Shown: piece by piece, positions 1-39,211 of the stretch | How the letters are laid out: every line of letters starts with the position of its first letter | Numbering within the stretch: the stretch's first letter is position 1 | Assembly (NCBI GenBank): GCA_012798335.1 | Contig: JAAZNJ010000005.1 | Coordinates: 1-39,211 of the forward strand | Source of the DNA: Candidatus Woesearchaeota archaeon | Lineage (GTDB): Archaea > Nanobdellota > Nanobdellia > Pacearchaeales > GW2011-AR1 | Direction: 5' to 3' | DNA: 39,211 nt | The notes under the pieces: generated by a model | The model's database searches: none | What the model saw: only the letters and a program-made list of their open reading frames with translations | Told to the model about the DNA's origin: nothing | Translations under genes and position numbers: made by a program

Positions 1-220
1 AAGAATTATCAAATCTTAAAAAAACATCTACATCATAAATTCCTTTTTTTATTAATGTTCCTTTAGCATAACTTCCTCCGATAAATAATTCTGTCTTAAT
101 TTTTTGTTTTTTTATCTCTTCTTTTATTCTTTTATTTATCTCTTTTAAATTATGTTCTATTTCCTTTATATCCTCTTTCTGAGGATTTATTTTTTTTAAA
201 ACCTCTTTTAGAATTCGCAT
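1..220 (-). CDS. cca: Pol-beta superfamily nucleotidyltransferase, N-terminal part only (gene runs off the window); best guess archaeal class I CCA-adding enzyme
   Basis: Absent from the ORF track because it is truncated. Reverse-strand ATG at 220-218, 1 nt from the stop of gene 222..626. Translation is MRILKEVLKKINPQKEDIKEIEHNLKEINKRIKEEIKKQKIKTELFIGGSYAKGTLIKKGIYDVDVFLRFDNS. It carries the G[GS]-x(9-13)-DxD nucleotidyltransferase signature about 50 aa from the N-terminus, as in archaeal CCA-adding enzymes (from memory). Confidence 0.5.
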   Translation of the reverse strand, partial: MRILKEVLKKINPQKEDIKEIEHNLKEINKRIKEEIKKQKIKTELFIGGSYAKGTLIKKGIYDVDVFLRFDNS

Positions 221-221
221 A

Positions 222-626
222 TTATTTCTCTGGATTCTTTATTTCTTTAATATCACTTAAACTCTTATTTAATGTTGAAGCCAAATCTATTATATATTTT
301 CCTTCTTCTATTTTATAAACAAGAGGTCTTTTTTTATTGAATAAATTAACTAAATCTATTTCAAATTTACCAGAACCAACAACTCTCACTGACTCAATAT
401 CTAAAATAACAGGGGTGTCTTCTTCTGTTATTCCTGCAATTTCTCTTATATCTTTTTCAACTTGATTTTTTTCTTCTTCTGGTAAGATTATCGGATTTTC
501 TTTTATTTTTTCTAATTGGTCCTCTCTAATATAAAAAAAGAAATGACTACCACAACTGCAACCTTCTAATAATTCTTTACTTCCTGCAGGATAAATCTTC
601 CCGCAATGAACGCATTGATGAGCCAT
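222..626 (-). CDS. Zn-ribbon protein (archaeal DUF2072/COG3364-like)
   Basis: N-terminal CVHCGK...CSCGS four-Cys ribbon. Last gene of a tightly packed GTPase / DUF2073-like / Zn-ribbon triad, which I recall as conserved in archaea. Confidence 0.55.
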   Translation of the reverse strand: MAHQCVHCGKIYPAGSKELLEGCSCGSHFFFYIREDQLEKIKENPIILPEEEKNQVEKDIREIAGITEEDTPVILDIESVRVVGSGKFEIDLVNLFNKKRPLVYKIEEGKYIIDLASTLNKSLSDIKEIKNPEK

Positions 627-695
627 AACTTATAAAAAACCTTTTAGTTTTTAATTGTTTTTATTATAAAAATTTTAATGTAATTCTTTAATCCT

Positions 696-1106
696 TTACT
701 TATTCAAAAAGAGTTCTATCTTTTTTGGATCTTTTTTAATCTCTTTTACAATTGTTGCAGGACCTATTATGGTTATAGAAGTTAAATCACTACCAATAAG
801 AGCATTTGCAATGTTCTTTGTTATTTTAGAAAAGAAATTTTCTTGATTATCCCCTGAAATAACAGCTAGTTCTATTCCTTTAAATCCATCTGTATAATCT
901 ATCATTGCCATAGTGTCTTCTATTAACCTTGTCTCCTCTTGAGGCAATAATCTTCCTTGTAATATTAAGATTTCATTGCCTAAAACAATTCCTAATATCT
1001 TTTTTATTCTTGAAGTGCTATCTAAATTCTTTATTTCTGAATAAGGCATAAACTGAATAGAAAAACCTTTTATATTCCCAATTTTTTTATTCCCTCTTTT
1101 TTCCAT
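696..1106 (-). CDS. Conserved archaeal protein (DUF2073-like)
   Basis: 136-aa ORF. Its start is 1 nt from the GTPase stop (1106/1108). Called from position in the triad; I can name no catalytic motif. Confidence 0.45.
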   Translation of the reverse strand: MEKRGNKKIGNIKGFSIQFMPYSEIKNLDSTSRIKKILGIVLGNEILILQGRLLPQEETRLIEDTMAMIDYTDGFKGIELAVISGDNQENFFSKITKNIANALIGSDLTSITIIGPATIVKEIKKDPKKIELFLNK

Positions 1107-1107
1107 T

Positions 1108-1770
1108 TTATCCTTTAGATTTTTTAGATAGTTTAAATAATGATTCGTAAAATTCCTCTAAGTTATTCCCAAATTTCGCACTGATTCCAACAACTTCATA
1201 CTCTGGAAAAGCTGCTTCAATCTTTTTTACATCAGCTTTCTTTATATCTATTTTATTAGCCACAACTAAAACAGGTATTTTTCTTGCAACTAAATTTCCA
1301 ATTATTGTTATATTAACTTGATTATAAGGATTTTCAGTTGCATCTAAAACCACTACAACAATGTCCATATCATCTAACCATTTTATGCTTTCAATAACTC
1401 CTTGGGTTGCTTCTTTTGCTCTTTCTTTTGCCTCTTTTTTTGACATCTTGTATTTTAAGAATTCTTCATAATCTATTTTTGTAGCTATTCCAGGTGTATC
1501 AATCATTTTAAAAGTCATTTTTTTTCCTTTGTAATCAATCTCAACTTTTTCTTTAAATTGAACTTTTCTTGTTTCATGAGGTATTTTGCTTACTGTTCCT
1601 AATTCTTCTCCTGTAAAATCCTTACAAATTCTATTAACTAAGCTGGTTTTTCCTGCATTTGGAGGCCCATAAAACCCAAGTTTAATCTCTTTTTTATTAT
1701 TAAAAATATTATTGAGTATCCTTCTAAAGAAATTTGTTAGAATTTTTATCTCCATATTATAACTTCTCAC
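1108..1770 (-). CDS. Small GTP-binding protein (TRAFAC-class GTPase)
   Basis: G1 GPPNAGKTS, G3 DTPG, G4 NKID and G5 SAK motifs in the canonical order. Confidence 0.8.
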   Translation of the reverse strand: MRSYNMEIKILTNFFRRILNNIFNNKKEIKLGFYGPPNAGKTSLVNRICKDFTGEELGTVSKIPHETRKVQFKEKVEIDYKGKKMTFKMIDTPGIATKIDYEEFLKYKMSKKEAKERAKEATQGVIESIKWLDDMDIVVVVLDATENPYNQVNITIIGNLVARKIPVLVVANKIDIKKADVKKIEAAFPEYEVVGISAKFGNNLEEFYESLFKLSKKSKG

Positions 1771-1843
1771 TTTTAGTTTATAAATATTTCACCTATAAGA
1801 CTATATTGTTCTTATCTTATTACTTATATTTTATTATTTGAAA

Positions 1844-4501
1844 TTAATTTGAAAGAGGCATTCCTGTATTTTTATTTGCATGTTTTTTAGAGGCATATTT
1901 TATCTGTTCTCCTGTCCATCCTGCTTTTTTAAGTTCAGCACTAATTTCTCCTTCTTTTTTACCTCTTTTTCTTTCTGCTTCAATAAACAAAACTAAATTA
2001 TAAAGCTGATTTTGGTCTTTAAATAAATGTTTTTCATATTTATTTTTATACCAATTAGCTAAAATTATCCAAGTTATTATACCTATTACTACAATTATCC
2101 CTGATATTAAAATTATAAGTTTAGTATTATCTTTTACTTCTACAGGAACAGGAGTTTCAACATCTAAATATGAAAGTGCAGGTGAAATAATTGCGTTAAA
2201 ATTTAAAGAATCTACATTCTGTGTTGTTGCAAAACTTATTGTTCTTGTTTCAGGAGAAATATCTATTTTTACATATCCATTATTCTCATTATAAGAAAGA
2301 TTTCCATCAAAAATTAAATTGTCATATTTTTTTAAGATTAAAGTTGAATTTAATATATTATCATTTTGATTTTCTATTTTTAATGTATAAAACTTTTCAA
2401 TTAGATAATCTTGATTGTCTACTCTTTTATTTATTTCTTTAAAAGTTAAAGATAATTTTTTATTTAATGTTTGCCAATTATAAATTGCATCTTGATATTC
2501 TTCAAGATTTGAAGAGTTATAACTCTCGTCTATCAAAGCAGGCTCTATTTGGTTTTTTTGAGGGTATACTGGTAGAGGAACTTGGGTTTGTGATTTTATA
2601 TATACAGAATCAGGTATATTCATTGTTGAAAGGTTAGATAAATATAAAGCATATTCATTAGAGGTTATATTTGAAGAATTAATTCTTGATTTAATTAAAG
2701 AAATCATGTTCTTATTTTCATTTATTTTTAATATCCTATAAATTTCAGATTTCTCAAAATTGTTTAAAGACATAGAATTTGAATTTAATTCAGAAATAAT
2801 TTTATTTAATTTACTTTCTTCTTCTAATAACATAATAGGCAAAGCATTAACAGCTGAAACTACCTCAACTTTGAAAGATTTTGAATATTCTTTATTAGAA
2901 GAATCATAAGCTTTTACTGATATGGTATAATTCCCTAAAGAAGAATAACTATGGCTAGCTTTAGGAACTGTTGTTTGTATTGGAGAACTTCCGTCCCCAA
3001 AATCCCAATAATAAGAATTTATACCTTTTGTGTTATTTACACCTATCTCAAACTGAGTAGAATAATTCACAGGAACCATTAAAGGATAAATCCAAAATAA
3101 AGCATCATTGCTTATTAAAACACTAACAACTTTTGAGAATATAAGTCTTGTATCAAAATACATCTTTAAGGTGTAATTTTTTGATGTAGTGGATATTGGC
3201 ATATTAAATCCGATATTATTCAAATAAATTTTTTGATAAGAATTTGTTGTTATATTTGCATGAACAACATTCAAATCATAAATATTATTAGTTTGTGTTA
3301 TCACTCCTGCTTTAAATCCTAAGTTTAATGAATCTAAATTTATTGTTTGGTTTTTATTTGTTATAAAATTTATAGGGATTATACATCCTTTTGAACAATT
3401 GTTATTATAATTACTATCAACATAATCTTTTATTGCTGATTCAACACTTATGATATCTGGATTTATCTTATTTATTGAACTAGAATTTAAAATAAAACTT
3501 CCAGTTGTGTTATATTTTTCTTGTCTAGCATAAATATCAAAATCTAAATTTCCTTGGAGTTCATTTAAAATTATAGAAATACCACAAGGATTATCAGATT
3601 CATATTTAATTTTATACTCTGTAGCATTACTATCTCTTGGACTAACACAAACAAGATATTCCTCATTTTCAAATGTCGGATAGGTAACATTACAAAAGAT
3701 TTCATTTTCTCCATCTGTTGTGGCTAAACAAGAAGCAGATCTTGTATTTTCTTCATTTAATATAGTTAAATTGAAAGAAGCTTTCTTTGTTCCATTTACT
3801 GTAGCTCCAAGCATTAAACCAGGACTATCTTTTAAAATCATCTTTTGGCAATAAGCATTTCTTGTATTACCAAAAGTAGCATAATCTATGGCTTTATCTT
3901 CTTCAAAGCATCCATAATTTCTATCCCCATATTCCTTTGTTCCAATATTTGACTGCCAATCTATAATTTTATCATTAAATAAATCAATCTTTAATGGAGG
4001 AAGTTCTGATTTATCATTATCAGAAGTTACATTTAAAGTGAAAGAATCAATTTCTGTTAATAAAGAGTTAGGAGGTGTTGTTATAACAAATGCAAATAAA
4101 TTATCTTGAATTTCATTACTTTCTATTGTTTTTGATTTTGATATTGAAGGATTTGATGATTTATAAAAATCTTTACAATCTGAAGGAGAACAAGAATAAT
4201 TAACTTGAGAATTTACTGATTTTTTTAACATATCTAAAAGAGATAAAGTTTTGTTAAAAGAAATATCCCCTAATAGAAGACTCATCTTTATTAAAGAATT
4301 TGTAGATTCATTTACAATACTCATATTTAACCAGCCATTTAAAGTTTCATTTGAAGAATAAACTGTTGAGATAGAATAACTCTGGTTTGCACTTGCATTT
4401 CCCAAGGTTACAGAACAAGATATAAATGATAAGAGAGATACAAAAATAAAAAAATTAAATGCAATTGCTAAACTTATAAAAATTGTATTTTTTTTCACCA
4501 T
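1844..4501 (-). CDS. Large Asn-rich surface protein with PKD domain, C-terminal TM anchor and short cytoplasmic tail
   Basis: N-terminal hydrophobic signal/TM (IFISLAIAFNFFIFVSLLSFISC). PKD signature YYWDFGDGSS...HSYSSLGNYTISVKAYDS. Many NxS/T sequons. C-terminal TM (LIILISGIIVVIGIITWIILANW) followed by a Lys-rich tail. Confidence 0.7.
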   Translation of the reverse strand: MVKKNTIFISLAIAFNFFIFVSLLSFISCSVTLGNASANQSYSISTVYSSNETLNGWLNMSIVNESTNSLIKMSLLLGDISFNKTLSLLDMLKKSVNSQVNYSCSPSDCKDFYKSSNPSISKSKTIESNEIQDNLFAFVITTPPNSLLTEIDSFTLNVTSDNDKSELPPLKIDLFNDKIIDWQSNIGTKEYGDRNYGCFEEDKAIDYATFGNTRNAYCQKMILKDSPGLMLGATVNGTKKASFNLTILNEENTRSASCLATTDGENEIFCNVTYPTFENEEYLVCVSPRDSNATEYKIKYESDNPCGISIILNELQGNLDFDIYARQEKYNTTGSFILNSSSINKINPDIISVESAIKDYVDSNYNNNCSKGCIIPINFITNKNQTINLDSLNLGFKAGVITQTNNIYDLNVVHANITTNSYQKIYLNNIGFNMPISTTSKNYTLKMYFDTRLIFSKVVSVLISNDALFWIYPLMVPVNYSTQFEIGVNNTKGINSYYWDFGDGSSPIQTTVPKASHSYSSLGNYTISVKAYDSSNKEYSKSFKVEVVSAVNALPIMLLEEESKLNKIISELNSNSMSLNNFEKSEIYRILKINENKNMISLIKSRINSSNITSNEYALYLSNLSTMNIPDSVYIKSQTQVPLPVYPQKNQIEPALIDESYNSSNLEEYQDAIYNWQTLNKKLSLTFKEINKRVDNQDYLIEKFYTLKIENQNDNILNSTLILKKYDNLIFDGNLSYNENNGYVKIDISPETRTISFATTQNVDSLNFNAIISPALSYLDVETPVPVEVKDNTKLIILISGIIVVIGIITWIILANWYKNKYEKHLFKDQNQLYNLVLFIEAERKRGKKEGEISAELKKAGWTGEQIKYASKKHANKNTGMPLSN

Positions 4502-4623
4502 CTTTTACTTTATATTAAGAAATTTTTATTTTATAAATCTTCCTTTATAGAGATTGGAAAATATTGAGAGATTTTATAAAAGATTATATAACAAATTAAA
4601 TAAAATTTGATGTCAAGATAAAG

Positions 4624-4633
4624 TTTTATAAAA
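4624..4633 (+). promoter_or_regulatory. TATA-box-like element (TTTTATAAAA) about 25 nt upstream of the ArsR-family ATG; implies a leaderless or near-leaderless mRNA
   Basis: Called from sequence and spacing only. AT-rich background makes this weak. Confidence 0.3.
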
Positions 4634-4653
4634 TTGATAATACTTAATATTTT

Positions 4654-4974
4654 ATGAAAAACGAACTTCTCATATTAAAGGCTTTAGCTGATGAAACGAG
4701 ATTAAAAATTGTTGAACTTTTAATAGAAGGAGAAAAATGTGTTTGTGAAATTTTTCCATATATTAAAAGAACTCAATCTACTATTTCTCTTCAATTAGAA
4801 GTTTTAAAAAAAGCAGGAATTTTAGATTCAAAAAAACAAGGAAGAAAAGTTTATTATTTTATTTCTAATAATAAAATTTATTCCATTTTAGAATTATTAG
4901 GAATTAAAACTGATAAAAAGAATAAGAATAATGGGAATAATAAGGATTATAAAAATAAGACGTATAAAAAATAA
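4654..4974 (+). CDS. ArsR/SmtB-family metalloregulatory HTH repressor
   Basis: LKALADETRLKIVELL...EKCVCEI...STISLQLEVLKKAGIL...GRKVYY. Shows the typical ArsR wHTH, with a CVC metal/metalloid-sensing motif in helix 3. Confidence 0.85.
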   Translation: MKNELLILKALADETRLKIVELLIEGEKCVCEIFPYIKRTQSTISLQLEVLKKAGILDSKKQGRKVYYFISNNKIYSILELLGIKTDKKNKNNGNNKDYKNKTYKK

Positions 4975-5049
4975 TAAAATTATAAAATCAAAAACTTCTA
5001 GTTTCTAACAACTTATAATTTATAAAAAAATAAAAATCAAAAGATTTAA

Positions 5050-5069
5050 ATATTGATAGATATCAATAT
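5050..5069. promoter_or_regulatory. Perfect 9-bp inverted repeat ATATTGATA-GA-TATCAATAT; candidate ArsR operator in front of the thioredoxin-like/permease genes
   Basis: The palindrome is read directly from the sequence. It lies 26 nt upstream of the ATG at 5095, flanked by TATA-like TTTAAATA and TTTTATAAAA. A degenerate copy (AAATTGATAATACTTAATAT, 14/20 identical) sits at 4631-4650, just upstream of the arsR-family ATG. Confidence 0.5.
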
Positions 5070-5094
5070 ATTTTATAAAAAGGTTAAAATTAAA

Positions 5095-5343
5095 ATGAAA
5101 ATAAAAGTTATTGGAAGTGGTTGTCCAACTTGTATAAAACTTCATCAATGGATTTTAAAACTTAGAGATGAAGGCAAAATAAATAAAAAAACAGAGATTG
5201 ATTATAGCAAGGATATTAACGAGTTAATTGAGCTGGGGGTTATGGGAAGTCCTGCTTTAGTTATTGATGGAAAAGTTGTTGGTGTTGGAATGCCATCAGA
5301 TGAAAAAGAACTTCTTGAAATAATAAAAAAATACGAAAAGTAG
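5095..5343 (+). CDS. Thioredoxin-fold small protein (redox-active disulfide protein 2 type)
   Basis: MKIKVIGSGCPTC: a CxxC motif right after the first beta strand, about 80 aa total. Start moved from the TTG at 5053 to the ATG at 5095, because the family starts MK(I/V)xV.GxGCxxC and an AGGT lies 10 nt upstream. Confidence 0.75.
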   Translation: MKIKVIGSGCPTCIKLHQWILKLRDEGKINKKTEIDYSKDINELIELGVMGSPALVIDGKVVGVGMPSDEKELLEIIKKYEK

Positions 5344-5385
5344 GATTTAGATAATAATCTTAAATAAAACTAAATAAAATTTAAA

Positions 5386-6498
5386 ATGGAAAAAAATGAT
5401 ATTTATTTTTTGTTAACTATACTTTTTGTATTTGGAATTTTATATTTCGTGCCTTCTAATTCTAGCTGGTTTAGAAGTTCTATTTTATCTGCTTTTGATA
5501 TGTTACATGATTATGCTCAAAAACATGTTTTAACTTGTTTATTACCTGCTTTGTTTATAGCAGGGGCTATTTCTGTTTTTGTTAAAAAAGATGCTGTTTT
5601 AAAATATCTTGGGCATAAATCTAAAAAAATAATTTCATATTCTATTGCGAGTATTTCAGGAGCAATTTTAGCTGTTTGTTCTTGTACAATCTTACCTTTA
5701 TTTGCAGGAATAAGAAAAAGAGGAGCTGGATTAGGGCCAGCAATCACTTTTCTATTCGCAGGTCCTGCAATAAATATAGCTGCAATTTTTTTAACTTCTT
5801 CTGTTTTAGGATTTAAGATAGGTTTAGCAAGAGCAATCGCTGCAATTTCTTTATCTATACTTGTTGGACTAACAATGGCTTTAATATTTAGAGAAAAAGC
5901 AGAACAAGGTGGTTTGATTATGCAAGAGAGTAAAGAAGTTCAATTATCTAAAAAAGTACTTTTTGCATTTTTTGGATTAATGATTGGAATTTTAGTTGTT
6001 AATGGTTTACAAATTAACAATTTTATTAAATATCTTTTAATGTTTTCCTTTGCTATTGCTACTGTTCTCTTAGTTATTTTTAAATTTCATAAAGAGACAA
6101 CAAAAGATTGGCTTAATGAGACATGGGGTTTTTCTAAAACTTTATTACCCCTCTTATTTTTAGGTGTTTTTATTGCAGGATTTATAATGCCATTATTGCC
6201 TGAAGAGATTATTTCAAAATTTGTTGGTCAAAATAACTTATTTGGAAATTTAATATCCTCTGTATTTGGAGCATTTATGTATTTTTCAACACTAACAGAA
6301 ATTCCAATATTACAAGCATTAATTGCTAAAGGAATGGCTTCAGGCCCTGCTTTAGCTTTATTATTAGCTGGTCCAAGTTTAAGTTTGCCTAATATGCTTG
6401 TTATTAGAAAAGTTTTAGGAACAAAAAAGACAATTGTCTATGTTTCTCTTGTAATAATTTATTCAACTATTGCAGGATTAATCTTTGGTTTGATCTAA
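5386..6498 (+). CDS. Two-domain permease (COG0701/ArsP-like family)
   Basis: About 10 predicted TM segments. Conserved vicinal Cys motif AVCSCTILPLFAG. The ArsR + thioredoxin-like + permease gene order is a known cassette. Confidence 0.7.
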   Translation: MEKNDIYFLLTILFVFGILYFVPSNSSWFRSSILSAFDMLHDYAQKHVLTCLLPALFIAGAISVFVKKDAVLKYLGHKSKKIISYSIASISGAILAVCSCTILPLFAGIRKRGAGLGPAITFLFAGPAINIAAIFLTSSVLGFKIGLARAIAAISLSILVGLTMALIFREKAEQGGLIMQESKEVQLSKKVLFAFFGLMIGILVVNGLQINNFIKYLLMFSFAIATVLLVIFKFHKETTKDWLNETWGFSKTLLPLLFLGVFIAGFIMPLLPEEIISKFVGQNNLFGNLISSVFGAFMYFSTLTEIPILQALIAKGMASGPALALLLAGPSLSLPNMLVIRKVLGTKKTIVYVSLVIIYSTIAGLIFGLI

Positions 6499-6712
6499 TT
6501 ATCAATTGTTTAATTGTAATTTAAACTCTTCTTCAAATTTCATTTAGTTTTTTTAAACACTTCTTTAAAAATTTGAAAAATTTAAATATAATTCATACTT
6601 AAAGGTATAAAGACAGAGACATTCAATAAAATGCCAAAAGTAATATTTAAACTGGATAAAGAAAAAGATTTATTTAACATTTGGGAAACCTGTAATAAAA
6701 GTTCATCATGGT

Positions 6713-6967
6713 ATGATCATAAAAAAATTACCACAAATAGATGCTAATAAAAATTATTCTGTAAATCTTTACGGGACAAGAAGAGAAGGAAAAGATAAGT
6801 ATATTCTTTACAATGGTGGAACCTTACTTGTCAATGAACAGATGAAGAACTTTGTGGAAGAAATAAGAAAAAGAGGATTTAGATTAAATGATTACCCTGA
6901 AAATCTTAAATTAAAGGCTGAAACATTTGGAAGAATCTTAAAAGCAGGGGGTTTCCTAATTGAATGA
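6713..6967 (+). CDS. Small hypothetical protein; possible winged-helix / RRE(PqqD)-like peptide-binding protein
   Basis: 84 aa. Its TGA overlaps the next ATG (ATGA at 6964-6967). The pattern of short beta strands (YSVNLYG, KYILYNG, TLLVNE) followed by helices, ending GRILKAGGFLIE, resembles PqqD-like RREs. By-eye inference only. Confidence 0.35.
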   Translation: MIIKKLPQIDANKNYSVNLYGTRREGKDKYILYNGGTLLVNEQMKNFVEEIRKRGFRLNDYPENLKLKAETFGRILKAGGFLIE

Positions 6968-7629
6968 TAACTAAAAAAGGAAGATTTTTGATAAGACACA
7001 AAGAAATTGATAGCAAATATATAGAATCTTTTGATTTTGATAAATTAGAAGATAAATATCAAGACATTAAAAAATTTTATTCTTTTGAAAAAGATTTAGG
7101 TTTAATTAGAATTTGTTTTATTTATAGTCCTGAAGAATTTTTATTTTTTACTGGAAGAGAATTTAATCAAAATTGGATTTGTGCGATGGTTGGATATCAT
7201 AATACAATAAATATTTTTTCTCCATCAATTATTGAAAAGATTACAACTCACAAGAAGGAGAGCATTTTTAACACAATAGTTCATGAAATATCTCATCTGT
7301 TTTATGGATATTCAATGTTAGCAGATTTTCCTTTATTTAATGAGGGAATTGCAAAATATCATGAGAATAACAAATGTAATAACAAAATTAATTTTAATCT
7401 TCCTTCACTAAAAGGAGGAAAAGATTCAATTTATGATTATGGTGTAGGGCATTTGATTGTTTGCTCAATTATGGAGCATTTTGGAAATGAAGGTGCAAAA
7501 AAGATAATTAAGTTTTTAAAAGAGTCTTCTACTGAAATGAGTGAAGAAGAATTATTTAATCTATTCAAAAAAATATTTGAAATTGATGTAGATTTATTAA
7601 TAGAACTGAAAGGAGGTAAAGAAAAATGA
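6964..7629 (+). CDS. Gluzincin-type zinc metallopeptidase (peptidase MA-like)
   Basis: VHEISHLFYG (HExxH) followed 19 residues later by NEG (PLFNEGIAKY). This matches the thermolysin-like HExxH...NE third-ligand spacing. No signal peptide. Confidence 0.6.
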   Translation: MITKKGRFLIRHKEIDSKYIESFDFDKLEDKYQDIKKFYSFEKDLGLIRICFIYSPEEFLFFTGREFNQNWICAMVGYHNTINIFSPSIIEKITTHKKESIFNTIVHEISHLFYGYSMLADFPLFNEGIAKYHENNKCNNKINFNLPSLKGGKDSIYDYGVGHLIVCSIMEHFGNEGAKKIIKFLKESSTEMSEEELFNLFKKIFEIDVDLLIELKGGKEK

Positions 7630-7817
7630 GTTTAGAAAATATCAAGGGAATAGATGAAAAAGTTTTTGAATATTTAGAAAGAGCACAAATCTTAGGTGGA
7701 GTTAAAACTAATTATGACCTTAAAAAAGAAACTTGTGACCAAAGTTGTTTTTGTGATACGTGCGATTGTGTATGTCACCAATCTTGTCATGGGGAAGGAC
7801 CTTGTTATAGCTTGTAA
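7626..7817 (+). CDS. Cys-rich small peptide A (candidate RiPP precursor; metallothionein-like peptide is the alternative)
   Basis: 63 aa. Canonical GGAGGT 8 nt upstream of the ATG, and an ATGA overlap with the peptidase stop. Cys-free 36-aa N-terminal part containing LGG, then ETCDQSCFCDTCDCVCHQSCHGEGPCYSL (8 Cys). Confidence 0.6.
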   Translation: MSLENIKGIDEKVFEYLERAQILGGVKTNYDLKKETCDQSCFCDTCDCVCHQSCHGEGPCYSL

Positions 7818-7821
7818 ACCA

Positions 7822-7842
7822 TTTTTATTTTTTATTTTTTTT
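7822..7842 (+). terminator. Oligo-T tract (T5-A-T6-A-T8), archaeal-type terminator after peptide A
   Basis: Read directly, 5 nt after the TAA at 7815-7817. Confidence 0.4.
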
Positions 7843-8054
7843 AGTAGTTCTTAGTAGCTTTTGCTTTCAATTCCTCTTAAAAAGATTTAATCTCATATTA
7901 GCTAGTAAAAACTTTATAGAGTTAAAAAGAGGTATGACATAAAGCAAGATGAGACAAACTTTAAAACAACAAATTTATTATCTAAAATTTGAAAGAAGAG
8001 AAAGAATTTACACAATTGTTAAAAATTCATTTAATAATATTTAACAAAAGATTA

Positions 8055-8420
8055 TTATTTCTTCTTATAACTTCCTTTTCTTGAAAAACAAGAAACAAGA
8101 AAATCATCTATCTTTTCTTGACTTTGAGTTGTCTTTTTTCTTACACAGCTTCTTCTTAAAATGTCTTGGATTTGCTCTTCAAGATTCATCATGTTCTTTT
8201 TTGCTCTTTTCTCCAAAGTTTTTAATATGTCATCAGAAAGAAAAATACAAACCTGATTTTTTATTTTTGAATCTTTCAAATTACTTTTTGTTATATAATT
8301 AAAGGCTTCTTGTATTGTATTTTCAGGCCATTTGTTATTTATCAAAGAGGTTTTTATTTGAAAATCAGAAAAACCTCTTTTTCTTGCTTCTTCTATAAAG
8401 TTAATCAATTCTTTATTCAT
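8055..8420 (-). CDS. Hypothetical protein: N-terminal ~40-aa FIEExRKRG module plus C-terminal ribbon-helix-helix-like segment
   Basis: N-terminus is LINFIEEARKRGFSDFQIKTSLINNKWPENTIQEAF. C-terminus is VCIFLSDDILKTLEKRAKKNMMNLEEQIQDILRR, a beta-alpha-alpha pattern of CopG/Arc type. Confidence 0.45.
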   Translation of the reverse strand: MNKELINFIEEARKRGFSDFQIKTSLINNKWPENTIQEAFNYITKSNLKDSKIKNQVCIFLSDDILKTLEKRAKKNMMNLEEQIQDILRRSCVRKKTTQSQEKIDDFLVSCFSRKGSYKKK

Positions 8421-8432
8421 TTCTTTTTTATT

Positions 8433-8723
8433 TTATTTTTTAGAAATATTTGCATTTGTAACATAAACTTTCTCAACTTTGAAAGATTTGTAAATTCCTT
8501 CAATTATATCTGTTCCAGCATATCCTGACAATAAAGATAATCTAGGGTCAAAATTAAAAACAATTCCTGTAAAAATCCCTATAATCAAAGCAACTAAAAC
8601 AGTTATAAAATAATAATTCCATAAGATTTTTCTTCTTAAAGACAAAGCCTTTAATAAACCAACAACTCCTCTTGTTAATCCACCAATACCTCCGAGAAGT
8701 CCTGCTGTAAAGAGTTCATTCAT
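8433..8723 (-). CDS. Small integral membrane protein
   Basis: 96 aa with Gly-rich hydrophobic segments (LLGGIGGLTRGVVGLL, YYFITVLVALIIGIFTGIVF). 8-nt gap to the upstream gene. Confidence 0.45.
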   Translation of the reverse strand: MNELFTAGLLGGIGGLTRGVVGLLKALSLRRKILWNYYFITVLVALIIGIFTGIVFNFDPRLSLLSGYAGTDIIEGIYKSFKVEKVYVTNANISKK

Positions 8724-8731
8724 TTTATTGC

Positions 8732-10315
8732 CTACTTTTTCTTTGTTTTTGCTTTTTTACTCTTTTTAACTTGAACTTTCTTTTTTGTCTTCTTTTTCTT
8801 TAAGTAATAATAAATGATTACAAGAGCAACTAAAGTTAAAACAGCTGCTAAAGGTCCATAGAATGGTAATGATGCTTCTGTTGGACATAGAACTTGCTTA
8901 ACTATTCCATCAGGATTTTCTGTATCACAACTATCTTTTACATTAATAGTCATCCAACCAGCAGGTTCTACATCGCAAGCTTTAACAATTGTTGAGCTAA
9001 TAAAACATCCTGGATTAGATGTTTCATAATTATCACATTTTCCATTTATACAAAATAAACCAGATGCACAGGTGTCTTTTGTTCCATCAGTACAATCAGA
9101 ACAAGTACATCCTTCATTCCATTCGCATGTATGATCATTATCACAAGCAGGATATTGATAAGGACAAACATTTCCCAATTGACAATATAAACCTCCTGTT
9201 GAATTTTTACAAAGTGTAAAACCTTTATTACACCCATTTGTAGGATCTCCAGGATTATCTAAATTAATGTATGCTCCATAACAACTATTTGAACTTGAAT
9301 TCCAGTAACAATTACAATCAATTGTTCCACCACATGTTATTCCCCCACTACTTAAAGTATAATCTGCAACATTACATGTGTCTCCTTCACAACTTGTTTC
9401 ATCAGGGTATTCATTACAAGTTTGAACTCCTGGGCTATCACAAACAGTTCCTTTTGTTACTTCTAATAAATTTGATGAACTCATTGTTATTCTTGGACTT
9501 GAAGTAATAGAAGCACTAAAATTATATTTTGTATTACCTCCAAATATACCAGCAGAAATCCATTGAGTTGTCCATTCACCATAAGCAACAGCATTATCTC
9601 CAAATGTTATAGAAGTAGGTTGTGATAAAATGCCTGTTGTTGAATCATCAGATTTAAACACAGTAAAATTAACTTGTTGATCTCTACATCCATCAGAATC
9701 ATCACCATAAACTTGAAGTTTTACTTTGTTTCCTTCAGCTGTTTTTGTTACACTCCAATTTGCTTTATTTAAATAGCACATCTTAGGAGCATTTGAATAA
9801 CAACATATCTTTGTTGAATATTCTGAAAAATTGCCAATATGCGCATTTGTATCAGAAGATAATGAAAGAAGATGAATATCTCTTGGATTAGCTCCTTCTG
9901 TTGGACAAGTTTCAATTTCTGTATAATTACTACAATCAAAATCTTCATAACAAACATTTACAATATAATTTGAATAATCTTTAATCTCTGCATGAGCATT
10001 TGTTGTTGAAGATAATCCGATAAGTTTGTTTCCATTAGCTGGCAAACAATTTAAATCTCCTGTCCCTCTTGCACAACATAAAACATAAGGATAACTTCCT
10101 GTTGTTGAATTCTCACCATGAGCATTTGTATAATTTGTTAAACCCATAACAATATAACCAATATCGCTTGTGCAACTTGTTCTTAACATTACTTCACACT
10201 GCCCATTTTCTAAAGAACTTGCAAAAGATAAAGAGGATAAGAAAGATAAAACTAGTATTGTAGAAATAAATAATAATCTCAACTCTTTTTTCATTCTAAT
10301 TTTAAGAAAATACAT
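8732..10315 (-). CDS. Cys-rich secreted surface protein with three TNAH repeats, C-terminal TM anchor and poly-Lys tail
   Basis: Signal peptide (LLFISTILVLSFLSSLSFASS; the true start may be the second Met, MKKEL). Three repeats: GLTNYTNAHGEN..YPYVLCC, GLSSTTNAHAEI..YIVNVCY and LSLSSDTNAHIGN..YSTKICC. C-terminal half has dense Cys. TM LAAVLTLVALVIIYYYL, then KKKKTKKKVQVKKSKKAKTKKK. Confidence 0.7.
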   Translation of the reverse strand: MYFLKIRMKKELRLLFISTILVLSFLSSLSFASSLENGQCEVMLRTSCTSDIGYIVMGLTNYTNAHGENSTTGSYPYVLCCARGTGDLNCLPANGNKLIGLSSTTNAHAEIKDYSNYIVNVCYEDFDCSNYTEIETCPTEGANPRDIHLLSLSSDTNAHIGNFSEYSTKICCYSNAPKMCYLNKANWSVTKTAEGNKVKLQVYGDDSDGCRDQQVNFTVFKSDDSTTGILSQPTSITFGDNAVAYGEWTTQWISAGIFGGNTKYNFSASITSSPRITMSSSNLLEVTKGTVCDSPGVQTCNEYPDETSCEGDTCNVADYTLSSGGITCGGTIDCNCYWNSSSNSCYGAYINLDNPGDPTNGCNKGFTLCKNSTGGLYCQLGNVCPYQYPACDNDHTCEWNEGCTCSDCTDGTKDTCASGLFCINGKCDNYETSNPGCFISSTIVKACDVEPAGWMTINVKDSCDTENPDGIVKQVLCPTEASLPFYGPLAAVLTLVALVIIYYYLKKKKTKKKVQVKKSKKAKTKKK

Positions 10316-10403
10316 TTTATAAATATTACTGTTCTCTTAGTTTTATTAAAATCTTTGATAGTTAATAGTTTATTATTTAACTAATAATTTACAATCTACT
10401 TAG

Positions 10404-10432
10404 TTTAAAGTTAATGCTATCAGTTATTTAAT
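10404..10432. repeat. Copy 1 of a degenerate direct repeat inside the 708-bp non-coding region
   Basis: TTTAAAGTTAATGCTATCAGTTATTTAAT matches 10707-10735 at 24/29 positions. Flanking colinear anchors (GTTCTCTT at 10331/10630, TCTTTTTTTAT at 10493/10785) suggest a ~170-nt duplicated module with ~300-bp period. Confidence 0.4.
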
Positions 10433-10706
10433 CTTAACAAATGTTCATAATTTTTAAGATTTATCTTGTTTAGAATCTCTAATTTTTAATAATCTTTTTT
10501 TATTTCATATTAAATTAATCTTTATCTTAAAAAATTTTTAATAGAACTTATTTTATTTAAATTAATTTATATTTTTGTTAATTAATAATTCTAATTATTC
10601 ATTTAATCTGCTTAACTCATTAAAATATAGTTCTCTTTTTAATAAAATAACTTTTTTATTCTTAAAAAATTAAAATATAATCATTAAATAATTCTTTACA
10701 CCTTAT

Positions 10707-10735
10707 TTTAAAGTTAATTCTATTGATTATCTAAT
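10707..10735. repeat. Copy 2 of the degenerate direct repeat
   Basis: TTTAAAGTTAATTCTATTGATTATCTAAT; see copy 1. Confidence 0.4.
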
Positions 10736-11023
10736 TATAATAAACCTTAATACTTCTTAAAGTTTGTTTATTAATTTTTAATTCTCTTTTTTTATATATA
10801 AAAAATAAATAGGATTATAATTCAAACAAGTTTATGCTTAAAAAGAATACTCTTTAATTAATAAGAGTTTATTATCAGATAAATATATTTAATAATTAAT
10901 AGTTTACAAAATTATACTAAATTATAAATCATTTTGCATTTTAAATATTTCATAAACAATAAACTTAAATAATAAAAATTAATTTTATTAATATTAAATC
11001 TTAATTTTTTATAATAAAACAAA

Positions 11024-13123
11024 TTAAAAATCTGTTCCTAAAATTCTTTTATATTCTTCCCCTGCTTTATATCTTCCACTATAAAGAAGATTTGCTTTTT
11101 TTATGTCAGCAGGTCCTGCACTTTTCATATTTCCCATAACAGAATATTGTCTCATTAAAGTTGTTCCTTCACCATGAGGAGAAGTAATAGCATGATTTAA
11201 TTCATGCATTCCTACTCTTTTTAACCATTCATAATTTCCATAAATCTGCATGGTATTCAATCTTATTACTGCTCCATTTAAGATATGAGTATTTGGACTA
11301 TTATTTAAATATTGAACACCTGTTAGTCCTGCACAAGGAACATTATTAATATCTCTTAAATCATAAACAGGAACAACAACTATCCAATTTGGATGAGAAG
11401 AAAATCCTGCTATGTTATACCAATAATGAAACTTTGTAGTATTTTCATCATCTATCTGAACTTTTACACTTCCACTATCAATTGCAGAATCAAGCTTATG
11501 ATTAAACAAAGCTTTAACACCATCACTCGCATATATTCTTTCTCTCAACGCCTCTCTTGCTAATGAATTAAATTCTCCTCTATCTGGATCAGGATGTTTA
11601 TATAAAACTTCAATCCCTTCTATTGTTGATAAATCCCATTTTTCTAAGGAATAATCAGGATATGTGTTTAAAACAAACTGATAAAAATCTTGTTTTGTTA
11701 CAGGAAATGTTGAAGGATTAGGGCTTGGCTCGCAAACCATTACAATATTATCATAATCTTTTGAAGCATCAAGAATTAAACTTCTTACATAACTCTTATT
11801 GTCTCCATCAAGATTTCCTGGGTCATTAAATCTCGCTCTTAATAAAATCTTGTTAATTACTTTATTTGCTTGAACATTAAATTTTCCATCAGGAGTTGAA
11901 GTTTCAGGAATCACATTTTCTCCTTTGGTAATACTACCATAAACTTCTTTGATAACATCATAGGCAATAACATCCCCTGCCTTTGTTATTCCTTCATCTT
12001 CTCCATTGCTTTCAATTTGTCCTTTGATATTACATAAATTGTAAATTATTCCTTCTAAATCAGCTGTGTTCTTGTTTGTTTCATCTGTTCCAAAACTTAA
12101 TCTTAATTTATAATTTTGATTTTGAGAAACAGCTTTTGCTTTTATTGAGAGTTCTTTTGTTGTTGGATTTAATGAAATACTATCAAGATAAGCATTGCCT
12201 TCTATAACATCTACTTTTGTATAAGGAATTATTCCAGGAGTATCTTCATCTGTTGGTTCAGGAAGAGTGATTGTTTTTTCTTTACCATCTATTAAACTTT
12301 TATCAACAGCTGAAAGGTCAACTTGTGGAAGCTTATTCACAGGAATATTTCCCACATTAACATCAACACTATTTCTTCCAACATTCCCTTTATCATCATA
12401 AGCTTCACCATAAACTTTTATTATACCAGGTGTATTAAATTGTTTTGAAAATGATATCACATTATTTTGTTCTTTTACCTCATCACTACTAACTGTGCCA
12501 TCTAAGTTAAAATCAGCATACAACTTATACTTAACAATTGTATCTCCATCTTCATCTGTAGCATTTAAACTTAATTGAGAAGATTCCCCAACTTTTAGAG
12601 AGTTTGGATTTGCGCTTAAGCTAACAACAGGAGCATGATTAACTATTGGAATATCATTAACAATAACTTCTAAACTTTTTACATCACTTGTCAATCCTTT
12701 ATTATCTACAACCATAGCAGAAAATTTAGCTTTTCCAACATAATCTAATTGTCTATTAACATCAATAGGTGTTTCTTGGTCTATTGTCTCATCTATACTG
12801 CCATTTCCATCATAATCTGCATCCAAATGATAACTAACAATAAATTTGTCTGATTTTGCATTCACATCTCTTAAATTTTTCAAACTCTTTGCTGTTCCAT
12901 TAACCTTAACATTTACAGATTCTCCTTTATTAACATTTGTTTTATTAACAGTTAAAGTTGCTTCTGGTGGCAAATCAGAAGGAGGAAAAGGAGTACAATC
13001 TTGACAACTAACAATCATTGAACTTGCTGCTAAAGCTAACCCCAATCTTCTTAAATTCCTTTTTATCTTTTTTGAATTCTCTTTTATATTACTAACAAAA
13101 TCTTGCAAGGTTCTTGTCATCAC
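11024..13123 (-). CDS. Secreted or lipid-anchored zinc metalloprotease (metzincin-like) with two tandem Ig/PKD-like domains
   Basis: GTG/ATG start. N-terminal TM with possible lipobox (LALAASSMIVSC). Two repeated domains with DxDxDG-type loops (DADYDGNGSIDE, ADFNLDGTVSSDE). C-terminal HELNHAITSPH fits the HExxHxxxxxH spacing of metzincins, followed by a candidate Met-turn (YSVMG). Confidence 0.65.
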   Translation of the reverse strand: MMTRTLQDFVSNIKENSKKIKRNLRRLGLALAASSMIVSCQDCTPFPPSDLPPEATLTVNKTNVNKGESVNVKVNGTAKSLKNLRDVNAKSDKFIVSYHLDADYDGNGSIDETIDQETPIDVNRQLDYVGKAKFSAMVVDNKGLTSDVKSLEVIVNDIPIVNHAPVVSLSANPNSLKVGESSQLSLNATDEDGDTIVKYKLYADFNLDGTVSSDEVKEQNNVISFSKQFNTPGIIKVYGEAYDDKGNVGRNSVDVNVGNIPVNKLPQVDLSAVDKSLIDGKEKTITLPEPTDEDTPGIIPYTKVDVIEGNAYLDSISLNPTTKELSIKAKAVSQNQNYKLRLSFGTDETNKNTADLEGIIYNLCNIKGQIESNGEDEGITKAGDVIAYDVIKEVYGSITKGENVIPETSTPDGKFNVQANKVINKILLRARFNDPGNLDGDNKSYVRSLILDASKDYDNIVMVCEPSPNPSTFPVTKQDFYQFVLNTYPDYSLEKWDLSTIEGIEVLYKHPDPDRGEFNSLAREALRERIYASDGVKALFNHKLDSAIDSGSVKVQIDDENTTKFHYWYNIAGFSSHPNWIVVVPVYDLRDINNVPCAGLTGVQYLNNSPNTHILNGAVIRLNTMQIYGNYEWLKRVGMHELNHAITSPHGEGTTLMRQYSVMGNMKSAGPADIKKANLLYSGRYKAGEEYKRILGTDF

Positions 13124-13162
13124 TAAATAATGATTTTTCTTATTTATATTTTTTTTGGTTTT

Positions 13163-13191
13163 AAAAAAAGCTTATTAAATTAATATTATAA
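13163..13191. repeat. Left copy of a perfect 29-bp direct repeat (AAAAAAAGCTTATTAAATTAATATTATAA)
   Basis: Identical 29-mer at 15044-15072. The sequences diverge immediately outside on both sides. Confidence 0.9.
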
Positions 13192-13220
13192 CAAAATTTG
13201 TTAAATACGATGTAGAAATA

Positions 13221-13230
13221 TTTAAAAATA
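13221..13230 (+). promoter_or_regulatory. TATA-like TTTAAAAATA about 25 nt upstream of the peptide B ATG
   Basis: Spacing fits a leaderless archaeal transcript. Weak in this AT-rich context. Confidence 0.25.
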
Positions 13231-13249
13231 TATAAATCTTAATAAAATT

Positions 13250-13453
13250 ATGAATAATCTAGCTAGTCTAGTTGAAAGTATAGACGGGCTTTTTATAAAA
13301 AGATCTCATCCTGACAGAGTAGTCCTTTCCTATCAAGAGAAAAAATTACTTGAACAATATATATCCACAGAAATTAATTGTTACGATTGTGATTCTTGTA
13401 ATAGTTGTGGTTCTGGGGATTGTAATTCTTGTTGTGAAGTTGTTGATGATTAA
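13250..13453 (+). CDS. Cys-rich small peptide B (candidate RiPP precursor)
   Basis: 67 aa. Cys-free 43-aa leader-like part, then CYDCDSCNSCGSGDCNSCCEVVDD (7 Cys, mostly CxxC period-3 spacing, acidic tail). Its stop is 11 nt before the radical SAM ATG. Confidence 0.6.
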   Translation: MNNLASLVESIDGLFIKRSHPDRVVLSYQEKKLLEQYISTEINCYDCDSCNSCGSGDCNSCCEVVDD

Positions 13454-13464
13454 TCTAAAAAGGG

Positions 13465-14550
13465 ATGGTAAGAAAGATTTTTATCCAATGGGATTCAACG
13501 AATGATTGTAATCTTCGTTGTAGTCATTGTTATCATAATAGAGAAGGAGAAGAACATTCTTCTCATAAACAGGGATTAAATGCTATGTCTTTAGAAGATG
13601 TTATTTTAATGATTAATGATCTAAATGAAACCGCAAAAAGATGGTCTATGAAACCAAGATTTCAAATTTCTGGAGGAGAACCTTTAATGAGAAAAGATCT
13701 TTATTCTATCTTGGAATATACTAAAAATCTTAAAATGGAAGTAAGAATATTAACAAATGGAACTTTGATAACCGAAGAAAAAGCAAGGGATTTTTATGAA
13801 TTAGGAATTAGAAGATTACAAATTTCTTTAGACGGAAATAAGAAGAGACATAATCTTATAAGGGGTCAACCTTTTGCATATGATCTAGCCATTCAAGGAA
13901 TAAAAAATTGTGCAATTAATAATATAGAAGTTACAGTTTCTATGACTGCATTAAAATCAAATATACAAGATTTTGAAGACGTAATAATTAATTCTATTAA
14001 AGCAGGAGCAAAATATGTAGGAACAAAATCTTATGTCCCAAATCCTTTATTAGGTGTTAATGATCCTGAATTCCTGGATTGTGAAGATTTATACCTTTTG
14101 TATAAAAAAACGAGGGATTTAGAACAAAAATATTCTAAAAAAATTAATGTATTACAAACAGAAGTTTTATGGCATTTAATGCAATGGGATACTAAGATAA
14201 AAAAAGAAGCAAGAGAAAAAGATCTTTTTTTAAGTGGTTGTGGAGCAGGATTTTCTGGCCTTTCAGTTTTATCAGATGGGACAGTTTATCCATGTAGAAG
14301 ATTACCACTTCCTATAGGAAATATTAAAGAGGGATTTGCTAATTTAATGTTAAATAACCCTATTCTTAAAGATTTAAGAGATTTTGAAAAAATGAGAGCT
14401 AAAATGGATAATTGTCAACATATCCCTTATTGTAGGGGTTGTAGAGCAATTGCTTATGCAACAACTGGAGATTACATGGCTAAAGATCCAATGTGTTATA
14501 AAGAATTGGTTACTCCAAAAGATATTCAACCTAGGGTAATTAGAAGATGA
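13465..14550 (+). CDS. Radical SAM enzyme with C-terminal SPASM-type auxiliary Fe-S domain
   Basis: CNLRCSHCY (CX3CX2C) at residues 15-23. GGEPL SAM-binding motif. C-terminal C-x12-G-x4-C (CGAGFSGLSVLSDGTVYPC), then CQHIPYCRGC ... DPMCY. Confidence 0.9.
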   Translation: MVRKIFIQWDSTNDCNLRCSHCYHNREGEEHSSHKQGLNAMSLEDVILMINDLNETAKRWSMKPRFQISGGEPLMRKDLYSILEYTKNLKMEVRILTNGTLITEEKARDFYELGIRRLQISLDGNKKRHNLIRGQPFAYDLAIQGIKNCAINNIEVTVSMTALKSNIQDFEDVIINSIKAGAKYVGTKSYVPNPLLGVNDPEFLDCEDLYLLYKKTRDLEQKYSKKINVLQTEVLWHLMQWDTKIKKEAREKDLFLSGCGAGFSGLSVLSDGTVYPCRRLPLPIGNIKEGFANLMLNNPILKDLRDFEKMRAKMDNCQHIPYCRGCRAIAYATTGDYMAKDPMCYKELVTPKDIQPRVIRR

Positions 14551-15059
14551 ATACTAATGAAATAATTAAAACTTGTTTAAAAGATTTAGAGCCTAAGAAT
14601 GTTTTAGATTTAGGAATTGGAAAAGGAAGATGTTCTAAAATTTTTTTGAAAAAAGGGGTTGAAATTATAGGGGTTGATTTAAAAGATTATAAAATTCCAG
14701 GTATAAAATTTGTTAAATCTAATATAAAAAATTTTGATTTTAAAGAAAATTTTGATTTAATTATAGCTTCTTTAGTTCTTCATTTTTTAAATAAAGATTT
14801 ATCCCTTGAAATAATAAAAAAAATAAAAACCTTTACAAATAAAAATGGGCATAATTTTATTTTAACAATGAATAAGAGGGATAATCTTTTTAAAAAAAAC
14901 AAAAATAATTTTTATTTTGATGAAGAAGAACTTAAAGAATTATATAAAGATTGGGAAATAATCAAATCAGGAAATTTTGAAACCGATTTGGAAGAACATG
15001 ATAATCTAAAACCTCATAAACATAATCTTTCATTTATACTAACAAAAAAAGCTTATTAA
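14547..15059 (+). CDS. Class I SAM-dependent methyltransferase
   Basis: Motif I VLDLGIGKG, acidic end of beta-2 (IIGVDL), motif II-like LIIASLVLHF. ATGA overlap with the radical SAM stop. Confidence 0.8.
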   Translation: MNTNEIIKTCLKDLEPKNVLDLGIGKGRCSKIFLKKGVEIIGVDLKDYKIPGIKFVKSNIKNFDFKENFDLIIASLVLHFLNKDLSLEIIKKIKTFTNKNGHNFILTMNKRDNLFKKNKNNFYFDEEELKELYKDWEIIKSGNFETDLEEHDNLKPHKHNLSFILTKKAY

Positions 15060-15072
15060 ATTAATATTATAA
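15044..15072. repeat. Right copy of the perfect 29-bp direct repeat
   Basis: Covers the last four codons plus stop of the methyltransferase (KKAY*). Ends 6 nt before the stop of the convergent gene 15079..15429. Confidence 0.9.
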
Positions 15073-15078
15073 AAAGGG

Positions 15079-15429
15079 TTAAAACTTTAAACTTATACTC
15101 AAATCAAAACCATTATTCTCTTTTGAAAAAAATCTTTTTTTTCTTTCAAATGAAACATGAATACCTTGGGTTTCATCTAATCTTTTTTGAGATAAAGAAC
15201 TTAAATAATCATGAGCAATAAATGATGCACTATCCATTGCCTTTTCATTTACTCTGTCTTCAGAAAGTTTTTTTAATAAATCTGAAGCTTCATAAGGTGT
15301 TCTTCTTGCAATAGCAGTTTCAGGACTTTCAGGCTTTAAATGTTCTAATGTATAAAGATTATTATCATAAATAAATGGGTTTATATCTGTTATTCTAGAA
15401 TAATTATAAGGGATTAAAGAATTTATCAT
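15079..15429 (-). CDS. Hypothetical protein
   Basis: 116-aa ORF, ATGA-coupled to the upstream ORF 15426..15932. No recognisable motif. Confidence 0.4.
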   Translation of the reverse strand: MINSLIPYNYSRITDINPFIYDNNLYTLEHLKPESPETAIARRTPYEASDLLKKLSEDRVNEKAMDSASFIAHDYLSSLSQKRLDETQGIHVSFERKKRFFSKENNGFDLSISLKF

Positions 15430-15932
15430 CCAAACATAACCTCCAAACCTTTTTTATTCTCTTTTTTTCTCATACCATTCATGCTTGGATTATAATAAAA
15501 AGATAATCCAGAATAATCTTCTAAGCCATCTTTTTTTATTTCTTTAAAATATTCTATTAATCTTTCAAAAGCACTATAAATTTTTTGATTATAAGAATAT
15601 ATTCTTTCTTGAAAATTTTTCATTGATAAAGATAATGGAAATCCTGAATTTGTTAAAACTTTATCTTCTATTGTTTTATCTTTCTCCTTTTTCTTTTCAA
15701 AATTTTCTTTTTCAGTTTCTTTGGGTATTTCTTTTTTGTTAAATAAATAATTAATTAAACCTTTCTTATCATTCAATTCAAGATAAAAACCATTTCTAGT
15801 TTTATAAGCATCAAAAAATGAAAAAATTCCTTGTCTTGATTTTTCATAGAATTTTCTATCTCTTTCTTTATTAATCTCTTTCCTATAATTAAAATATTCT
15901 TTTAATCTCCTAAAATATTTAATTATCCCCAT
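15426..15932 (-). CDS. Hypothetical protein (Lys/Glu-rich, soluble)
   Basis: 168-aa ORF, first gene of a two-gene unit. No recognisable motif. Confidence 0.4.
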   Translation of the reverse strand: MGIIKYFRRLKEYFNYRKEINKERDRKFYEKSRQGIFSFFDAYKTRNGFYLELNDKKGLINYLFNKKEIPKETEKENFEKKKEKDKTIEDKVLTNSGFPLSLSMKNFQERIYSYNQKIYSAFERLIEYFKEIKKDGLEDYSGLSFYYNPSMNGMRKKENKKGLEVMFG

Positions 15933-16170
15933 GTTTTATTAAATAGTTTATTTTTTATAAGTTTAATTATTCTATCAATATCTGTAATTAATCATAATTC
16001 CCAATATTTTAATAAAAAACATTTAAATATAAACTAAATGTTTATGATATATAAAAAAGATTGAAGAAACACTGAATAAAACCTTAGGGAATATTTAAGA
16101 ATAAAACAAAAAATAAAAAACAGATTAATAAAATTAAAAAACATAAACTACCCAAAAATAAACCAGAAAA

Positions 16171-17634
16171 ATGAATAAAAAAAACCAAGATAAAAAAGAA
16201 ATCTTTGAATTGAAATCAAATCAATTGACAGCTTCAAAAAAAGATTTATCAGAATGGTATAACCAATTAATGCTTTTAGCAGATATTGTTGATGATAGAT
16301 ATGCTGTTAAAGGAATGGCTGTTTGGAAACCTTATGGTTATAAGATAATGCAAAACATAAAGAGAAGATGGGATGAATTATTTCAAAATGCAGGAATACA
16401 AGAAGTTTATTTTCCATTGATTGTTCCAATTGAATACTGTGAGCAAAATCCGAGTTGGTGGCAAGGTTTTAAATCAGAAGGTTTTAAAGTTATAGCAGGG
16501 ACTGATAATAAAATTCAAGGAATAATAAGACCAACAGGTGAGCCTGCTATTTATCCAATGTATTCTATGTGGGTAAGATCAAAAAATGATTTGCCAATAA
16601 GATTTTATGAAACAGTAAATAGTTATAGATATGAAACAAAATCAACAAGGCCTTTGATTAGAACAAGAGAGATTAGTGTCTGGCATGAAATTCATACTGC
16701 TCACGCAACAAGAGAAGAAGCAGAAGAGGAATTCCAATTGCATATAAAATTATGGGATGAATTATGGAAAGATTTAGCTTTGCCTTCTTTTAAAGTTGTT
16801 AAACCTATCTGGGAATGTTTTCCAGGAGCAATAGGAGCAGTAGAATATTATTCAACAACACCTAATGGAAGAGTTATGGAAAATGGTTCTGTAAATAATT
16901 TAGGACAAGCTTATGCAAAAAAATTCAATATAAAATTTAAAGATGAAAAAGGTAAAGAACAATATGCTTGGCAAATATGTACTGGGAATGGTGCAAGATT
17001 ATTAGGGGGTTTAATATTAATTCATGGAGACGATAAAGGTTTGATAATTCCCCCAAGAATAGCTCCTATAAAGGCGGTTATTGTCCCAATATTATTTAAA
17101 GGAAAAGAAAAGATTGTTTTAGAAAAAGCAAAAGAACTCTCAAAAGAGTTGAAAGAGTTTGATGTTTATCTTGATGAAAGAAAAGAAAAAACAGCAGGAG
17201 AAAAATTCTATGAATGGGAGATAAAAGGTGTTCCTTTAAGAATTGAAATAGGCCCTAAAGATATAGAAAAAGATTCTTTTGTTTTAGTAAGAAGAGACAC
17301 AGGAAAAAAAGAAATAATTTCAAATAAAGATGCAAAGAAAAAAATTAAAGAAACTCTTGAAGATATACAAGATTCTCTTTTGAAAAAAGCAACAGAAATG
17401 TTAAACTCCCAAATAAAAGATGCAAAAACATTAGAAGAAGTTAAATCAAATGTGAAATCAGGAAAAATCTCAAGAGTTTTTTGGTGTAAAGAAGGAGAGT
17501 GTTATGATAAAATATCAGAAACAGCAGAGGGTCTTGAGGGTTTTGGCTCTGATCTTGAAAAAAAAGAAGAAGGCCATTGCATAATTTGTAATAAAAAGAC
17601 AAAAACAAAATTATATTTAGCGAAGAGTTATTAA
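16171..17634 (+). CDS. proS: Prolyl-tRNA synthetase, archaeal/eukaryotic type
   Basis: Class II aaRS core with a ProRS-like signature (RPTGEPAIYPM, TRPLIRTREISVWHEIHTAH). Anticodon-binding domain (KAVIVPI). C-terminal Zn-binding domain with Cys pairs (FWCKEGEC, GHCIICNKK) and a terminal Tyr (..AKSY), typical of the archaeal-type enzyme. Confidence 0.9.
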   Translation: MNKKNQDKKEIFELKSNQLTASKKDLSEWYNQLMLLADIVDDRYAVKGMAVWKPYGYKIMQNIKRRWDELFQNAGIQEVYFPLIVPIEYCEQNPSWWQGFKSEGFKVIAGTDNKIQGIIRPTGEPAIYPMYSMWVRSKNDLPIRFYETVNSYRYETKSTRPLIRTREISVWHEIHTAHATREEAEEEFQLHIKLWDELWKDLALPSFKVVKPIWECFPGAIGAVEYYSTTPNGRVMENGSVNNLGQAYAKKFNIKFKDEKGKEQYAWQICTGNGARLLGGLILIHGDDKGLIIPPRIAPIKAVIVPILFKGKEKIVLEKAKELSKELKEFDVYLDERKEKTAGEKFYEWEIKGVPLRIEIGPKDIEKDSFVLVRRDTGKKEIISNKDAKKKIKETLEDIQDSLLKKATEMLNSQIKDAKTLEEVKSNVKSGKISRVFWCKEGECYDKISETAEGLEGFGSDLEKKEEGHCIICNKKTKTKLYLAKSY

Positions 17635-17718
17635 ATGATTTTTAAAATATATTCAAAAAATAAATTCTGAAAACTTTATTCTATGAATGAAGAGAATGAA
17701 TTGTATAAATATTTCTTT

Positions 17719-18414
17719 TTAAATTTCAATTATTTTCATCTTTCCGGGATTAATTATTCTTGTCCCTTCAAAATTAACTTCTCCAGGAATATGTATATGT
17801 CCACAAATAAACAATTTTGGTTGAATTTTAATTATATATTTTTTCAAAATTTTTGAACCCATGTGTCCAACATAAGATTTAATAAATTCTGGTGGATTTG
17901 GATTAAAATCTAATATTTTATAGGGGGGGAGATGAGATAAGATTATATCTACTTTTTGACTCTTTTTTAAAAAAGTACCTAATTTTTTTTCATCATCATT
18001 TGCTCTTTTTTGGGTATTTTCATTGTCTGGTTTATACTTTTTGGCCCACCATTTTTCAACAAAAAAATCAAATCCAATAATTTTAAGGCCTTTTATTTTT
18101 ATCTCTTCCTTATCACAATGGATTATTCCTTTTTTCTTCATTAAAGAAATTATTTCAGATTTTGCAAGTTCTTCAGCATTTCCTAAACTTGCTACTATGG
18201 GACATTTAAATTTAATTAATTCTTCAAAAAATTTTTCAGATGATTGGATTATCTCTTCTTTAGCTTCTTTAACAGAACCTCCTTCAAAAATCATTTTTCT
18301 TAATTTGTCTCCTTTTGCAAAATCCCCTGCAACCAAAATTAAATCTATCTTCTCATTAGTCTCTGGAATTTCTCCATGTGCATCAACTGATAAGAGTATT
18401 TTCATTTTAGACAT
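17719..18414 (-). CDS. Calcineurin-like metallophosphoesterase
   Basis: Motifs SVDAHG (DxH), AGDFAKG (GD), LGNAE (GNHE variant), SHLPP and CGHIH (GHxH). Start moved from the GTG at 18537 to MSKMKILL (ATG 18414), because the family begins just before the DxH strand. Confidence 0.7.
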   Translation of the reverse strand: MSKMKILLSVDAHGEIPETNEKIDLILVAGDFAKGDKLRKMIFEGGSVKEAKEEIIQSSEKFFEELIKFKCPIVASLGNAEELAKSEIISLMKKKGIIHCDKEEIKIKGLKIIGFDFFVEKWWAKKYKPDNENTQKRANDDEKKLGTFLKKSQKVDIILSHLPPYKILDFNPNPPEFIKSYVGHMGSKILKKYIIKIQPKLFICGHIHIPGEVNFEGTRIINPGKMKIIEI

Positions 18415-18582
18415 AAATTTATACTTACAAATAACAAAACGAAAAAAGTATTTAACTTTTTCTATCCTAAATAAAATTAACAATAATCTGCGTATTGAAT
18501 CCAGTCTTCTTTCTTCTTCTTGTTGTCTGACCCACACCCAACTAACTTTGGAGGTATTAACTTCTTCCTCTTTTCGGGTTTT

Positions 18583-19698
18583 TTATCTTTCATAGAAACA
18601 ATATGGATCCTTATGTTTAAAAGTTTTATGTATACTATATGAAGAAGCTTTACACCCTCCCAAACAATGTTCTTTTTTGTTACAACTCTTACATTCTTCA
18701 GGTAAGAAATCTTTAATAAACTTATATTTATTTTTAGAATTCCATATATCTTTAAGATTATCTTTTAATATATTTCCCATCTTAAACTTTTTAAAAGGTA
18801 ACAATTGACAAGGATAAACATCTCCATTGGATTCTATAATCATCTTGCTAAATCCTCCAGAACATTTTCGGGTTATTATTTCTTGTTTTTTCTCACCCAA
18901 AAGAAAACAAAAAGTATGGTCAAAAACAATCTCTGGGGTTTTTATTTTCTTGGATAAACTAATAAGCTTTTTTGTTACTTCCTTAAACTCTAAAGGAGAT
19001 AACATTGAATCAATGAAATTCTCTCCTTCCCCTAAAGGATAGAATTTAGAAAATTGTAAAGCTTTTACTTTCGTTTTTTTAAGTATTTCTATATATTCTT
19101 CTAAATATGGGAGAAATTGTTTTGTAAGAGTGGTATTTATTGTAATATCTATCTTATTATCAGTTAATCTTTTTATATTTTGGGTGGTTTTTTCAAAACT
19201 CCCCTCTTTTCTAATAAAGTCGTGAATTTTTTTAGGACCATCTAAACTAACATTTAATTTTAAAGTTTTTCTATATTTTTTAAAAAGAGGGAGAAGTTCT
19301 TTTACTTTTTTGGAGTTATAAACATTTGTAAATAAAGTAACATTGCAATTTTCACATAAGATAGGAATTATTTCTTTAATTCCTTCTTTAATTGTAGGTT
19401 CACCCCCAGTAACTAAGACTTCAAAAATTTTATTTTTAACGATTAATTTTGATATAGTTATTAATTCTTCTTTTGATAATTCTTCTTTTTCTAAATTTTT
19501 TTTATTTAGATAGCAATGTTTACAATTTAAATTACATTTTTTTGTTATTCTCCATTGAATTCTTAAAGGTAATTCAAATCCTTTTTCATAAATTGTATCT
19601 ATCTCTTTTTGATCTAAATTTTCAAAGAAGTATCTTCTATTTTTTTTATCGAATAAAATGAAACCATTCTTTTCTTTTCTTCTTATTTCTTCTATCAT
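18583..19698 (-). CDS. Radical SAM enzyme with canonical seven-Cys SPASM domain
   Basis: CNLNCKHCY (CX3CX2C) after a ~50-aa N-terminal extension. GGEPT. C-x12-G-x4-C (CSGGFSKMIIESNGDVYPC), then CKSCNKKEHCLGGC (CX2CX5CX3C), then DPYC. Confidence 0.9.
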   Translation of the reverse strand: MIEEIRRKEKNGFILFDKKNRRYFFENLDQKEIDTIYEKGFELPLRIQWRITKKCNLNCKHCYLNKKNLEKEELSKEELITISKLIVKNKIFEVLVTGGEPTIKEGIKEIIPILCENCNVTLFTNVYNSKKVKELLPLFKKYRKTLKLNVSLDGPKKIHDFIRKEGSFEKTTQNIKRLTDNKIDITINTTLTKQFLPYLEEYIEILKKTKVKALQFSKFYPLGEGENFIDSMLSPLEFKEVTKKLISLSKKIKTPEIVFDHTFCFLLGEKKQEIITRKCSGGFSKMIIESNGDVYPCQLLPFKKFKMGNILKDNLKDIWNSKNKYKFIKDFLPEECKSCNKKEHCLGGCKASSYSIHKTFKHKDPYCFYER

Positions 19699-20372
19699 TT
19701 TAATGGGGGTAACAAACTCGATTTATTTTTTTCAATATCTTTCATTATTTCTTTAATTAATCCTATTTCCCTTATATCAGAAAATTTTACTTTTTTGTAT
19801 ATTTGTTCTGTTTTTTCTGGGAGGTAATTAATTAAGTAAGAGATTTTTTTTGGATTAGCATATTCTGAGATGTCCAACCTTCTAAACCCCAATTCAATAA
19901 TTCTATCCATAAGATACTGAATTGAGAGAATTGCTGATTCAAGATCGTTTTTTTCTAATCCCTTTCTAACATTTATAGAAGTTCTTTCGACCAAATCGTA
20001 ATCTCCCCCTATAATTGTCTGTTCTTTCCAGGCATCTTCTTTTAAATTTTGCTTTTTTGCACAATTTATTAAATCTTGATAAATTCCATTTGGATCATAA
20101 ATAGGTTTTGAATTCCTAAATCGATCAATAATCCTAACTTCTTTTAAAGAAATTGCATTCAATATGTTTATTGGATCTTCAAAATAAATTTCAAATATTA
20201 AACCAGAATCTCTAATAATTCTTCTTGGAAGATGTTCTTTTAATACATATAAATCTACATCTGAATTTAATGTTATTTCTTTAGCTCCGCTTCCAAATAT
20301 CCCTATAGCCTTTGGAGAAAATTCCTTTGTTAATTCATTTTGAACTTTTTTTATACTTATTTTATGTACCAT
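19695..20372 (-). CDS. Pol-beta superfamily nucleotidyltransferase with C-terminal helical domain (KNTase-like architecture)
   Basis: GIFGSGAKEITLNSDVDLYVL fits the G[GS]-x(9-13)-DxD signature. ATGA overlap with the radical SAM start (19695-19698). Confidence 0.7.
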   Translation of the reverse strand: MVHKISIKKVQNELTKEFSPKAIGIFGSGAKEITLNSDVDLYVLKEHLPRRIIRDSGLIFEIYFEDPINILNAISLKEVRIIDRFRNSKPIYDPNGIYQDLINCAKKQNLKEDAWKEQTIIGGDYDLVERTSINVRKGLEKNDLESAILSIQYLMDRIIELGFRRLDISEYANPKKISYLINYLPEKTEQIYKKVKFSDIREIGLIKEIMKDIEKNKSSLLPPLK

Positions 20373-21517
20373 TTTAATCCTTTATATATCCCTAAAAATA
20401 ATCCTTTAATTACATTTAGTGTTTGTTTAAGGTTATTGCTCTCTTTATCTATATTACAAGATAAATTTAAACTATCCCTTCTAGAAATTTTAAAGCTTTT
20501 AGACTGTTTAATCATCCTAAAAGCATAACCTTTCATACCAACTCTTTTTTTTGAAAAAGGATAATATCTCACAATTTGGGCAAATTCATTGGAAATTCTA
20601 TCTTTAATCCAATCTTGTTCTCTTATGTCTCTACATCCACCAGAAAGATCAAAACAATTTGAAGAATCAATAATCTGAGATATACTAAAACCCTTTAGTT
20701 GATGGGATAATATTCCTTCCAGAGAATCATTTAAAATAAATTTTATCTTTTCTAAATCTATTAAAGGGATAGAATCCAATGATTCTTTTAGAGTAACTAA
20801 AGATTTTACTCCAAACTTTAAATGTAAACACGCAGTTTTTGGATCCGGTAAGTAAAAGATGTTATATCCTTTATCTTTTAACCTCCACACTAGTTCACTT
20901 TCCATGGCATAATCATTTTTTCCACTACTTCTAAATCCCCCAACTTCTTTTAAAGCAAGAGTATTATAAATTCCATAACTAGCTCCGAGAGAAATTGGGA
21001 TTAAGGGGAATTTATCTTTAGAAGAGATTAATTCTTCTGGAAAGGAAGTTAAAAACCAAGAATTAATTCCTTTGGACATATCAATTTTCCCTATATTTTC
21101 TAATGGAACAAAAGAAGTGGGAAATGGAAGTCGATTATACGCTGGGAAGATTACTGCGCCAGTATCTTTTTTAGTAAATTCTATATAAGACAAAATTTTT
21201 TCAATTGTTTTTTCATTATAAAAAACAGAATCATCGTCTAATATTAAATGCCAGGGAGATTTAATAAATTCTAAAGCATATCTTCTAATTCCTGAACACC
21301 CTAATCTTTTGTCAGACTTAAAATATTTAAAACCATATTCCTTACATTTTTTTTCAATATTTTTTGACTGTTCTATTTTAGAATTATCATCTACCACCAG
21401 AACATCTGGTTTATAAGATTGATTATCTATTGAATCTAAAGTCCAGCTTAAAGGAATTCCATAAGGAAGATTATATCTATTGTGGGTACCAATCAATATA
21501 GATAACTCTTTATCCAT
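20357..21517 (-). CDS. Family 2 glycosyltransferase (GT-A fold)
   Basis: LSILIGTHNRYN first strand, VLVVDDNS, and the DxD motif in LILDDDS. Overlaps the downstream nucleotidyltransferase by 16 nt. Confidence 0.75.
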   Translation of the reverse strand: MDKELSILIGTHNRYNLPYGIPLSWTLDSIDNQSYKPDVLVVDDNSKIEQSKNIEKKCKEYGFKYFKSDKRLGCSGIRRYALEFIKSPWHLILDDDSVFYNEKTIEKILSYIEFTKKDTGAVIFPAYNRLPFPTSFVPLENIGKIDMSKGINSWFLTSFPEELISSKDKFPLIPISLGASYGIYNTLALKEVGGFRSSGKNDYAMESELVWRLKDKGYNIFYLPDPKTACLHLKFGVKSLVTLKESLDSIPLIDLEKIKFILNDSLEGILSHQLKGFSISQIIDSSNCFDLSGGCRDIREQDWIKDRISNEFAQIVRYYPFSKKRVGMKGYAFRMIKQSKSFKISRRDSLNLSCNIDKESNNLKQTLNVIKGLFLGIYKGLKWYIK

Positions 21518-21576
21518 AAAAATTATAGCAATTTATTCTTTAAAAATATTCCTTTTCAATTGTTACTTTATAATGA

Positions 21577-21996
21577 TTACTTTGGCTTAATTGTAATTAG
21601 ATTTCTCTTTTTTAAACAAAGCTTAAATAATTCTTCTTTAGTCCTAACCCAAATTATTTTATCTAAATAATCTTCATATTTTATTAAAATCTTCTTGAAT
21701 ATTCTTATGGGGGAGAAGTAAGCATATTGGTAATTATCTCCTTTTTTTGCTTCAACATCTACTTCATACACATATCCTTCTTTTGCAGGTTCGTAATCTC
21801 CAACAATCATTAATTTCTCTGGAGGTAAAGCAAAATCAGTTTTCCCTTTGAGAGACTTACCTAAAGCGTAAAGTGCAGCTTGATTAAAATTGTCTGTAAG
21901 AAATATTGCTTTTTTATTTTCAAAATCAGTCTCTCCTTTTGCTAATTTCGGTTTCAATACCTTCAAATTTTGTGGAGAACCATGATATAATTTCAT
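21577..21996 (-). CDS. Hypothetical protein with N-terminal LYHGS motif
   Basis: 139 aa beginning MKLYHGSPQNL, then ...AIFLTDNFNQAALYA...GYVYEVDV. Same strand as the GT2 gene and 59 nt upstream of it. Confidence 0.45.
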   Translation of the reverse strand: MKLYHGSPQNLKVLKPKLAKGETDFENKKAIFLTDNFNQAALYALGKSLKGKTDFALPPEKLMIVGDYEPAKEGYVYEVDVEAKKGDNYQYAYFSPIRIFKKILIKYEDYLDKIIWVRTKEELFKLCLKKRNLITIKPK

Positions 21997-22095
21997 TTTT
22001 TATAGAAATTCTTAATTGAAGGATCAAATTTTATAAAACAAGAAAATAAGAATGATTTTGACATAGTTATTAAAGGAAAATATAATGGGATAAAG

Positions 22096-22511
22096 ATGTC
22101 ACAATTGTTAGATAAGGTAACTAAACCTAAAAAAATCAACTTTTAATCGGAGAAGGAAAGTATCATAAAAGGAGATTTAAAATTGGAGAGAATATTATTT
22201 GTCCTTTTGCCATTCATTATTCAGATGATTTTTTTGAAATTTCAAAAAGAAAAAAATTAAAAAATAAAAAAGAAGTAATAGCAAAAATTATTGATTCTTC
22301 TGAATCTCTATTTTCTCCAGCAGTGTATAAAATAAAAACAAAAGAAGGTAGAGTCTGTTTTTTAATAAGTTATTTTGTTGGGCATGTACATCTTTTTCAA
22401 AAAGGAGATATAATTAAGTTTAAAGCTCCTCTTTTTGAATTTTCTAAAAATTTAGTAAAAAGAGAAAGTTTTGTTATCCCCATTCAAGGATCTTGGGTTG
22501 AAATAGACTAA
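22096..22511 (+). pseudogene. Frameshifted gene of unknown function (or a homopolymer assembly error)
   Basis: ATG at 22096 reads MSQLLDKVTKPKKINF* (stop 22144-22146). A long start-less ORF in the -1 frame is open from 22131 to 22511 (..IGEGKYHKRRFKIGENIICPFAIHYSDDFF...WVEID*). Adding one A to the A7 run at 22129-22135 fuses them into about 139 aa. Confidence 0.45.
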
Positions 22512-22520
22512 TTTTCTTTT

Positions 22521-23282
22521 TTAAAATACTTGTTCCTTTATAAAAGCGTTTATTTTTTTCCAGTATTCTTCAATTAAATTTAAAGAAATTGCATGTCCTG
22601 ATGAATGTTCTATTAACTCTGTTTTTTTAATCTTTTTTATTATGTTATTTATATGTTTTATAGAAACAACTTCATCTTTAGGATCGTGGAAAATTAAAAC
22701 AGGACAATTTAATCTAACTAGATAGTAAGATGGAGAAATTTCTTTAAATTTCTTTAATTGAACGTTTAATTTATTAAATTTTATTCTATAAAAATTAAAA
22801 TATGCTCTTTTTACAAAATCAATTAAATGAGAAAGATCTTGTTCAGTCTTATCTTGATTATGTTTTTCAAAATCTCAAACAGGAGAAAAAAGAATAATTT
22901 TATCTATTTTATTTTTTAATTTTGCACTAATGCCCCATGCAATTGCTCCACCAAAACTACCTGTTAAGAGGATTAGTTTTTTATTATTAAAATATTTATT
23001 TTTTAAATCCTATAAACTTAATGCTTTTTTATCATCTAATTTAACAATAAAATTTGCAAGTTCTTCAATTACATTTTTCTCTAAAAATGACCTTTACTTT
23101 GAAAAAACCCACTATATCTTAAATAAAAAACATTAAACCCCTTATTAAAAAAACTTCATTAAATCATCTTCTTTATTTGAACTAGGAAATCCTGGAAGAA
23201 TAAGAATAGCATCTGCAGGTTCATTATGTGTTAAAAATTCAAAGAAAATATTTCCATAATAAGCTTTAAGGATATTAACCAT
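22521..23282 (-). pseudogene. Alpha/beta-hydrolase (esterase/peptidase-like) pseudogene
   Basis: Reverse-strand reading from ATG 23282 gives MVNILKAYYGNIFFEFLTHNEPADAILILPGFPSS..., a LILLTGSFGGAIAWG nucleophile elbow (GxSxG), ...CPVLIFHDPKD... and ...EHSSGHA. It is interrupted four times: by two compensating frameshifts in homopolymer runs (plus-strand A7 at 23147-23153 and A5 at 23083-23087), by an in-frame TAG (23010-23012), and by an in-frame TGA (22875-22877). Confidence 0.7.
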
Positions 23283-23336
23283 CTTAAGTTATTGGTCCTT
23301 AAATTTAAAAATATATAGTAAAAGTTAGTTTTGTTT

Positions 23337-24713
23337 TTATCCCTTTATGACAATCAAAGGTTTCATTCTTGCAATCTTTTTACTTATTCCCAAATCATCA
23401 ACAATTTTTATAACTTCATCAACATCTTTGTAAACCTGTGGAGCTTCTTCTGCGAGTGATTGCATACTTCCTGCTTGGACTTCAATTCCTTGATTATTTA
23501 ATTGTTGTTTTATCTCTTTTCCTTTTAATTCTTTTAAAGCTGAATTCCTACTACTTATTCTTCCTGCACCATGAACAGTGCTTCCAAAAGTTAACTCTTC
23601 TGCTTTTTTTGTTCCAATTAACAAATAAGAACTTGTTCCCATGCTTCCAGGAATTATAACTGGTTGTTTGTCAAAACTTCTTGTTGCTCCTTTTCTGCAA
23701 ACTAAAACTTTTTTCAATTTTCCATCAATAGCATGTTCTTCAAATTTAGCAATATTATGGCAAACATCATAAACAACATTGATTTTTGATTCAGGAAAAA
23801 TTTCTTTTATTGCTTCTCTTACCCAATGAGTTATTAATTGTTTATTAGCAAAAGCAAAATTAGCAGCACAGCACATTGCCTTGTAATAATTTTTTCCTAT
23901 CTCGCTGTTTATAGGTGCATTAATTAATTCTCTATCTACTAAATTCTCAAAACCATATTTGTCTTCCATAACTTTTATATAATCACTTGCAACTTGATGA
24001 CCTAAACCCCTACTACCACAATGCACCATTATTGTTATTTGATTTTTTTCTAAACCAAAAACTTTTGCAATTTCTTCATCAAAAATCTCATCAATATATT
24101 GAACTTCAAGAAAATGATTTCCTGCTCCTAAAGTCCCTAACTGGCCTATCCCTCTTTTTTTTGCTCTTTCAGAAACTTTTGAAGAATCACAATCTTTCAT
24201 GCATTCTTGTTCCTCTGTTGAAAGATAATCTTCTTTTTCACCAAATCCTTTTTCAACAAAATATCTTGCTCCTTGTTCAAGAACTTTATCTAATTCTTTA
24301 AAAGAGAGATTAAAGTGACTTCCTCTCCCAACACCAGAAGGTATCTTTTTATACAACAAATCTGTTAATTGTTTTTGTTTTTCTAAAACTTGCTTTTTAG
24401 TTAAATTTGTTTTTAATAATCTTACAGAACAATTTATATCATAACCGATTCCTCCAGGAGAAATTACTCCTTTATCAATATCAAAAGCAGCAACACCACC
24501 TATAGGAAAACCATATCCTTGATGACAATCAGGAAGAGCAATAGCATTTTTTATAATCCCTTTAAGTGTTGCAACATTTTTTATTTGTTCTAAAGTTTTA
24601 TCTTTTTTTATTGTTTCAAGCATTTTTTCATCTGCTATCACAATAGAAGGGACATTCATATTTCCTTCCTTAGGAATTTCATAAATATTTTTTGATTTTT
24701 CTTTTATTTTCAT
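23337..24713 (-). CDS. rtcB: RNA-splicing ligase RtcB (3-prime-phosphate/5-prime-hydroxyl RNA ligase)
   Basis: Motifs PDCHQGYGFPIGGV, GGIGYDINCSVR, GAGNHFLEVQ, HCGSRGLGHQ and HGAGR (nucleophilic His). No intein. Confidence 0.95.
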   Translation of the reverse strand: MKIKEKSKNIYEIPKEGNMNVPSIVIADEKMLETIKKDKTLEQIKNVATLKGIIKNAIALPDCHQGYGFPIGGVAAFDIDKGVISPGGIGYDINCSVRLLKTNLTKKQVLEKQKQLTDLLYKKIPSGVGRGSHFNLSFKELDKVLEQGARYFVEKGFGEKEDYLSTEEQECMKDCDSSKVSERAKKRGIGQLGTLGAGNHFLEVQYIDEIFDEEIAKVFGLEKNQITIMVHCGSRGLGHQVASDYIKVMEDKYGFENLVDRELINAPINSEIGKNYYKAMCCAANFAFANKQLITHWVREAIKEIFPESKINVVYDVCHNIAKFEEHAIDGKLKKVLVCRKGATRSFDKQPVIIPGSMGTSSYLLIGTKKAEELTFGSTVHGAGRISSRNSALKELKGKEIKQQLNNQGIEVQAGSMQSLAEEAPQVYKDVDEVIKIVDDLGISKKIARMKPLIVIKG

Positions 24714-24818
24714 GATAATTAATAATCTTTCAAGATTTTAAAACTAATCTTTATCTTATTCATAGATTTTTTAAAAGTTTATAATTAAACTTAAATATTA
24801 ATTTATTTTAAAATAATA

Positions 24819-25187
24819 ATGGATAAAGAAGATTTAGACAAAAATAATTTTAATAGAAATTCTTTTAATAAAGAAACATTAGATAAAGAAGAATTAGAAA
24901 AAAAATTAGGAAATAAAATATTACAAGATGAATTATTAATTGGAAAAAAAGTAAAATGTATAGATGGTTTATTTGAAGAGTCATTAAATATAAAATTGCC
25001 TTATAGTTTAGAAGAGATAAATATCCCAATCCAAGGAAAAAATTATACAATAAGAGAGGTAATAGAAACTCCTTTTGGTTTATGTGTTCTTTTAAATGAA
25101 ATAAAAAATAAAACATATTATTTTGTTTATGAAAATAAGATTAGAGAGCCAATGTTTTTTATAGAAAGATTCAAAATTTTGAAGTAA
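24819..25187 (+). CDS. Hypothetical protein
   Basis: 122-aa ORF with an acidic/Lys-rich N-terminus. No motif recognised. Confidence 0.4.
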   Translation: MDKEDLDKNNFNRNSFNKETLDKEELEKKLGNKILQDELLIGKKVKCIDGLFEESLNIKLPYSLEEINIPIQGKNYTIREVIETPFGLCVLLNEIKNKTYYFVYENKIREPMFFIERFKILK

Positions 25188-25282
25188 AATTATAAAAATT
25201 TTATAAATTCTTAAATAAAATCTTAGTTGTTATAAATTTAGTAAATGAAAATGTTTATTAATAACAAAAAATTAATTATTTT

Positions 25283-25591
25283 ATGATTCAAAAATTAAAT
25301 CAAATAAATCCTTTGTCTAGTGCAGAAACATTTGGATTTTTCTTTTCATTTTTAGGAGTTTTAATTGGGGCTGTTTATTCTATACTCCTTTTCTTTAAAG
25401 TAAATCCTGATATTGGTTTTAACTTTTTTTATAAGTTAATAGATTCATTAAACCTAGAATACTTTTCATTAATAATTTTTCCTTTATCTTATCTTGTAAT
25501 AGGTTTTATTTTAGGAGCAATTATATCTGCTATATACAATATTTCTGCACAATTATCTAATGGAGGAATAGAATTAGAATTAGCAGATTAA
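25283..25591 (+). CDS. Small membrane protein
   Basis: 102 aa with two long hydrophobic segments (FGFFFSFLGVLIGAVYSILLFF, FSLIIFPLSYLVIGFILGAIISAIY). Confidence 0.4.
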   Translation: MIQKLNQINPLSSAETFGFFFSFLGVLIGAVYSILLFFKVNPDIGFNFFYKLIDSLNLEYFSLIIFPLSYLVIGFILGAIISAIYNISAQLSNGGIELELAD

Positions 25592-25682
25592 CCTTTATCT
25601 CCTCTTTGATTATCTTCTTTTCTTTAATTACTTTTTAGAATTTATTCCATTTTTATAAGTATAAATCTTATAAGTCTAAATT

Positions 25683-26201
25683 TTATAAATCTAAAACAAA
25701 TTCACAAAAAAAAGAATTATCCCCTTTTTTATTAATCTTCATTTCATTATATGTTATTGCTTTAATATTATTTGTTAACTTATATCTTGAAAAATCTTCT
25801 CCTTCAATTAAAGAGACAATCAAAAAATTGTCTTTAATCTTCTTTAATTCTATTTTGTCAATTTTTTTAACAACAAAATTTTCAGCATCTACAAGATAAA
25901 TTATCTCTTCCAAAAAATTATAAAGTAAAGATAAATAATCCTTTCCAAAAACCTTTATTTTTCTTTTTTTAATCTCATTTTTTTCTTTATTTTTACTATT
26001 TGCATTCTTTTTATTTATTTTATTTTTATTACTTAAAATTTTTTTGTTTTCTTTAATCCTTTTGTTTTTGATTATTACTCTTCTTATAGCATAAGCAGAA
26101 TTTTCAAAAACTTTCTCAATAGATCTCCCATAAACTCTTATCTTTACATCTGCAGTATGTTCTAAAAATTCAAATTTTTTAATCTTGTTCATTTTTGCCA
26201 A
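25683..26201 (-). CDS. Archease (RtcB activator/chaperone) with a Lys/Asn-rich insertion
   Basis: N-terminal FEFLEHTADVKIRVYG and C-terminal FCEFVLDL are archease hallmarks. A ~45-aa low-complexity insert (KNKRIKENKKILSNKNKINKKNANSKNKEKNEIKKRK) lies between them. Confidence 0.8.
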   Translation of the reverse strand: MAKMNKIKKFEFLEHTADVKIRVYGRSIEKVFENSAYAIRRVIIKNKRIKENKKILSNKNKINKKNANSKNKEKNEIKKRKIKVFGKDYLSLLYNFLEEIIYLVDAENFVVKKIDKIELKKIKDNFLIVSLIEGEDFSRYKLTNNIKAITYNEMKINKKGDNSFFCEFVLDL

Positions 26202-26620
26202 CAGAATAAGTATAAATCCCTAGAAGTTGTTATAGAATAAATTTTTATACTTTGAGAGTAAATATTCTTTTGATTTACTTCTTCAAATAACTTACAGAAA
26301 TCATCACATATCTGTGCAACACAGTTTAAACTCGCAGGTATTCTTCTTATTATCTTATTTTTTATATCTGTTGGAATATTTTCCCAAGTTACAGGGAGAT
26401 TTTCTTCATCAATATTTAGTATTTCATTTCTAAAGGTTTCATTTGTTTCTATTTCTCTTAATATAGATAACTGTTTATAATAAACTATATCCGAAAAATC
26501 TCTTCTATTCAAAGTTGAATTTTTTTCTACTATAACTAATAAGATGCTTGATATTAAAAGTATTGAAATGAAAACTTCTACAACTTCAATCCATCCTTTT
26601 TTATTCATTTTTGTTTTCAT
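26189..26620 (-). CDS. Pilin-like protein with class III signal peptide
   Basis: MKTKMNKKG/WIEVVEVFISILLISSILLVIV: a basic stretch ending in Gly, followed by a hydrophobic helix. Confidence 0.5.
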   Translation of the reverse strand: MKTKMNKKGWIEVVEVFISILLISSILLVIVEKNSTLNRRDFSDIVYYKQLSILREIETNETFRNEILNIDEENLPVTWENIPTDIKNKIIRRIPASLNCVAQICDDFCKLFEEVNQKNIYSQSIKIYSITTSRDLYLFCWQK

Positions 26621-26672
26621 GTCTTTATTTAATAAATTTTTTATTTAGTTAGTTTAATCTTATAGGTTTTAT

Positions 26673-27416
26673 TTATCCTATTTTTACTCTTAAAAATCCT
26701 GATTGGATATCTCCATTTTTATCAATATACTGAATAGGTACTTCATCACTATAGATATTACTTGTAGTTAGATTCACACTTGGTTTTATCACTTCTCCAT
26801 TTGATTTTTCAAATTCAAAAGTAAATTCATTTCCTTCAGGAACAAATAATTCCCTCTTTAGTTCTTCATAATTACTAGAATAACTTTGATTTAATCTTTC
26901 AAATTCATTTTCAAATGAATAAATATTATCTTTTCTTATTGATAAGAATCTATAACTCTCAGGATTAATTTTTAATGTACAAGTTAAATCATCATTTGAT
27001 GTAAATTTTTCAAATGCAGGAGATAAAGACAACTCAAAAAAAGTTTCCCCTGAATCACTTCTATTTATTTTTAAATTCTTTTGTATTTCTTCATTATCAA
27101 CATAAGAACTCTGTAAATTGTTAGAATAATCCTTTACAATACCCCCATAAGAAGTTGAATTTAAATAAATAAACAAATCTTTTAATTCAACACACGCATT
27201 ATCCCCTGCTTGTTGGGTTATATTAATAATTGCATTTGTTAATGGATAACTTGTATTTCTTAAAATTTTCATTTCAATATATTCTAAAGTAATTTCTTTA
27301 TTCTTATTTTTTTCTACTTTGGTTGTTACCACAGATAAAAAGAAAACAACAAAAGTAATAAAAATCATAAAAGAAACCATTATACCAACATGAGACCCTC
27401 TTTTATTTTTATTCAT
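26673..27416 (-). CDS. Pilin-like protein with class III signal peptide
   Basis: MNKNKRG/SHVGIMVSFMIFITFVVFFLSVV. Confidence 0.5.
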   Translation of the reverse strand: MNKNKRGSHVGIMVSFMIFITFVVFFLSVVTTKVEKNKNKEITLEYIEMKILRNTSYPLTNAIINITQQAGDNACVELKDLFIYLNSTSYGGIVKDYSNNLQSSYVDNEEIQKNLKINRSDSGETFFELSLSPAFEKFTSNDDLTCTLKINPESYRFLSIRKDNIYSFENEFERLNQSYSSNYEELKRELFVPEGNEFTFEFEKSNGEVIKPSVNLTTSNIYSDEVPIQYIDKNGDIQSGFLRVKIG

Positions 27417-27495
27417 ATTATTTTATAATTTTTTTTATTTATATTCTTTACCTTTTAATAAAATTTATAATCTTTTATAAAATTTAAATTGATTT

Positions 27496-28368
27496 TTATT
27501 TTGCAAGAATAACATTCGCTACAGTTGCTATTAAAAAGGATAATGTTATTAGAGCAAAGGAATGCTTTATACCTGTTCTTAATTTTCCATCTGCTAATTT
27601 TCCTATAACTAAACCTGTAAATCCACCTTGAAATAACAATAAGAAAAGGAAAGATTTAGATATTGCACTAGGATCAACACTCCCCATAGAACTAACTCCT
27701 GCTCCACCAACTCCCGGAATTCCTCCTGAAGAAGATAAATCTTGAGTAGAAGTTATTCCTGATAACATTGGAATGATATAAAACTGCATTACTAAAACTA
27801 TAATCGTGAAAACAAAAAAGATAATATATCCTTGTGTTACAATACTTGCAATTGAAGCTCTTCTCTCTTTTTTTAATTTATCGGTTAATGTTGTTGCTTT
27901 TGCTACCTCTTCTAATATTGAAGAGATATTTCCTCCTGCTACCTCTGCTTGTCCTATGAGGGTTATTGTTCTTGAAATATTTTTATCATTTATATCTTTT
28001 GCAAAAATTTCTAAAGCTTTCCTTAAAGGAATCCCAATTGAAATTTGATTTGCCAATTTTTCAACATGTTTTGTTAAACTTCCGTAATTCTTTCTTTTTA
28101 AATTTACTAAAGTTTTACTTATTGATGTTCCTGTTTTAACGCTTTCAACTAAATTTCTTGTGAATTCTAAAAACATCACTTCTTTTTCTTGCATTTCTTT
28201 TACTTCTTTAGTATTTTTAAAAACAAGAGGCGAAACTCCAATTAAAACTCCAATCCAAACAATAAAGAAAAAATATTTTGTGCCTATTAAAGAAAAAGAA
28301 GCAAGAGTTATTATTAGTCCAATAATTATAATTGCTTTTTCACTTTTACTTAATCTTAAATTTATCAT
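27496..28368 (-). CDS. Type IV pilus/archaellum-type polytopic membrane protein (T2SS-F / FlaJ / TadC-like), second half-size paralogue
   Basis: T2SSF-like soluble helical domain (ISRTITLIGQAEVAGGNISSILEEVAKA) between TM segments. 1-nt gap to the upstream paralogue. Confidence 0.7.
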   Translation of the reverse strand: MINLRLSKSEKAIIIIGLIITLASFSLIGTKYFFFIVWIGVLIGVSPLVFKNTKEVKEMQEKEVMFLEFTRNLVESVKTGTSISKTLVNLKRKNYGSLTKHVEKLANQISIGIPLRKALEIFAKDINDKNISRTITLIGQAEVAGGNISSILEEVAKATTLTDKLKKERRASIASIVTQGYIIFFVFTIIVLVMQFYIIPMLSGITSTQDLSSSGGIPGVGGAGVSSMGSVDPSAISKSFLFLLLFQGGFTGLVIGKLADGKLRTGIKHSFALITLSFLIATVANVILAK

Positions 28369-28369
28369 T

Positions 28370-29638
28370 TTATTCTCCTGAATTAGATTGTTTTATTTGA
28401 AGGAATAATAAAAAGAGAATATTAATTAAAGAAACTGCACCAACAACTAGAAAGGTAATCATATCGGTTGGAAGACTTATCCCAATGCCGCTTATTTTCA
28501 TCATAACTAAGAGTAACATTAAAACCATTGGTGTTGCTATAACTATACTTATATACATATCCATAAATGTTTCTGCTGATTTAGCATCTTTTTCTTTTTC
28601 TAACCTATAATCTAAAAGGAGAGTTTGAGCTCTTTTATCAAAGAAATTATATAGATCTCCTCCAGAAGTAATTGTTGTTGATAAACCATTAAAAAGTTCT
28701 GATAATTTTTGGCTTGGTGTGTTTAAAGCTATGTCTCTTAAAGCAGTAACTAAATCATAACCATAAATATTTATCTCATTTAATAATTTATTAAACTCTT
28801 TTCCAACATTGGGATATTCTCTTGTTGAAACAATTATAGAAAATATTTTTACAGGATCAATCATTGATCCAGAAATAGCAGACATGTGAATTGCTACAAA
28901 GGGAAGTTCACCATCAATCTTTTTCTCTAAACTCTTTTTTTCTAAAGAAGGAAGAGAATACATAAAAAAATAAACAAAGATAGGTGTTCCAAGAGGTATC
29001 CATATTAATTTTAATAATCTTAAAGCTATTGGTTCTGTAATTTTTACAATTATAGGGAATTCAGGAACAAGATTAAAATTTAAGAAAAAGGCAAAAATTA
29101 TCATAGCAATAAAAAAAGAGACAATTGTGTTAAGAAACATCAATGAAATATAAGTAATAGAAGTATATTCTAAATTTGATTTAACTAAATTTTGGGTTAA
29201 TTCTCTAAACCTCTGTTCTTTGAGCATTTCTTTTACTTTTTCTGCAAAAAGTTTATTAGCAAATTCATAATATTTACTAGGCTTTTTTTCTACTTTCTTT
29301 TCTACGACATTACTCTTTTGTTTTAATCTTTCCAAAGCATTTCTTTCTAAATCAGAAAGCTGGTCTTTTTTGTATTCAATAACTTTTTTTTCAAAACTTT
29401 CTTTTTCTTTTTCAGAAGAAAATCTTTTTAATTCTAATTTTAGAATCCTCTTTTTTAGTTCTAAATTTTCTTTTTTAAGCTTTTCTTTTTCTTCACGAAA
29501 TTTTTTTAAAAATTCGTTCTTTTCATAAGGGTCTTTTATAGAAGCAATGTTCTCATTTATTAAAGTTAATTCTAAAAAAATATTTTTTTCTTTTACTATT
29601 TCTTCATTTATCTTATCAATATCTTCAATTGTGCTCAT
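28370..29638 (-). CDS. Type IV pilus/archaellum-type polytopic membrane protein (FlaJ/TadC-like) with coiled-coil N-terminal extension
   Basis: T2SSF-like segment LSELFNGLSTTITSGGDLYNFFDKRAQTLLLDY, followed by TMs. Lys/Glu-rich ~150-aa N-terminus. Confidence 0.7.
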   Translation of the reverse strand: MSTIEDIDKINEEIVKEKNIFLELTLINENIASIKDPYEKNEFLKKFREEKEKLKKENLELKKRILKLELKRFSSEKEKESFEKKVIEYKKDQLSDLERNALERLKQKSNVVEKKVEKKPSKYYEFANKLFAEKVKEMLKEQRFRELTQNLVKSNLEYTSITYISLMFLNTIVSFFIAMIIFAFFLNFNLVPEFPIIVKITEPIALRLLKLIWIPLGTPIFVYFFMYSLPSLEKKSLEKKIDGELPFVAIHMSAISGSMIDPVKIFSIIVSTREYPNVGKEFNKLLNEINIYGYDLVTALRDIALNTPSQKLSELFNGLSTTITSGGDLYNFFDKRAQTLLLDYRLEKEKDAKSAETFMDMYISIVIATPMVLMLLLVMMKISGIGISLPTDMITFLVVGAVSLINILFLLFLQIKQSNSGE

Positions 29639-29801
29639 TATTTAAAACTCCTTCAATTTCTTTCTGTATCTCTAACATAGCTTTTTTAGTTTTTAGAAAA
29701 TTTTCTTTATCATGAATTTCATAGAATCTTCTTAATCTTAAAACAGCATCTTCTAAAGAATTAAATGCATTTGTTAGAAATGAAATCTCCTCTTTTTTCA
29801 T
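29625..29801 (-). CDS. Unlisted 58-aa ORF between the ATPase and the membrane-protein genes
   Basis: My own reverse-strand translation: MKKEEISFLTNAFNSLEDAVLRLRRFYEIHDKENFLKTKKAMLEIQKEIEGVLNNEHN*. Below the 60-aa track cutoff. Overlaps the next ATG (29638) by 14 nt and starts 37 nt after the ATPase stop. Confidence 0.4.
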   Translation of the reverse strand: MKKEEISFLTNAFNSLEDAVLRLRRFYEIHDKENFLKTKKAMLEIQKEIEGVLNNEHN

Positions 29802-29838
29802 AGATAAAAAAGGTTTTTCTTATTCTTAAAGATTTTGT

Positions 29839-31473
29839 TTATTCTTTATTTTCCTCTTCATCAATACCCAATTCTTTTAAAACTTCATCAGGAGTTTTAT
29901 AATACCTATTAACTATACCTTGAACATCGTCAAAACTAGAAATTTTCTTTTTATACATTTGATAAATAATTTTAGCTTTTTTGTTTAATTCTTTTTCTAG
30001 TTCTTCTTTTGAGATTCCATATCTCTTTGATATTTTTTCAAAAACTTTACTTTCTTTTTTAAAATAAAACCGGTCTTCTGCAGCATTCCATGAGAAAGGG
30101 GTATTAATAACAGCAATTCCCTCAGGATCAACATTTACAATTTCAACTATCTCTCTTAATTTTCTTGTTTCTTGTTTATTAACTATTGCATGAGTCATTA
30201 TACAAACGCAATCAAGAACATTTAACAATGTAGGAGATAATTCTATAGGTGGTGTTTCTAATCTTTTTATTAAAGTATCCACAGAATCTGCATGAATAGT
30301 ACTTATTGAAGAGTGTCCTGAAGCCATTCCTTGGAATAATACAGAAGCCTCTTTACCTCTAACTTCTCCAACAATTACATAATCTGGGTTTTGTCTAAAA
30401 GAAGCTCTTAATAATGTAAATAAAGTTACTTCATTTTCTCTTTTATCACCTGTTGCTGCTCTTGTTACACTTGGAAGCCAATTCTCTCTAGGGAGATTTA
30501 ACTCTCTTGTATCTTCAATACTTACAACTCTTGCTTCAGGAGGTATAAAAAAAGCAACAGCATTTAAAAGAGAGGTTTTACCTGAAGCTGTTCCTCCTGC
30601 TATTAATATATTCATTTTATATTCAACTAAAATCCAAAGATAAGCAAGCATTTCAGGACTTAATGTTCTAAAAGAAATAAGTTCTGTAGGTGTCCAAGGA
30701 GTTGTAGTGAATTTTCTTATAGTAAAAGTAGGCCCTTTACTTGTAATATCTTGAGTGTATGTTGCATTAATTCTGCTTCCATCAGGCAAGGTTCCATCAA
30801 GTATAGGATCAGCATAAGAAATATGTTTTCCACATCTTTGTGCGAACTTTTCTACTAAAACTTCTAATCTTGCTATGTCATTAAATACTAAACTTGTTTT
30901 TAAATTTCTAAAAACTCTATGAACAACATATACAGGGCTATTAGCACCATTACATTCAACATCTTCAATAAAATAATCTCTTAGAATAGGTTCCATCTCA
31001 TTAAATCCTAAGAAATCTCTGCTTAAATAATAATAGAGTTTTCTATAAGAATCATAAGGAATATTCATACCAAACTCCACTGCTAAAATTCTTATTCTCT
31101 GATCAATGTATTCTAATAACCTTTGTTCATCTCTTTCTATTATTTCTTCAAAATTTATTAAGTCTTCAATTGCTGTTGTTAATTGAGCATGATATTCTCT
31201 TTCTTGTCTTGTTAAAATAGGTTCTTCAATTTCATAGACTAATTCATAAATCTCAGGATCCCAATAAATATGGATATAAGCAAAAGGAGAAATAACACAA
31301 TATCTAACATTTACTTTTGTTTTATCTTTCACTTTCTGTAGAGGAGGAATTTTCGGATGAAAATTTATTTCTACTTTTTCATATTTCTCAATATCAAAAT
31401 TTATCCTCTTTAAAGGAGGTTTAGGCTTTATCTCTGGTTTAGAATTAATTTTATCCTTAGCATCTTTATCCAT
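29839..31473 (-). CDS. Type II/IV secretion-family ATPase (FlaI / archaeal PilB-like)
   Basis: Walker A AGGTASGKTS, Asp box VSIEDTRELNL, Walker B DYVIVGEVRGKEA, His box SGHSSISTIHADS. Confidence 0.9.
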   Translation of the reverse strand: MDKDAKDKINSKPEIKPKPPLKRINFDIEKYEKVEINFHPKIPPLQKVKDKTKVNVRYCVISPFAYIHIYWDPEIYELVYEIEEPILTRQEREYHAQLTTAIEDLINFEEIIERDEQRLLEYIDQRIRILAVEFGMNIPYDSYRKLYYYLSRDFLGFNEMEPILRDYFIEDVECNGANSPVYVVHRVFRNLKTSLVFNDIARLEVLVEKFAQRCGKHISYADPILDGTLPDGSRINATYTQDITSKGPTFTIRKFTTTPWTPTELISFRTLSPEMLAYLWILVEYKMNILIAGGTASGKTSLLNAVAFFIPPEARVVSIEDTRELNLPRENWLPSVTRAATGDKRENEVTLFTLLRASFRQNPDYVIVGEVRGKEASVLFQGMASGHSSISTIHADSVDTLIKRLETPPIELSPTLLNVLDCVCIMTHAIVNKQETRKLREIVEIVNVDPEGIAVINTPFSWNAAEDRFYFKKESKVFEKISKRYGISKEELEKELNKKAKIIYQMYKKKISSFDDVQGIVNRYYKTPDEVLKELGIDEEENKE

Positions 31474-31475
31474 TT

Positions 31476-32015
31476 TTATGTTGTTATATCTAAGATTATT
31501 CTTTCATTGGGTGTTCCTCTTTCTTGTAAACCCTGATTTTCTAATTGTATACTATATGCTGTTGAACTAGGATTAAGAGTTCTTATACTCTCTACACCAT
31601 TAACGGTTAGATTATATTTTGTTGATTCTGAAGTATAATTTTTATAAAGTTTAACATTATAGGCATCTGCCGTTTTTAAAGTGATGATACTTATGCCCCC
31701 ATCATTAATTATTTTGTTTAACTCACTAAACTGATATTTGCTTGGTATTTCAAAATATATCATATCTTCTAATCCATTTAAAATGAGTTTTCCCTGTTTT
31801 ATTGTTATTCCCTTTGTTCGTTTATCACCATAATTCATTCCTAAGATCTCTAAATCTAAATTTTTAATTACTTCTAATGACTGTTCTATAGCTGTTTTAT
31901 CCCTTGTTTTTTCAATTTGAGGTTTAACATAAAATAAAACAAGAGATATCATTAAGAATGCAATTAAAGTATAAATTACTGTTTCAACCCAGACTTGTGC
32001 TTTTTTTTTAAACAT
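31476..32015 (-). CDS. Pilin-like protein with class III signal peptide
   Basis: MFKKKA/QVWVETVIYTLIAFLMISLVLFYV. 2-nt gap to the ATPase start. Confidence 0.5.
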   Translation of the reverse strand: MFKKKAQVWVETVIYTLIAFLMISLVLFYVKPQIEKTRDKTAIEQSLEVIKNLDLEILGMNYGDKRTKGITIKQGKLILNGLEDMIYFEIPSKYQFSELNKIINDGGISIITLKTADAYNVKLYKNYTSESTKYNLTVNGVESIRTLNPSSTAYSIQLENQGLQERGTPNERIILDITT

Positions 32016-32044
32016 TTTTTATGAATAATTATTTTCATCTAAAT

Positions 32045-32572
32045 TTAACTATATCTTGAATATATACAAGAGACTATTTCAACCATTGAATCTGACTCTT
32101 GACATAATTTGCCCTCTCTAACAGGAGCAATTGCAATTGAATCTGGAGCATAATCTAAATTTGTAATTAGGTAACTAAATCCTTCATTTGATTTAGGGAT
32201 ATAAACACTTGTTGTTCCATTTGACATCTGTATCCCAGAAATAATTTTTGGATCATTGGTTAAGTCAAAAGATTTTACTGTTCCATTGGCTTTAATCGCT
32301 ATTTTTAAGCCTTCTATCTCGATGTCCCCTAAACCTATTGAAAAAGTTAGATTATACTTTTTAGTTATATCATTCCCAGTATAGCAAGTATATTCTTTGT
32401 TTATTTTTACCTGATCATAAATCCCAGAACAAGAAGTTGTTTCTTTCATTTTTCCAGATAACATATTATTTACTAAAGCTCCTACTACTGCAACAGCGCC
32501 AATACCTATTCCTATTAAGATTATTGTAACAACTATCTCAGAAACTCCTTTTTTTGAATTTATCATTTTCAT
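32045..32572 (-). CDS. Archaeal type IV pilin (DUF361-type N-terminus)
   Basis: MKMINSKKG/VSEIVVTIILIGIGIGAVAVVGA. Confidence 0.65.
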   Translation of the reverse strand: MKMINSKKGVSEIVVTIILIGIGIGAVAVVGALVNNMLSGKMKETTSCSGIYDQVKINKEYTCYTGNDITKKYNLTFSIGLGDIEIEGLKIAIKANGTVKSFDLTNDPKIISGIQMSNGTTSVYIPKSNEGFSYLITNLDYAPDSIAIAPVREGKLCQESDSMVEIVSCIYSRYS

Positions 32573-32588
32573 CTTTATTTTATTTTTA

Positions 32589-33086
32589 TTACTCTTTATT
32601 TATGATCTTTGAGTATTCTTCTTTACAATCAACAACCTTTTTATCTTTTGCACTGTTTTTACCAACGAGCATAGGTATTAATTGTAATTTTTCTATACTC
32701 TCCAAAGAATATCCTAAACTGCTAGCAATATTATAACTTAAAGATTTTCCTACTGTAAAACTCTGACCCCATTCGCTTCCCATTATTTCACTCATTTTTA
32801 TAGTTTTATAATTTCCTTGACTATACACTTTTATTTTAATATCAAAAATTGGAGCATTACCTGCGTTTAATAATGTTATATCTCCTGTTGTAAAATCATA
32901 CTCTGCATCAAATTTTACATCTTGTTGACATACCATATCAATATTTTTATCTAACTTTACAACTCCTTCAACCATTGTACTTCTTAACCAAAAGAAAATT
33001 ATAGTTATCATCCCAACAACAACAGCAACTAAGACTATAGAAGTGATTACAGGAGAAACCCCTTTTTTCTGAATTTTTTTATTCAT
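32589..33086 (-). CDS. Archaeal type IV pilin (DUF361-type N-terminus)
   Basis: MNKKIQKKG/VSPVITSIVLVAVVVGMITIIFFW: the classic KGVSPVI archaeal pilin/flagellin-type N-terminus. Confidence 0.75.
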   Translation of the reverse strand: MNKKIQKKGVSPVITSIVLVAVVVGMITIIFFWLRSTMVEGVVKLDKNIDMVCQQDVKFDAEYDFTTGDITLLNAGNAPIFDIKIKVYSQGNYKTIKMSEIMGSEWGQSFTVGKSLSYNIASSLGYSLESIEKLQLIPMLVGKNSAKDKKVVDCKEEYSKIINKE

Positions 33087-33156
33087 TTTATTTTAAATAT
33101 TCTTTATTTTTTAAATCTTATTAATTTAGTTATCTTAATTAATTATTACTTCTAAT

Positions 33157-33711
33157 CTAAGCATTGAATGTTAATATCTCCTGAATTTTATTGTTAGGGC
33201 ATTGCAATAACTTTTTTTTATCATTTACTATTTGATATCTTGTGGGTATTATCTCAATTTTTTTCATTGTTCCATATTTACTTAAATTAAAAGACCTTGT
33301 TGTATAAGTCATTGGAGAGAATGAATTTTCAACTATTTGAAATCTTATTAAATCCCCATAAATCGTTTCTTCTTGATCTTTATTGAGTGGAATAAGTTCT
33401 TTAGCTAAACTTAAATCAGAGATTTCTCCAAGTTCAGCAGATTTATTTGAACCCCTTATATAAAAACCATCTATTGAAAATCTTCCATTATTTCTAAAAG
33501 TTATATTTAATCTTTTAGTAGCTGCTTCATATGTTATCTTACTGATACTTAAAGAAACACCATCAGGACATTCTAAACTTTCTTTTGGAACATAAGTTTT
33601 CATCCAAGTGTAAACAATAATACTTAAACCAATTGAAATTCCAATTAATAAAACATAGCTTACTATAATGCTTAACCCTTTTTTATTTTTTAAATCACCT
33701 TCTTTTTTCAT
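33157..33711 (-). CDS. Archaeal type IV pilin-like protein
   Basis: MKKEGDLKNKKG/LSIIVSYVLLIGISIGLSIIVYTW. Confidence 0.65.
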   Translation of the reverse strand: MKKEGDLKNKKGLSIIVSYVLLIGISIGLSIIVYTWMKTYVPKESLECPDGVSLSISKITYEAATKRLNITFRNNGRFSIDGFYIRGSNKSAELGEISDLSLAKELIPLNKDQEETIYGDLIRFQIVENSFSPMTYTTRSFNLSKYGTMKKIEIIPTRYQIVNDKKKLLQCPNNKIQEILTFNA

Positions 33712-33752
33712 ATATATTTTATATTTTTTATATTTATATAACTTACCCTAAG

Positions 33753-34310
33753 TTAAGGAATGTATACCTTATCTTCATTTTCATATTTCCAAATTAAATA
33801 ATAAAAATTATCTCCCTCATTTATAGTAAAGTCTTTAGTATAAGTATTATTTAATTTTAATTTTATTGGGTTTGTAAAAGTTGAAAGGTAAAAAGTTTCC
33901 ATTTTTCCATCTAACCAATCTGAACTATCTTCGCAATGTCCTGTTAAATTTAAACATATTGTTTCTGGAGCTACTTCTTGATAATATAAAAAACTTAAAT
34001 TTGCATTTTCCCCATTTCTTCTTCCGAATATAAAATAATAATTATTTTTTTCTTGTATATAATCAACATACTTTTTTGCAAAATCTCTTGAGAGGTTTCT
34101 CATCTGTTCATCGTTTAGACTGTTATATTCTCCTTCTTTAATTAAATAACCACTTTCTATATACAACTCTTTTGATAAATCCCCTATCTTTGTTAAATCT
34201 TTTTTTTCAATAACCTTGTTTGAAACACTAATGAGGGTAGTTGTAACAATAATAATAACTATCGCAGCAATAAGGAAGAATTGTCCTTTTTTATTCACTT
34301 TTTTATTCAT
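33753..34310 (-). CDS. Pilin-like protein with class III signal peptide
   Basis: MNKKVNKKG/QFFLIAAIVIIIVTTTLISV. Confidence 0.55.
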   Translation of the reverse strand: MNKKVNKKGQFFLIAAIVIIIVTTTLISVSNKVIEKKDLTKIGDLSKELYIESGYLIKEGEYNSLNDEQMRNLSRDFAKKYVDYIQEKNNYYFIFGRRNGENANLSFLYYQEVAPETICLNLTGHCEDSSDWLDGKMETFYLSTFTNPIKLKLNNTYTKDFTINEGDNFYYLIWKYENEDKVYIP

Positions 34311-34415
34311 AGAACAATAAAATTTTTTTATATTTATTAATCTTTCTTATTTGTTATTTTTTTGTTTTTTTACTCTTTCTTTTTATATTTCTTGTACTAA
34401 ATATTTTAAAAGGGA

Positions 34416-34988
34416 TTATACCAGAAGAATAATCAAAATTCCAAGCGCATTTAATAAAAAACCTAATATCAATAATATTTTTTCTTTTATTTCTGTTATC
34501 CCGCTTAAAAGAGTTACTCCTATCTCATCAGGTAAGGGAGAAGCAAGAATTATCCCTGCAAATAAATAAGTCAAGTAAGTTTTTATTTTTTTAGAGATTA
34601 TTTTTTCTGAAACTTTTTTTATTCTTAGATTAAATTTTTCTTTGCCTAATTTTTGAAATTCTTCTTTGAAAGAAGTTTTTATAAATTTAAATATTAACAA
34701 ATCAGAAATCATAGCACCAATTCCCCCTATAAGCGCTGATAAAATTATATTCTGTTTTCCTATTACTAAAAAAAATCCTGTTGCAATTGGTGCTGTAAAA
34801 CCAAAGGAAAATAGCATTCCTGAAATAAAAACACCAACATACCCTAAACTGCCCAAGTTTTTAATAAAATTAGAAACTTCTTGCTTAGAAAAAACCCAAT
34901 ATGAAAAAATTATAATAAATAATAAAAGAAATAATTTTGGGTATTTTATTTTAAATCTCTTTTTTGTTTTCATTTTTCTTGTTTTCAT
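34416..34988 (-). CDS. Integral membrane protein (possibly DedA/SNARE-associated-like)
   Basis: About 5 TM segments, with PLPDEIGVTLLSG near the C-terminus. Its ATG directly abuts the stop of the P-type ATPase. Confidence 0.4.
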   Translation of the reverse strand: MKTRKMKTKKRFKIKYPKLFLLLFIIIFSYWVFSKQEVSNFIKNLGSLGYVGVFISGMLFSFGFTAPIATGFFLVIGKQNIILSALIGGIGAMISDLLIFKFIKTSFKEEFQKLGKEKFNLRIKKVSEKIISKKIKTYLTYLFAGIILASPLPDEIGVTLLSGITEIKEKILLILGFLLNALGILIILLV

Positions 34989-37676
34989 TTATTTGTTTAA
35001 TTTTTTCTTTTTCAAAAATTTTGAAATTTCAAAAATAATAAAAATTGAAGAAGAACTTAAAAATAAGATTAATAACTCAATTATGGATATAGAAGTTAAG
35101 CCTAATACTTTTGATAATGGTGTGTAAACAGCTATTATCTGTAAAATAAACATGATTAATAAGGAATAGCTTAAAATTTTGTTTGAGAAAAAACCTTTTA
35201 TTTCTTTTATATTTTTATCATCGCTTCTACAAGACAAAATTATAAATGCCTCACTGAATATTAAAGAGGTTAAAACTAATGTTCTTGCTTTATCTAAATT
35301 ACTTTCATAATACATAATAAAGAATAAGAATGCTATAAGAGTACTTAAAATTCCAGAGATTATAACAAAACTAAAAATCTTATTCATTATATTTTCATTG
35401 AAGTCAGAAGGTTTCTTTTCCATAATTCCCTTTTCTTCTTTTTCAAAACCTAAAGATAAAATAGGCATAGAATCAGTAATAAGATTCATCCATAAGATAG
35501 ACAATGGCAAAAAAGGAAGGGGTAAATTAAAAATCATTGTTATTATTAAAAAGAATAATTCCCCCACATTAGCAGATAATGAAGCTTTAATTGATTTTTT
35601 TAGATTTTCATAAGAGCGTCTTCCTTCTTTAATTGCTTGAACAATAGTCTTAAAATTATCATCTAATAAAACTATATCTGAGACATCTCTTGTTATTTCT
35701 GTTCCCCTAATGCCCATTGCAATTCCAATATCTGCTTCTTTTATTGCTAAAATATCATTAACACCATCTCCTGTGACAGCGACAATTTCTTCTTTATTTT
35801 TTAAACATTTTATTATTCTAAATTTTATTTCTGGAGTTATTCTAGCAAAAATTGTTTTTTCTTCAACAATCTTTGAAAATTCTTTATCTGAAAGATTTTC
35901 TAATTTTATTCCGTCTATAGAATTATCATCTAAACCTATCATTCTTGCAATTGCTTTAGCAGTTAATTCTGAATCTCCTGTAATCATCTTTATTTTTATT
36001 CCTGCTTTTTTGCATTCTTCTATTGCTTTTTTTATTTCTTCTCTAGGTTTGTCAATCATTCCTTGAAATCCTAAAAATATCAAATTATTTTCAGAATAAC
36101 CTTGACTGAAATTTTTTGGAACAATCTTAAACGCAAAAGCTAGAACTCTCAAAGCTTCAGAAGATAATTTCTGATATTCTCTGATTAATTCTTTTCTTCT
36201 TTTTTCATTAAGAACCTTTATCTTTCCATTAATCATTTCTTTAGAACATCTTTTTAATAGAATATCAGGAGCACCTTTTGAATAACAGACATAATTGTCA
36301 TTTACTTTTCTTATTATTGACATCATTTTTCTATCAGAAGAGAAAGCATATTCTTTTATCTTAGGATACTTTTCTGTTAATTCTTTTTTCTTTATTCCGA
36401 AATTATAAGAAATTCTTATTAAAGCTTCTTCTGTAGGATCTCCAAAAACTTTCATTTCTTTATCTTTTATTTGTTCTTCTGCACTATTACATAAGATACC
36501 AGTTTCAATTAATTTTTTTAGAGTTTCTTCTTTATCAAAATTTATTTTTTTATTGTTGATTAAAAGAACATTTTTGTCTACATCAACTTCTTTATTATTA
36601 TAATAAACTTTAACAACAGAAATTTTTTCTTCTGTTAATGTTCCTGTTTTATCTGTGCATATAACTGTTGTTCTTCCTAAAGTTTCAGCAGACGATAATT
36701 TTTTAACTAAAGCTTTTTGTTTTTGCATTCTTTTTATTGTTAAAGCTAAAATTATGGAGATTACAGCAGGTAAACCCTCTGGAATAACACTAATTGCTAA
36801 AGAGATAGAAGTTAAAATTAATTCAAAAAAATCTCTTTTTTGAAATATTCCAAATAGAACTAAAATAAAACTAATACCCAAAACAGTTATAGAAATTATT
36901 TTTGATAATTCATTAATCTTTTTTTGTAAAGGGGATTCTTCTTCTTTTATTTTTTGTATTTCTTCTGCTATTTTTCCAAATTCTGTATTCATTCCAGTGT
37001 TTATTACAATACCTTTACCATTTCCACCAACAACATGAGTTCCAGAATAAACCATATTCTTTCTTTCAGTTAAAATTAGATCCTTTTTTAATAATTCTGA
37101 AATCTTTTCTTGAGGAAAACTCTCCCCTGTTAAAACTGACTCATTTAACAAAAGATTATTACTTTCTATTATTCTTGAGTCTCCTGTTATTTTATCCCCT
37201 TCCGAAATAATTAAGATATCACCAGGAACAAGTTCATCTGAAGAAATCTCTTCTATTTTATTTTCTCTTATAACCTTTACTTTTGGGACTAATAATTTTT
37301 TTAATTCAAAGATTATTTTCTCTGCTTTATATTCTTGAAAAAATCCAATAAAAGCATTAATTAAAACAATTATTAAAATTAAAATTGCATCTAAATAATG
37401 TTTAATAACAATAGAAAAAAGAGAAGCCACTAATAATATTATTATGAAAACTGATTTAAATTGATTTAAGAAAATTCTTAAAATACTTTTTTCTGAAATT
37501 TTTTTTATTTCATTTTTTCCATGAATCTCTAATCTCCTTGCTGCTTCTTCATGTGATATTCCTTCATGAGAGGTTTTTAAAATTTCAAAAATCTCTTTTT
37601 TTTCTAGATTATGCCATGAATGATTTTTTTTGACTTTTTCAGTAGAATAAGCGATTTCCTCTTTTTTATCAATCAT
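34989..37676 (-). CDS. P2-type cation-transporting ATPase (Ca2+-ATPase-like)
   Basis: TGES (LTGESFP), PEGLP in M4 (VIPEGLPAV), phosphorylation site CTDKTGTLT, hinge TGDGVNDILAIKEADIGIAMG. N-terminal cation-ATPase-N domain. Confidence 0.9.
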   Translation of the reverse strand: MIDKKEEIAYSTEKVKKNHSWHNLEKKEIFEILKTSHEGISHEEAARRLEIHGKNEIKKISEKSILRIFLNQFKSVFIIILLVASLFSIVIKHYLDAILILIIVLINAFIGFFQEYKAEKIIFELKKLLVPKVKVIRENKIEEISSDELVPGDILIISEGDKITGDSRIIESNNLLLNESVLTGESFPQEKISELLKKDLILTERKNMVYSGTHVVGGNGKGIVINTGMNTEFGKIAEEIQKIKEEESPLQKKINELSKIISITVLGISFILVLFGIFQKRDFFELILTSISLAISVIPEGLPAVISIILALTIKRMQKQKALVKKLSSAETLGRTTVICTDKTGTLTEEKISVVKVYYNNKEVDVDKNVLLINNKKINFDKEETLKKLIETGILCNSAEEQIKDKEMKVFGDPTEEALIRISYNFGIKKKELTEKYPKIKEYAFSSDRKMMSIIRKVNDNYVCYSKGAPDILLKRCSKEMINGKIKVLNEKRRKELIREYQKLSSEALRVLAFAFKIVPKNFSQGYSENNLIFLGFQGMIDKPREEIKKAIEECKKAGIKIKMITGDSELTAKAIARMIGLDDNSIDGIKLENLSDKEFSKIVEEKTIFARITPEIKFRIIKCLKNKEEIVAVTGDGVNDILAIKEADIGIAMGIRGTEITRDVSDIVLLDDNFKTIVQAIKEGRRSYENLKKSIKASLSANVGELFFLIITMIFNLPLPFLPLSILWMNLITDSMPILSLGFEKEEKGIMEKKPSDFNENIMNKIFSFVIISGILSTLIAFLFFIMYYESNLDKARTLVLTSLIFSEAFIILSCRSDDKNIKEIKGFFSNKILSYSLLIMFILQIIAVYTPLSKVLGLTSISIIELLILFLSSSSIFIIFEISKFLKKKKLNK

Positions 37677-37725
37677 TTTTTTGATATTTTTTCAATTTTA
37701 ACAATATTTTTTGACAATATTAAGT

Positions 37726-37982
37726 GTAGACTCGAAGGTTTGCTTGCAGAAAACCAAAAAGCTACCCTTATTCTTTCTCGGTTCTGTGCCCTGCTAAGCA
37801 CCTTAACAAATGTTTAGGGCTGCTCCGATCAAGGCCTGACCCGGTTCGCATCTGCAAGATCAAAGCAGACAGAACTTCAACGTCCAAATAAGGACTTTTT
37901 GACATCCCGCTCACTCGCCTTCTTGCAGTCTGCCTAAGCCCATTTGCAAATAGCGGAGGGCTAACCCGCTGACCTAGTCTAC
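37726..37982 (-). ncRNA. Signal recognition particle (7S) RNA, archaeal type
   Basis: The only GC-rich island in the window, and it carries no credible ORF. The ends pair (GTAGACT at 37726-37732 with AGTCTAC at 37976-37982), like archaeal SRP helix 1. The minus-strand RNA contains CCGGGUCAGGCCUUGAUCGGAGCAGCCC (37844-37817). This resembles the conserved helix-8 SRP54-binding motif (E. coli 4.5S GGUCAGGUCCGGAAGGAAGCAGCC, from memory). Confidence 0.65.
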
Positions 37983-38078
37983 AAATTATTAAGAAATTCA
38001 GCTTATTTAAGATTTTGGATTTTGATTTTAAGGTTTTTTTCTAATTCAAGAATTAAGTAAAATTAAGTTAAAAGGGGT

Positions 38079-38711
38079 TTAAAAATTAAGATTTCGATTT
38101 CTAAAAAATTTAAAGTATTTTAAAATCAAACTTAAAAAACTTGTTTCTAATAAGAATTGTGTTACAAGCAAAAAGAGTACCAGATTTTCAGAATTTTTAT
38201 TCTTTATAAAAAAATTGTCTTGAATAAATCTTCCAGACATTAAATCAGTATCATTCTCTAAAATAGAGTTATTATCCTTTCTTATATATAACAAAGATGC
38301 AAGATTCAAATTATCAACATTAATTAAAAAAATCCCATAATATTTTGACATTTCAATATCTTTGCTATTAAAATCATTTTCCTTTAAGCAAATTTCAAAA
38401 ATTCTTTTTTTAGGGTTATTCTTGTCATAATAATTTGTAATATTTTCAGAAATTCTTAAATCTTTATCAGACAGATTATAATCTAAAAAATTTTTACTAT
38501 CCATTTTAGAATAAAATAGTTTATACAAAACAATGTCTTTATCAGAGTAAACACTAATATTATTACATGAATAATTTGTTCCTTTTAAATTAAAATTCAT
38601 TTTAAAAGGAGAGATGCCTATCTCAGTTGGATAAATCTTATTTAAACTTTTAAAAGATAAAATAAAAATAAAAAGAATTAAGAATAATTTTTTATAATTT
38701 ATTTTCATCAT
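38079..38711 (-). CDS. Secreted/anchored hypothetical protein
   Basis: N-terminal signal-like segment (LFLILFIFILSF) and a C-terminal hydrophobic segment (LVLFLLVTQFLLETSFLSLIL). Asn-rich. Confidence 0.4.
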   Translation of the reverse strand: MMKINYKKLFLILFIFILSFKSLNKIYPTEIGISPFKMNFNLKGTNYSCNNISVYSDKDIVLYKLFYSKMDSKNFLDYNLSDKDLRISENITNYYDKNNPKKRIFEICLKENDFNSKDIEMSKYYGIFLINVDNLNLASLLYIRKDNNSILENDTDLMSGRFIQDNFFIKNKNSENLVLFLLVTQFLLETSFLSLILKYFKFFRNRNLNF

Positions 38712-38733
38712 TCTTTTTTTTACTTACATATTT

Positions 38734-39204
38734 TTATTCTGGTATAGCATTAAATATTAAAGTAGTATTCAAATTTATGTTATTAACGTCATAAGTTTTA
38801 TTAAAATTTGTTAAATTTATTCCAACATAAAAAGAACGATTACTTTTACTTGGGACTGTTAAATTAAACTCGTTTATTTTATATTCGTTTGAATCTCCAT
38901 ATTTTTTTAAATACAAATAATCAAAAACAGAATCATAGGGTTCTTTAAGTGAAGTGGTTACAATAAGGGATTTTGTTCCTGTATTATTTATCTTTTTCAT
39001 CTCAGAAAGGGTTTTTGGATTATTCTTGGTTATATTTCCTAAATTAATTTCTTCAGGGACACTTAAATAAATTTCATACTCTTCTTTATAGTCTACAAGA
39101 TTTATTTTAATAACCATTTCGTTAGAAGCCTTAACAAAACCAAAAAATACCCCTAAAAGAATTATTAAAATAAATAAAAGAGCTTTTTCTCTCTTAAATT
39201 TCAT
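38734..39204 (-). CDS. Secreted hypothetical protein
   Basis: Signal peptide (ALLFILIILLGVFFGFVKA/S), followed by a beta-rich, Asn-rich sequence with NxS/T sequons. Upstream of, and co-directional with, 38079..38711. Confidence 0.4.
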   Translation of the reverse strand: MKFKREKALLFILIILLGVFFGFVKASNEMVIKINLVDYKEEYEIYLSVPEEINLGNITKNNPKTLSEMKKINNTGTKSLIVTTSLKEPYDSVFDYLYLKKYGDSNEYKINEFNLTVPSKSNRSFYVGINLTNFNKTYDVNNINLNTTLIFNAIPE

Positions 39205-39211
39205 TTAAAAT

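Follow-up and report, generated by a model that had tools for sequence, protein, structure and literature searches.

A probable maturase-deleted copy of a three-gene DPANN cassette for a modified cysteine-rich peptide

Do three overlapping reading frames on an archaeal contig form a complete system for making a modified peptide? The window (the whole stretch of DNA that we analysed, 39,211 nucleotides of contig JAAZNJ010000005.1 from a Candidatus Woesearchaeota archaeon) contains ORFs of 84, 221, and 63 amino acids that are chained by ATGA overlaps at 6964–6967 and 7626–7629. The initial annotation, which was made without database searches, interpreted these ORFs as a small recognition protein, a gluzincin peptidase, and a precursor peptide. 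When we rechecked the coordinates in the sequence, the three ORFs and both overlaps were borne out, and the HExxH...NE motif, the GGAGGT site, and the eight cysteines of the peptide were all found as claimed. The features of the locus, from ORF calling and nucleotide comparison, are:

6631–6747, forward strand: 38-aa ORF that opens with 31 codons left over from the 5' end of a gene like one for a 219-aa protein
6713–6967, forward strand: 84-aa ORF
6717–6725, forward strand: deletion junction with the microhomology AAAAAAATT
6947–6951, forward strand: GGGGG run within conserved KAGG codons, 12 nt 5' of the ATG for the 221-aa protein
6964–7629, forward strand: ORF for a 221-aa minimal gluzincin, with HEISH at codons 107–111 (nt 7282–7296)
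7612–7617, forward strand: GGAGGT Shine-Dalgarno site, 8 nt 5' of the ATG for the peptide
7626–7817, forward strand: ORF for a 63-aa precursor-like peptide, with a cysteine-free leader and a cysteine-rich core

We propose that 6631–7817 is probably a copy of a three-gene DPANN cassette for a modified cysteine-rich peptide from which the maturase has been deleted. The intact cassette comprises, in order, a gene for a radical SAM (rSAM)/SPASM enzyme of ~425 amino acids, a gluzincin gene that overlaps it by ATGA, and an overlapping gene for a peptide of ~61 amino acids. A domain like a RiPP recognition element (RRE) at the C-terminus of the enzyme may dock the peptide's leader; the rSAM/SPASM core would then cross-link or otherwise modify the cysteine-rich core; and the gluzincin would cut off the leader in the cytoplasm. 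The reading of the family as a RiPP system is suggested by gene association and predicted folds. In the window, the peptidase and peptide genes are both intact. They are probably transcribed from the promoter of the truncated upstream gene and translated from Shine-Dalgarno sites inside the preceding coding sequences, and modification of the peptide by its cognate enzyme would presumably have ceased to be possible. Most likely, this cassette has been orphaned and is early in decay or repurposing.

The 84-aa ORF and the deletion junction

Codons 3–84 of the 84-aa ORF (82 codons) match residues ~348–429 of the cognate rSAM/SPASM enzyme. In tblastn comparisons, the ORF is 74–83% identical to the C-termini of full-length rSAM/SPASM genes (426–429 amino acids), and it aligns to residues 348–429 only. 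It has no cysteines and no Fe-S motif. Wherever the sequence occurs outside of the window's lineage, it forms the C-terminal end of a protein of ~425 amino acids. A phmmer search of 1.84 billion representatives gave nine matches. Three were to the C-termini of rSAM proteins (425 aa, 426 aa, and a 307-aa partial sequence), four were to short fragments, and the other two were to repeat proteins that are unrelated and matched in multiple stretches. There was no stand-alone family of homologues among these representatives, and a word-indexed search with the ORF found itself alone.

The beginning of the 84-aa ORF has another origin. Its ATG and first two codons derive from an unrelated gene that is read out of frame, the start has no Shine-Dalgarno site, and the ATG lies inside the 38-aa ORF. 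By tblastx and tblastn, the 38-aa ORF is 58% identical over 31 amino acids to L018:2976–3068, within an intact gene at locus L018 for a 219-aa protein with a HEIMH motif (L018:2976–3635). Beyond codon 31, the 38-aa ORF continues, out of frame, into sequence that comes from the rSAM gene. (It is called as a gene on L004.) A TATA-like TTTAAATA lies at 6581–6588; a role as the promoter would be conjecture.

At the junction, both genes contain AAAAAAATT: the 219-aa-like gene reads ...TATAAAATTCAT... and the rSAM gene reads ...TTAAAAAAATTGCC... there. In blastn comparisons, the window becomes homologous to the rSAM genes at L018, L035, and L038 from position 6720. The junction is 100% identical in five separate assemblies (L004–L008). 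Comparison with the intact genes shows that the sequence between two AAAA(A)TT stretches has been deleted. This took codons ~1–346 of the enzyme, including all of its Fe-S motifs, as well as most of a neighbouring gene, the 219-aa-like one, and it left 82 codons of the enzyme fused, out of frame, behind the first 31 codons of the neighbour. We considered whether the 219-aa HEIMH protein belongs to the cassette, but its gene is found only in L018 and as the remnant in the window, with no family match, so we rejected it.

The ATG of the 84-aa ORF is an accidental contribution of the 219-aa-like gene, read out of frame. Instead of being the system's own small RRE protein, as the initial annotation had it, this ORF is a remnant of a maturase deletion with a fortuitous start, and we infer that it is an accidental reading frame over an orphaned docking domain. 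For genome mining, such a locus is a pitfall: what is left of a deleted maturase can pass for a separate recognition protein, and precursor and peptidase genes that look intact then give the impression that the system is complete.

The guess that the 84 residues have an RRE-like fold was reasonable, even though they are not a discrete protein. An AF2 model, built from a thin alignment with seven rows of database proteins, has a pLDDT of 88, with strands at residues 21–26, 29–33, and 37–41 followed by helices at 42–54 and 63–78 with a short turn between them. The best Foldseek match is McbB, which is weak (E = 0.11, probability 0.97, TMq 0.54); NisB and LynD match at TMq 0.53, and few matches exceed TMq 0.5. 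Winged-helix domains also match, and all of the matches have E ≥ 0.1, with none below 0.001. Modelled alone, 6713–6967 thus has the expected strands and then helices, and it has RRE-containing enzymes as neighbours, but all of the matches are statistically weak. The likeness to the RREs of McbB, NisB, and LynD lies in the three or four predicted strands followed by helices. Neither the 84-aa ORF nor an alignment of 19 C-terminal domains matched PqqD (PF05402) in Pfam or NCBIfam, even at E ≤ 1, and a profile search of the PDB with this alignment found no RRE protein. (The top match in that search, haptoglobin, is spurious.) The model tentatively suggests that the last ~80 residues of the enzyme form an RRE-like winged-helix domain.

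The tail of the enzyme also seems to carry a signal for the next gene. The GGGGG at 6947–6951 is likely to be a ribosome-binding site within the 3' end of the rSAM gene, and the corresponding KAGGF is conserved in an alignment of the C-termini of the cognate enzymes. Similarly, the GGAGGT before the peptide gene is embedded in conserved LKGG codons of the 221-aa gene (the same motif is present in L018), and ...ELKGG... is conserved in the alignment of that family's C-termini.

We also asked if the remnant is under selection. It has no stop codons and no clear signature of a pseudogene, and its private changes (14 non-synonymous to 21 synonymous) have the same ratio as in relatives (26:41, p = 1.0). 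So the remnant could still be constrained, or else the deletion could be recent. Private changes are denser in the remnant than in the 221-aa gene (14.2% vs. 8.4%, p = 0.013). The pattern of non-synonymous and synonymous changes in the 221-aa gene is unchanged on the window's branch, while the peptide has 13:12 private changes on this branch vs. 10:31 in relatives (p = 0.033). Pairwise dN/dS is ~0.1 for all three segments, but most of the divergence may predate the deletion, so this ratio cannot tell a pseudogene from a constrained remnant. Among the five assemblies from the window's lineage, there are no differences across 6402–8669, which is uninformative about selection.

The intact cassette in relatives and the repeated loss of its enzyme

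None of the window's three proteins has a significant match in Pfam or NCBIfam. The 221-aa ORF has 39 relatives in the databases besides itself, the peptide has 6, and the two are syntenic in more than 20 loci. In ~17 lineages, which are represented by Woesearchaeota, Pacearchaeota, and Nanoarchaeota MAGs, the conserved unit is a ~425-aa rSAM/SPASM enzyme, the 221-aa HExxH protein, and a ~61-aa cysteine-rich peptide. (Most of the loci are metagenome contigs, and the restriction to DPANN holds among named records.) A full-length rSAM/SPASM gene lies directly 5' of the 221-aa homologue in L001, L003, L009–L011, L014–L018, L020–L023, L029, L030, and L032–L039. The trio that is conserved in related MAGs is maturase, peptidase, and precursor, and not the expected trio with a recognition protein. 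The RiPP-like logic that had been proposed for the window does fit the family, with an rSAM/SPASM gene adjoining in ~17 lineages, but the window's copy is without its cognate maturase.

The enzyme in the relatives has Radical_SAM, Fer4_12, and SPASM domains, with the CxxxCxxC motif and the SPASM cysteines; in the window, just the cysteine-free last 82 codons are left. The closest curated families are PapB, NirJ2, and MftC. PapB (NF047865) is the best or second-best curated match, at 73–83 bits, far below its cut-off of 340, and the matches to NirJ2, MftC, GeoRSP, and SCIFF are all far under the NCBIfam cut-offs as well.

Directly upstream of the window's cassette is an operon that encodes ArsR, a thioredoxin-like protein, and the permease ArsP. 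We do not consider these genes to be part of the system because they adjoin the cassette at no other locus. Nor is there support for the cassette being carried by viruses: a search of viral contigs for relatives found none.

At least five further lineages have also lost the enzyme or have a disrupted gene for it, and in four of them both downstream genes are intact. In L024, which downstream of the break is 99.8% identical to the intact L023, a deletion left a remnant of 76 codons without a start codon. L027 and L028 have a homologous remnant of 38 amino acids (a 43-codon open frame), again without a start codon, and the L027 remnant has a broken domain. The enzyme is frameshifted in L019 and its gene is split in L040, either of which could be an assembly error, and L013 has no rSAM gene at all. 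This repeated loss of the enzyme beside retained small partners raises a modest evolutionary question, which is whether the partners have a life of their own.

The gluzincin and the peptide

The identification of the 221-aa protein as a gluzincin stood up well. H107, E108, H111, and E127 are invariant in 28 of 28 aligned sequences. The third zinc ligand, the glutamate of NEG (codon 127, nt 7342–7344), is 16 residues past the second histidine and is part of NEGxAxY, a motif that lines up with aminopeptidase N. A profile search of the PDB with 6964–7629, along the lines of the HMM search that the initial annotation had suggested, matched the active-site region of aminopeptidase N (E = 8e-4), with HELAH...NEG aligned. 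The Pfam matches are weaker: BSP matches 12 of the 28 members and Peptidase_M1 matches 8 of the 28, but all are below the cut-off for the window's protein, which scores 13.8 bits against Peptidase_M1 (PF01433) where the gathering cut-off is 27.7, so we do not assign it to M1.

The AF2 model of this protein has a pLDDT of 95.2 and a pTM of 0.92. With Foldseek, it matches the peptidase domain of the M9 enzyme ColH (E = 1.5e-4) as well as tricorn-interacting factor F3, IRAP, ERAP1, and LTA4H (TMq 0.5–0.56). The protein thus has both hallmarks of clan MA(E), which are HExxH with a downstream glutamate and a thermolysin-like fold. The site that aligns with GAMEN of M1 enzymes (the GxMEN exopeptidase motif) reads CAMVG, as aligned by eye. 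Since this motif appears to have been replaced, the protein is more likely to be an endopeptidase than an aminopeptidase, and we view it as a putative cytoplasmic leader peptidase.

The small ORF at 7626–7817 was argued to be a real gene, and we agree: it is conserved, it is translationally coupled, and its leader and cysteine-rich core are kept. The leader (~30 residues) has no cysteines and carries the motif L..L..A.IL, with A20 invariant. The core, ETCDQSCFCDTCDCVCHQSCHGEGPCYSL, has 8 cysteines in 29 residues, with CxC and CxxC spacing and with histidine and aspartate neighbours. In alignments, the family's core pattern is CDCVCNQPC...PCY, with P59, C60, and Y61 nearly invariant near the C-terminus of the peptide; the window's core reads C-D-C-V-C-H-Q-S-C-H-G-E-G-P-C-Y where the family consensus is CDCVCNQPCHGEGPCY. 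The window's lineage keeps every cysteine and gains one.

Distant homologues of the peptide were found as well, including one in L017. Relative to the rSAM gene, the peptide gene is downstream in most loci but upstream in L017; keeping the leader and core while shifting position is typical of precursor genes.

The leader of the window's peptide does contain LGG, which had been described as double-glycine-like. But the glycine of this LGG or LAG (G25) is conserved among close relatives only. The peptide alignment shows no equivalent in L032, L033, L014, L015, L034, or L017, and no C39 or PCAT gene is present in the examined loci with gene families listed. We therefore reject a double-glycine cleavage motif as a feature of the family, since the glycine is absent from distant members.

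Alternative explanations and related systems

The repeated loss of the enzyme led us to consider that the peptidase and the peptide persist as a working two-gene module, with the orphaned RRE-like domain kept in this lineage. In that case, either the peptide needs no cognate modification, as for a metal-binding or redox role, or the freed domain re-routes the peptide to a paralogous rSAM/SPASM enzyme. We think that this is rather unlikely. (Re-routing, if true, would be a natural rewiring of a RiPP pathway by domain fission in genome-reduced DPANN archaea.)

A more specific form of re-routing, which updates the idea of the initial annotation that a maturase acts in trans, is that the 84-aa RRE-like domain is translated and hands the peptide to one of the two other rSAM/SPASM enzymes in the window (13465–14550 or 18583–19698), which are encoded 6–11 kb away, and to the gluzincin. 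There is precedent in PqqD and MftB, which are discrete RRE proteins that act as separate leader-binding partners. Furthermore, the deletion spared the whole predicted domain, with an in-frame ATG and no stops; the ratio of non-synonymous to synonymous changes in the remnant is no worse than in intact relatives; and the faster change of the peptide could reflect adaptation to a new partner. However, the ATG comes from another gene's out-of-frame sequence, inside the 38-aa ORF and without a Shine-Dalgarno site, and there is no stand-alone homologue among the 1.84 billion representatives. Also, the remnants in L024 and L027 lack start codons, and the domain in L027 is broken, so retention of the 3' end is better explained by the next gene's embedded ribosome-binding site and coupling. 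Finally, the window's other rSAM enzymes are just 25–27% identical to the cognate one, and the rSAM gene at 13465 is directly preceded by its own cysteine-rich ORF (13250–13453), which by eye has no evident similarity to the cassette's leader. Such a fission is improbable.

Another improbable explanation is that the peptide acts unmodified, as a metallothionein-like or redox peptide, with the HExxH protein either trimming it or having no connection with it. In that case the maturase would be dispensable, which would explain why it has been lost or disrupted in at least five other lineages while peptide and HExxH protein are intact in four. The spacing of the eight cysteines, their histidine and aspartate neighbours, the retention of every cysteine and gain of one, and the operon of ArsR, thioredoxin-like protein, and ArsP immediately upstream are all consistent with a metal or redox role. 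But the adjacency to this operon is seen in no other lineage, and neither Pfam nor NCBIfam has a metallothionein family that matches the peptide. The link to rSAM/SPASM in ~17 lineages also argues against this explanation, and a cysteine-free leader of ~30 residues would be superfluous for a metallothionein. And at least one deletion, that in L024, happened very recently, so finding the downstream genes intact does not have to reflect long-term retention. The same points distinguish the cassette from the SmtA/SmtB metallothioneins, which it resembles in having a small cysteine-rich product near a gene for an ArsR-family regulator.

That the peptide is the source of a redox cofactor, as for PQQ or mycofactocin, with P-C-Y as the reactive site and with the pathway lost in the window's lineage, is very improbable: the four functions (peptide, RRE, rSAM/SPASM, peptidase) are as in PqqA/D/E/F and MftA/B/C/E, the better curated matches to the enzyme include MftC and PqqE (65–74 bits), P59, C60, and Y61 are nearly invariant, and no transporter is a conserved neighbour in the loci that we examined, but every curated-family score is far under its cut-off, no cofactor-dependent dehydrogenase is a conserved neighbour of the cassette, and the core is long and has multiple cysteines, unlike PqqA or MftA. 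The cassette also differs from these two systems in that its RRE-like domain is part of the enzyme, at the C-terminal end, its peptidase is a minimal gluzincin instead of a creatininase-like or M16 protein, and no curated model fits it.

A maturase-deleted cassette for a modified peptide is thus our preferred reading, and among the closest known systems are the clusters for ranthipeptides and sactipeptides (PapB, NF047865; the SCIFF maturase, TIGR03974; CteB; and CcpM, TIGR04068). In these clusters too, an rSAM/SPASM gene adjoins the gene for a precursor with a cysteine-free leader and a multi-cysteine core, and a protease is encoded in the cluster. But the scores of the cassette's enzymes are far below the curated cut-offs (83 vs. 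340 bits), the cassette is found only in DPANN among named records, and the window's copy has no enzyme. Also, the RRE is N-terminal in CteB and AlbA, while in the cassette the RRE-like domain is C-terminal to SPASM. There is precedent for a C-terminal RRE on an rSAM enzyme, in the proteusin epimerases (PMC8326336), although these do not have SPASM clusters.

Few archaeal RiPP products are known (PMC12144867), and we did not find any archaeal radical SAM RiPP product described in the papers that we consulted. The family represents an uncharacterised DPANN cassette with a C-terminally RRE-like rSAM/SPASM enzyme, a minimal gluzincin, and a cysteine-rich precursor. No curated model fits the family, which makes it a clean target for work by expression.

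As for the peptidase, leader removal by M1 enzymes is established for class III and IV lanthipeptides (PMC10885120). The 221-aa protein shares HExxH...E and its fold with M1 (including the AplP-type leader peptidases), with M9 collagenase, and with BSP (PF04450). Unlike the M1 and M9 enzymes, it is the catalytic domain alone.

A radical SAM/SPASM cassette in DPANN archaea

Four overlapping reading frames concern us here:
6713-6967 (+), 84-aa ORF
6964-7629 (+), 221-aa ORF
7626-7817 (+), 63-aa peptide ORF
6631-6747, 38-aa remnant ORF, which encloses the ATG at 6713

The initial annotation read the first three as a RiPP-like set. The window sequence and ORF listing confirm these three ORFs, the ATGA overlaps that chain them (6964-6967 and 7626-7629), the HExxH…NE residues of the 221-aa protein (HEISH at codons 107-111, nt 7282-7296; the glutamate of NE at codon 127), the GGAGGT at 7612-7617, 8 nt ahead of the peptide's ATG, and the eight-Cys core (ETCDQSCFCDTCDCVCHQSCHGEGPCYSL) of the peptide, whose N-terminal half is Cys-free. 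None of the three proteins has a significant match in Pfam or NCBIfam.

Database relatives number 39 for the 221-aa protein (40-86% identity) and six for the peptide, which are on the same contigs. Using exact-protein look-up and pattern scans of GTDB genomes and JGI metagenomes, we gathered 40 loci; those with named records come from MAGs of Woesearchaeota, Pacearchaeota or Nanoarchaeota. With tblastn over all loci and frame extension, we found that about 17 distinct lineages share a single arrangement: a gene for a protein of 422-431 aa that has Radical_SAM, Fer4_12 and SPASM domains, an ATGA overlap, the 221-aa gene, and a small Cys-rich ORF. The flanks vary between loci, so the conserved unit is the maturase, the HExxH protein and the peptide. 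Nowhere else among the 40 loci is the cassette flanked by the genes that adjoin it in the window, whether ArsR, thioredoxin-like and ArsP upstream or those downstream. The RiPP-type logic proposed initially is thus right, as these three components are conserved in about 17 lineages. The family, as yet uncharacterised, belongs to the radical SAM/SPASM RiPP kind and, among named records, is found only in DPANN archaea. General mining papers report rSAM-type RiPP clusters in DPANN without describing such a system (PMC12144867).

The relatives' rSAM enzyme reached no curated NCBIfam cut-off. Its best scores were 73-83 bits for the PapB ranthipeptide maturase, where the cut-off is 340, about 83 bits for NirJ2 and 65-74 bits for MftC, with GeoRSP, SCIFF and others lower. 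The enzyme begins directly at CxxxCxxC, so it has no N-terminal RRE.

We aligned the peptides (alignments A1 and A5), adding distant homologues by ORF scanning. They show a leader motif, (V/I)L-E-S-L-x-x-A-x-(I/V)-(L/F), with an invariant alanine, and a core consensus, C-D-C-(V/I)-C-N-Q-P-C-H-G-E-G-P-C-Y; the number of upstream cysteines varies. At one locus (L017) the peptide gene precedes the enzyme gene instead of following the peptidase gene, and at another (L034) the core has diverged to three cysteines while the leader motif is kept. A variable gene position and a divergent core with a persistent leader are typical of RiPP precursors. The LGG that had been likened to a double-glycine site is no family feature: the LGG/LAG glycine is not conserved in distant members, which rules out a double-glycine leader as a family property.

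Origin of the 84-aa ORF

The 84-aa ORF had been described as a discrete, small RRE-like protein. It is instead the amputated tail of a missing maturase. The C-terminus of the enzyme at relative locus L001 (…KKLPSMDKDIRYRVNLYGTRKEEEGKYILYNGKTLLVNKQMKDFVEGIKSTGFRLNDFPENLKLKAETFGRILKAGGFLLE) is 74% identical to window residues 3-84, and that of L018 is 83% identical to the window ORF (tblastn). Enzyme residues 348-429 are the only portion with a counterpart in the window; the cognate maturase is gone from this locus. Lacking any cysteine, the remnant cannot be catalytic.

By blastn, homology to L018, L035 and L038 starts precisely at position 6720 of the window. Ahead of that point, 90 nt (6631-6723) encode MPKVIFKLDKEKDLFNIWETCNKSSSWYDHK, which shares 58% identity with the N-terminal 31 residues encoded by a 219-aa gene of L018 (2976-3635). 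(That gene has an HEIMH motif and no match in Pfam or NCBIfam; in L018 it sits downstream of the cassette, and in the window its 5' end is fused to the rSAM remnant.) The two parental sequences share AAAA(A)TT: the 219-like gene reads …TATAAAATTCAT…, the rSAM gene …TTAAAAAAATTGCC… and the window …GATCATAAAAAAATTACC…. This nucleotide comparison shows a microhomology-mediated deletion, which took out most of the 219-like gene and enzyme codons ~1-346 and left the remnants joined out of frame. Read in the +1 frame, tgg-tAT-GAt-cat of the 219-like gene supplies the ATG at 6713, and no purine-rich ribosome-binding site lies ahead of that ATG. Five contigs, each from a different assembly (two GenBank MAGs, two JGI metagenomes and one Logan assembly), have the junction at 100% identity, which rules out misassembly.

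Directly upstream of the junction is an operon (4654-6498, +) for an ArsR/SmtB regulator, an MTH895/ArsE-type thioredoxin-like protein and an ArsP_1 permease; its position beside the cassette is unique to the window lineage.

An intact enzyme gene is also absent in five other lineages:
L024, 76 codons left, no start codon; 99.8% nucleotide identity to the intact L023 from the breakpoint on
L027 and L028, 38-aa homologous remnant in a 43-codon open frame, no start codon
L019, frameshift (possibly a sequencing error)
L040, split into 309 aa and 105 aa (possibly a sequencing error)
L013, enzyme and peptide both absent

The near identity to L023 marks the loss in L024 as a very recent polymorphism. 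Except at L013, all of these loci keep the 221-aa and peptide genes intact. The Shine-Dalgarno sequences of both downstream genes come from conserved codons of the gene before (KAGG codons give GCAGGGGGT ahead of the 221-aa gene, and LKGG codons give AAAGGAGGT ahead of the peptide gene), which may account for the survival of the enzyme gene's 3' end in the deletions.

The C-terminal domain and the gluzincin

Neither the window ORF nor any of 19 aligned C-terminal domains matched PqqD, and a profile search of the PDB found no RRE protein. Exhaustive phmmer against 1.84 billion representatives gave nine matches and no stand-alone family: three were rSAM proteins aligned at their C-termini (425 aa, 426 aa and a 307-aa partial), four were short fragments (51-119 aa) and two were unrelated repeat proteins. 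An AF2 model built from a seven-row alignment of phmmer matches was confident (pLDDT 88), with strands at 21-26, 29-33 and 37-41 followed by helices at 42-54 and 63-78. Foldseek found no significant match to this model in the PDB; the best was McbB of microcin B17 synthetase (E = 0.11, probability 0.97, TMq 0.54), and others were NisB and LynD (TMq 0.53) and the winged-helix domains of NO66 and MINA53 (TMq 0.63-0.68). McbB, NisB and LynD contain RREs. The model lends modest support to the by-eye guess of an RRE fold, which is probably right, for what is a maturase domain and not a separate protein. Proteusin epimerases offer a precedent for an rSAM enzyme with its RRE at the C-terminus, although they lack SPASM clusters (PMC8326336).

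The gluzincin assignment was correct. H107, E108, H111 and E127 are invariant in 28 aligned members, as are W71, H96, Y114 and Y132. A profile search of PDB sequences matched aminopeptidase N over HELAH…NEGFASY (E = 8e-4). AF2 gave a model of very high confidence (pLDDT 95.2, pTM 0.92), and Foldseek matched it to the peptidase domain of collagenase H (E = 1.5e-4) and to many M1 enzymes (TMq ~0.5). By member, Pfam gave BSP (PF04450) for 12/28 and Peptidase_M1 for 8/28; M1 membership was rejected, as the Pfam threshold was not reached. The protein is a minimal gluzincin. By eye, the segment aligned to the M1 exopeptidase motif GAMEN reads CAMVG, which suggests an endopeptidase. It has no hydrophobic N-terminus, so it is probably cytoplasmic. 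From its gene position and the precedent of M1-type leader peptidases (PMC10885120), we infer a putative role as leader peptidase.

Selection and neighbouring genes

We counted the changes private to each of five close taxa and compared the window with its four closest relatives, pooled.

Private non-synonymous : synonymous changes (Fisher test)
Peptide: window 13 : 12, relatives 10 : 31, p = 0.033
221-aa gene: window 21 : 35, relatives 89 : 110, p = 0.36
rSAM remnant: window 14 : 21, relatives 26 : 41, p = 1.0

Over 63 alignment columns, 11 amino-acid changes are private to the window peptide, compared with 0-1 for each of the four relatives. Among these changes are N->H and P->S within the near-invariant CNQPC, a Y->C replacement and an insertion of two residues in the leader. 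Per site, private nucleotide changes are more frequent in the remnant (14.2%) than in the 221-aa gene (8.4%; p = 0.013), and pairwise dN/dS is ~0.1 throughout. These results fit a peptidase that is still constrained, a peptide under relaxed or altered selection, and a remnant that is recently orphaned or still weakly constrained. The counts of private changes are compatible with both decay and repurposing and do not decide between them.

Several such cassettes seem to be clustered in these small genomes. The window and its relatives contain the following:
13250-15059 (+), second RiPP-like cassette, seemingly intact: a 67-aa peptide whose tail is CxxC-rich (…CYDCDSCNSCGSGDCNSCCEVVDD), an rSAM/SPASM enzyme for which the best NCBIfam match is the ACGX-system rSAM (179 bits, cut-off 400), and an overlapping SAM-methyltransferase
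18583-19698 (-), third rSAM/SPASM gene (best match GeoRSP rSAM, 141 bits against 400), with an N-terminal extension of ~45 aa, overlapping a 225-aa ORF (19695-20372) that lies upstream of it, also on the minus strand
L038:2366-3828 and L040:5951-7288, extra rSAM/SPASM genes within a few kb of the cassette, that of L038 with its own 60-aa upstream ORF
L027:7288-8391, another rSAM/SPASM gene downstream of the cassette, in a lineage with only the 38-aa rSAM remnant
L027:1687-4433, upstream of the cassette: a YcaO cyclodehydratase, a nitroreductase-family (SagB-like) protein and a DUF2268 zinc protease

The Cys-rich peptide beside azoline-forming enzymes in L027 may merit a look. We found no cassette relatives in IMG/VR viral contigs; a phage-integrase-family gene (L001:6671-7894) lies ~0.8 kb upstream of the intact cassette on a 375-kb contig. 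In the window, two large predicted surface or secreted proteins flank the region: a very Cys-rich 527-aa protein (8732-10315, -) with an N-terminal signal-like segment and a C-terminal TM segment and Lys tail, and an 885-aa PKD-domain protein (1844-4501, -).

Follow-up and report, generated by a model that had tools for sequence, protein, structure and literature searches.

A cysteine-rich peptide cassette of DPANN archaea bracketed by 29-bp direct repeats: a probable duplicated target site without an integrase

DPANN archaea have tiny genomes, and the gain of accessory genes in these organisms is little understood. Target duplications of classical DNA transposons usually measure 2 to 15 bp, and those of 20 to 29 bp considered here are far longer. 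Modules that exploit Xer/dif recombination (IMEX, pdif) use a 28-bp dif-like site with two inverted 11-bp arms, which is conserved in the host. Integron cassettes end on their 3' side in attC, an imperfect hairpin with R''/R' core sites. Archaeal integrons are the subject of the study by Ghaly et al. (2022; PMC9668308).

The window, meaning the whole stretch of 39,211 bases that was analyzed, contains the 29-mer AAAAAAAGCTTATTAAATTAATATTATAA as a perfect direct repeat on the plus strand. Its two copies, R1 and R2, bracket a 1.85-kb cassette with genes for a Cys-rich precursor peptide, a radical-SAM/SPASM maturase, and a TehB-like methyltransferase (Table 1). These two copies are the only matches to the 29-mer in the window, on either strand and with up to 3 mismatches allowed, and two or more matches occur in none of 100 dinucleotide-preserving shuffles. 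Identity of the copies reaches 31 of 32 bases, with C versus A at the 30th, and then ends on both sides; the base preceding the copies on the left is T versus C. A preliminary description of this DNA had reported two perfect copies, identity stopping on both outer sides, a 29/29 match beyond chance, and a cassette lacking integrase and transposase genes. All of its coordinates are right and these four statements are borne out. The last can be extended, as neither an integrase nor a transposase or other recombinase is found in the cassette or in any of the ORFs of at least 90 amino acids scanned across the 39-kb window. The common dispersed element that the description had named as a countercase did not turn up: besides the two copies in the window, searches of 185,579 GTDB species-representative genomes and of IMG/VR gave no exact match to the 29-mer.

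Table 1. Features of the repeat-bracketed locus in window coordinates
Feature	Position	Strand	Basis or remark
Left flank: 699-aa predicted surface/secreted protein, HELNH motif	11024..13123	-	Next to the 116-aa gene where the site is empty
Direct repeat copy 1 (R1)	13163..13191	+	Aligns with the single copy in empty-site alleles L045 and L047
Left end of the putative inserted segment	13192..13249	+	Cassette-family homology starts at 13203-13213
Precursor peptide gene, 67 aa, core CYDCDSCNSCGSGDCNSCC	13250..13453	+	ORF list
Radical SAM/SPASM peptide maturase, 361 aa	13465..14550	+	Pfam Radical_SAM and SPASM
TehB-like SAM-dependent methyltransferase, 170 aa	14547..15059	+	Last codons and stop inside R2
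Direct repeat copy 2 (R2)	15044..15072	+	Overlaps the methyltransferase 3' end
Right flank: 116-aa and 168-aa genes, no known family	15079..15932	-	ORF list, domain search

R1 lies upstream of the 699-aa gene, 39 nt from its start, and ends 58 nt before the peptide ATG at position 13250. R2 spans the methyltransferase codons K-K-A-Y and the stop codon (15057-15059) and leaves 6 nt to the stop codon (15079) of the 116-aa ORF, which runs convergently. The A-run of R2 encodes the conserved KK of the methyltransferase, and the rest of the repeat gives A-Y-stop and a 13-nt spacer before the 116-aa gene. On the strand of the 116-aa and 168-aa genes, the repeat has the sequence ...GCTTTTTTT; this oligo-T run may serve as the terminator of these genes. 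The 29-mer has neither dyad symmetry nor a dif-like arm structure. The repeat with its flanks folds no better than shuffled sequences (z = 0.7 and 1.3) and forms no hairpin.

The 67-aa precursor ends C-terminally in CYDCDSCNSCGSGDCNSCCEVVDD and matches no Pfam or NCBIfam family. Its core is kept in six of eight aligned precursors and is looser in the other two (L039 and L041). The best NCBIfam model for the maturase is the ACGX-system radical SAM enzyme, with a score of 179 bits that lies below the cut-off of 400, and the nearest solved structures are the thioether-forming peptide maturases CteB (5wgg) and SkfB (6efn). The methyltransferase family terminates in ...ILAKK, followed by a variable tail of 0 to 10 residues. 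Upstream of the peptide gene, an A/T box, GAAATATTTAAAAATATATAAA, at ∼13215-13240 is conserved in L028 and L022 and resembles a promoter, a role that it probably has here. The trio of genes with the precursor core CY[ED]CDSCNSCGSGDCNSCC is found again in L022, L023-25, L027-30, L032, and L054-57, while L039 and L041 show the same gene arrangement with a more divergent core. Where carriers of the cassette are named, they are Woesearchaeota, Pacearchaeota, and Nanoarchaeota, i.e., DPANN archaea. L059-L063 contain a methyltransferase in a different context and add no information on the cassette. The G+C content is ∼26% across the whole window, in which low-complexity A/T words are plentiful, and the cassette is therefore not compositionally foreign.

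Both repeat copies occur with the same geometry in contigs of the same species from NCBI (L016, a 129-kb contig of GCA_030154545.1), JGI (L017-L019), and Logan (L020 and L021), and six independent assemblies from four sources agree on the arrangement. In run X1, one Logan contig (k=31) spans positions 12998-15127 with a depth equal to that of the flanks. The six agreeing assemblies and the continuous Logan depth across the repeats rule out an assembly artifact. L021 carries its second copy at the contig end, with 2 base differences. The organism is absent from raw-read run X22. The window also contains a 5.7-kb island that is absent from L016.

A sister lineage shows the site without the cassette. 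In two contigs from different samples, L045 (1.27 kb) and L047 (25 kb), the left and right flanks meet via a single repeat copy, AAAAAAAAAGCTTATTAAATCAAAATTATAA, which is identical to the 29-mer of the window at 27 of 29 positions; this difference fits the divergence of 4 to 10% in the flanks. At the junction, window positions 12648-13199 (90% identity) directly meet positions 15044-15940 (93 to 96%). L045, a JGI contig found through a 97%-identical homologue of the 116-aa neighbor, covers the right side up to 15454 (96%) and reads ...TTTTTGGTTT AAAAAAAAAGCTTATTAAATCAAAATTATAA AAAATTTAAAAC... across the junction. L047 has the order 699-aa orthologue, one repeat, 116-aa gene, 168-aa gene, and ProRS (92% identical); the sample that yielded it also yielded L017, which carries the cassette. 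A four-way alignment covers the junction. An apparent second overlap of 27 nt at 10334-10974 relative to L047 proved to be an A/T alignment artifact. The preliminary description had foreseen an empty-site allele in which a single 29-mer links 13162 to 15073, and L045 and L047 represent this allele. Its presence leads to the reading of the repeats as an insertion scar and supports the first of the origins proposed in that description, a target duplication with microhomology. The tandem-duplication remnant proposed alongside it fared badly, as the empty allele has the repeat only once, no sequence left of R1 resembles the methyltransferase, and the signature has arisen independently at three other sites.

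Comparison with other members of the cassette family indicates which part of the repeat belongs to the target. Homology with L022, L023, L028, L054, L032, and L034 is confined to window positions 13203-15050, and thus the repeat, its A-run excepted, belongs to the local target and not to the cassette. The family end of the methyltransferase with its variable tail leads to the same division, so that only the A-run is cassette-like. The remaining 22 nt of the repeat, GCTTATTAAATTAATATTATAA, are target sequence and supply the last two codons and the stop codon of the methyltransferase.

More distant relatives bear on the direction of the change. L001 and L012, with ProRS 88% and 84% identical, are also without the cassette, and parsimony over the three lineages therefore favors a gain in the lineage of the window rather than a loss. 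The direction can be given only as the more parsimonious one because in L001 and L012, ProRS itself sits between the 699-aa and 116-aa genes, showing that the site was rearranged more than once. ProRS itself has no bracketing repeat. Its 3' end (GCAAAAAGTTATTAA plus spacer) lies exactly at the place of the repeat and resembles it, a similarity that is suggestive and not statistically significant, and the 29-mer may be a relic of this gene end.

Repeats of the same kind were sought at the other cassette loci by comparing the region upstream of the cassette with the region around the methyltransferase stop codon. The same upstream region compared with random windows of the same locus served as the null, with null maxima of 12 to 17. 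The locus described here gives 29/29 against a null maximum of 16 to 17. In L027-L030, four assemblies of one Woesearchaeota lineage, a different repeat, AATAATCCCTTTATAATCAATAAATCTAT, is also matched at 29/29 positions and overlaps the methyltransferase stop. In L037, the repeat (CAAAAAAGAAATTATAGGTTTGGTTAA, 27/27) is formed by the final 27 nt of a gene for an ATP-dependent DNA ligase, and it is also the methyltransferase end; again, CAAAAAAG is shared with the AKK codons of the methyltransferase. L032 has a bracketing repeat of 20/22 and, like those of L027-L030 and L037, it stands far above the null of its own locus. The 17/17 match in L039 is part of a longer repeated element. No bracketing repeat above the null is found in L022, L023, L031, L034, L036, and L041, i.e., in 6 of ∼12 distinct cassette loci. 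The repeats of the window, L028, L037, and L032 have no motif in common.

Observations at other loci point to mobility of the cassette. L023 and L028 contain the cassette and the neighboring He_PIG gene in swapped order, and L054 and L055 have only the cassette in common, with 99.6% identity and different flanks. The cassettes of L054-57 and L039 are bounded by a repeated element of ∼90 nt with stems that appear to covary by eye. Rfam has no match to this element, and the window contains no copy of it; these structured repeats of L054-L057 and L039 may belong to the same system or to a second one.

Taken with the empty allele, these data make it probable that the two 29-mers are a target site duplicated on entry of the cassette, which joined at its methyltransferase end through microhomology in the A-run. 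The cassette resembles a movable RiPP module that has no recombinase gene of its own. The ancestor would have had a spacer of 76 nt between the 116-aa and 699-aa genes with one repeat copy, as the sister lineage has today. A module of promoter and three RiPP genes (∼13192-15050), with a maturase of the thioether type, would have entered this spacer. Its right junction would lie inside the A-run common to the methyltransferase end (...ACA AAA AAA, KK) and the target, and its left junction ∼22 nt further downstream in the target. Because of this offset, the intervening stretch would now be present on both sides, and the methyltransferase would take its last two codons and stop from the target. 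Against this reading stand the length of the duplication, the cassette loci with no bracketing repeat, and the absence of any donor, circular form, or junction read.

Two routes to this duplication of about 22 to 29 bp of the target can be envisaged. One is a staggered break followed by fill-in and microhomology-mediated joining. Alternatively, a circularized cassette could be joined by an "ends-in" or Campbell-type event. Since the cassette encodes no recombinase, we infer a factor supplied in trans. L021 contains a hybrid pair of repeats: its copy 1 has TTAATA, as in the window, and its copy 2 has TCAAAA, as at the empty site. This leans toward the Campbell-type route, in which the incoming DNA would already have carried a repeat-like stretch, and plain fill-in fits it less well; later recombination with the empty lineage, which co-occurs with it, would produce the hybrid just as well. 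Recombination between the present repeats would make the cassette deletable or excisable, and the cassette is possibly able to loop out. It lacks terminal inverted repeats: the left end, CAAAATTTGTTAAATACG, and the reverse complement of the right end, ...TTTATACTAAC, share nothing, and among the 25 longest repeats listed, there is no inverted pair at the cassette ends.

Other candidate origins were set aside. An mRNA retrocopy was rejected because the promoter-like box lies inside the inserted segment. As to duplication of a promoter or a regulatory site, the 699-aa gene has its conserved promoter-like box (GAATATAAAT on the strand of this gene) to the left of the repeat, and in the window copy 2 faces the convergent gene. 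For a viral carrier, IMG/VR contains only distant methyltransferases of 27 to 35% identity.

Four further explanations have to be weighed against target duplication on insertion. Loss in place of gain would mean that the cassette and both repeats are ancestral and that the lineage of L045 and L047 lost the cassette by recombination or slippage between the 29-mers, with one copy left. The empty allele has exactly the structure of such a repeat-by-repeat deletion, for which 29-bp repeats at a distance of 1.9 kb are a plausible substrate, and filled and empty lineages co-occur in the same samples. This course of events is nevertheless unlikely given that the more distant L001 and L012 also have no cassette and that the same scar is found at unrelated sites. 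It would also leave the origin of the repeats to an insertion-type event, as the part beyond the A-run is not cassette-family sequence and its duplication still has to be explained. Site-specific recombination, in which the repeats are attL and attR of a tyrosine, serine, or Xer/dif-like recombinase encoded elsewhere and a circular cassette with its own att integrates and excises, is judged rather improbable. The window, L028, L037, and L032 have repeats with no motif in common and hence no conserved att, relatives of the cassette do not preserve the repeat, dyad symmetry and dif-like arms are missing, and the cassette and the scanned ORFs of the window contain no recombinase gene. These points outweigh the fit of the direct-repeat geometry and the single-copy empty site, as well as the location of the L037 repeat at a gene 3' end, the classic att position. 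The L021 hybrid also suits site-specific recombination, since a crossover in the left part of an att core would make copy 1 element-like and copy 2 chromosome-like.

The two explanations that remain have almost no probability. Copy 1 can be read as the last four methyltransferase codons and stop, and the upstream 29-mer might on this basis be the leftover 3' end of the methyltransferase from a second, tandem cassette that was mostly deleted. This is contradicted by the empty-site alleles, where the same sequence is single-copy in genomes without the cassette; moreover, the match to the methyltransferase family is limited to the A-run, and two events with a coincident end point would be needed in three lineages. 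DNA of 26% G+C with common low-complexity A/T words might also invite the view that the 29-mer is an element dispersed in the genome, matches by chance, or was produced by misassembly. The shuffles, the restriction to two copies in the window, the lack of an exact match in GTDB representatives or IMG/VR, and the agreement of six independent assemblies from four sources make this view scarcely tenable.

Target duplication upon insertion can be generalized into a tentative and rather doubtful proposal. An as yet undescribed activity acting in trans in DPANN archaea could insert small promoter-plus-cargo modules that lack a recombinase, duplicating ∼20 to 29 bp of the target and joining the last conserved codons of the cargo to an A-rich target so that the host supplies the stop codon. 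The RiPP cassette would then be one of a family of such non-autonomous modules.

Filled site, empty site, and exact junctions together make this locus a clean natural example. It represents a biosynthetic cassette that entered a genome without its own recombinase and left a scar seen again at other sites, and it marks a conserved archaeal family of Cys-rich RiPPs as horizontally mobile. Existing digester metagenomes, in which filled and empty lineages occur together, allow a direct test of the mechanism.

Literature searches found no description of such cassettes, and the comparison with known systems reveals partial likenesses. The gene content resembles ranthipeptide- and sactipeptide-type RiPP clusters (SCIFF-CteB, SkfA-SkfB, and ACGX), in which a Cys-rich precursor adjoins a radical SAM/SPASM maturase. 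In contrast to these clusters, no NCBIfam score comes near its curated cut-off, the precursor belongs to no known family, the TehB-like methyltransferase is an obligatory partner, and the hosts are DPANN archaea. The cassette does not qualify as an ACGX system (TIGR04340/TIGR04341) either, in which an ACGX-repeat precursor is expected: the radical SAM enzyme scores 179 versus 400 bits, and the peptide matches no NCBIfam model.

With respect to mobility, the locus shares with DNA transposons and insertion sequences a discrete segment within a direct duplication that is single-copy in the empty allele and varies in sequence by site. Contrary to these elements, the cassette has neither a transposase nor terminal inverted repeats, and one junction lies in microhomology with a cargo gene. 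Islands bounded by att sites after Campbell-type integration at a gene 3' end are likewise flanked by direct repeats of a few tens of base pairs; the L037 repeat, which is the 3' end of a host gene left intact, and the L021 hybrid agree with this type. The cassette differs from them in having no integrase in cis and no att conserved among the family, and it is pure cargo of only 1.85 kb. Integron cassettes are similar as small promoter-plus-cargo modules that lack their own recombinase and occupy different contexts in related genomes. The repeats here contain no attC-like hairpin and, as read from the sequence, no GTTRRRY/RYYYAAC pair; there is no IntI nearby and no array in the window, and the repeat is derived from the target and not borne by the cassette. 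Unlike the sites of Xer/dif modules, the 29-mer has two 11-nt arms that show no inverted relation to each other in the sequence, and the repeats differ between genomes. The locus is filed as a DPANN cassette that lacks an integrase and bears a recurrent target duplication of unusual length.

In the clade of the window, gene-sized segments exchange places locally. Compared with the window, the nearest outgroup contigs, L001 and L012, carry the essential prolyl-tRNA synthetase (ProRS) gene at the opposite end of the 116/168-aa gene pair, exactly at the spot taken by the peptide/radical SAM/methyltransferase cassette in the window. The same kind of local swap, involving the cassette and a He_PIG gene, distinguishes the cassette-family contigs L023 and L028.

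A 5.7-kb segment separates ProRS from RtcB in the window. The same-species contig L016 lacks this segment and shows a gap of 7 nt between the two genes. The junctions have only the 6-nt sequence TTTTTA in common, and a related island with 74% identity is found in the sister lineage (L046 to L048). RtcB of the window comprises 458 aa without an intein; the sister-lineage enzyme (L046/L047) comprises 966 aa and bears an intein, with the Pfam domain Intein_splicing located between two RtcB halves. Elsewhere in the window, an ORF-free intergenic stretch of ∼680 nt with 18% G+C contains a 64-nt repeat whose two copies show 75% identity. This stretch is present in L016; in the sister contig L047, the corresponding two genes lie only 31 nt apart. 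The 699-aa surface protein carries an HELNH motif close to its C terminus. In its gene, the sister lineage has GGAACA in place of an in-frame segment of 303 nt. This joint is present in sequencing runs X5 and X6 and in contigs L045 and L047, the L047 orthologue being 598 aa long. A replication origin may be located near the window start because the genes for the origin-associated proteins OapC and OapB are found there.

Positions of the described features
Contig	Positions	Feature
Window	222-1106	OapC and OapB genes
Window	10334-11000	ORF-free intergenic stretch
Window	10399-10462, 10702-10765	64-nt repeat
Window	12345-12647	in-frame segment, surface-protein gene
Window	16171-17634	ProRS
L001	2259-3689	ProRS
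Window	17645-23333	5.7-kb segment: metallophosphoesterase, second radical SAM/SPASM protein (371 aa), nucleotidyltransferase, GT2 glycosyltransferase, DUF3990 fragment
Window	23337-24713	RtcB
L037	175-762	full TBP gene
L037	4451-4687	half-length TBP paralogue
L054	63-146, 2360-2450, 3035-3084, 3794-3857	∼90-nt element
L055	2403-2493, 3413-3494	∼90-nt element
L056	3-74, 2294-2384, 3006-3086	∼90-nt element
L039	4448-4533	∼90-nt element
L036	10398-10487	∼90-nt element
L003	1984-2038	∼90-nt element

In L037, another cassette-bearing contig, the full TBP gene's N-terminal repeat shares 71% DNA identity with a half-length TBP paralogue located immediately downstream of the cassette.

Cassette homologues are bounded by a repeated element of ∼90 nt with copies in direct orientation (for example, CTTTGATTTTTTGCCTTCGGCATCGTTGCACTAAAAATCAATCCCTCCAAGTTTTCGGGAGAATATAACAGGAATTA); the window contains no copy. 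The cassette common to L054 and L055 starts directly after ...GGAATTA and ends inside the next copy of the element. Judged by eye, the stems appear to covary (TTGATTTTT/AAAAATCAA versus TTGGATTTT/AAAATCCAA versus CTGAAATTT/AAATTTCAG), and RNAalifold recovered only the last hairpin from a poor MAFFT alignment. No Rfam match was found for the element. As a candidate, it could represent a recombination site or an end similar to those of IS200/IS605 elements or MITEs.

Follow-up and report, generated by a model that had tools for sequence, protein, structure and literature searches.

The cassette at positions 13192-15043 of a 39,211-nucleotide stretch of DNA from a Candidatus Woesearchaeota archaeon (contig JAAZNJ010000005.1; the whole stretch is called the window) very probably represents an uncharacterized peptide-modification system of the RiPP-like type. 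The cassette has a length of 1.85 kb and is, together with one copy of a flanking repeat, likely to be a self-contained, horizontally mobile operon that makes a modified Cys-rich peptide, with thioether formation as the preferred reading of its chemistry. Three genes in total lie between the two copies of this 29-bp repeat, namely those of a peptide, a radical SAM (rSAM)/SPASM enzyme, and a methyltransferase. The features are as follows (coordinates of the window):

13163..13191, no strand: direct repeat, left copy, 29 bp, AAAAAAAGCTTATTAAATTAATATTATAA; target duplication or att-like site
13192..13249, + strand: 5′ end of the inserted unit with the BRE/TATA-like putative promoter element GTAGAAATATTTAAAAATAT (13212-13231)
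13250..13453, + strand: precursor peptide gene, 67 aa
13465..14550, + strand: radical SAM/SPASM gene, 361 aa, recognized by Pfam and NCBIfam models
14547..15059, + strand: gene of a TehB-like class I SAM-dependent methyltransferase, 170 aa, recognized by Pfam and solved structures
15044..15072, no strand: direct repeat, right copy, 29 bp

The rSAM gene starts 11 nt past the stop codon of the peptide gene, the start of the methyltransferase gene overlaps the rSAM stop (ATGA), and the last five codons of the methyltransferase lie inside the right repeat copy. A preliminary description of this DNA, made from the letters only, had read these three genes as a unit with the anatomy of a RiPP system—precursor, rSAM/SPASM maturase, and tailoring methyltransferase—and this predicted arrangement is conserved across loci. 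What marks RiPP systems in general is found here: a precursor with leader and core adjoins the modifying enzyme and is co-inherited with it, as judged by a linkage of 38/41, the tracking of enzyme clades, and joint movement. This genomic association suggests that the peptide is the substrate of the rSAM enzyme. The gene content and the Pfam annotation of the three genes reveal no protease, exporter, or immunity gene in the window cassette, which leaves leader removal and secretion without an assigned gene. In the literature on ACGX systems, TIGR04340/1, DPANN radical SAM enzymes and RiPPs, and Woesearchaeota RiPPs, no account of this cassette family was found. Membership in a defense system was considered and rejected, the sole matches being unspecific, viperin-like ones of the rSAM core (residues 7–175) and a weak one of the methyltransferase. 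The 116-aa and 168-aa neighbor proteins in the window have no exact-sequence match on record.

The 67-aa peptide is divided into leader and core just as the preliminary description had it. Residues 1–43 (13250-13378) form a Cys-free leader with the motif E30-K-K-L-L-E-Q-Y-I at 13337-13363; the motif common to the family leaders is E-x-x-[LF]-L-x-S-[MY]-[MV]. The C-terminal 24 residues 44–67 (13379-13450) form the core CYDCDSCNSCGSGDCNSCCEVVDD, which carries seven Cys and features the invariant C47-x2-C50-x2-C53. Across the family, the conserved C-terminal core is built on Y-x-C-x2-C-x2-C-G. A comparison of 30 peptides from all types leaves M1, one leader Glu, and the three Cys of CxxCxxC as invariant positions; a Tyr two or three residues ahead of the first Cys is nearly universal. 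CxxCxxC is usually trailed by one to three further Cys; every peptide type has at least four Cys. An Asp or Asn between the second and third Cys, a candidate thioether acceptor, is common across peptide types, not universal. The N terminus varies, and type A peptides have a highly conserved core; the L125 peptide features a tandem duplicated core.

Conservation at the protein level, which the preliminary description had required of the small ORF, is seen in the leader motif, in CxxCxxC, and in the synonymous wobble of the core. The 16-codon core holds 232 synonymous versus 130 nonsynonymous codon differences, and the wobble falls on invariant core residues (TGT/TGC; GGT/GGA/GGG/GGC; TCT/TCG/TCA). 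This codon-level inspection replaced whole-ORF dN/dS ratios of 0.2 to 0.9, which are uninformative because synonymous sites are saturated. Public assemblies call the small ORF as a gene, and all 79 database relatives of the peptide are named "hypothetical," none with a Pfam match. The window peptide belongs to no NCBIfam family at E ≤ 0.1, none of 10 peptide types matches an NCBIfam precursor model at E ≤ 10, and the peptide sequence lacks ACGX repeats; the peptide thus falls outside the SCIFF, CcpA, and ACGX-repeat precursor families. A chance ORF is excluded by the public gene calls, the synonymous codon changes, and the linkage of 38/41 against a background in which 3.6% of small ORFs have a Cys-rich tail.

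The family to which the enzyme belongs is large and restricted to DPANN, with identities of at least 48%. The relatives are named as Woesearchaeota, Pacearchaeota, or Nanoarchaeota MAGs, in agreement with the DPANN host suspected at the outset. A full-length enzyme alignment run against a genome collection yielded at least two true family loci among the matches listed, its generic SGGEP pattern also drawing AhbD/NirJ-like relatives; metagenomes were then scanned with a family-specific C-terminal alignment. Linkage was scored as a small ORF on the same strand that has four or more tail Cys and ends no more than 350 nt upstream of the enzyme. Such a Cys-rich ORF lies directly upstream in 38 of the 41 testable loci, and two of the three exceptions retain the peptide—with a frameshift in L110 and truncated where the contig ends in L102. 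The co-occurrence with small Cys-rich ORFs that the preliminary description had proposed to look for in relatives is thereby found. Beside the distant relatives L003–L080, no Cys-rich or ACGX-type peptides occur. Enzyme and peptide have diversified together: the enzyme clusters coincide exactly with the peptide core types A, B, and C+D, with enzyme identities of 0.65–0.85 within a core type and 0.51–0.60 between types, and the core types differ radically in the number and spacing of their Cys.

The methyltransferase features the class I motif VLDLGIGKG and scores 68.3 bits with the Pfam TehB-type model, above the gathering score; gene overlap and enzyme class are as originally described. Its scores with the NCBIfam TehB models are 60–76 bits against cut-offs of 218–303, and the closest solved structures are the TehB homologues 3m70, 4dq0, and 2xva. 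The resemblance to TehB is confined to the fold, and the protein lies below the cut-offs of the TehB tellurite methyltransferase family. A homologue lies downstream of the rSAM gene in 42/55 family loci. Modular tailoring genes differ between core types: an APH-like kinase in 16 loci, nearly all of type B, in some cases joined by a DUF3419-like methyltransferase and a GNAT protein; and a SprT-like HExxH protein in 10 loci, nine of them of type C/D.

The universal CxxCxxC, mostly accompanied by another one or two Cys, also resembles a motif for metal or Fe–S binding. The small Cys-rich protein might then be a metal or Fe–S partner—a mini-ferredoxin-like donor or a cluster or metal chaperone—of an enzyme that acts on another molecule. 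CxxCxxC is the sole universally invariant core feature, no peptide type has fewer than four Cys, and the ferredoxin-type cluster-binding motif CxxCxxCxxxC resembles the core. In addition, rSAM enzymes depend on a reductant of low potential, and DPANN genomes encode few genes. Such a role is nevertheless improbable. The N-terminal two thirds of the peptide vary in length and sequence save for one motif, unlike a folded redox protein, and no ferredoxin model of Pfam or NCBIfam matches the 10 peptide types even at E ≤ 10. Core types, among which is the tandem core of L125, co-vary with the enzyme clade and with the accessory kinase and protease genes, which is expected of a substrate and not of a generic electron donor.

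The rSAM enzyme features the motif CNLRCSHC, C15-x3-C19-x2-C22, whose three Cys hardly vary among 28 relatives. Pfam assigns Radical_SAM (PF04055) with 76.7 bits against a cut-off of 29.5 and SPASM (PF13186) with 33.5 bits against 21.5. The C-terminal domain reads C259-x12-G272-x4-C277 (C259-x17-C277) followed by C317-x5-C323-x2-C326-x17-C344. The enzyme is, thus, organized as first reported, with CNLRCSHC, C-x12-G-x4-C, and further auxiliary-cluster Cys. All six SPASM Cys—C259, C277, C317, C323, C326, and C344—are invariant in the 28 relatives. The canonical SPASM motif has seven Cys, CX9-15GX4C...CX2CX5CX3C...C, and holds two auxiliary clusters. The cassette enzyme lacks the leading Cys of the CX2C pair as well as the eighth Cys that AhbD/anSME have further upstream; mapped on the full AhbD motif, one ligand of each auxiliary cluster is absent. 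The rSAM motif starts at residue 15, Pfam detects no N-terminal extension or RRE (PqqD-like) domain, and the three-gene cassette encodes no separate RRE protein. RRE/PqqD-like leader-binding domains are present in most characterized sacti- and ranthipeptide maturases, and their lack in enzyme and cassette is one observation that runs against the main reading.

The top curated model for the enzyme is the rSAM protein of the ACGX system (TIGR04340), with 179.2 bits against a cut-off of 400 over residues 7–347 of 361. NirJ2 and AhbD follow with 166.8 and 165.1 bits against cut-offs of 500, PapB (NF047865) with 86.4 against 340, SkfB with 76 against 300, a ScfB-related model with 70 against 855, and CcpM with 69 against 500; StsB is far below its cut-off. 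The enzyme therefore belongs to no curated family: ACGX, NirJ2, and AhbD are about equal, and all are far below cut-off. The thioether-type (sacti-/ranthipeptide) label of the preliminary description is not established, with every curated threshold failed, no RRE, and no precursor-model match. A second observation against the main reading is that the HMMs place the enzyme as near to NirJ2/AhbD as to any peptide maturase.

That proximity is the ground for taking the protein as a tetrapyrrole or cofactor enzyme of the AhbD/NirJ type, next to an incidental upstream ORF. NirJ2 and AhbD score close to the ACGX model and give the best E-values across 28 family members (best ACGX-model E-value, 1.8e-56), and the spacing C-x5-C-x2-C-x17-C is shared with AhbD. 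This assignment is already disfavored, and scarcely credible in our estimate: both scores are far below the 500-bit curated cut-offs, and the relatives outside the family, AhbD/NirJ-like in the genome-collection scan, are at most 34% identical among the matches listed. The gene lies in a repeat-bounded unit without tetrapyrrole genes, it is linked to the peptide in 38/41 loci, and the enzyme clades track the peptide type.

Among solved structures, SkfB (88.7 bits) and CteB (83.2 bits) come nearest in sequence, with anSME and PqqE behind them. The AF2 model of the enzyme has a pLDDT of 90; its top fold match is SkfB, and the best folds further include BlsE, PqqE, SuiB (TMq 0.72), and anSME. The two best sequence matches are thioether-forming maturases and argue against a RiPP-like system with other chemistry, in which the enzyme would catalyze Cys oxidation (anSME-like), a Tyr C–C/C–O cross-link (PqqE/SuiB-like), or formation of a thiol-derived heterocycle, with an intracellular peptide-derived metal chelator or redox cofactor as the product. 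Several features would suit such chemistry: the fold scores of PqqE, SuiB, and anSME are similar to that of SkfB; some family members reach 1e-39 on the model of the SbtM thio(seleno)oxazole maturase; and the near-universal Tyr precedes the first Cys by two to three residues. Moreover, conservation is stronger in the core than in the leader, and the system is widespread within a lineage—as is usual for peptide products of the cofactor kind, PQQ and mycofactocin among them—and the window cassette comes without exporter, immunity, and protease. Presence/absence, mobility, and core-type swapping are, however, more in keeping with an accessory or competitive trait than with an essential cofactor, and the non-thioether option is regarded as rather unlikely.

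The cassette is a discrete insertion whose flanking repeats derive from the target, which is new relative to the preliminary description. The 29-bp repeat occurs in two perfect copies with no third in the window, shuffles give an expectation of 0, and both copies are present in four independent assemblies. The empty site was located via homologues of ProRS: in the related genome L168 (ProRS 92% identical), the flanking genes are adjacent, and the uninterrupted site holds a single repeat copy, so that the filled site shows a target duplication. Synteny is lost in ProRS relatives of ~70% identity, which are uninformative on the insertion site. Cassettes of other lineages have flanking repeats specific to their lineage: sharp-edged repeats of other sequences bound those in L081 (29 bp), L002 (22), L115 (29), L092 (88), L099 (22), and L109 (17). 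The flanking genes are unrelated among the closest type A relatives, the cassette is polymorphic in its presence or absence, and core types are swapped between related genomes. The features of a transposon or integrative element are not seen: no transposase or integrase is encoded, and the repeat length is not fixed (17–88 bp). Neither terminal inverted repeats nor a shared terminal motif are found at the cassette ends across lineages. The viral contigs scanned hold no relatives and, hence, give no evidence for a viral vehicle. The unit appears to carry its own promoter: the BRE/TATA-like element lies ~20–38 nt upstream of the peptide ATG, and (G)TA(T)AGAAAnATTTAnAnAT occurs at the same distance 5′ of the peptide gene in the type A loci L081, L082, L085, L086, L087, L088, L092, and L093. 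The archaeal BRE/TATA consensus suggests its promoter role.

Reaction type, methyl acceptor, and biological role are proposed as follows. Transcription would start from the BRE/TATA-like promoter within the unit, and the first gene would yield the precursor with its variable leader, short recognition motif, and C-terminal Cys core. The rSAM/SPASM enzyme would bind the peptide and modify the Cys ladder by a 5′-deoxyadenosyl radical and its auxiliary Fe–S cluster(s). The single most likely reaction would be the formation of intramolecular thioethers from Cys sulfur to carbon of neighboring Asp, Asn, Ser, or Thr, modeled on ranthipeptides, sactipeptides, and QhpD; thioethers in the putative product are plausible. 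Since six of the seven to eight canonical SPASM Cys are present, one auxiliary cluster probably has an open iron site, where, as in CteB, a thiolate of the substrate could bind. The TehB-like methyltransferase would next add at least one methyl group to a thiol, carboxylate, or amine.

More tentatively, and with the balance against it, the family might be an undescribed, DPANN-specific class of Cys-ladder peptide natural products. Such a class would combine a Y-x-CxxCxxC-G core and RRE-free leader recognition with a 6-Cys SPASM enzyme and a TehB-like methyltransferase. The whole promoter-bearing cluster would move between ultra-small archaeal genomes with target duplications of 22–29 bp and no element-encoded recombinase, core types would be exchanged near the same locus, and the product would act in competition or host–symbiont interaction.

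DPANN archaea are host-dependent, and their genomes rank among the smallest of cellular life. A widely conserved, strain-variable, and mobile cassette in such tiny genomes suggests that its product earns its keep, possibly in competition, host interaction, metal handling, or redox chemistry. The preliminary description held that such systems are described essentially from bacteria, which is too strong, as a 2025 survey predicted rSAM-RiPP clusters across archaea, DPANN included (PMC12144867). The characterized archaeal cases are lanthipeptides only (PMC12144867), and thus no archaeal rSAM-modified peptide is characterized. The cassette offers a compact three-gene target with natural co-variation of substrate and enzyme over at least four core types. 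For enzymology, the predicted leader recognition without RRE and the unusual 6-Cys SPASM domain are of interest; the clean pair of empty and filled sites, the long target duplications, and the lack of a recombinase provide an entry to the movement of small clusters in DPANN.

The ACGX system (TIGR04340) provides the best curated model for the enzyme, with an end-to-end alignment, the same class of ~340 aa, and no N-terminal extension. TIGR04340 is an NCBIfam "hypothetical equivalog" and itself predicted only in silico; the family couples an rSAM enzyme with a small peptide rich in Cys and Gly and was predicted from methanogenic archaea, which likewise speaks against an essentially bacterial distribution. 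In contrast, the cassette enzyme reaches under half of the 400-bit cut-off, and its core is a CxxC ladder without ACGX tetrapeptides. A TehB-like methyltransferase, the DPANN restriction, and the repeat-flanked mobility further set the cassette apart.

Ranthipeptide systems (SCIFF/CteB; freyrasin PapA/PapB) and the sactipeptide-type maturase SkfB likewise feature a Cys-rich precursor adjoining an rSAM/SPASM (or Twitch) maturase. The window core shares Cys-x3-Asp/Asn spacings with ranthipeptides, and, as in CteB, auxiliary cluster I is probably incompletely ligated by Cys, judged by the motif. The cassette enzyme differs by the lack of an RRE, by six of the seven canonical SPASM Cys, and by scores below the PapB, SkfB, StsB, and CcpM cut-offs; the precursor belongs to no known family, and an extra methyltransferase and an archaeal host are added.

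The full SPASM motif of AhbD has eight Cys, and the SPASM Cys of the cassette enzyme map onto six of these (PMC10452713). AhbD and NirJ2, rSAM/SPASM enzymes of siroheme-dependent heme and heme d1 formation, are also of similar size, feature C-x5-C-x2-C-x17-C with C-x17-C upstream, and score near the ACGX model. However, the cassette enzyme attains about one third of their cut-offs, two of the eight AhbD Cys are missing, and its context is a peptide and a methyltransferase in a 1.85-kb mobile insertion.

In the QhpD/QhpC pair, an rSAM/SPASM enzyme links Cys to Asp/Glu by thioethers within a small Cys-rich subunit, and no classical RiPP exporter takes part. No QhpD model is among the matches listed, amine dehydrogenase genes are lacking, and the cassette product would be a free peptide with a leader-like region. 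The likeness would be one of concept: an rSAM/SPASM enzyme that cross-links Cys to acidic residues of a small polypeptide, as proposed here for the cassette.

The Cys-rich peptide gene of the window is part of a three-gene cassette that is probably a mobile RiPP-like operon: a leader/core precursor, a radical SAM (rSAM)/SPASM maturase that would act on its Cys ladder, and a methyltransferase that would serve as a tailoring enzyme. The preliminary description had proposed a candidate thioether-type RiPP cassette, and all positions and motifs of its three ORFs were recovered.

Genes of the cassette
13250..13453, + strand: Cys-rich peptide gene, 67 aa; Cys-free 43-residue N-terminal part, tail CYDCDSCNSCGSGDCNSCCEVVDD
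13465..14550, + strand: rSAM/SPASM enzyme gene, 361 aa; start 11 nt past the peptide gene
14547..15059, + strand: methyltransferase gene, 170 aa; overlaps the enzyme stop (ATGA); VLDLGIGKG

The enzyme features CNLRCSHC at residues 15-22, followed by C259-x12-G-x4-C277, C317-x5-C323-x2-C326, and the C-terminal C344; its Pfam matches are Radical_SAM, SPASM, and Fer4_12. The methyltransferase matches TehB and generic class I methyltransferase domains and is TehB-like in fold only. The window peptide has no Pfam match.

The peptides of this family feature four main core types, with the window belonging to type A. In addition, several singleton cores occur, for example in locus L125, where the core is duplicated in tandem.

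Core types of the family peptides
Type A (window): Y-x-C-x2-C-N-x-C-G-S-G-[DN]-C-x-S-C-C-x3-D-D
Type B: Q-E-G-Y-T-C-V-S-G-C-x2-C-[VI]-S-C-[GD]-G-N-D-Y
Type C: Y-G-C-D-P-C-D-A-C-G-P-x2-C-x2-C-K-A-C, then an NPF-containing follower
Type D: Y-N-C-D-P-C-D-G-C-G-x3-C-x2-C-S-D

In a comparison of 30 peptides that covers all types, invariance is limited to the start Met, a Glu of the leader, and three Cys (CxxCxxC). The Glu lies within the motif E-[KRE]-x-[LFY]-[LF]-x-[SGQ]-[MYF]-[MVI], outside of which length and sequence of the N-terminal part are freely variable. The peptide thus has the leader/core architecture of a RiPP precursor. The NCBIfam precursor models (SCIFF, ACGX-repeat, CcpA, and others) give no match to 10 representative peptides, even at E <= 10. 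At window 13358-13366, two leader residues beside the conserved motif differ from the sister-strain peptide P0126 (LLEQYIS versus LLEQYMP); in most other type A peptides, this position reads Y-M-P, and the window and sister-strain cores are identical.

A database search at E <= 1e-10 yields more than 1,400 relatives of the enzyme. The best 120 of these have 48-100% identity and a length of ~345-368 aa and stem, where the source is named, from Nanoarchaeota, Pacearchaeota, Woesearchaeota, or "archaeon" MAGs; the next relatives among the matches listed from a species-representative genome collection reach at most 34% identity. A family-specific metagenome scan adds ~50 further loci. Where the enzyme N-terminus is complete and at least 300 nt lie upstream (41 loci), a linked Cys-rich ORF—same strand, at most 100 aa, at least four Cys in the last 35 residues, end at most 350 nt from the enzyme—occurs upstream in 38, against a background of 3.6% of all small ORFs of the same loci with such a tail. 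Two of the apparent exceptions retain the peptide, as a frameshifted gene in L110 and as one truncated at the contig edge in L102. The L110 gene (~3990-4200), of type B and upstream of the rSAM gene, has leader and core in different frames with a stop between, reflecting either pseudogenization or an error in sequencing. A methyltransferase homologue lies 3′ of the enzyme in 42 of 55 loci. Whole-gene dN/dS is uninformative within type A peptides because synonymous sites are saturated. In the 16-codon type A core, C, N, C, G, S, G, C, S, C, and C are invariant despite codon variation (TGT/TGC; GGT/GGA/GGG/GGC; TCT/TCG/TCA). Public assemblies also annotate the small ORF as a gene, and a profile search finds 79 such peptides, every one "hypothetical" and none with a Pfam domain. 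Conservation extends to the whole three-gene unit, and the small ORF is a genuine gene; both the co-occurrence and the protein-level conservation for which the preliminary description had suggested checks are borne out.

Enzyme clusters correspond exactly to the peptide types (10 type A, 12 type B, and 9 type C and D loci), with a mean enzyme identity of 0.65-0.85 within and 0.51-0.60 between types. Accessory genes follow the types as well: type B cassettes usually carry an extra APH-like phosphotransferase, and some also a DUF3419-like methyltransferase and a GNAT acetyltransferase; type C and D cassettes carry an extra SprT-like HExxH protein, plausibly a leader peptidase; type A cassettes, including that of the window, consist of three genes only. 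Such apparent enzyme–substrate co-diversification with modular tailoring genes is what a RiPP cluster shows. A peptide acting merely as a metal, Fe-S, or generic redox partner is disfavoured, since its co-variation with enzyme and accessory genes is hard to reconcile with that role; the variable leader also speaks against a metal or Fe-S partner. The product of the RiPP-like operon may be intracellular, cofactor-like, or metal-binding, in line with the window cassette having neither exporter nor protease.

The cassette is bounded by a perfect 29-bp direct repeat, AAAAAAAGCTTATTAAATTAATATTATAA, at 13163-13191 and 15044-15072, with no other copy in the window; shuffles give an expectation of zero such repeats. 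The right copy encodes the last five methyltransferase codons. Both copies occur at the same spacing in four independent public assemblies of close strains (97-99% nt identity). The relative L168 (ProRS 92% identical) has an empty site: homologues of the flanking 699-aa and 116-aa genes are adjacent, and the 76 nt between them hold one repeat copy (L168 5535-6085 aligns with window 12648-13199, and L168 6050-6947 with window 15044-15940). This single copy, together with the two copies in the four assemblies, shows that a 1,881-bp segment—the cassette and one repeat—is gained or lost as a unit. At other loci, sharp-edged perfect repeats of lineage-specific sequence lie just 5′ of the peptide promoter region and just 3′ of the last cassette gene.

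Flanking repeats at other loci
L081 (= L001): 29 bp
L002 (= L117): 22 bp; kinase within
L115: 29 bp; kinase and GNAT within
L092: 88 bp, 2 mismatches; duplicates the 3′ end of a membrane-protein gene
L099: 22 bp
L109: 17 bp

In L087, a 63-bp perfect repeat (1072-1134 and 3189-3251) flanks the cassette inside longer diverged similarity on both sides; instead of a simple target duplication, the flanks here look like two paralogous gene copies with the cassette between them. The nearest relatives of type A are surrounded by genes that have no homologue in the window. Flanking genes in common with the window (70-76% amino-acid identity) occur in two loci with a type C cassette: the phosphoesterase in L094, and RtcB with downstream genes in L118. 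In base composition, the cassette resembles its host (GC 26.7% versus 25.8%). No recombinase gene is encoded between the 29-bp repeats, no terminal inverted repeats or shared termini were seen at the cassette ends, and a viral-contig scan found no relatives. In type A loci, a BRE/TATA-like element, (G)TA(T)AGAAAnATTTAnAnAT (window 13212-13231), is conserved at a constant spacing from the ATG of the peptide gene. Since it lies inside the inserted unit, the cassette would bring its own putative promoter.

The divergent neighbour (window 11024-13123, - strand) encodes a 699-aa protein with a signal-/lipobox-like N-terminus, repeated domains, and a C-terminal HExxH (MHELNHAI), without Pfam match. 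The gene lies outside the repeat-bounded unit and is also present in L168; distant homologues (29% identity) adjoin the type C cassettes of L094 and L118 on the opposite side. L094 further carries a second, distant rSAM gene (7759-9132, 457 aa, 27% identical to the window enzyme) ~2 kb downstream of its cassette. Between ProRS and RtcB, 5.7 kb of the window (17645-23333) are absent from the close strain L161 (97.6% nt identity elsewhere), with an overlap of only ~6 nt at the junction, and are kept in the more distant L167-L169 at ~74% nt identity; the indel is at strain level, and L161 probably underwent a deletion. The segment contains a second, unrelated rSAM/SPASM gene (18583-19698, - strand; 371 aa, ~45-aa N-terminal extension; best NCBIfam match GeoRSP rSAM, 141 bits versus a cut-off of 400), preceded by a 225-aa nucleotidyltransferase-like ORF (19695-20372, - strand) and overlapped at its 3′ end by a 38-aa ORF, MKDKKPEKRKKLIPPKLVGCGSDNKKKKEDWIQYADYC (18477-18593, - strand). 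Relatives have a 37-aa gene annotated at the latter site and a 54-aa gene upstream, and the whole may be a second peptide-modification cluster. The window RtcB (23337-24713, 458 aa) is intein-free; those of L167 (5723-8623), L168 (12825-15725), and L169 (6213-8849), with ProRS 92% identical, contain an intein (878-966 aa, Pfam Intein_splicing). The DPANN contig L172 (ProRS 69% identical; 12481-14624 and 17837-19126) carries azoline-type RiPP-like genes—a 70-aa ORF, then YcaO and a nitroreductase-family gene—besides another rSAM/SPASM gene and a ParE-like toxin; hence, several RiPP-like clusters occur in these small genomes.

The top NCBIfam model for the window enzyme is the ACGX-system rSAM/SPASM (179 bits, cut-off 400), followed by NirJ2 (167 bits, cut-off 500) and AhbD (165 bits, cut-off 500); models of known peptide maturases score lower (ScmE 115, WgkB 112, MftC 91, PapB 86, SkfB 76, and CcpM 69 bits). 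Applied to 28 family members, these three models perform equally (best E ~1e-57) and stay far below their cut-offs; the family therefore forms a separate branch near the AhbD/NirJ/ACGX group, outside every curated family. The rSAM/SPASM class given in the preliminary description holds; the curated peptide-maturase models all score sub-threshold. The same applies to NirJ2 and AhbD, so that robust grouping with heme or cofactor maturases is not seen; an enzyme of heme/NirJ type is further disfavoured by the linked peptide gene and by the genes that the mobile unit carries. In sequence comparison with solved structures, the enzyme scores best against two peptide maturases that form thioethers, SkfB (6efn, 88.7 bits) and CteB (5wgg, 83.2 bits), ahead of GDGT-MAS, MoaA, PqqE, and anSME. 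The AlphaFold2 model (pLDDT 90, pTM 0.88) matches the folds of SkfB, BlsE, PqqE, SuiB (TMq 0.72), and anSME, which confirms the predicted SPASM/Twitch architecture but not the reaction. Thioether formation would be the single most likely reaction, a tentative choice that takes somewhat under half of the overall likelihood, because thioethers are formed by the nearest relatives of solved structure, a coordination site of the SPASM domain is probably open, and the cysteines are interspersed with Asp, Asn, Ser, or Thr. Alternatively, the enzyme may carry out other chemistry on Cys or the conserved Tyr.

An rSAM/SPASM enzyme beside a small Cys-rich peptide is a well-known principle (Haft and Basu 2011, as summarised in PMC10114670), and a 2025 survey counted rSAM-type RiPP clusters predicted in archaeal genomes, those of DPANN among them, and characterised none (PMC12144867). 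Literature searches found no description of this enzyme family, its peptide, or the mobility of the cassette. Compared with AhbD, the six invariant C-terminal Cys of the enzyme match the spacing of six of the eight Cys of the full SPASM motif (CX17C ... CX5CX2CX17C; PMC10452713); equivalents of Methanosarcina barkeri C223 (AuxI) and C312 (AuxII) are absent, and each auxiliary site would have only three Cys ligands. In CteB, as summarised in PMC10452713, an incompletely ligated AuxI binds a substrate cysteine. The ORF and a Pfam search reveal neither an N-terminal extension nor an RRE/PqqD-like domain; therefore, leader recognition must differ from that of most sacti- and ranthipeptide maturases.

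Follow-up and report, generated by a model that had tools for sequence, protein, structure and literature searches.

Enzymes of the kinds considered here are known from several described systems. Like the locus presented below, mycofactocin clusters unite a radical SAM enzyme with a SPASM domain (rSAM/SPASM), MftC, and a GT2 glycosyltransferase, MftF, in one small cluster. In the fosfomycin pathway (Fom1/Fom3/FomD; PMC8158854), a transient nucleotidylation, here cytidylylation, serves the radical SAM step and hydrolysis comes later; the proposed parallel is a nucleotidyltransferase gene immediately ahead of an rSAM gene, with a phosphohydrolase further downstream. The pseudomycoidin (PsmK/PsmN) and SynChlorMet systems join rSAM/SPASM enzymes or peptide tailoring with glycosyltransferase- and nucleotidyltransferase-type enzymes. 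Finally, ANT(4'), LinB, ANT(6) and the uncharacterised protein 3c18 share with the nucleotidyltransferase (NTase) of our locus a pol-beta catalytic domain followed by a C-terminal helical domain, as well as the GS...DxD...E catalytic set.

The locus belongs to an archaeon with a 0.6-Mb genome and lies in a stretch of 39,211 nt analysed here as a whole (the window). Five minus-strand ORFs follow one another: the LYHGS protein (21577–21996, 139 aa), GT2 (20357–21517, 386 aa), the two-domain NTase (19695–20372, 225 aa), rSAM/SPASM (18583–19698, 371 aa) and a metallophosphoesterase (17719–18537, or 17719–18414 and 231 aa when counted from an internal ATG). As read from the sequence, GT2 and NTase overlap by 16 nt (20357–20372), while NTase and rSAM overlap by ATGA (19695–19698). 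A gap of 59 nt separates the LYHGS stop from the GT2 start, and the phosphoesterase, counted from the ATG at 18414, begins 168 nt past the rSAM stop. All of this confirms the gene layout given in the preliminary description. The view that the five genes form a single system is not supported, given that the trio is absent from 33 of the 33 other genomic loci of the LYHGS protein (apart from the metagenome contig L005, see below) and that 28 of 60 close relatives, all of them trio-less, encode homologues of the phosphoesterase. The actual unit is the trio of GT2, NTase and rSAM/SPASM, with GT2 as its first gene: a discrete presence/absence cassette between two commoner genes, to which the LYHGS protein and the phosphoesterase are flanking genes with no obligate membership.

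Readable DNA is available for two trio loci, the window and L005. In L005 the genes stand in the same order, GT2, NTase and rSAM, with overlaps of 16 and 4 nt identical to those of the window, while the proteins share 46% (GT2), 50% (NTase) and 60% (rSAM) identity with their counterparts; the contig ends inside rSAM, and the region 3' of this gene lies beyond it. This bears out the earlier proposal that the three genes are coupled, and it shows that they are kept as a unit elsewhere. Relatives of GT2 and NTase also occur together on shared contigs of 86,525, 33,994 and 7,080 nt. Among 5.8 billion protein clusters, there were nine relatives of the NTase and three of GT2; for rSAM, one representative was 51% identical at 398 bits, and the next fell to 215 bits. 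The trio NTase was found in none of the 60 close relatives and in none of 185,579 species representatives, and among 400 genomes of the phylum there was likewise none, 14 of them giving partial, weak matches of at most 26 bits. The trio is thus a very rare, conserved accessory cassette in a small archaeal genome.

In the alignments, all three enzymes retain their catalytic residues. GT2 matches PF00535 (E 7.1e-13), and towards its C-terminus it has an additional stretch, likewise conserved (about residues 240–386). The DxD motif (D94-D95-D96), the DYAMESEL stretch and two C-terminal cysteines, C295 and C354, are invariant in five of five homologues. With a maximum 19-residue hydropathy of 1.05 and no membrane segment, GT2 is predicted to be soluble; by hydropathy, none of the proteins encoded at the locus has a hydrophobic segment. 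Its nearest solved sequences are TarS, dolichol-P-mannose synthase and PglI (E 0.009–0.33), and JGI named one homologue "glycosyltransferase involved in cell wall biosynthesis".

In the NTase, a catalytic domain of the pol-beta type at the N-terminus is joined to a helical, KNTase_C/HEPN-like domain at the C-terminus. Its own family matches are below threshold (Polbeta, 22.7 bits vs a cut-off of 26.9; NTP_transf_2, 19.9 vs 21), and nine of ten family members match Polbeta; G27, S28, D38, D40 and E61 are invariant in all ten sequences. Searches at the sequence level gave no match to KNTase_C and, at E <= 1, none to PF14907, which we take to be the PsmN family. The AF2 model is moderately confident, with a pLDDT of 74.6 and values of 45–67 over much of the catalytic domain. 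Over its full length it matches only the structures of ANT(4') (Z 10.6, 192 residues aligned, rmsd 9.3) and 3c18 (Z 10.3), both with rmsd above 9 Å; the C-terminal domain matches LinB, HEPN and ANT(6) (Z 7.8–8.4), in agreement with Foldseek, and HEPN/MNT entries are present among the structural matches. The modelled fold agrees with the Polbeta assignment, and the enzyme is of the pol-beta type, distinct from sugar-1-phosphate nucleotidyltransferases.

The rSAM matches PF04055 (E 3e-20) and the SPASM family PF13186 (E 2.7e-14). In the alignment, C55, C59 and C62 never vary, and neither do the SPASM cysteines C279, C297, C339, C345, C349 and C367; an N-terminal extension of about 45 aa is conserved. 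Not one NCBIfam cut-off was reached by the trio proteins, the best match of rSAM being GeoRSP (140.7 bits vs 400). In the phylogeny, rSAM is an orphan that forms a small clade of its own with P0031 and P0181 (SH-aLRT 97). Together with the unreached cut-offs, this upholds the earlier statement that the combination is not assignable to a described pathway.

As for the flanking genes, the AF2 model of the LYHGS protein (pLDDT 89.9) is structurally closest to the NAD lobe of Tpt1/KptA (Z 6.6), followed by an Rhs ART toxin (Z 5.8) and by Arr (Z 5.7, 103 residues aligned; also the top Foldseek match), and most of the 50 matches listed belong to the ART superfamily by title. Residues M1-K2-L3-Y4-H5-G6, Y43 and Y77 are invariant, while the third catalytic position varies, being E78 in 14 of 17 sequences. 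It resembles Arr (about 140 aa), Pfam DUF3990 and ART-PolyVal in combining a Y-H-G-S/T motif near the N-terminus with a Tyr midway along the protein and a third, acidic residue; identity to Arr is 17–19%, and the DUF3990 match (21.7 bits) is below the cut-off of 32.2. We consider it a minimal ADP-ribosyltransferase-fold protein of about the size of Arr. The phosphoesterase is of the calcineurin type (PF00149, E 6e-10) and matches phrog_1649 (E 3.9e-18); its homologues in trio-less relatives are 29–45% identical, the best full-length ones 35–39%. In one relative (P0013), the frame of a 70% identical LYHGS protein continues directly into KMKILLSVDAH, identical in 11 of 11 positions to phosphoesterase residues 3–13. 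The phosphoesterase is probably driven by its own promoter, and its membership is doubtful.

Keeping this in mind, we tentatively favour, with less than even confidence, a scenario in which the trio tailors, in series, an acceptor that the cassette does not encode, most likely a non-peptide molecule of the sugar or nucleotide type or a glycoconjugate. The trio would then be a small accessory operon whose coupled translation yields three soluble cytoplasmic enzymes acting on a single acceptor, a soluble small molecule or glycoconjugate rather than a ribosomal peptide. GT2 would move a hexose from an NDP-sugar, and the KNTase-like enzyme would O-nucleotidylate a hydroxyl of the GT2 product, in the way that sugar hydroxyls are modified by ANT(4') and Lin enzymes, leaving a nucleotide handle or an activated ester. 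H-atom abstraction by the SPASM rSAM might then lead to oxidation, rearrangement or a C–C/C–S bond. Removal of the nucleotide could fall to the phosphoesterase encoded downstream, but this enzyme is only weakly tied to the trio, and its wide occurrence without the trio weakens this step. The LYHGS protein might be a separate NAD-using transferase at the same locus. We lean towards a non-peptide acceptor because no precursor ORF, RRE domain, protease or exporter is present with the trio and because the NTase matches ANT(4') and 3c18 in structure over its full length, and LinB and ANT(6) with its C-terminal domain. Pol-beta NTases can also AMPylate proteins. The solved enzymes nearest to rSAM all act on peptides or proteins, which runs counter to the non-peptide reading.

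It is possible, if on balance doubtful, that the trio instead matures a peptide or protein: the SPASM enzyme would cross-link or oxidise a side chain of a target that is encoded elsewhere or is one of the cassette's own proteins, GT2 would glycosylate it and the NTase nucleotidylate it, in a RiPP-like or cofactor-like (mycofactocin-type) pathway whose precursor is not in cis. The rSAM points this way, having a full 7-Cys SPASM domain, SkfB (E 1.5e-20), anSME, CteB, PqqE and SuiB as its closest solved relatives by sequence, and named NCBIfam matches that are mostly peptide maturases, including MftC, ACGX, DynA, AlbA and PapB. The conserved N-terminal stretch of rSAM can be loosely aligned with the beginning of P0040, an RRE-bearing protein with a weak PqqD match; the first 50 aa of rSAM matched no PqqD/RRE model at E <= 10. 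Also consistent with maturation are the MftF/MftC-like pairing of GT2 with rSAM/SPASM, the two invariant cysteines of GT2 and the occurrence of NTase-like tailoring enzymes in a RiPP cluster (PsmN; PMC9266682) and in daptide clusters (bioRxiv 10.1101/2023.03.08.531785). Moreover, the genome holds Cys-rich peptides, a second GT2 followed by a CcpM-like rSAM, and three other peptide-maturase-like rSAM enzymes, so that peptide chemistry is common in this host. Against this stand the missing RiPP parts listed above, the absent PF14907 match and the MftC and MftF scores (see below). ORF lists reaching down to 20–25 aa hold no Cys-rich or conserved precursor-like ORF in or beside the trio of the window or in L005, where they cover the upstream side and the contig up to its end within rSAM, just as the preliminary description had noted for the window. 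Its suggestion that the trio tailors the Cys-rich peptides of the window is not supported: peptide A directly precedes its own rSAM/SPASM and methyltransferase, and this three-gene cassette recurs in three of the 60 relatives (G018, G031 and G052), which have neither the trio NTase nor an orthologue of the trio rSAM.

We consider it unlikely that the trio, the LYHGS protein and the phosphoesterase form a conflict system or defence island, for instance a nucleotide-based immune or toxin system that makes or modifies a molecule derived from nucleotides, in the manner of viperin-like rSAM enzymes or signal-making NTases. The LYHGS protein does adjoin the trio in both readable loci, but its orientation and architecture differ; MazF, MNT/HEPN pairs, HsdM or a resolvase lie beside it in five of 24 neighbour-scanned loci, yet its neighbours are mostly housekeeping or transport genes. 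PADLOC matches of the phosphoesterase (PDC-S10, E 4.8e-19), the LYHGS protein (PDC-M13A, E 1.2e-4) and the NTase (PDC-S09, E 2.8e-5) are to candidate families, the latter two spanning just about 40 N-terminal residues. Hailong HalB is among the Foldseek matches of the NTase (E 0.11), and the region, in which the trio forms a rare indel, also contains decayed genes. However, the pVip match of rSAM (54 bits) reflects generic radical SAM similarity, viperins having no SPASM domain; a PHROGs search gave no match for the LYHGS protein, GT2 or NTase, and GT2 enzymes are atypical of defence systems.

A role in the envelope or N-glycans, close to the surface glycan or protein modification considered in the preliminary description, with GT2 and NTase building or decorating a surface glycan and rSAM modifying a sugar, seems improbable. 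The solved relatives and the JGI name of GT2 hint at it, as do the large surface proteins and pili encoded in the window, but no STT3/AglB was found in the genome (87.6% complete), GT2 is without a membrane segment, the NTase is of another type than sugar-1-phosphate nucleotidyltransferases, and the adjacent genes include none for a flippase, a lipid carrier or sugar nucleotides. That the trio was found in none of the 60 close relatives speaks against a core function in the envelope. Finally, although small archaeal genomes are tightly packed and rich in short overlaps, the idea that three unrelated genes came to lie side by side by chance in such a compact genome is extremely improbable and close to refuted, because L005 repeats the order and both overlaps at about 50% identity; in addition, the three genes are similarly rare and homologues of their products occur on contigs of the same sizes.

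Returning to the described systems, the trio matches the mycofactocin models weakly (MftC, 122.6 vs a cut-off of 265; MftF, 19.3 vs 280), does not bring along the MftA peptide, the MftB RRE protein, MftD or MftE, and adds a pol-beta NTase in an archaeon with a 0.6-Mb genome. It differs from the pseudomycoidin and SynChlorMet RiPP clusters in that an HprK-like kinase, a precursor, a peptidase and an exporter are all missing, and it reaches 104.1 (ScmE) and 83 bits (ScmF) where the cut-off is 400. Fosfomycin biosynthesis is a working analogy only, and its families are different: Fom3 belongs to the B12-dependent class B rSAM enzymes, the transferase of Fom1 does not resemble KNTase, and FomD is of another kind than the calcineurin-type phosphoesterases. 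As to the kanamycin/lincosamide-type nucleotidyltransferases, identity is about 10%, with no KNTase_C match at the sequence level, and whereas enzymes of the ANT/Lin type are encoded by stand-alone resistance genes, the trio NTase is encoded by the middle gene of a coupled operon.

The source genome of the window spans 609,790 bp in 68 contigs and is 87.6% complete, the window being its contig C63, with a GC content of about 26%. The genes of the window are archaeal in content (OapB/OapC, RtcB, archease, an archaeal-type ProRS and type IV pilus genes), and loci holding relatives of one window gene are labelled Woesearchaeota, Pacearchaeota or Nanoarchaeota, which marks the source as a DPANN-type archaeon. 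All five co-directional minus-strand genes of the preliminary description were recovered in the ORF listing: the LYHGS protein (21577–21996), a GT2 glycosyltransferase (20357–21517; Pfam match above cut-off), a nucleotidyltransferase (NTase, 19695–20372; Polbeta and NTP_transf_2 matches sub-threshold), a radical SAM/SPASM protein (rSAM, 18583–19698; Radical_SAM and SPASM both above cut-off) and a calcineurin-type phosphoesterase (ORF 17719–18537; Metallophos above cut-off). The spacing also proved accurate: the GT2 and NTase genes overlap by 16 nt and the NTase and rSAM genes by ATGA, 59 nt separate the LYHGS and GT2 genes, and the likely ATG of the phosphoesterase, at 18414, lies 168 nt past the rSAM stop codon. 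None of the five proteins contains a membrane-like segment, the 19-residue hydropathy maximum being 1.26.

A search of the cassette borders for repeats returned only short AT-rich matches of the chance type. Between the LYHGS and RtcB genes there is a decayed alpha/beta-hydrolase-like gene (22521–23288, minus strand), which retains a GSFGG piece of the nucleophile elbow and is interrupted by one or more frameshifts as well as by TGA and TAG stops in frame; its presence upstream of the LYHGS gene is consistent with a variable region. At 22006–22511 on the plus strand, a stop-to-stop frame of 126 aa, preceded by a 46-aa piece, ends in a GHVH-containing segment. This end resembles the C-terminal part of a small phosphoesterase and may be a second gene remnant. 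A search of sequencing runs gave two, each sharing some 5% of the words sampled, and none of the matches listed was an RNA run; the matching contigs were short fragments, mostly less than 90% alike.

The GT2, NTase and rSAM genes (hereafter the trio) form a unit that is both conserved and very rare. Among 5.8 billion protein clusters, the NTase has nine relatives, of 48–75% identity. It was found in none of the 60 close-relative genomes, gave no full-length match in 400 genomes sampled from the phylum (partial matches in 14, each of at most 26 bits and 12 of them confined to the N-terminal catalytic part), and was found neither in 185,579 species genomes, in a pattern scan with the NTase alignment, nor in the viral contigs scanned. 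The GT2 protein, with three relatives, is just as rare. A scan of metagenome contigs with the NTase returned a single carrier, the 3,987-nt contig L005, in which the genes for a GT2 (396 aa), an NTase (223 aa) and an rSAM, the last cut by the contig end, follow in the same order with identical 16-nt and 4-nt overlaps; protein identities to the window are 46%, 50% and 60%, respectively. Conservation of the unit elsewhere, on which the preliminary description had made its reading depend, is thus borne out. The GT2 relative P0028 lies on a 7,080-nt contig, and the contig of the NTase relative P0006 is also 7,080 nt long. Other NTase relatives sit on contigs of 29.6 kb (P0003), 57 kb (P0008) and 86.5 and 34 kb (P0009/P0183), and the rSAM relative P0031 on one of 13.2 kb. 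GT2, NTase and a fused LYHGS protein of the L005 type were all found on contigs of the latter lengths (86,525 and 33,994 nt), which represent near-identical strains and hence are not independent evidence. Overall, there are two readable loci and probably a third lineage. Judged by sequence, the three genes make up an operon that is intact, coupled and conserved, and their products are predicted to be soluble, catalytically competent enzymes.

In the GT2 protein, the DDD (DxD) motif and a DYAMESEL stretch are invariant in five of five homologues, and the conserved C-terminal region contains two invariant cysteines. Within residues ~286–354 this cysteine pair (one in GGCR, the other near ISRR...C) accompanies an invariant pattern of W, E and R. 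Its structural neighbours in the Atlas are ordinary soluble GT2 proteins; profile matches in the PDB were weak (TarS, DPMS, PglI), and the single sequence matched nothing among PDB sequences.

The NTase family is matched by Polbeta in nine of its ten members, and the pol-beta catalytic motif is present, with G27, S28, D38, D40 and E61 invariant in all ten. The NTase model has a pLDDT of 74.6, with the lowest confidence in the catalytic domain. Only two structures matched it over the full length: ANT(4'), at Z 10.6 (192 residues aligned, rmsd 9.3), and 3c18, an uncharacterised protein, at Z 10.3; Foldseek and Atlas matches agree with these KNTase-like ones. For the C-terminal helical domain (residues 110–225), scores for LinB, HEPN and ANT(6) range over Z 7.8–8.4 (LinB 8.4, HEPN 8.2), so that on the model it is predicted to be of KNTase_C/HEPN type, by fold only and for a class of helical bundles that score high by chance. 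Sequence comparison returned no match to KNTase_C (PF07827) or PF14907 at E ≤ 1, and the NTase profile gave chance-level matches only against PDB sequences.

Such evidence leads us to favour, tentatively and at somewhat less than even odds, a carbohydrate or nucleotide-type small molecule as the acceptor on which the trio acts. We favour it because for each of the three enzyme types there are precedents that act on sugars, because the only full-length structural relatives of the NTase nucleotidylate sugar hydroxyls, and because fosfomycin biosynthesis, as far as it is covered in the available part of PMC8158854, offers a precedent in which nucleotidylation feeds a radical SAM step that is followed by hydrolysis.

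The rSAM protein passes the PF04055 and PF13186 cut-offs and carries the invariant cysteines C55/C59/C62 (CxxxCxxC) together with six SPASM cysteines, a full SPASM set. Assignment to an HMM subfamily, the check proposed earlier, placed it in none: its top NCBIfam scores fall far under the cut-offs (GeoRSP 140.7 vs 400, MftC (TIGR03962) 122.6 vs 265), as do those of the heme and heme d1 SPASM families (AhbD 127.3 vs 500, NirJ2 105.1 vs 500). Since GT2 likewise misses the MftF model (TIGR03965; 19.3 bits, cut-off 280), the earlier view that no described pathway can be assigned holds for MftC, MftF, AhbD and NirJ. A search of 1.84 billion representatives gave one relative of 51% identity (398 bits), then two of 215 and 189 bits, and then a broad cloud. 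The three nearest relatives show no strong family match, and within the 48 nearest matches scanned a family cut-off (MftC) is reached only by P0046 and the double-domain P0034. In a quick IQ-TREE ML tree of 94 rows, comprising 91 listed matches of 300–480 aa (P0031–P0130 and P0181) plus three proteins of the source genome, and leaving out double-domain and fragment matches, the trio rSAM groups with P0031 and P0181 (SH-aLRT 97), is joined loosely by P0032 and P0108 (90) and stands apart from the other rSAM of the window. No Pfam match at E ≤ 10 was obtained for its N-terminal 50 residues, where the conserved extension amounts to merely ~45 aa; this extension aligns loosely with the start of P0040, itself a PqqD match (E 1.9e-4), and no PqqD was seen in the orthologues P0031 and P0032.

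A protein or peptide as the target of the trio is possible, if on the unlikely side. The solved sequences nearest to the rSAM are SkfB, anSME, CteB, PqqE and SuiB, which speaks for such a target, as does the NTase-type tailoring of lasso peptides by PsmN (available part of PMC9266682). On the other side, the trio showed neither a precursor gene in cis nor a protease or exporter, and no RRE match was obtained. The earlier remark that no precursor-like small ORF is adjacent stands: no Cys-rich or conserved small ORF occurs within the trio or next to it in the window, nor upstream of it in L005, the side covered there, as that contig stops within the rSAM gene. The narrower proposal of a tailoring module for the Cys-rich peptides was not supported. 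Peptide A (13250–13453) directly precedes an rSAM/SPASM gene of its own (13465–14550), itself followed by a TehB-like methyltransferase gene, the cassette spanning 13250–15059. Orthologues of this rSAM (56–59% identity) occur in three of the 60 relatives (G052, G031 and G018; loci L076, L077 and L078), with a Cys-rich small ORF before the gene in two loci (L076 and L078) and a methyltransferase after it in all three. These three genomes lack the trio, so that tailoring of the Cys-rich peptides of the window should not require it.

In L077 and L078, the rSAM–methyltransferase pair of the peptide A cassette is followed by a protein of 221–222 aa whose N-terminus resembles window 6631–6747, the locus of the Cys-rich peptide B. 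The source genome also holds a second GT2–radical SAM pair, on contig C28 (locus L074, 7179–9523, minus strand), with a GT2 of 252 aa (nearest model TIGR04283, 94 bits vs a cut-off of 182) and a radical SAM protein of 443 aa of CcpM-like peptide-maturase type (202.8 bits vs 500). At 1671–3951 of L074, an AMMECR1–radical SAM–Memo triad lies beside a RuBisCO large-subunit gene.

We would also like to comment on the two flanking genes. The LYHGS protein has 15 relatives of similar length, with M-K-L-Y-H-G (including H5), Y43 and Y77 invariant and E78 in 14 of 17 sequences. AF2 modelled it with high confidence (pLDDT 89.9). Foldseek found nothing at E ≤ 0.001, with Arr on top of the list, and in an exhaustive structural search most of the 50 matches listed belong, by title, to the ADP-ribosyltransferase superfamily. 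The best of them are the NAD lobe of Tpt1/KptA, with Z 6.6 over 72 aligned residues (rmsd 1.8), then an Rhs ART toxin at Z 5.8 and Arr at Z 5.7 over 103 aligned residues. Given modest Z values, it is the consistency of this list and the H-Y-E pattern that lead us to predict an ART fold and, within it, a triad of the H-Y-E type. The DUF3990 gathering score was missed (21.7 vs 32.2 bits, over residues 1–50 only), and the profile gave chance-level matches only against PDB sequences. Both readable loci have the LYHGS gene beside the trio; in L005 it is divergently oriented (312–1511, minus strand) and fused to a C-terminal domain of ~260 aa in which an HExxH motif is conserved. Locus L026 (7944–9182, plus strand) carries this fused form too, at 49% identity and without the trio, and a gene for a TPP-dependent enzyme follows in both. 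Comparison of the HExxH domain with the 221-aa HExxH protein of the window (6964–7629) revealed no significant similarity (BLASTP E 0.77). In the species genomes scanned, 33 loci held LYHGS relatives, none with the GT2 or NTase of the trio; only distant, non-orthologous rSAM matches (25–30% identity) were seen in L026 and L033. In two Woesearchaeota-labelled genomes (L032 7057–9604, L033 5990–9589), the LYHGS gene lies between ABC-transporter ATPase and permease genes with 4-nt overlaps.

Phosphoesterase matches occur in 28 of the 60 relatives (29–45% local identity; best full-length 35–39%), all lacking the trio NTase; among PADLOC models the protein matches the candidate PDC-S10, and PDB sequences gave no match. 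Hence, the five-gene string was upheld in part: the trio is a conserved unit, while the LYHGS protein and the phosphoesterase are commoner genes, widely found without it. The LYHGS relative closest to that of the window (70% identity) is P0013, on a 1,279-nt JGI contig, and its frame runs on into KMKILLSVDAH, identical in 11 of 11 positions to residues 3–13 of the window phosphoesterase. By this sequence, the LYHGS gene and the phosphoesterase start abut or are fused in the P0013 genome, leaving no room for the trio. Because of this abutment, and because both flanking genes are commoner without it, the trio has the character of a discrete unit inserted or deleted between them.

A role in a conflict island, together with the LYHGS protein and the phosphoesterase, seems improbable to us. 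Adjacency and weak matches to PADLOC candidates speak for it. In the 24 loci examined, LYHGS has mixed neighbours (MazF, MNT/HEPN, HsdM, a resolvase, ABC transporter genes, aminoacyl-tRNA synthetases and TopoVI), and PHROGs gave no matches for LYHGS, GT2 or NTase. A role in envelope glycans is disfavoured and very unlikely, since the trio is rare, its proteins lack membrane segments and STT3 was not detected in the genome.

Returning to the small-molecule acceptor, we infer that a single acceptor, encoded in trans, is common to all three enzymes. It is tempting to speculate, at long odds, about a precursor-less SPASM pathway on a carbohydrate. GT2 would make a glycoside, the KNTase-like NTase would place a nucleotide handle on it, the SPASM rSAM would subject the tagged sugar to radical chemistry, and a phosphoesterase would remove the handle; the product might be a small metabolite of this DPANN archaeon with its 0.6-Mb genome, and might act on the host or against it. 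If so, a nucleotidyl-glycoside would for the first time be the substrate of a SPASM enzyme, and ANT/Lnu-type nucleotidyltransferases would be newly used for biosynthesis, not resistance.

SPASM radical SAM enzymes are known mostly as peptide and protein maturases. Here, a glycosyltransferase and an aminoglycoside-type NTase are translationally coupled to one, making the trio a compact test case either for a new SPASM substrate class or for a peptide pathway with a trans-encoded substrate. Retention of this rare accessory cassette of three enzymes in an ultra-small DPANN genome is a hint that its product may be specialised for host-dependent life. The anatomy of the trio is clean and testable; its interest is moderate given its extreme rarity, and its practical value modest, as carriers are extremely few.

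Our full-text literature search found no description of a GT2–NTase–rSAM combination; PMC7159879, which it turned up, deals with conflict systems unrelated to the trio. With the RiPP rSAM/SPASM maturase cassettes of sacti- and ranthipeptide type, the trio shares the CxxxCxxC core and the cysteines of the SPASM auxiliary clusters, but no adjacent precursor gene was seen in the window or upstream in L005. It differs from mycofactocin systems in that its rSAM and GT2 reach neither equivalog cut-off (MftC, MftF). Of Agl N-glycosylation, AglB/STT3 (PF02516) was not detected in a genome that is incomplete (87.6%), and GT2 shows no hydrophobic segment. Validated defence systems in PADLOC were not matched, the only matches being to PDC models, which are candidates, and, for the rSAM, a generic one to pVip. 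With two-domain NTases of the KNTase-like type, the trio NTase has the catalytic motif in common, while its C-terminal domain is alike by fold only. Overall, standing outside every named system, the trio is best filed as a radical SAM/SPASM tailoring cassette.
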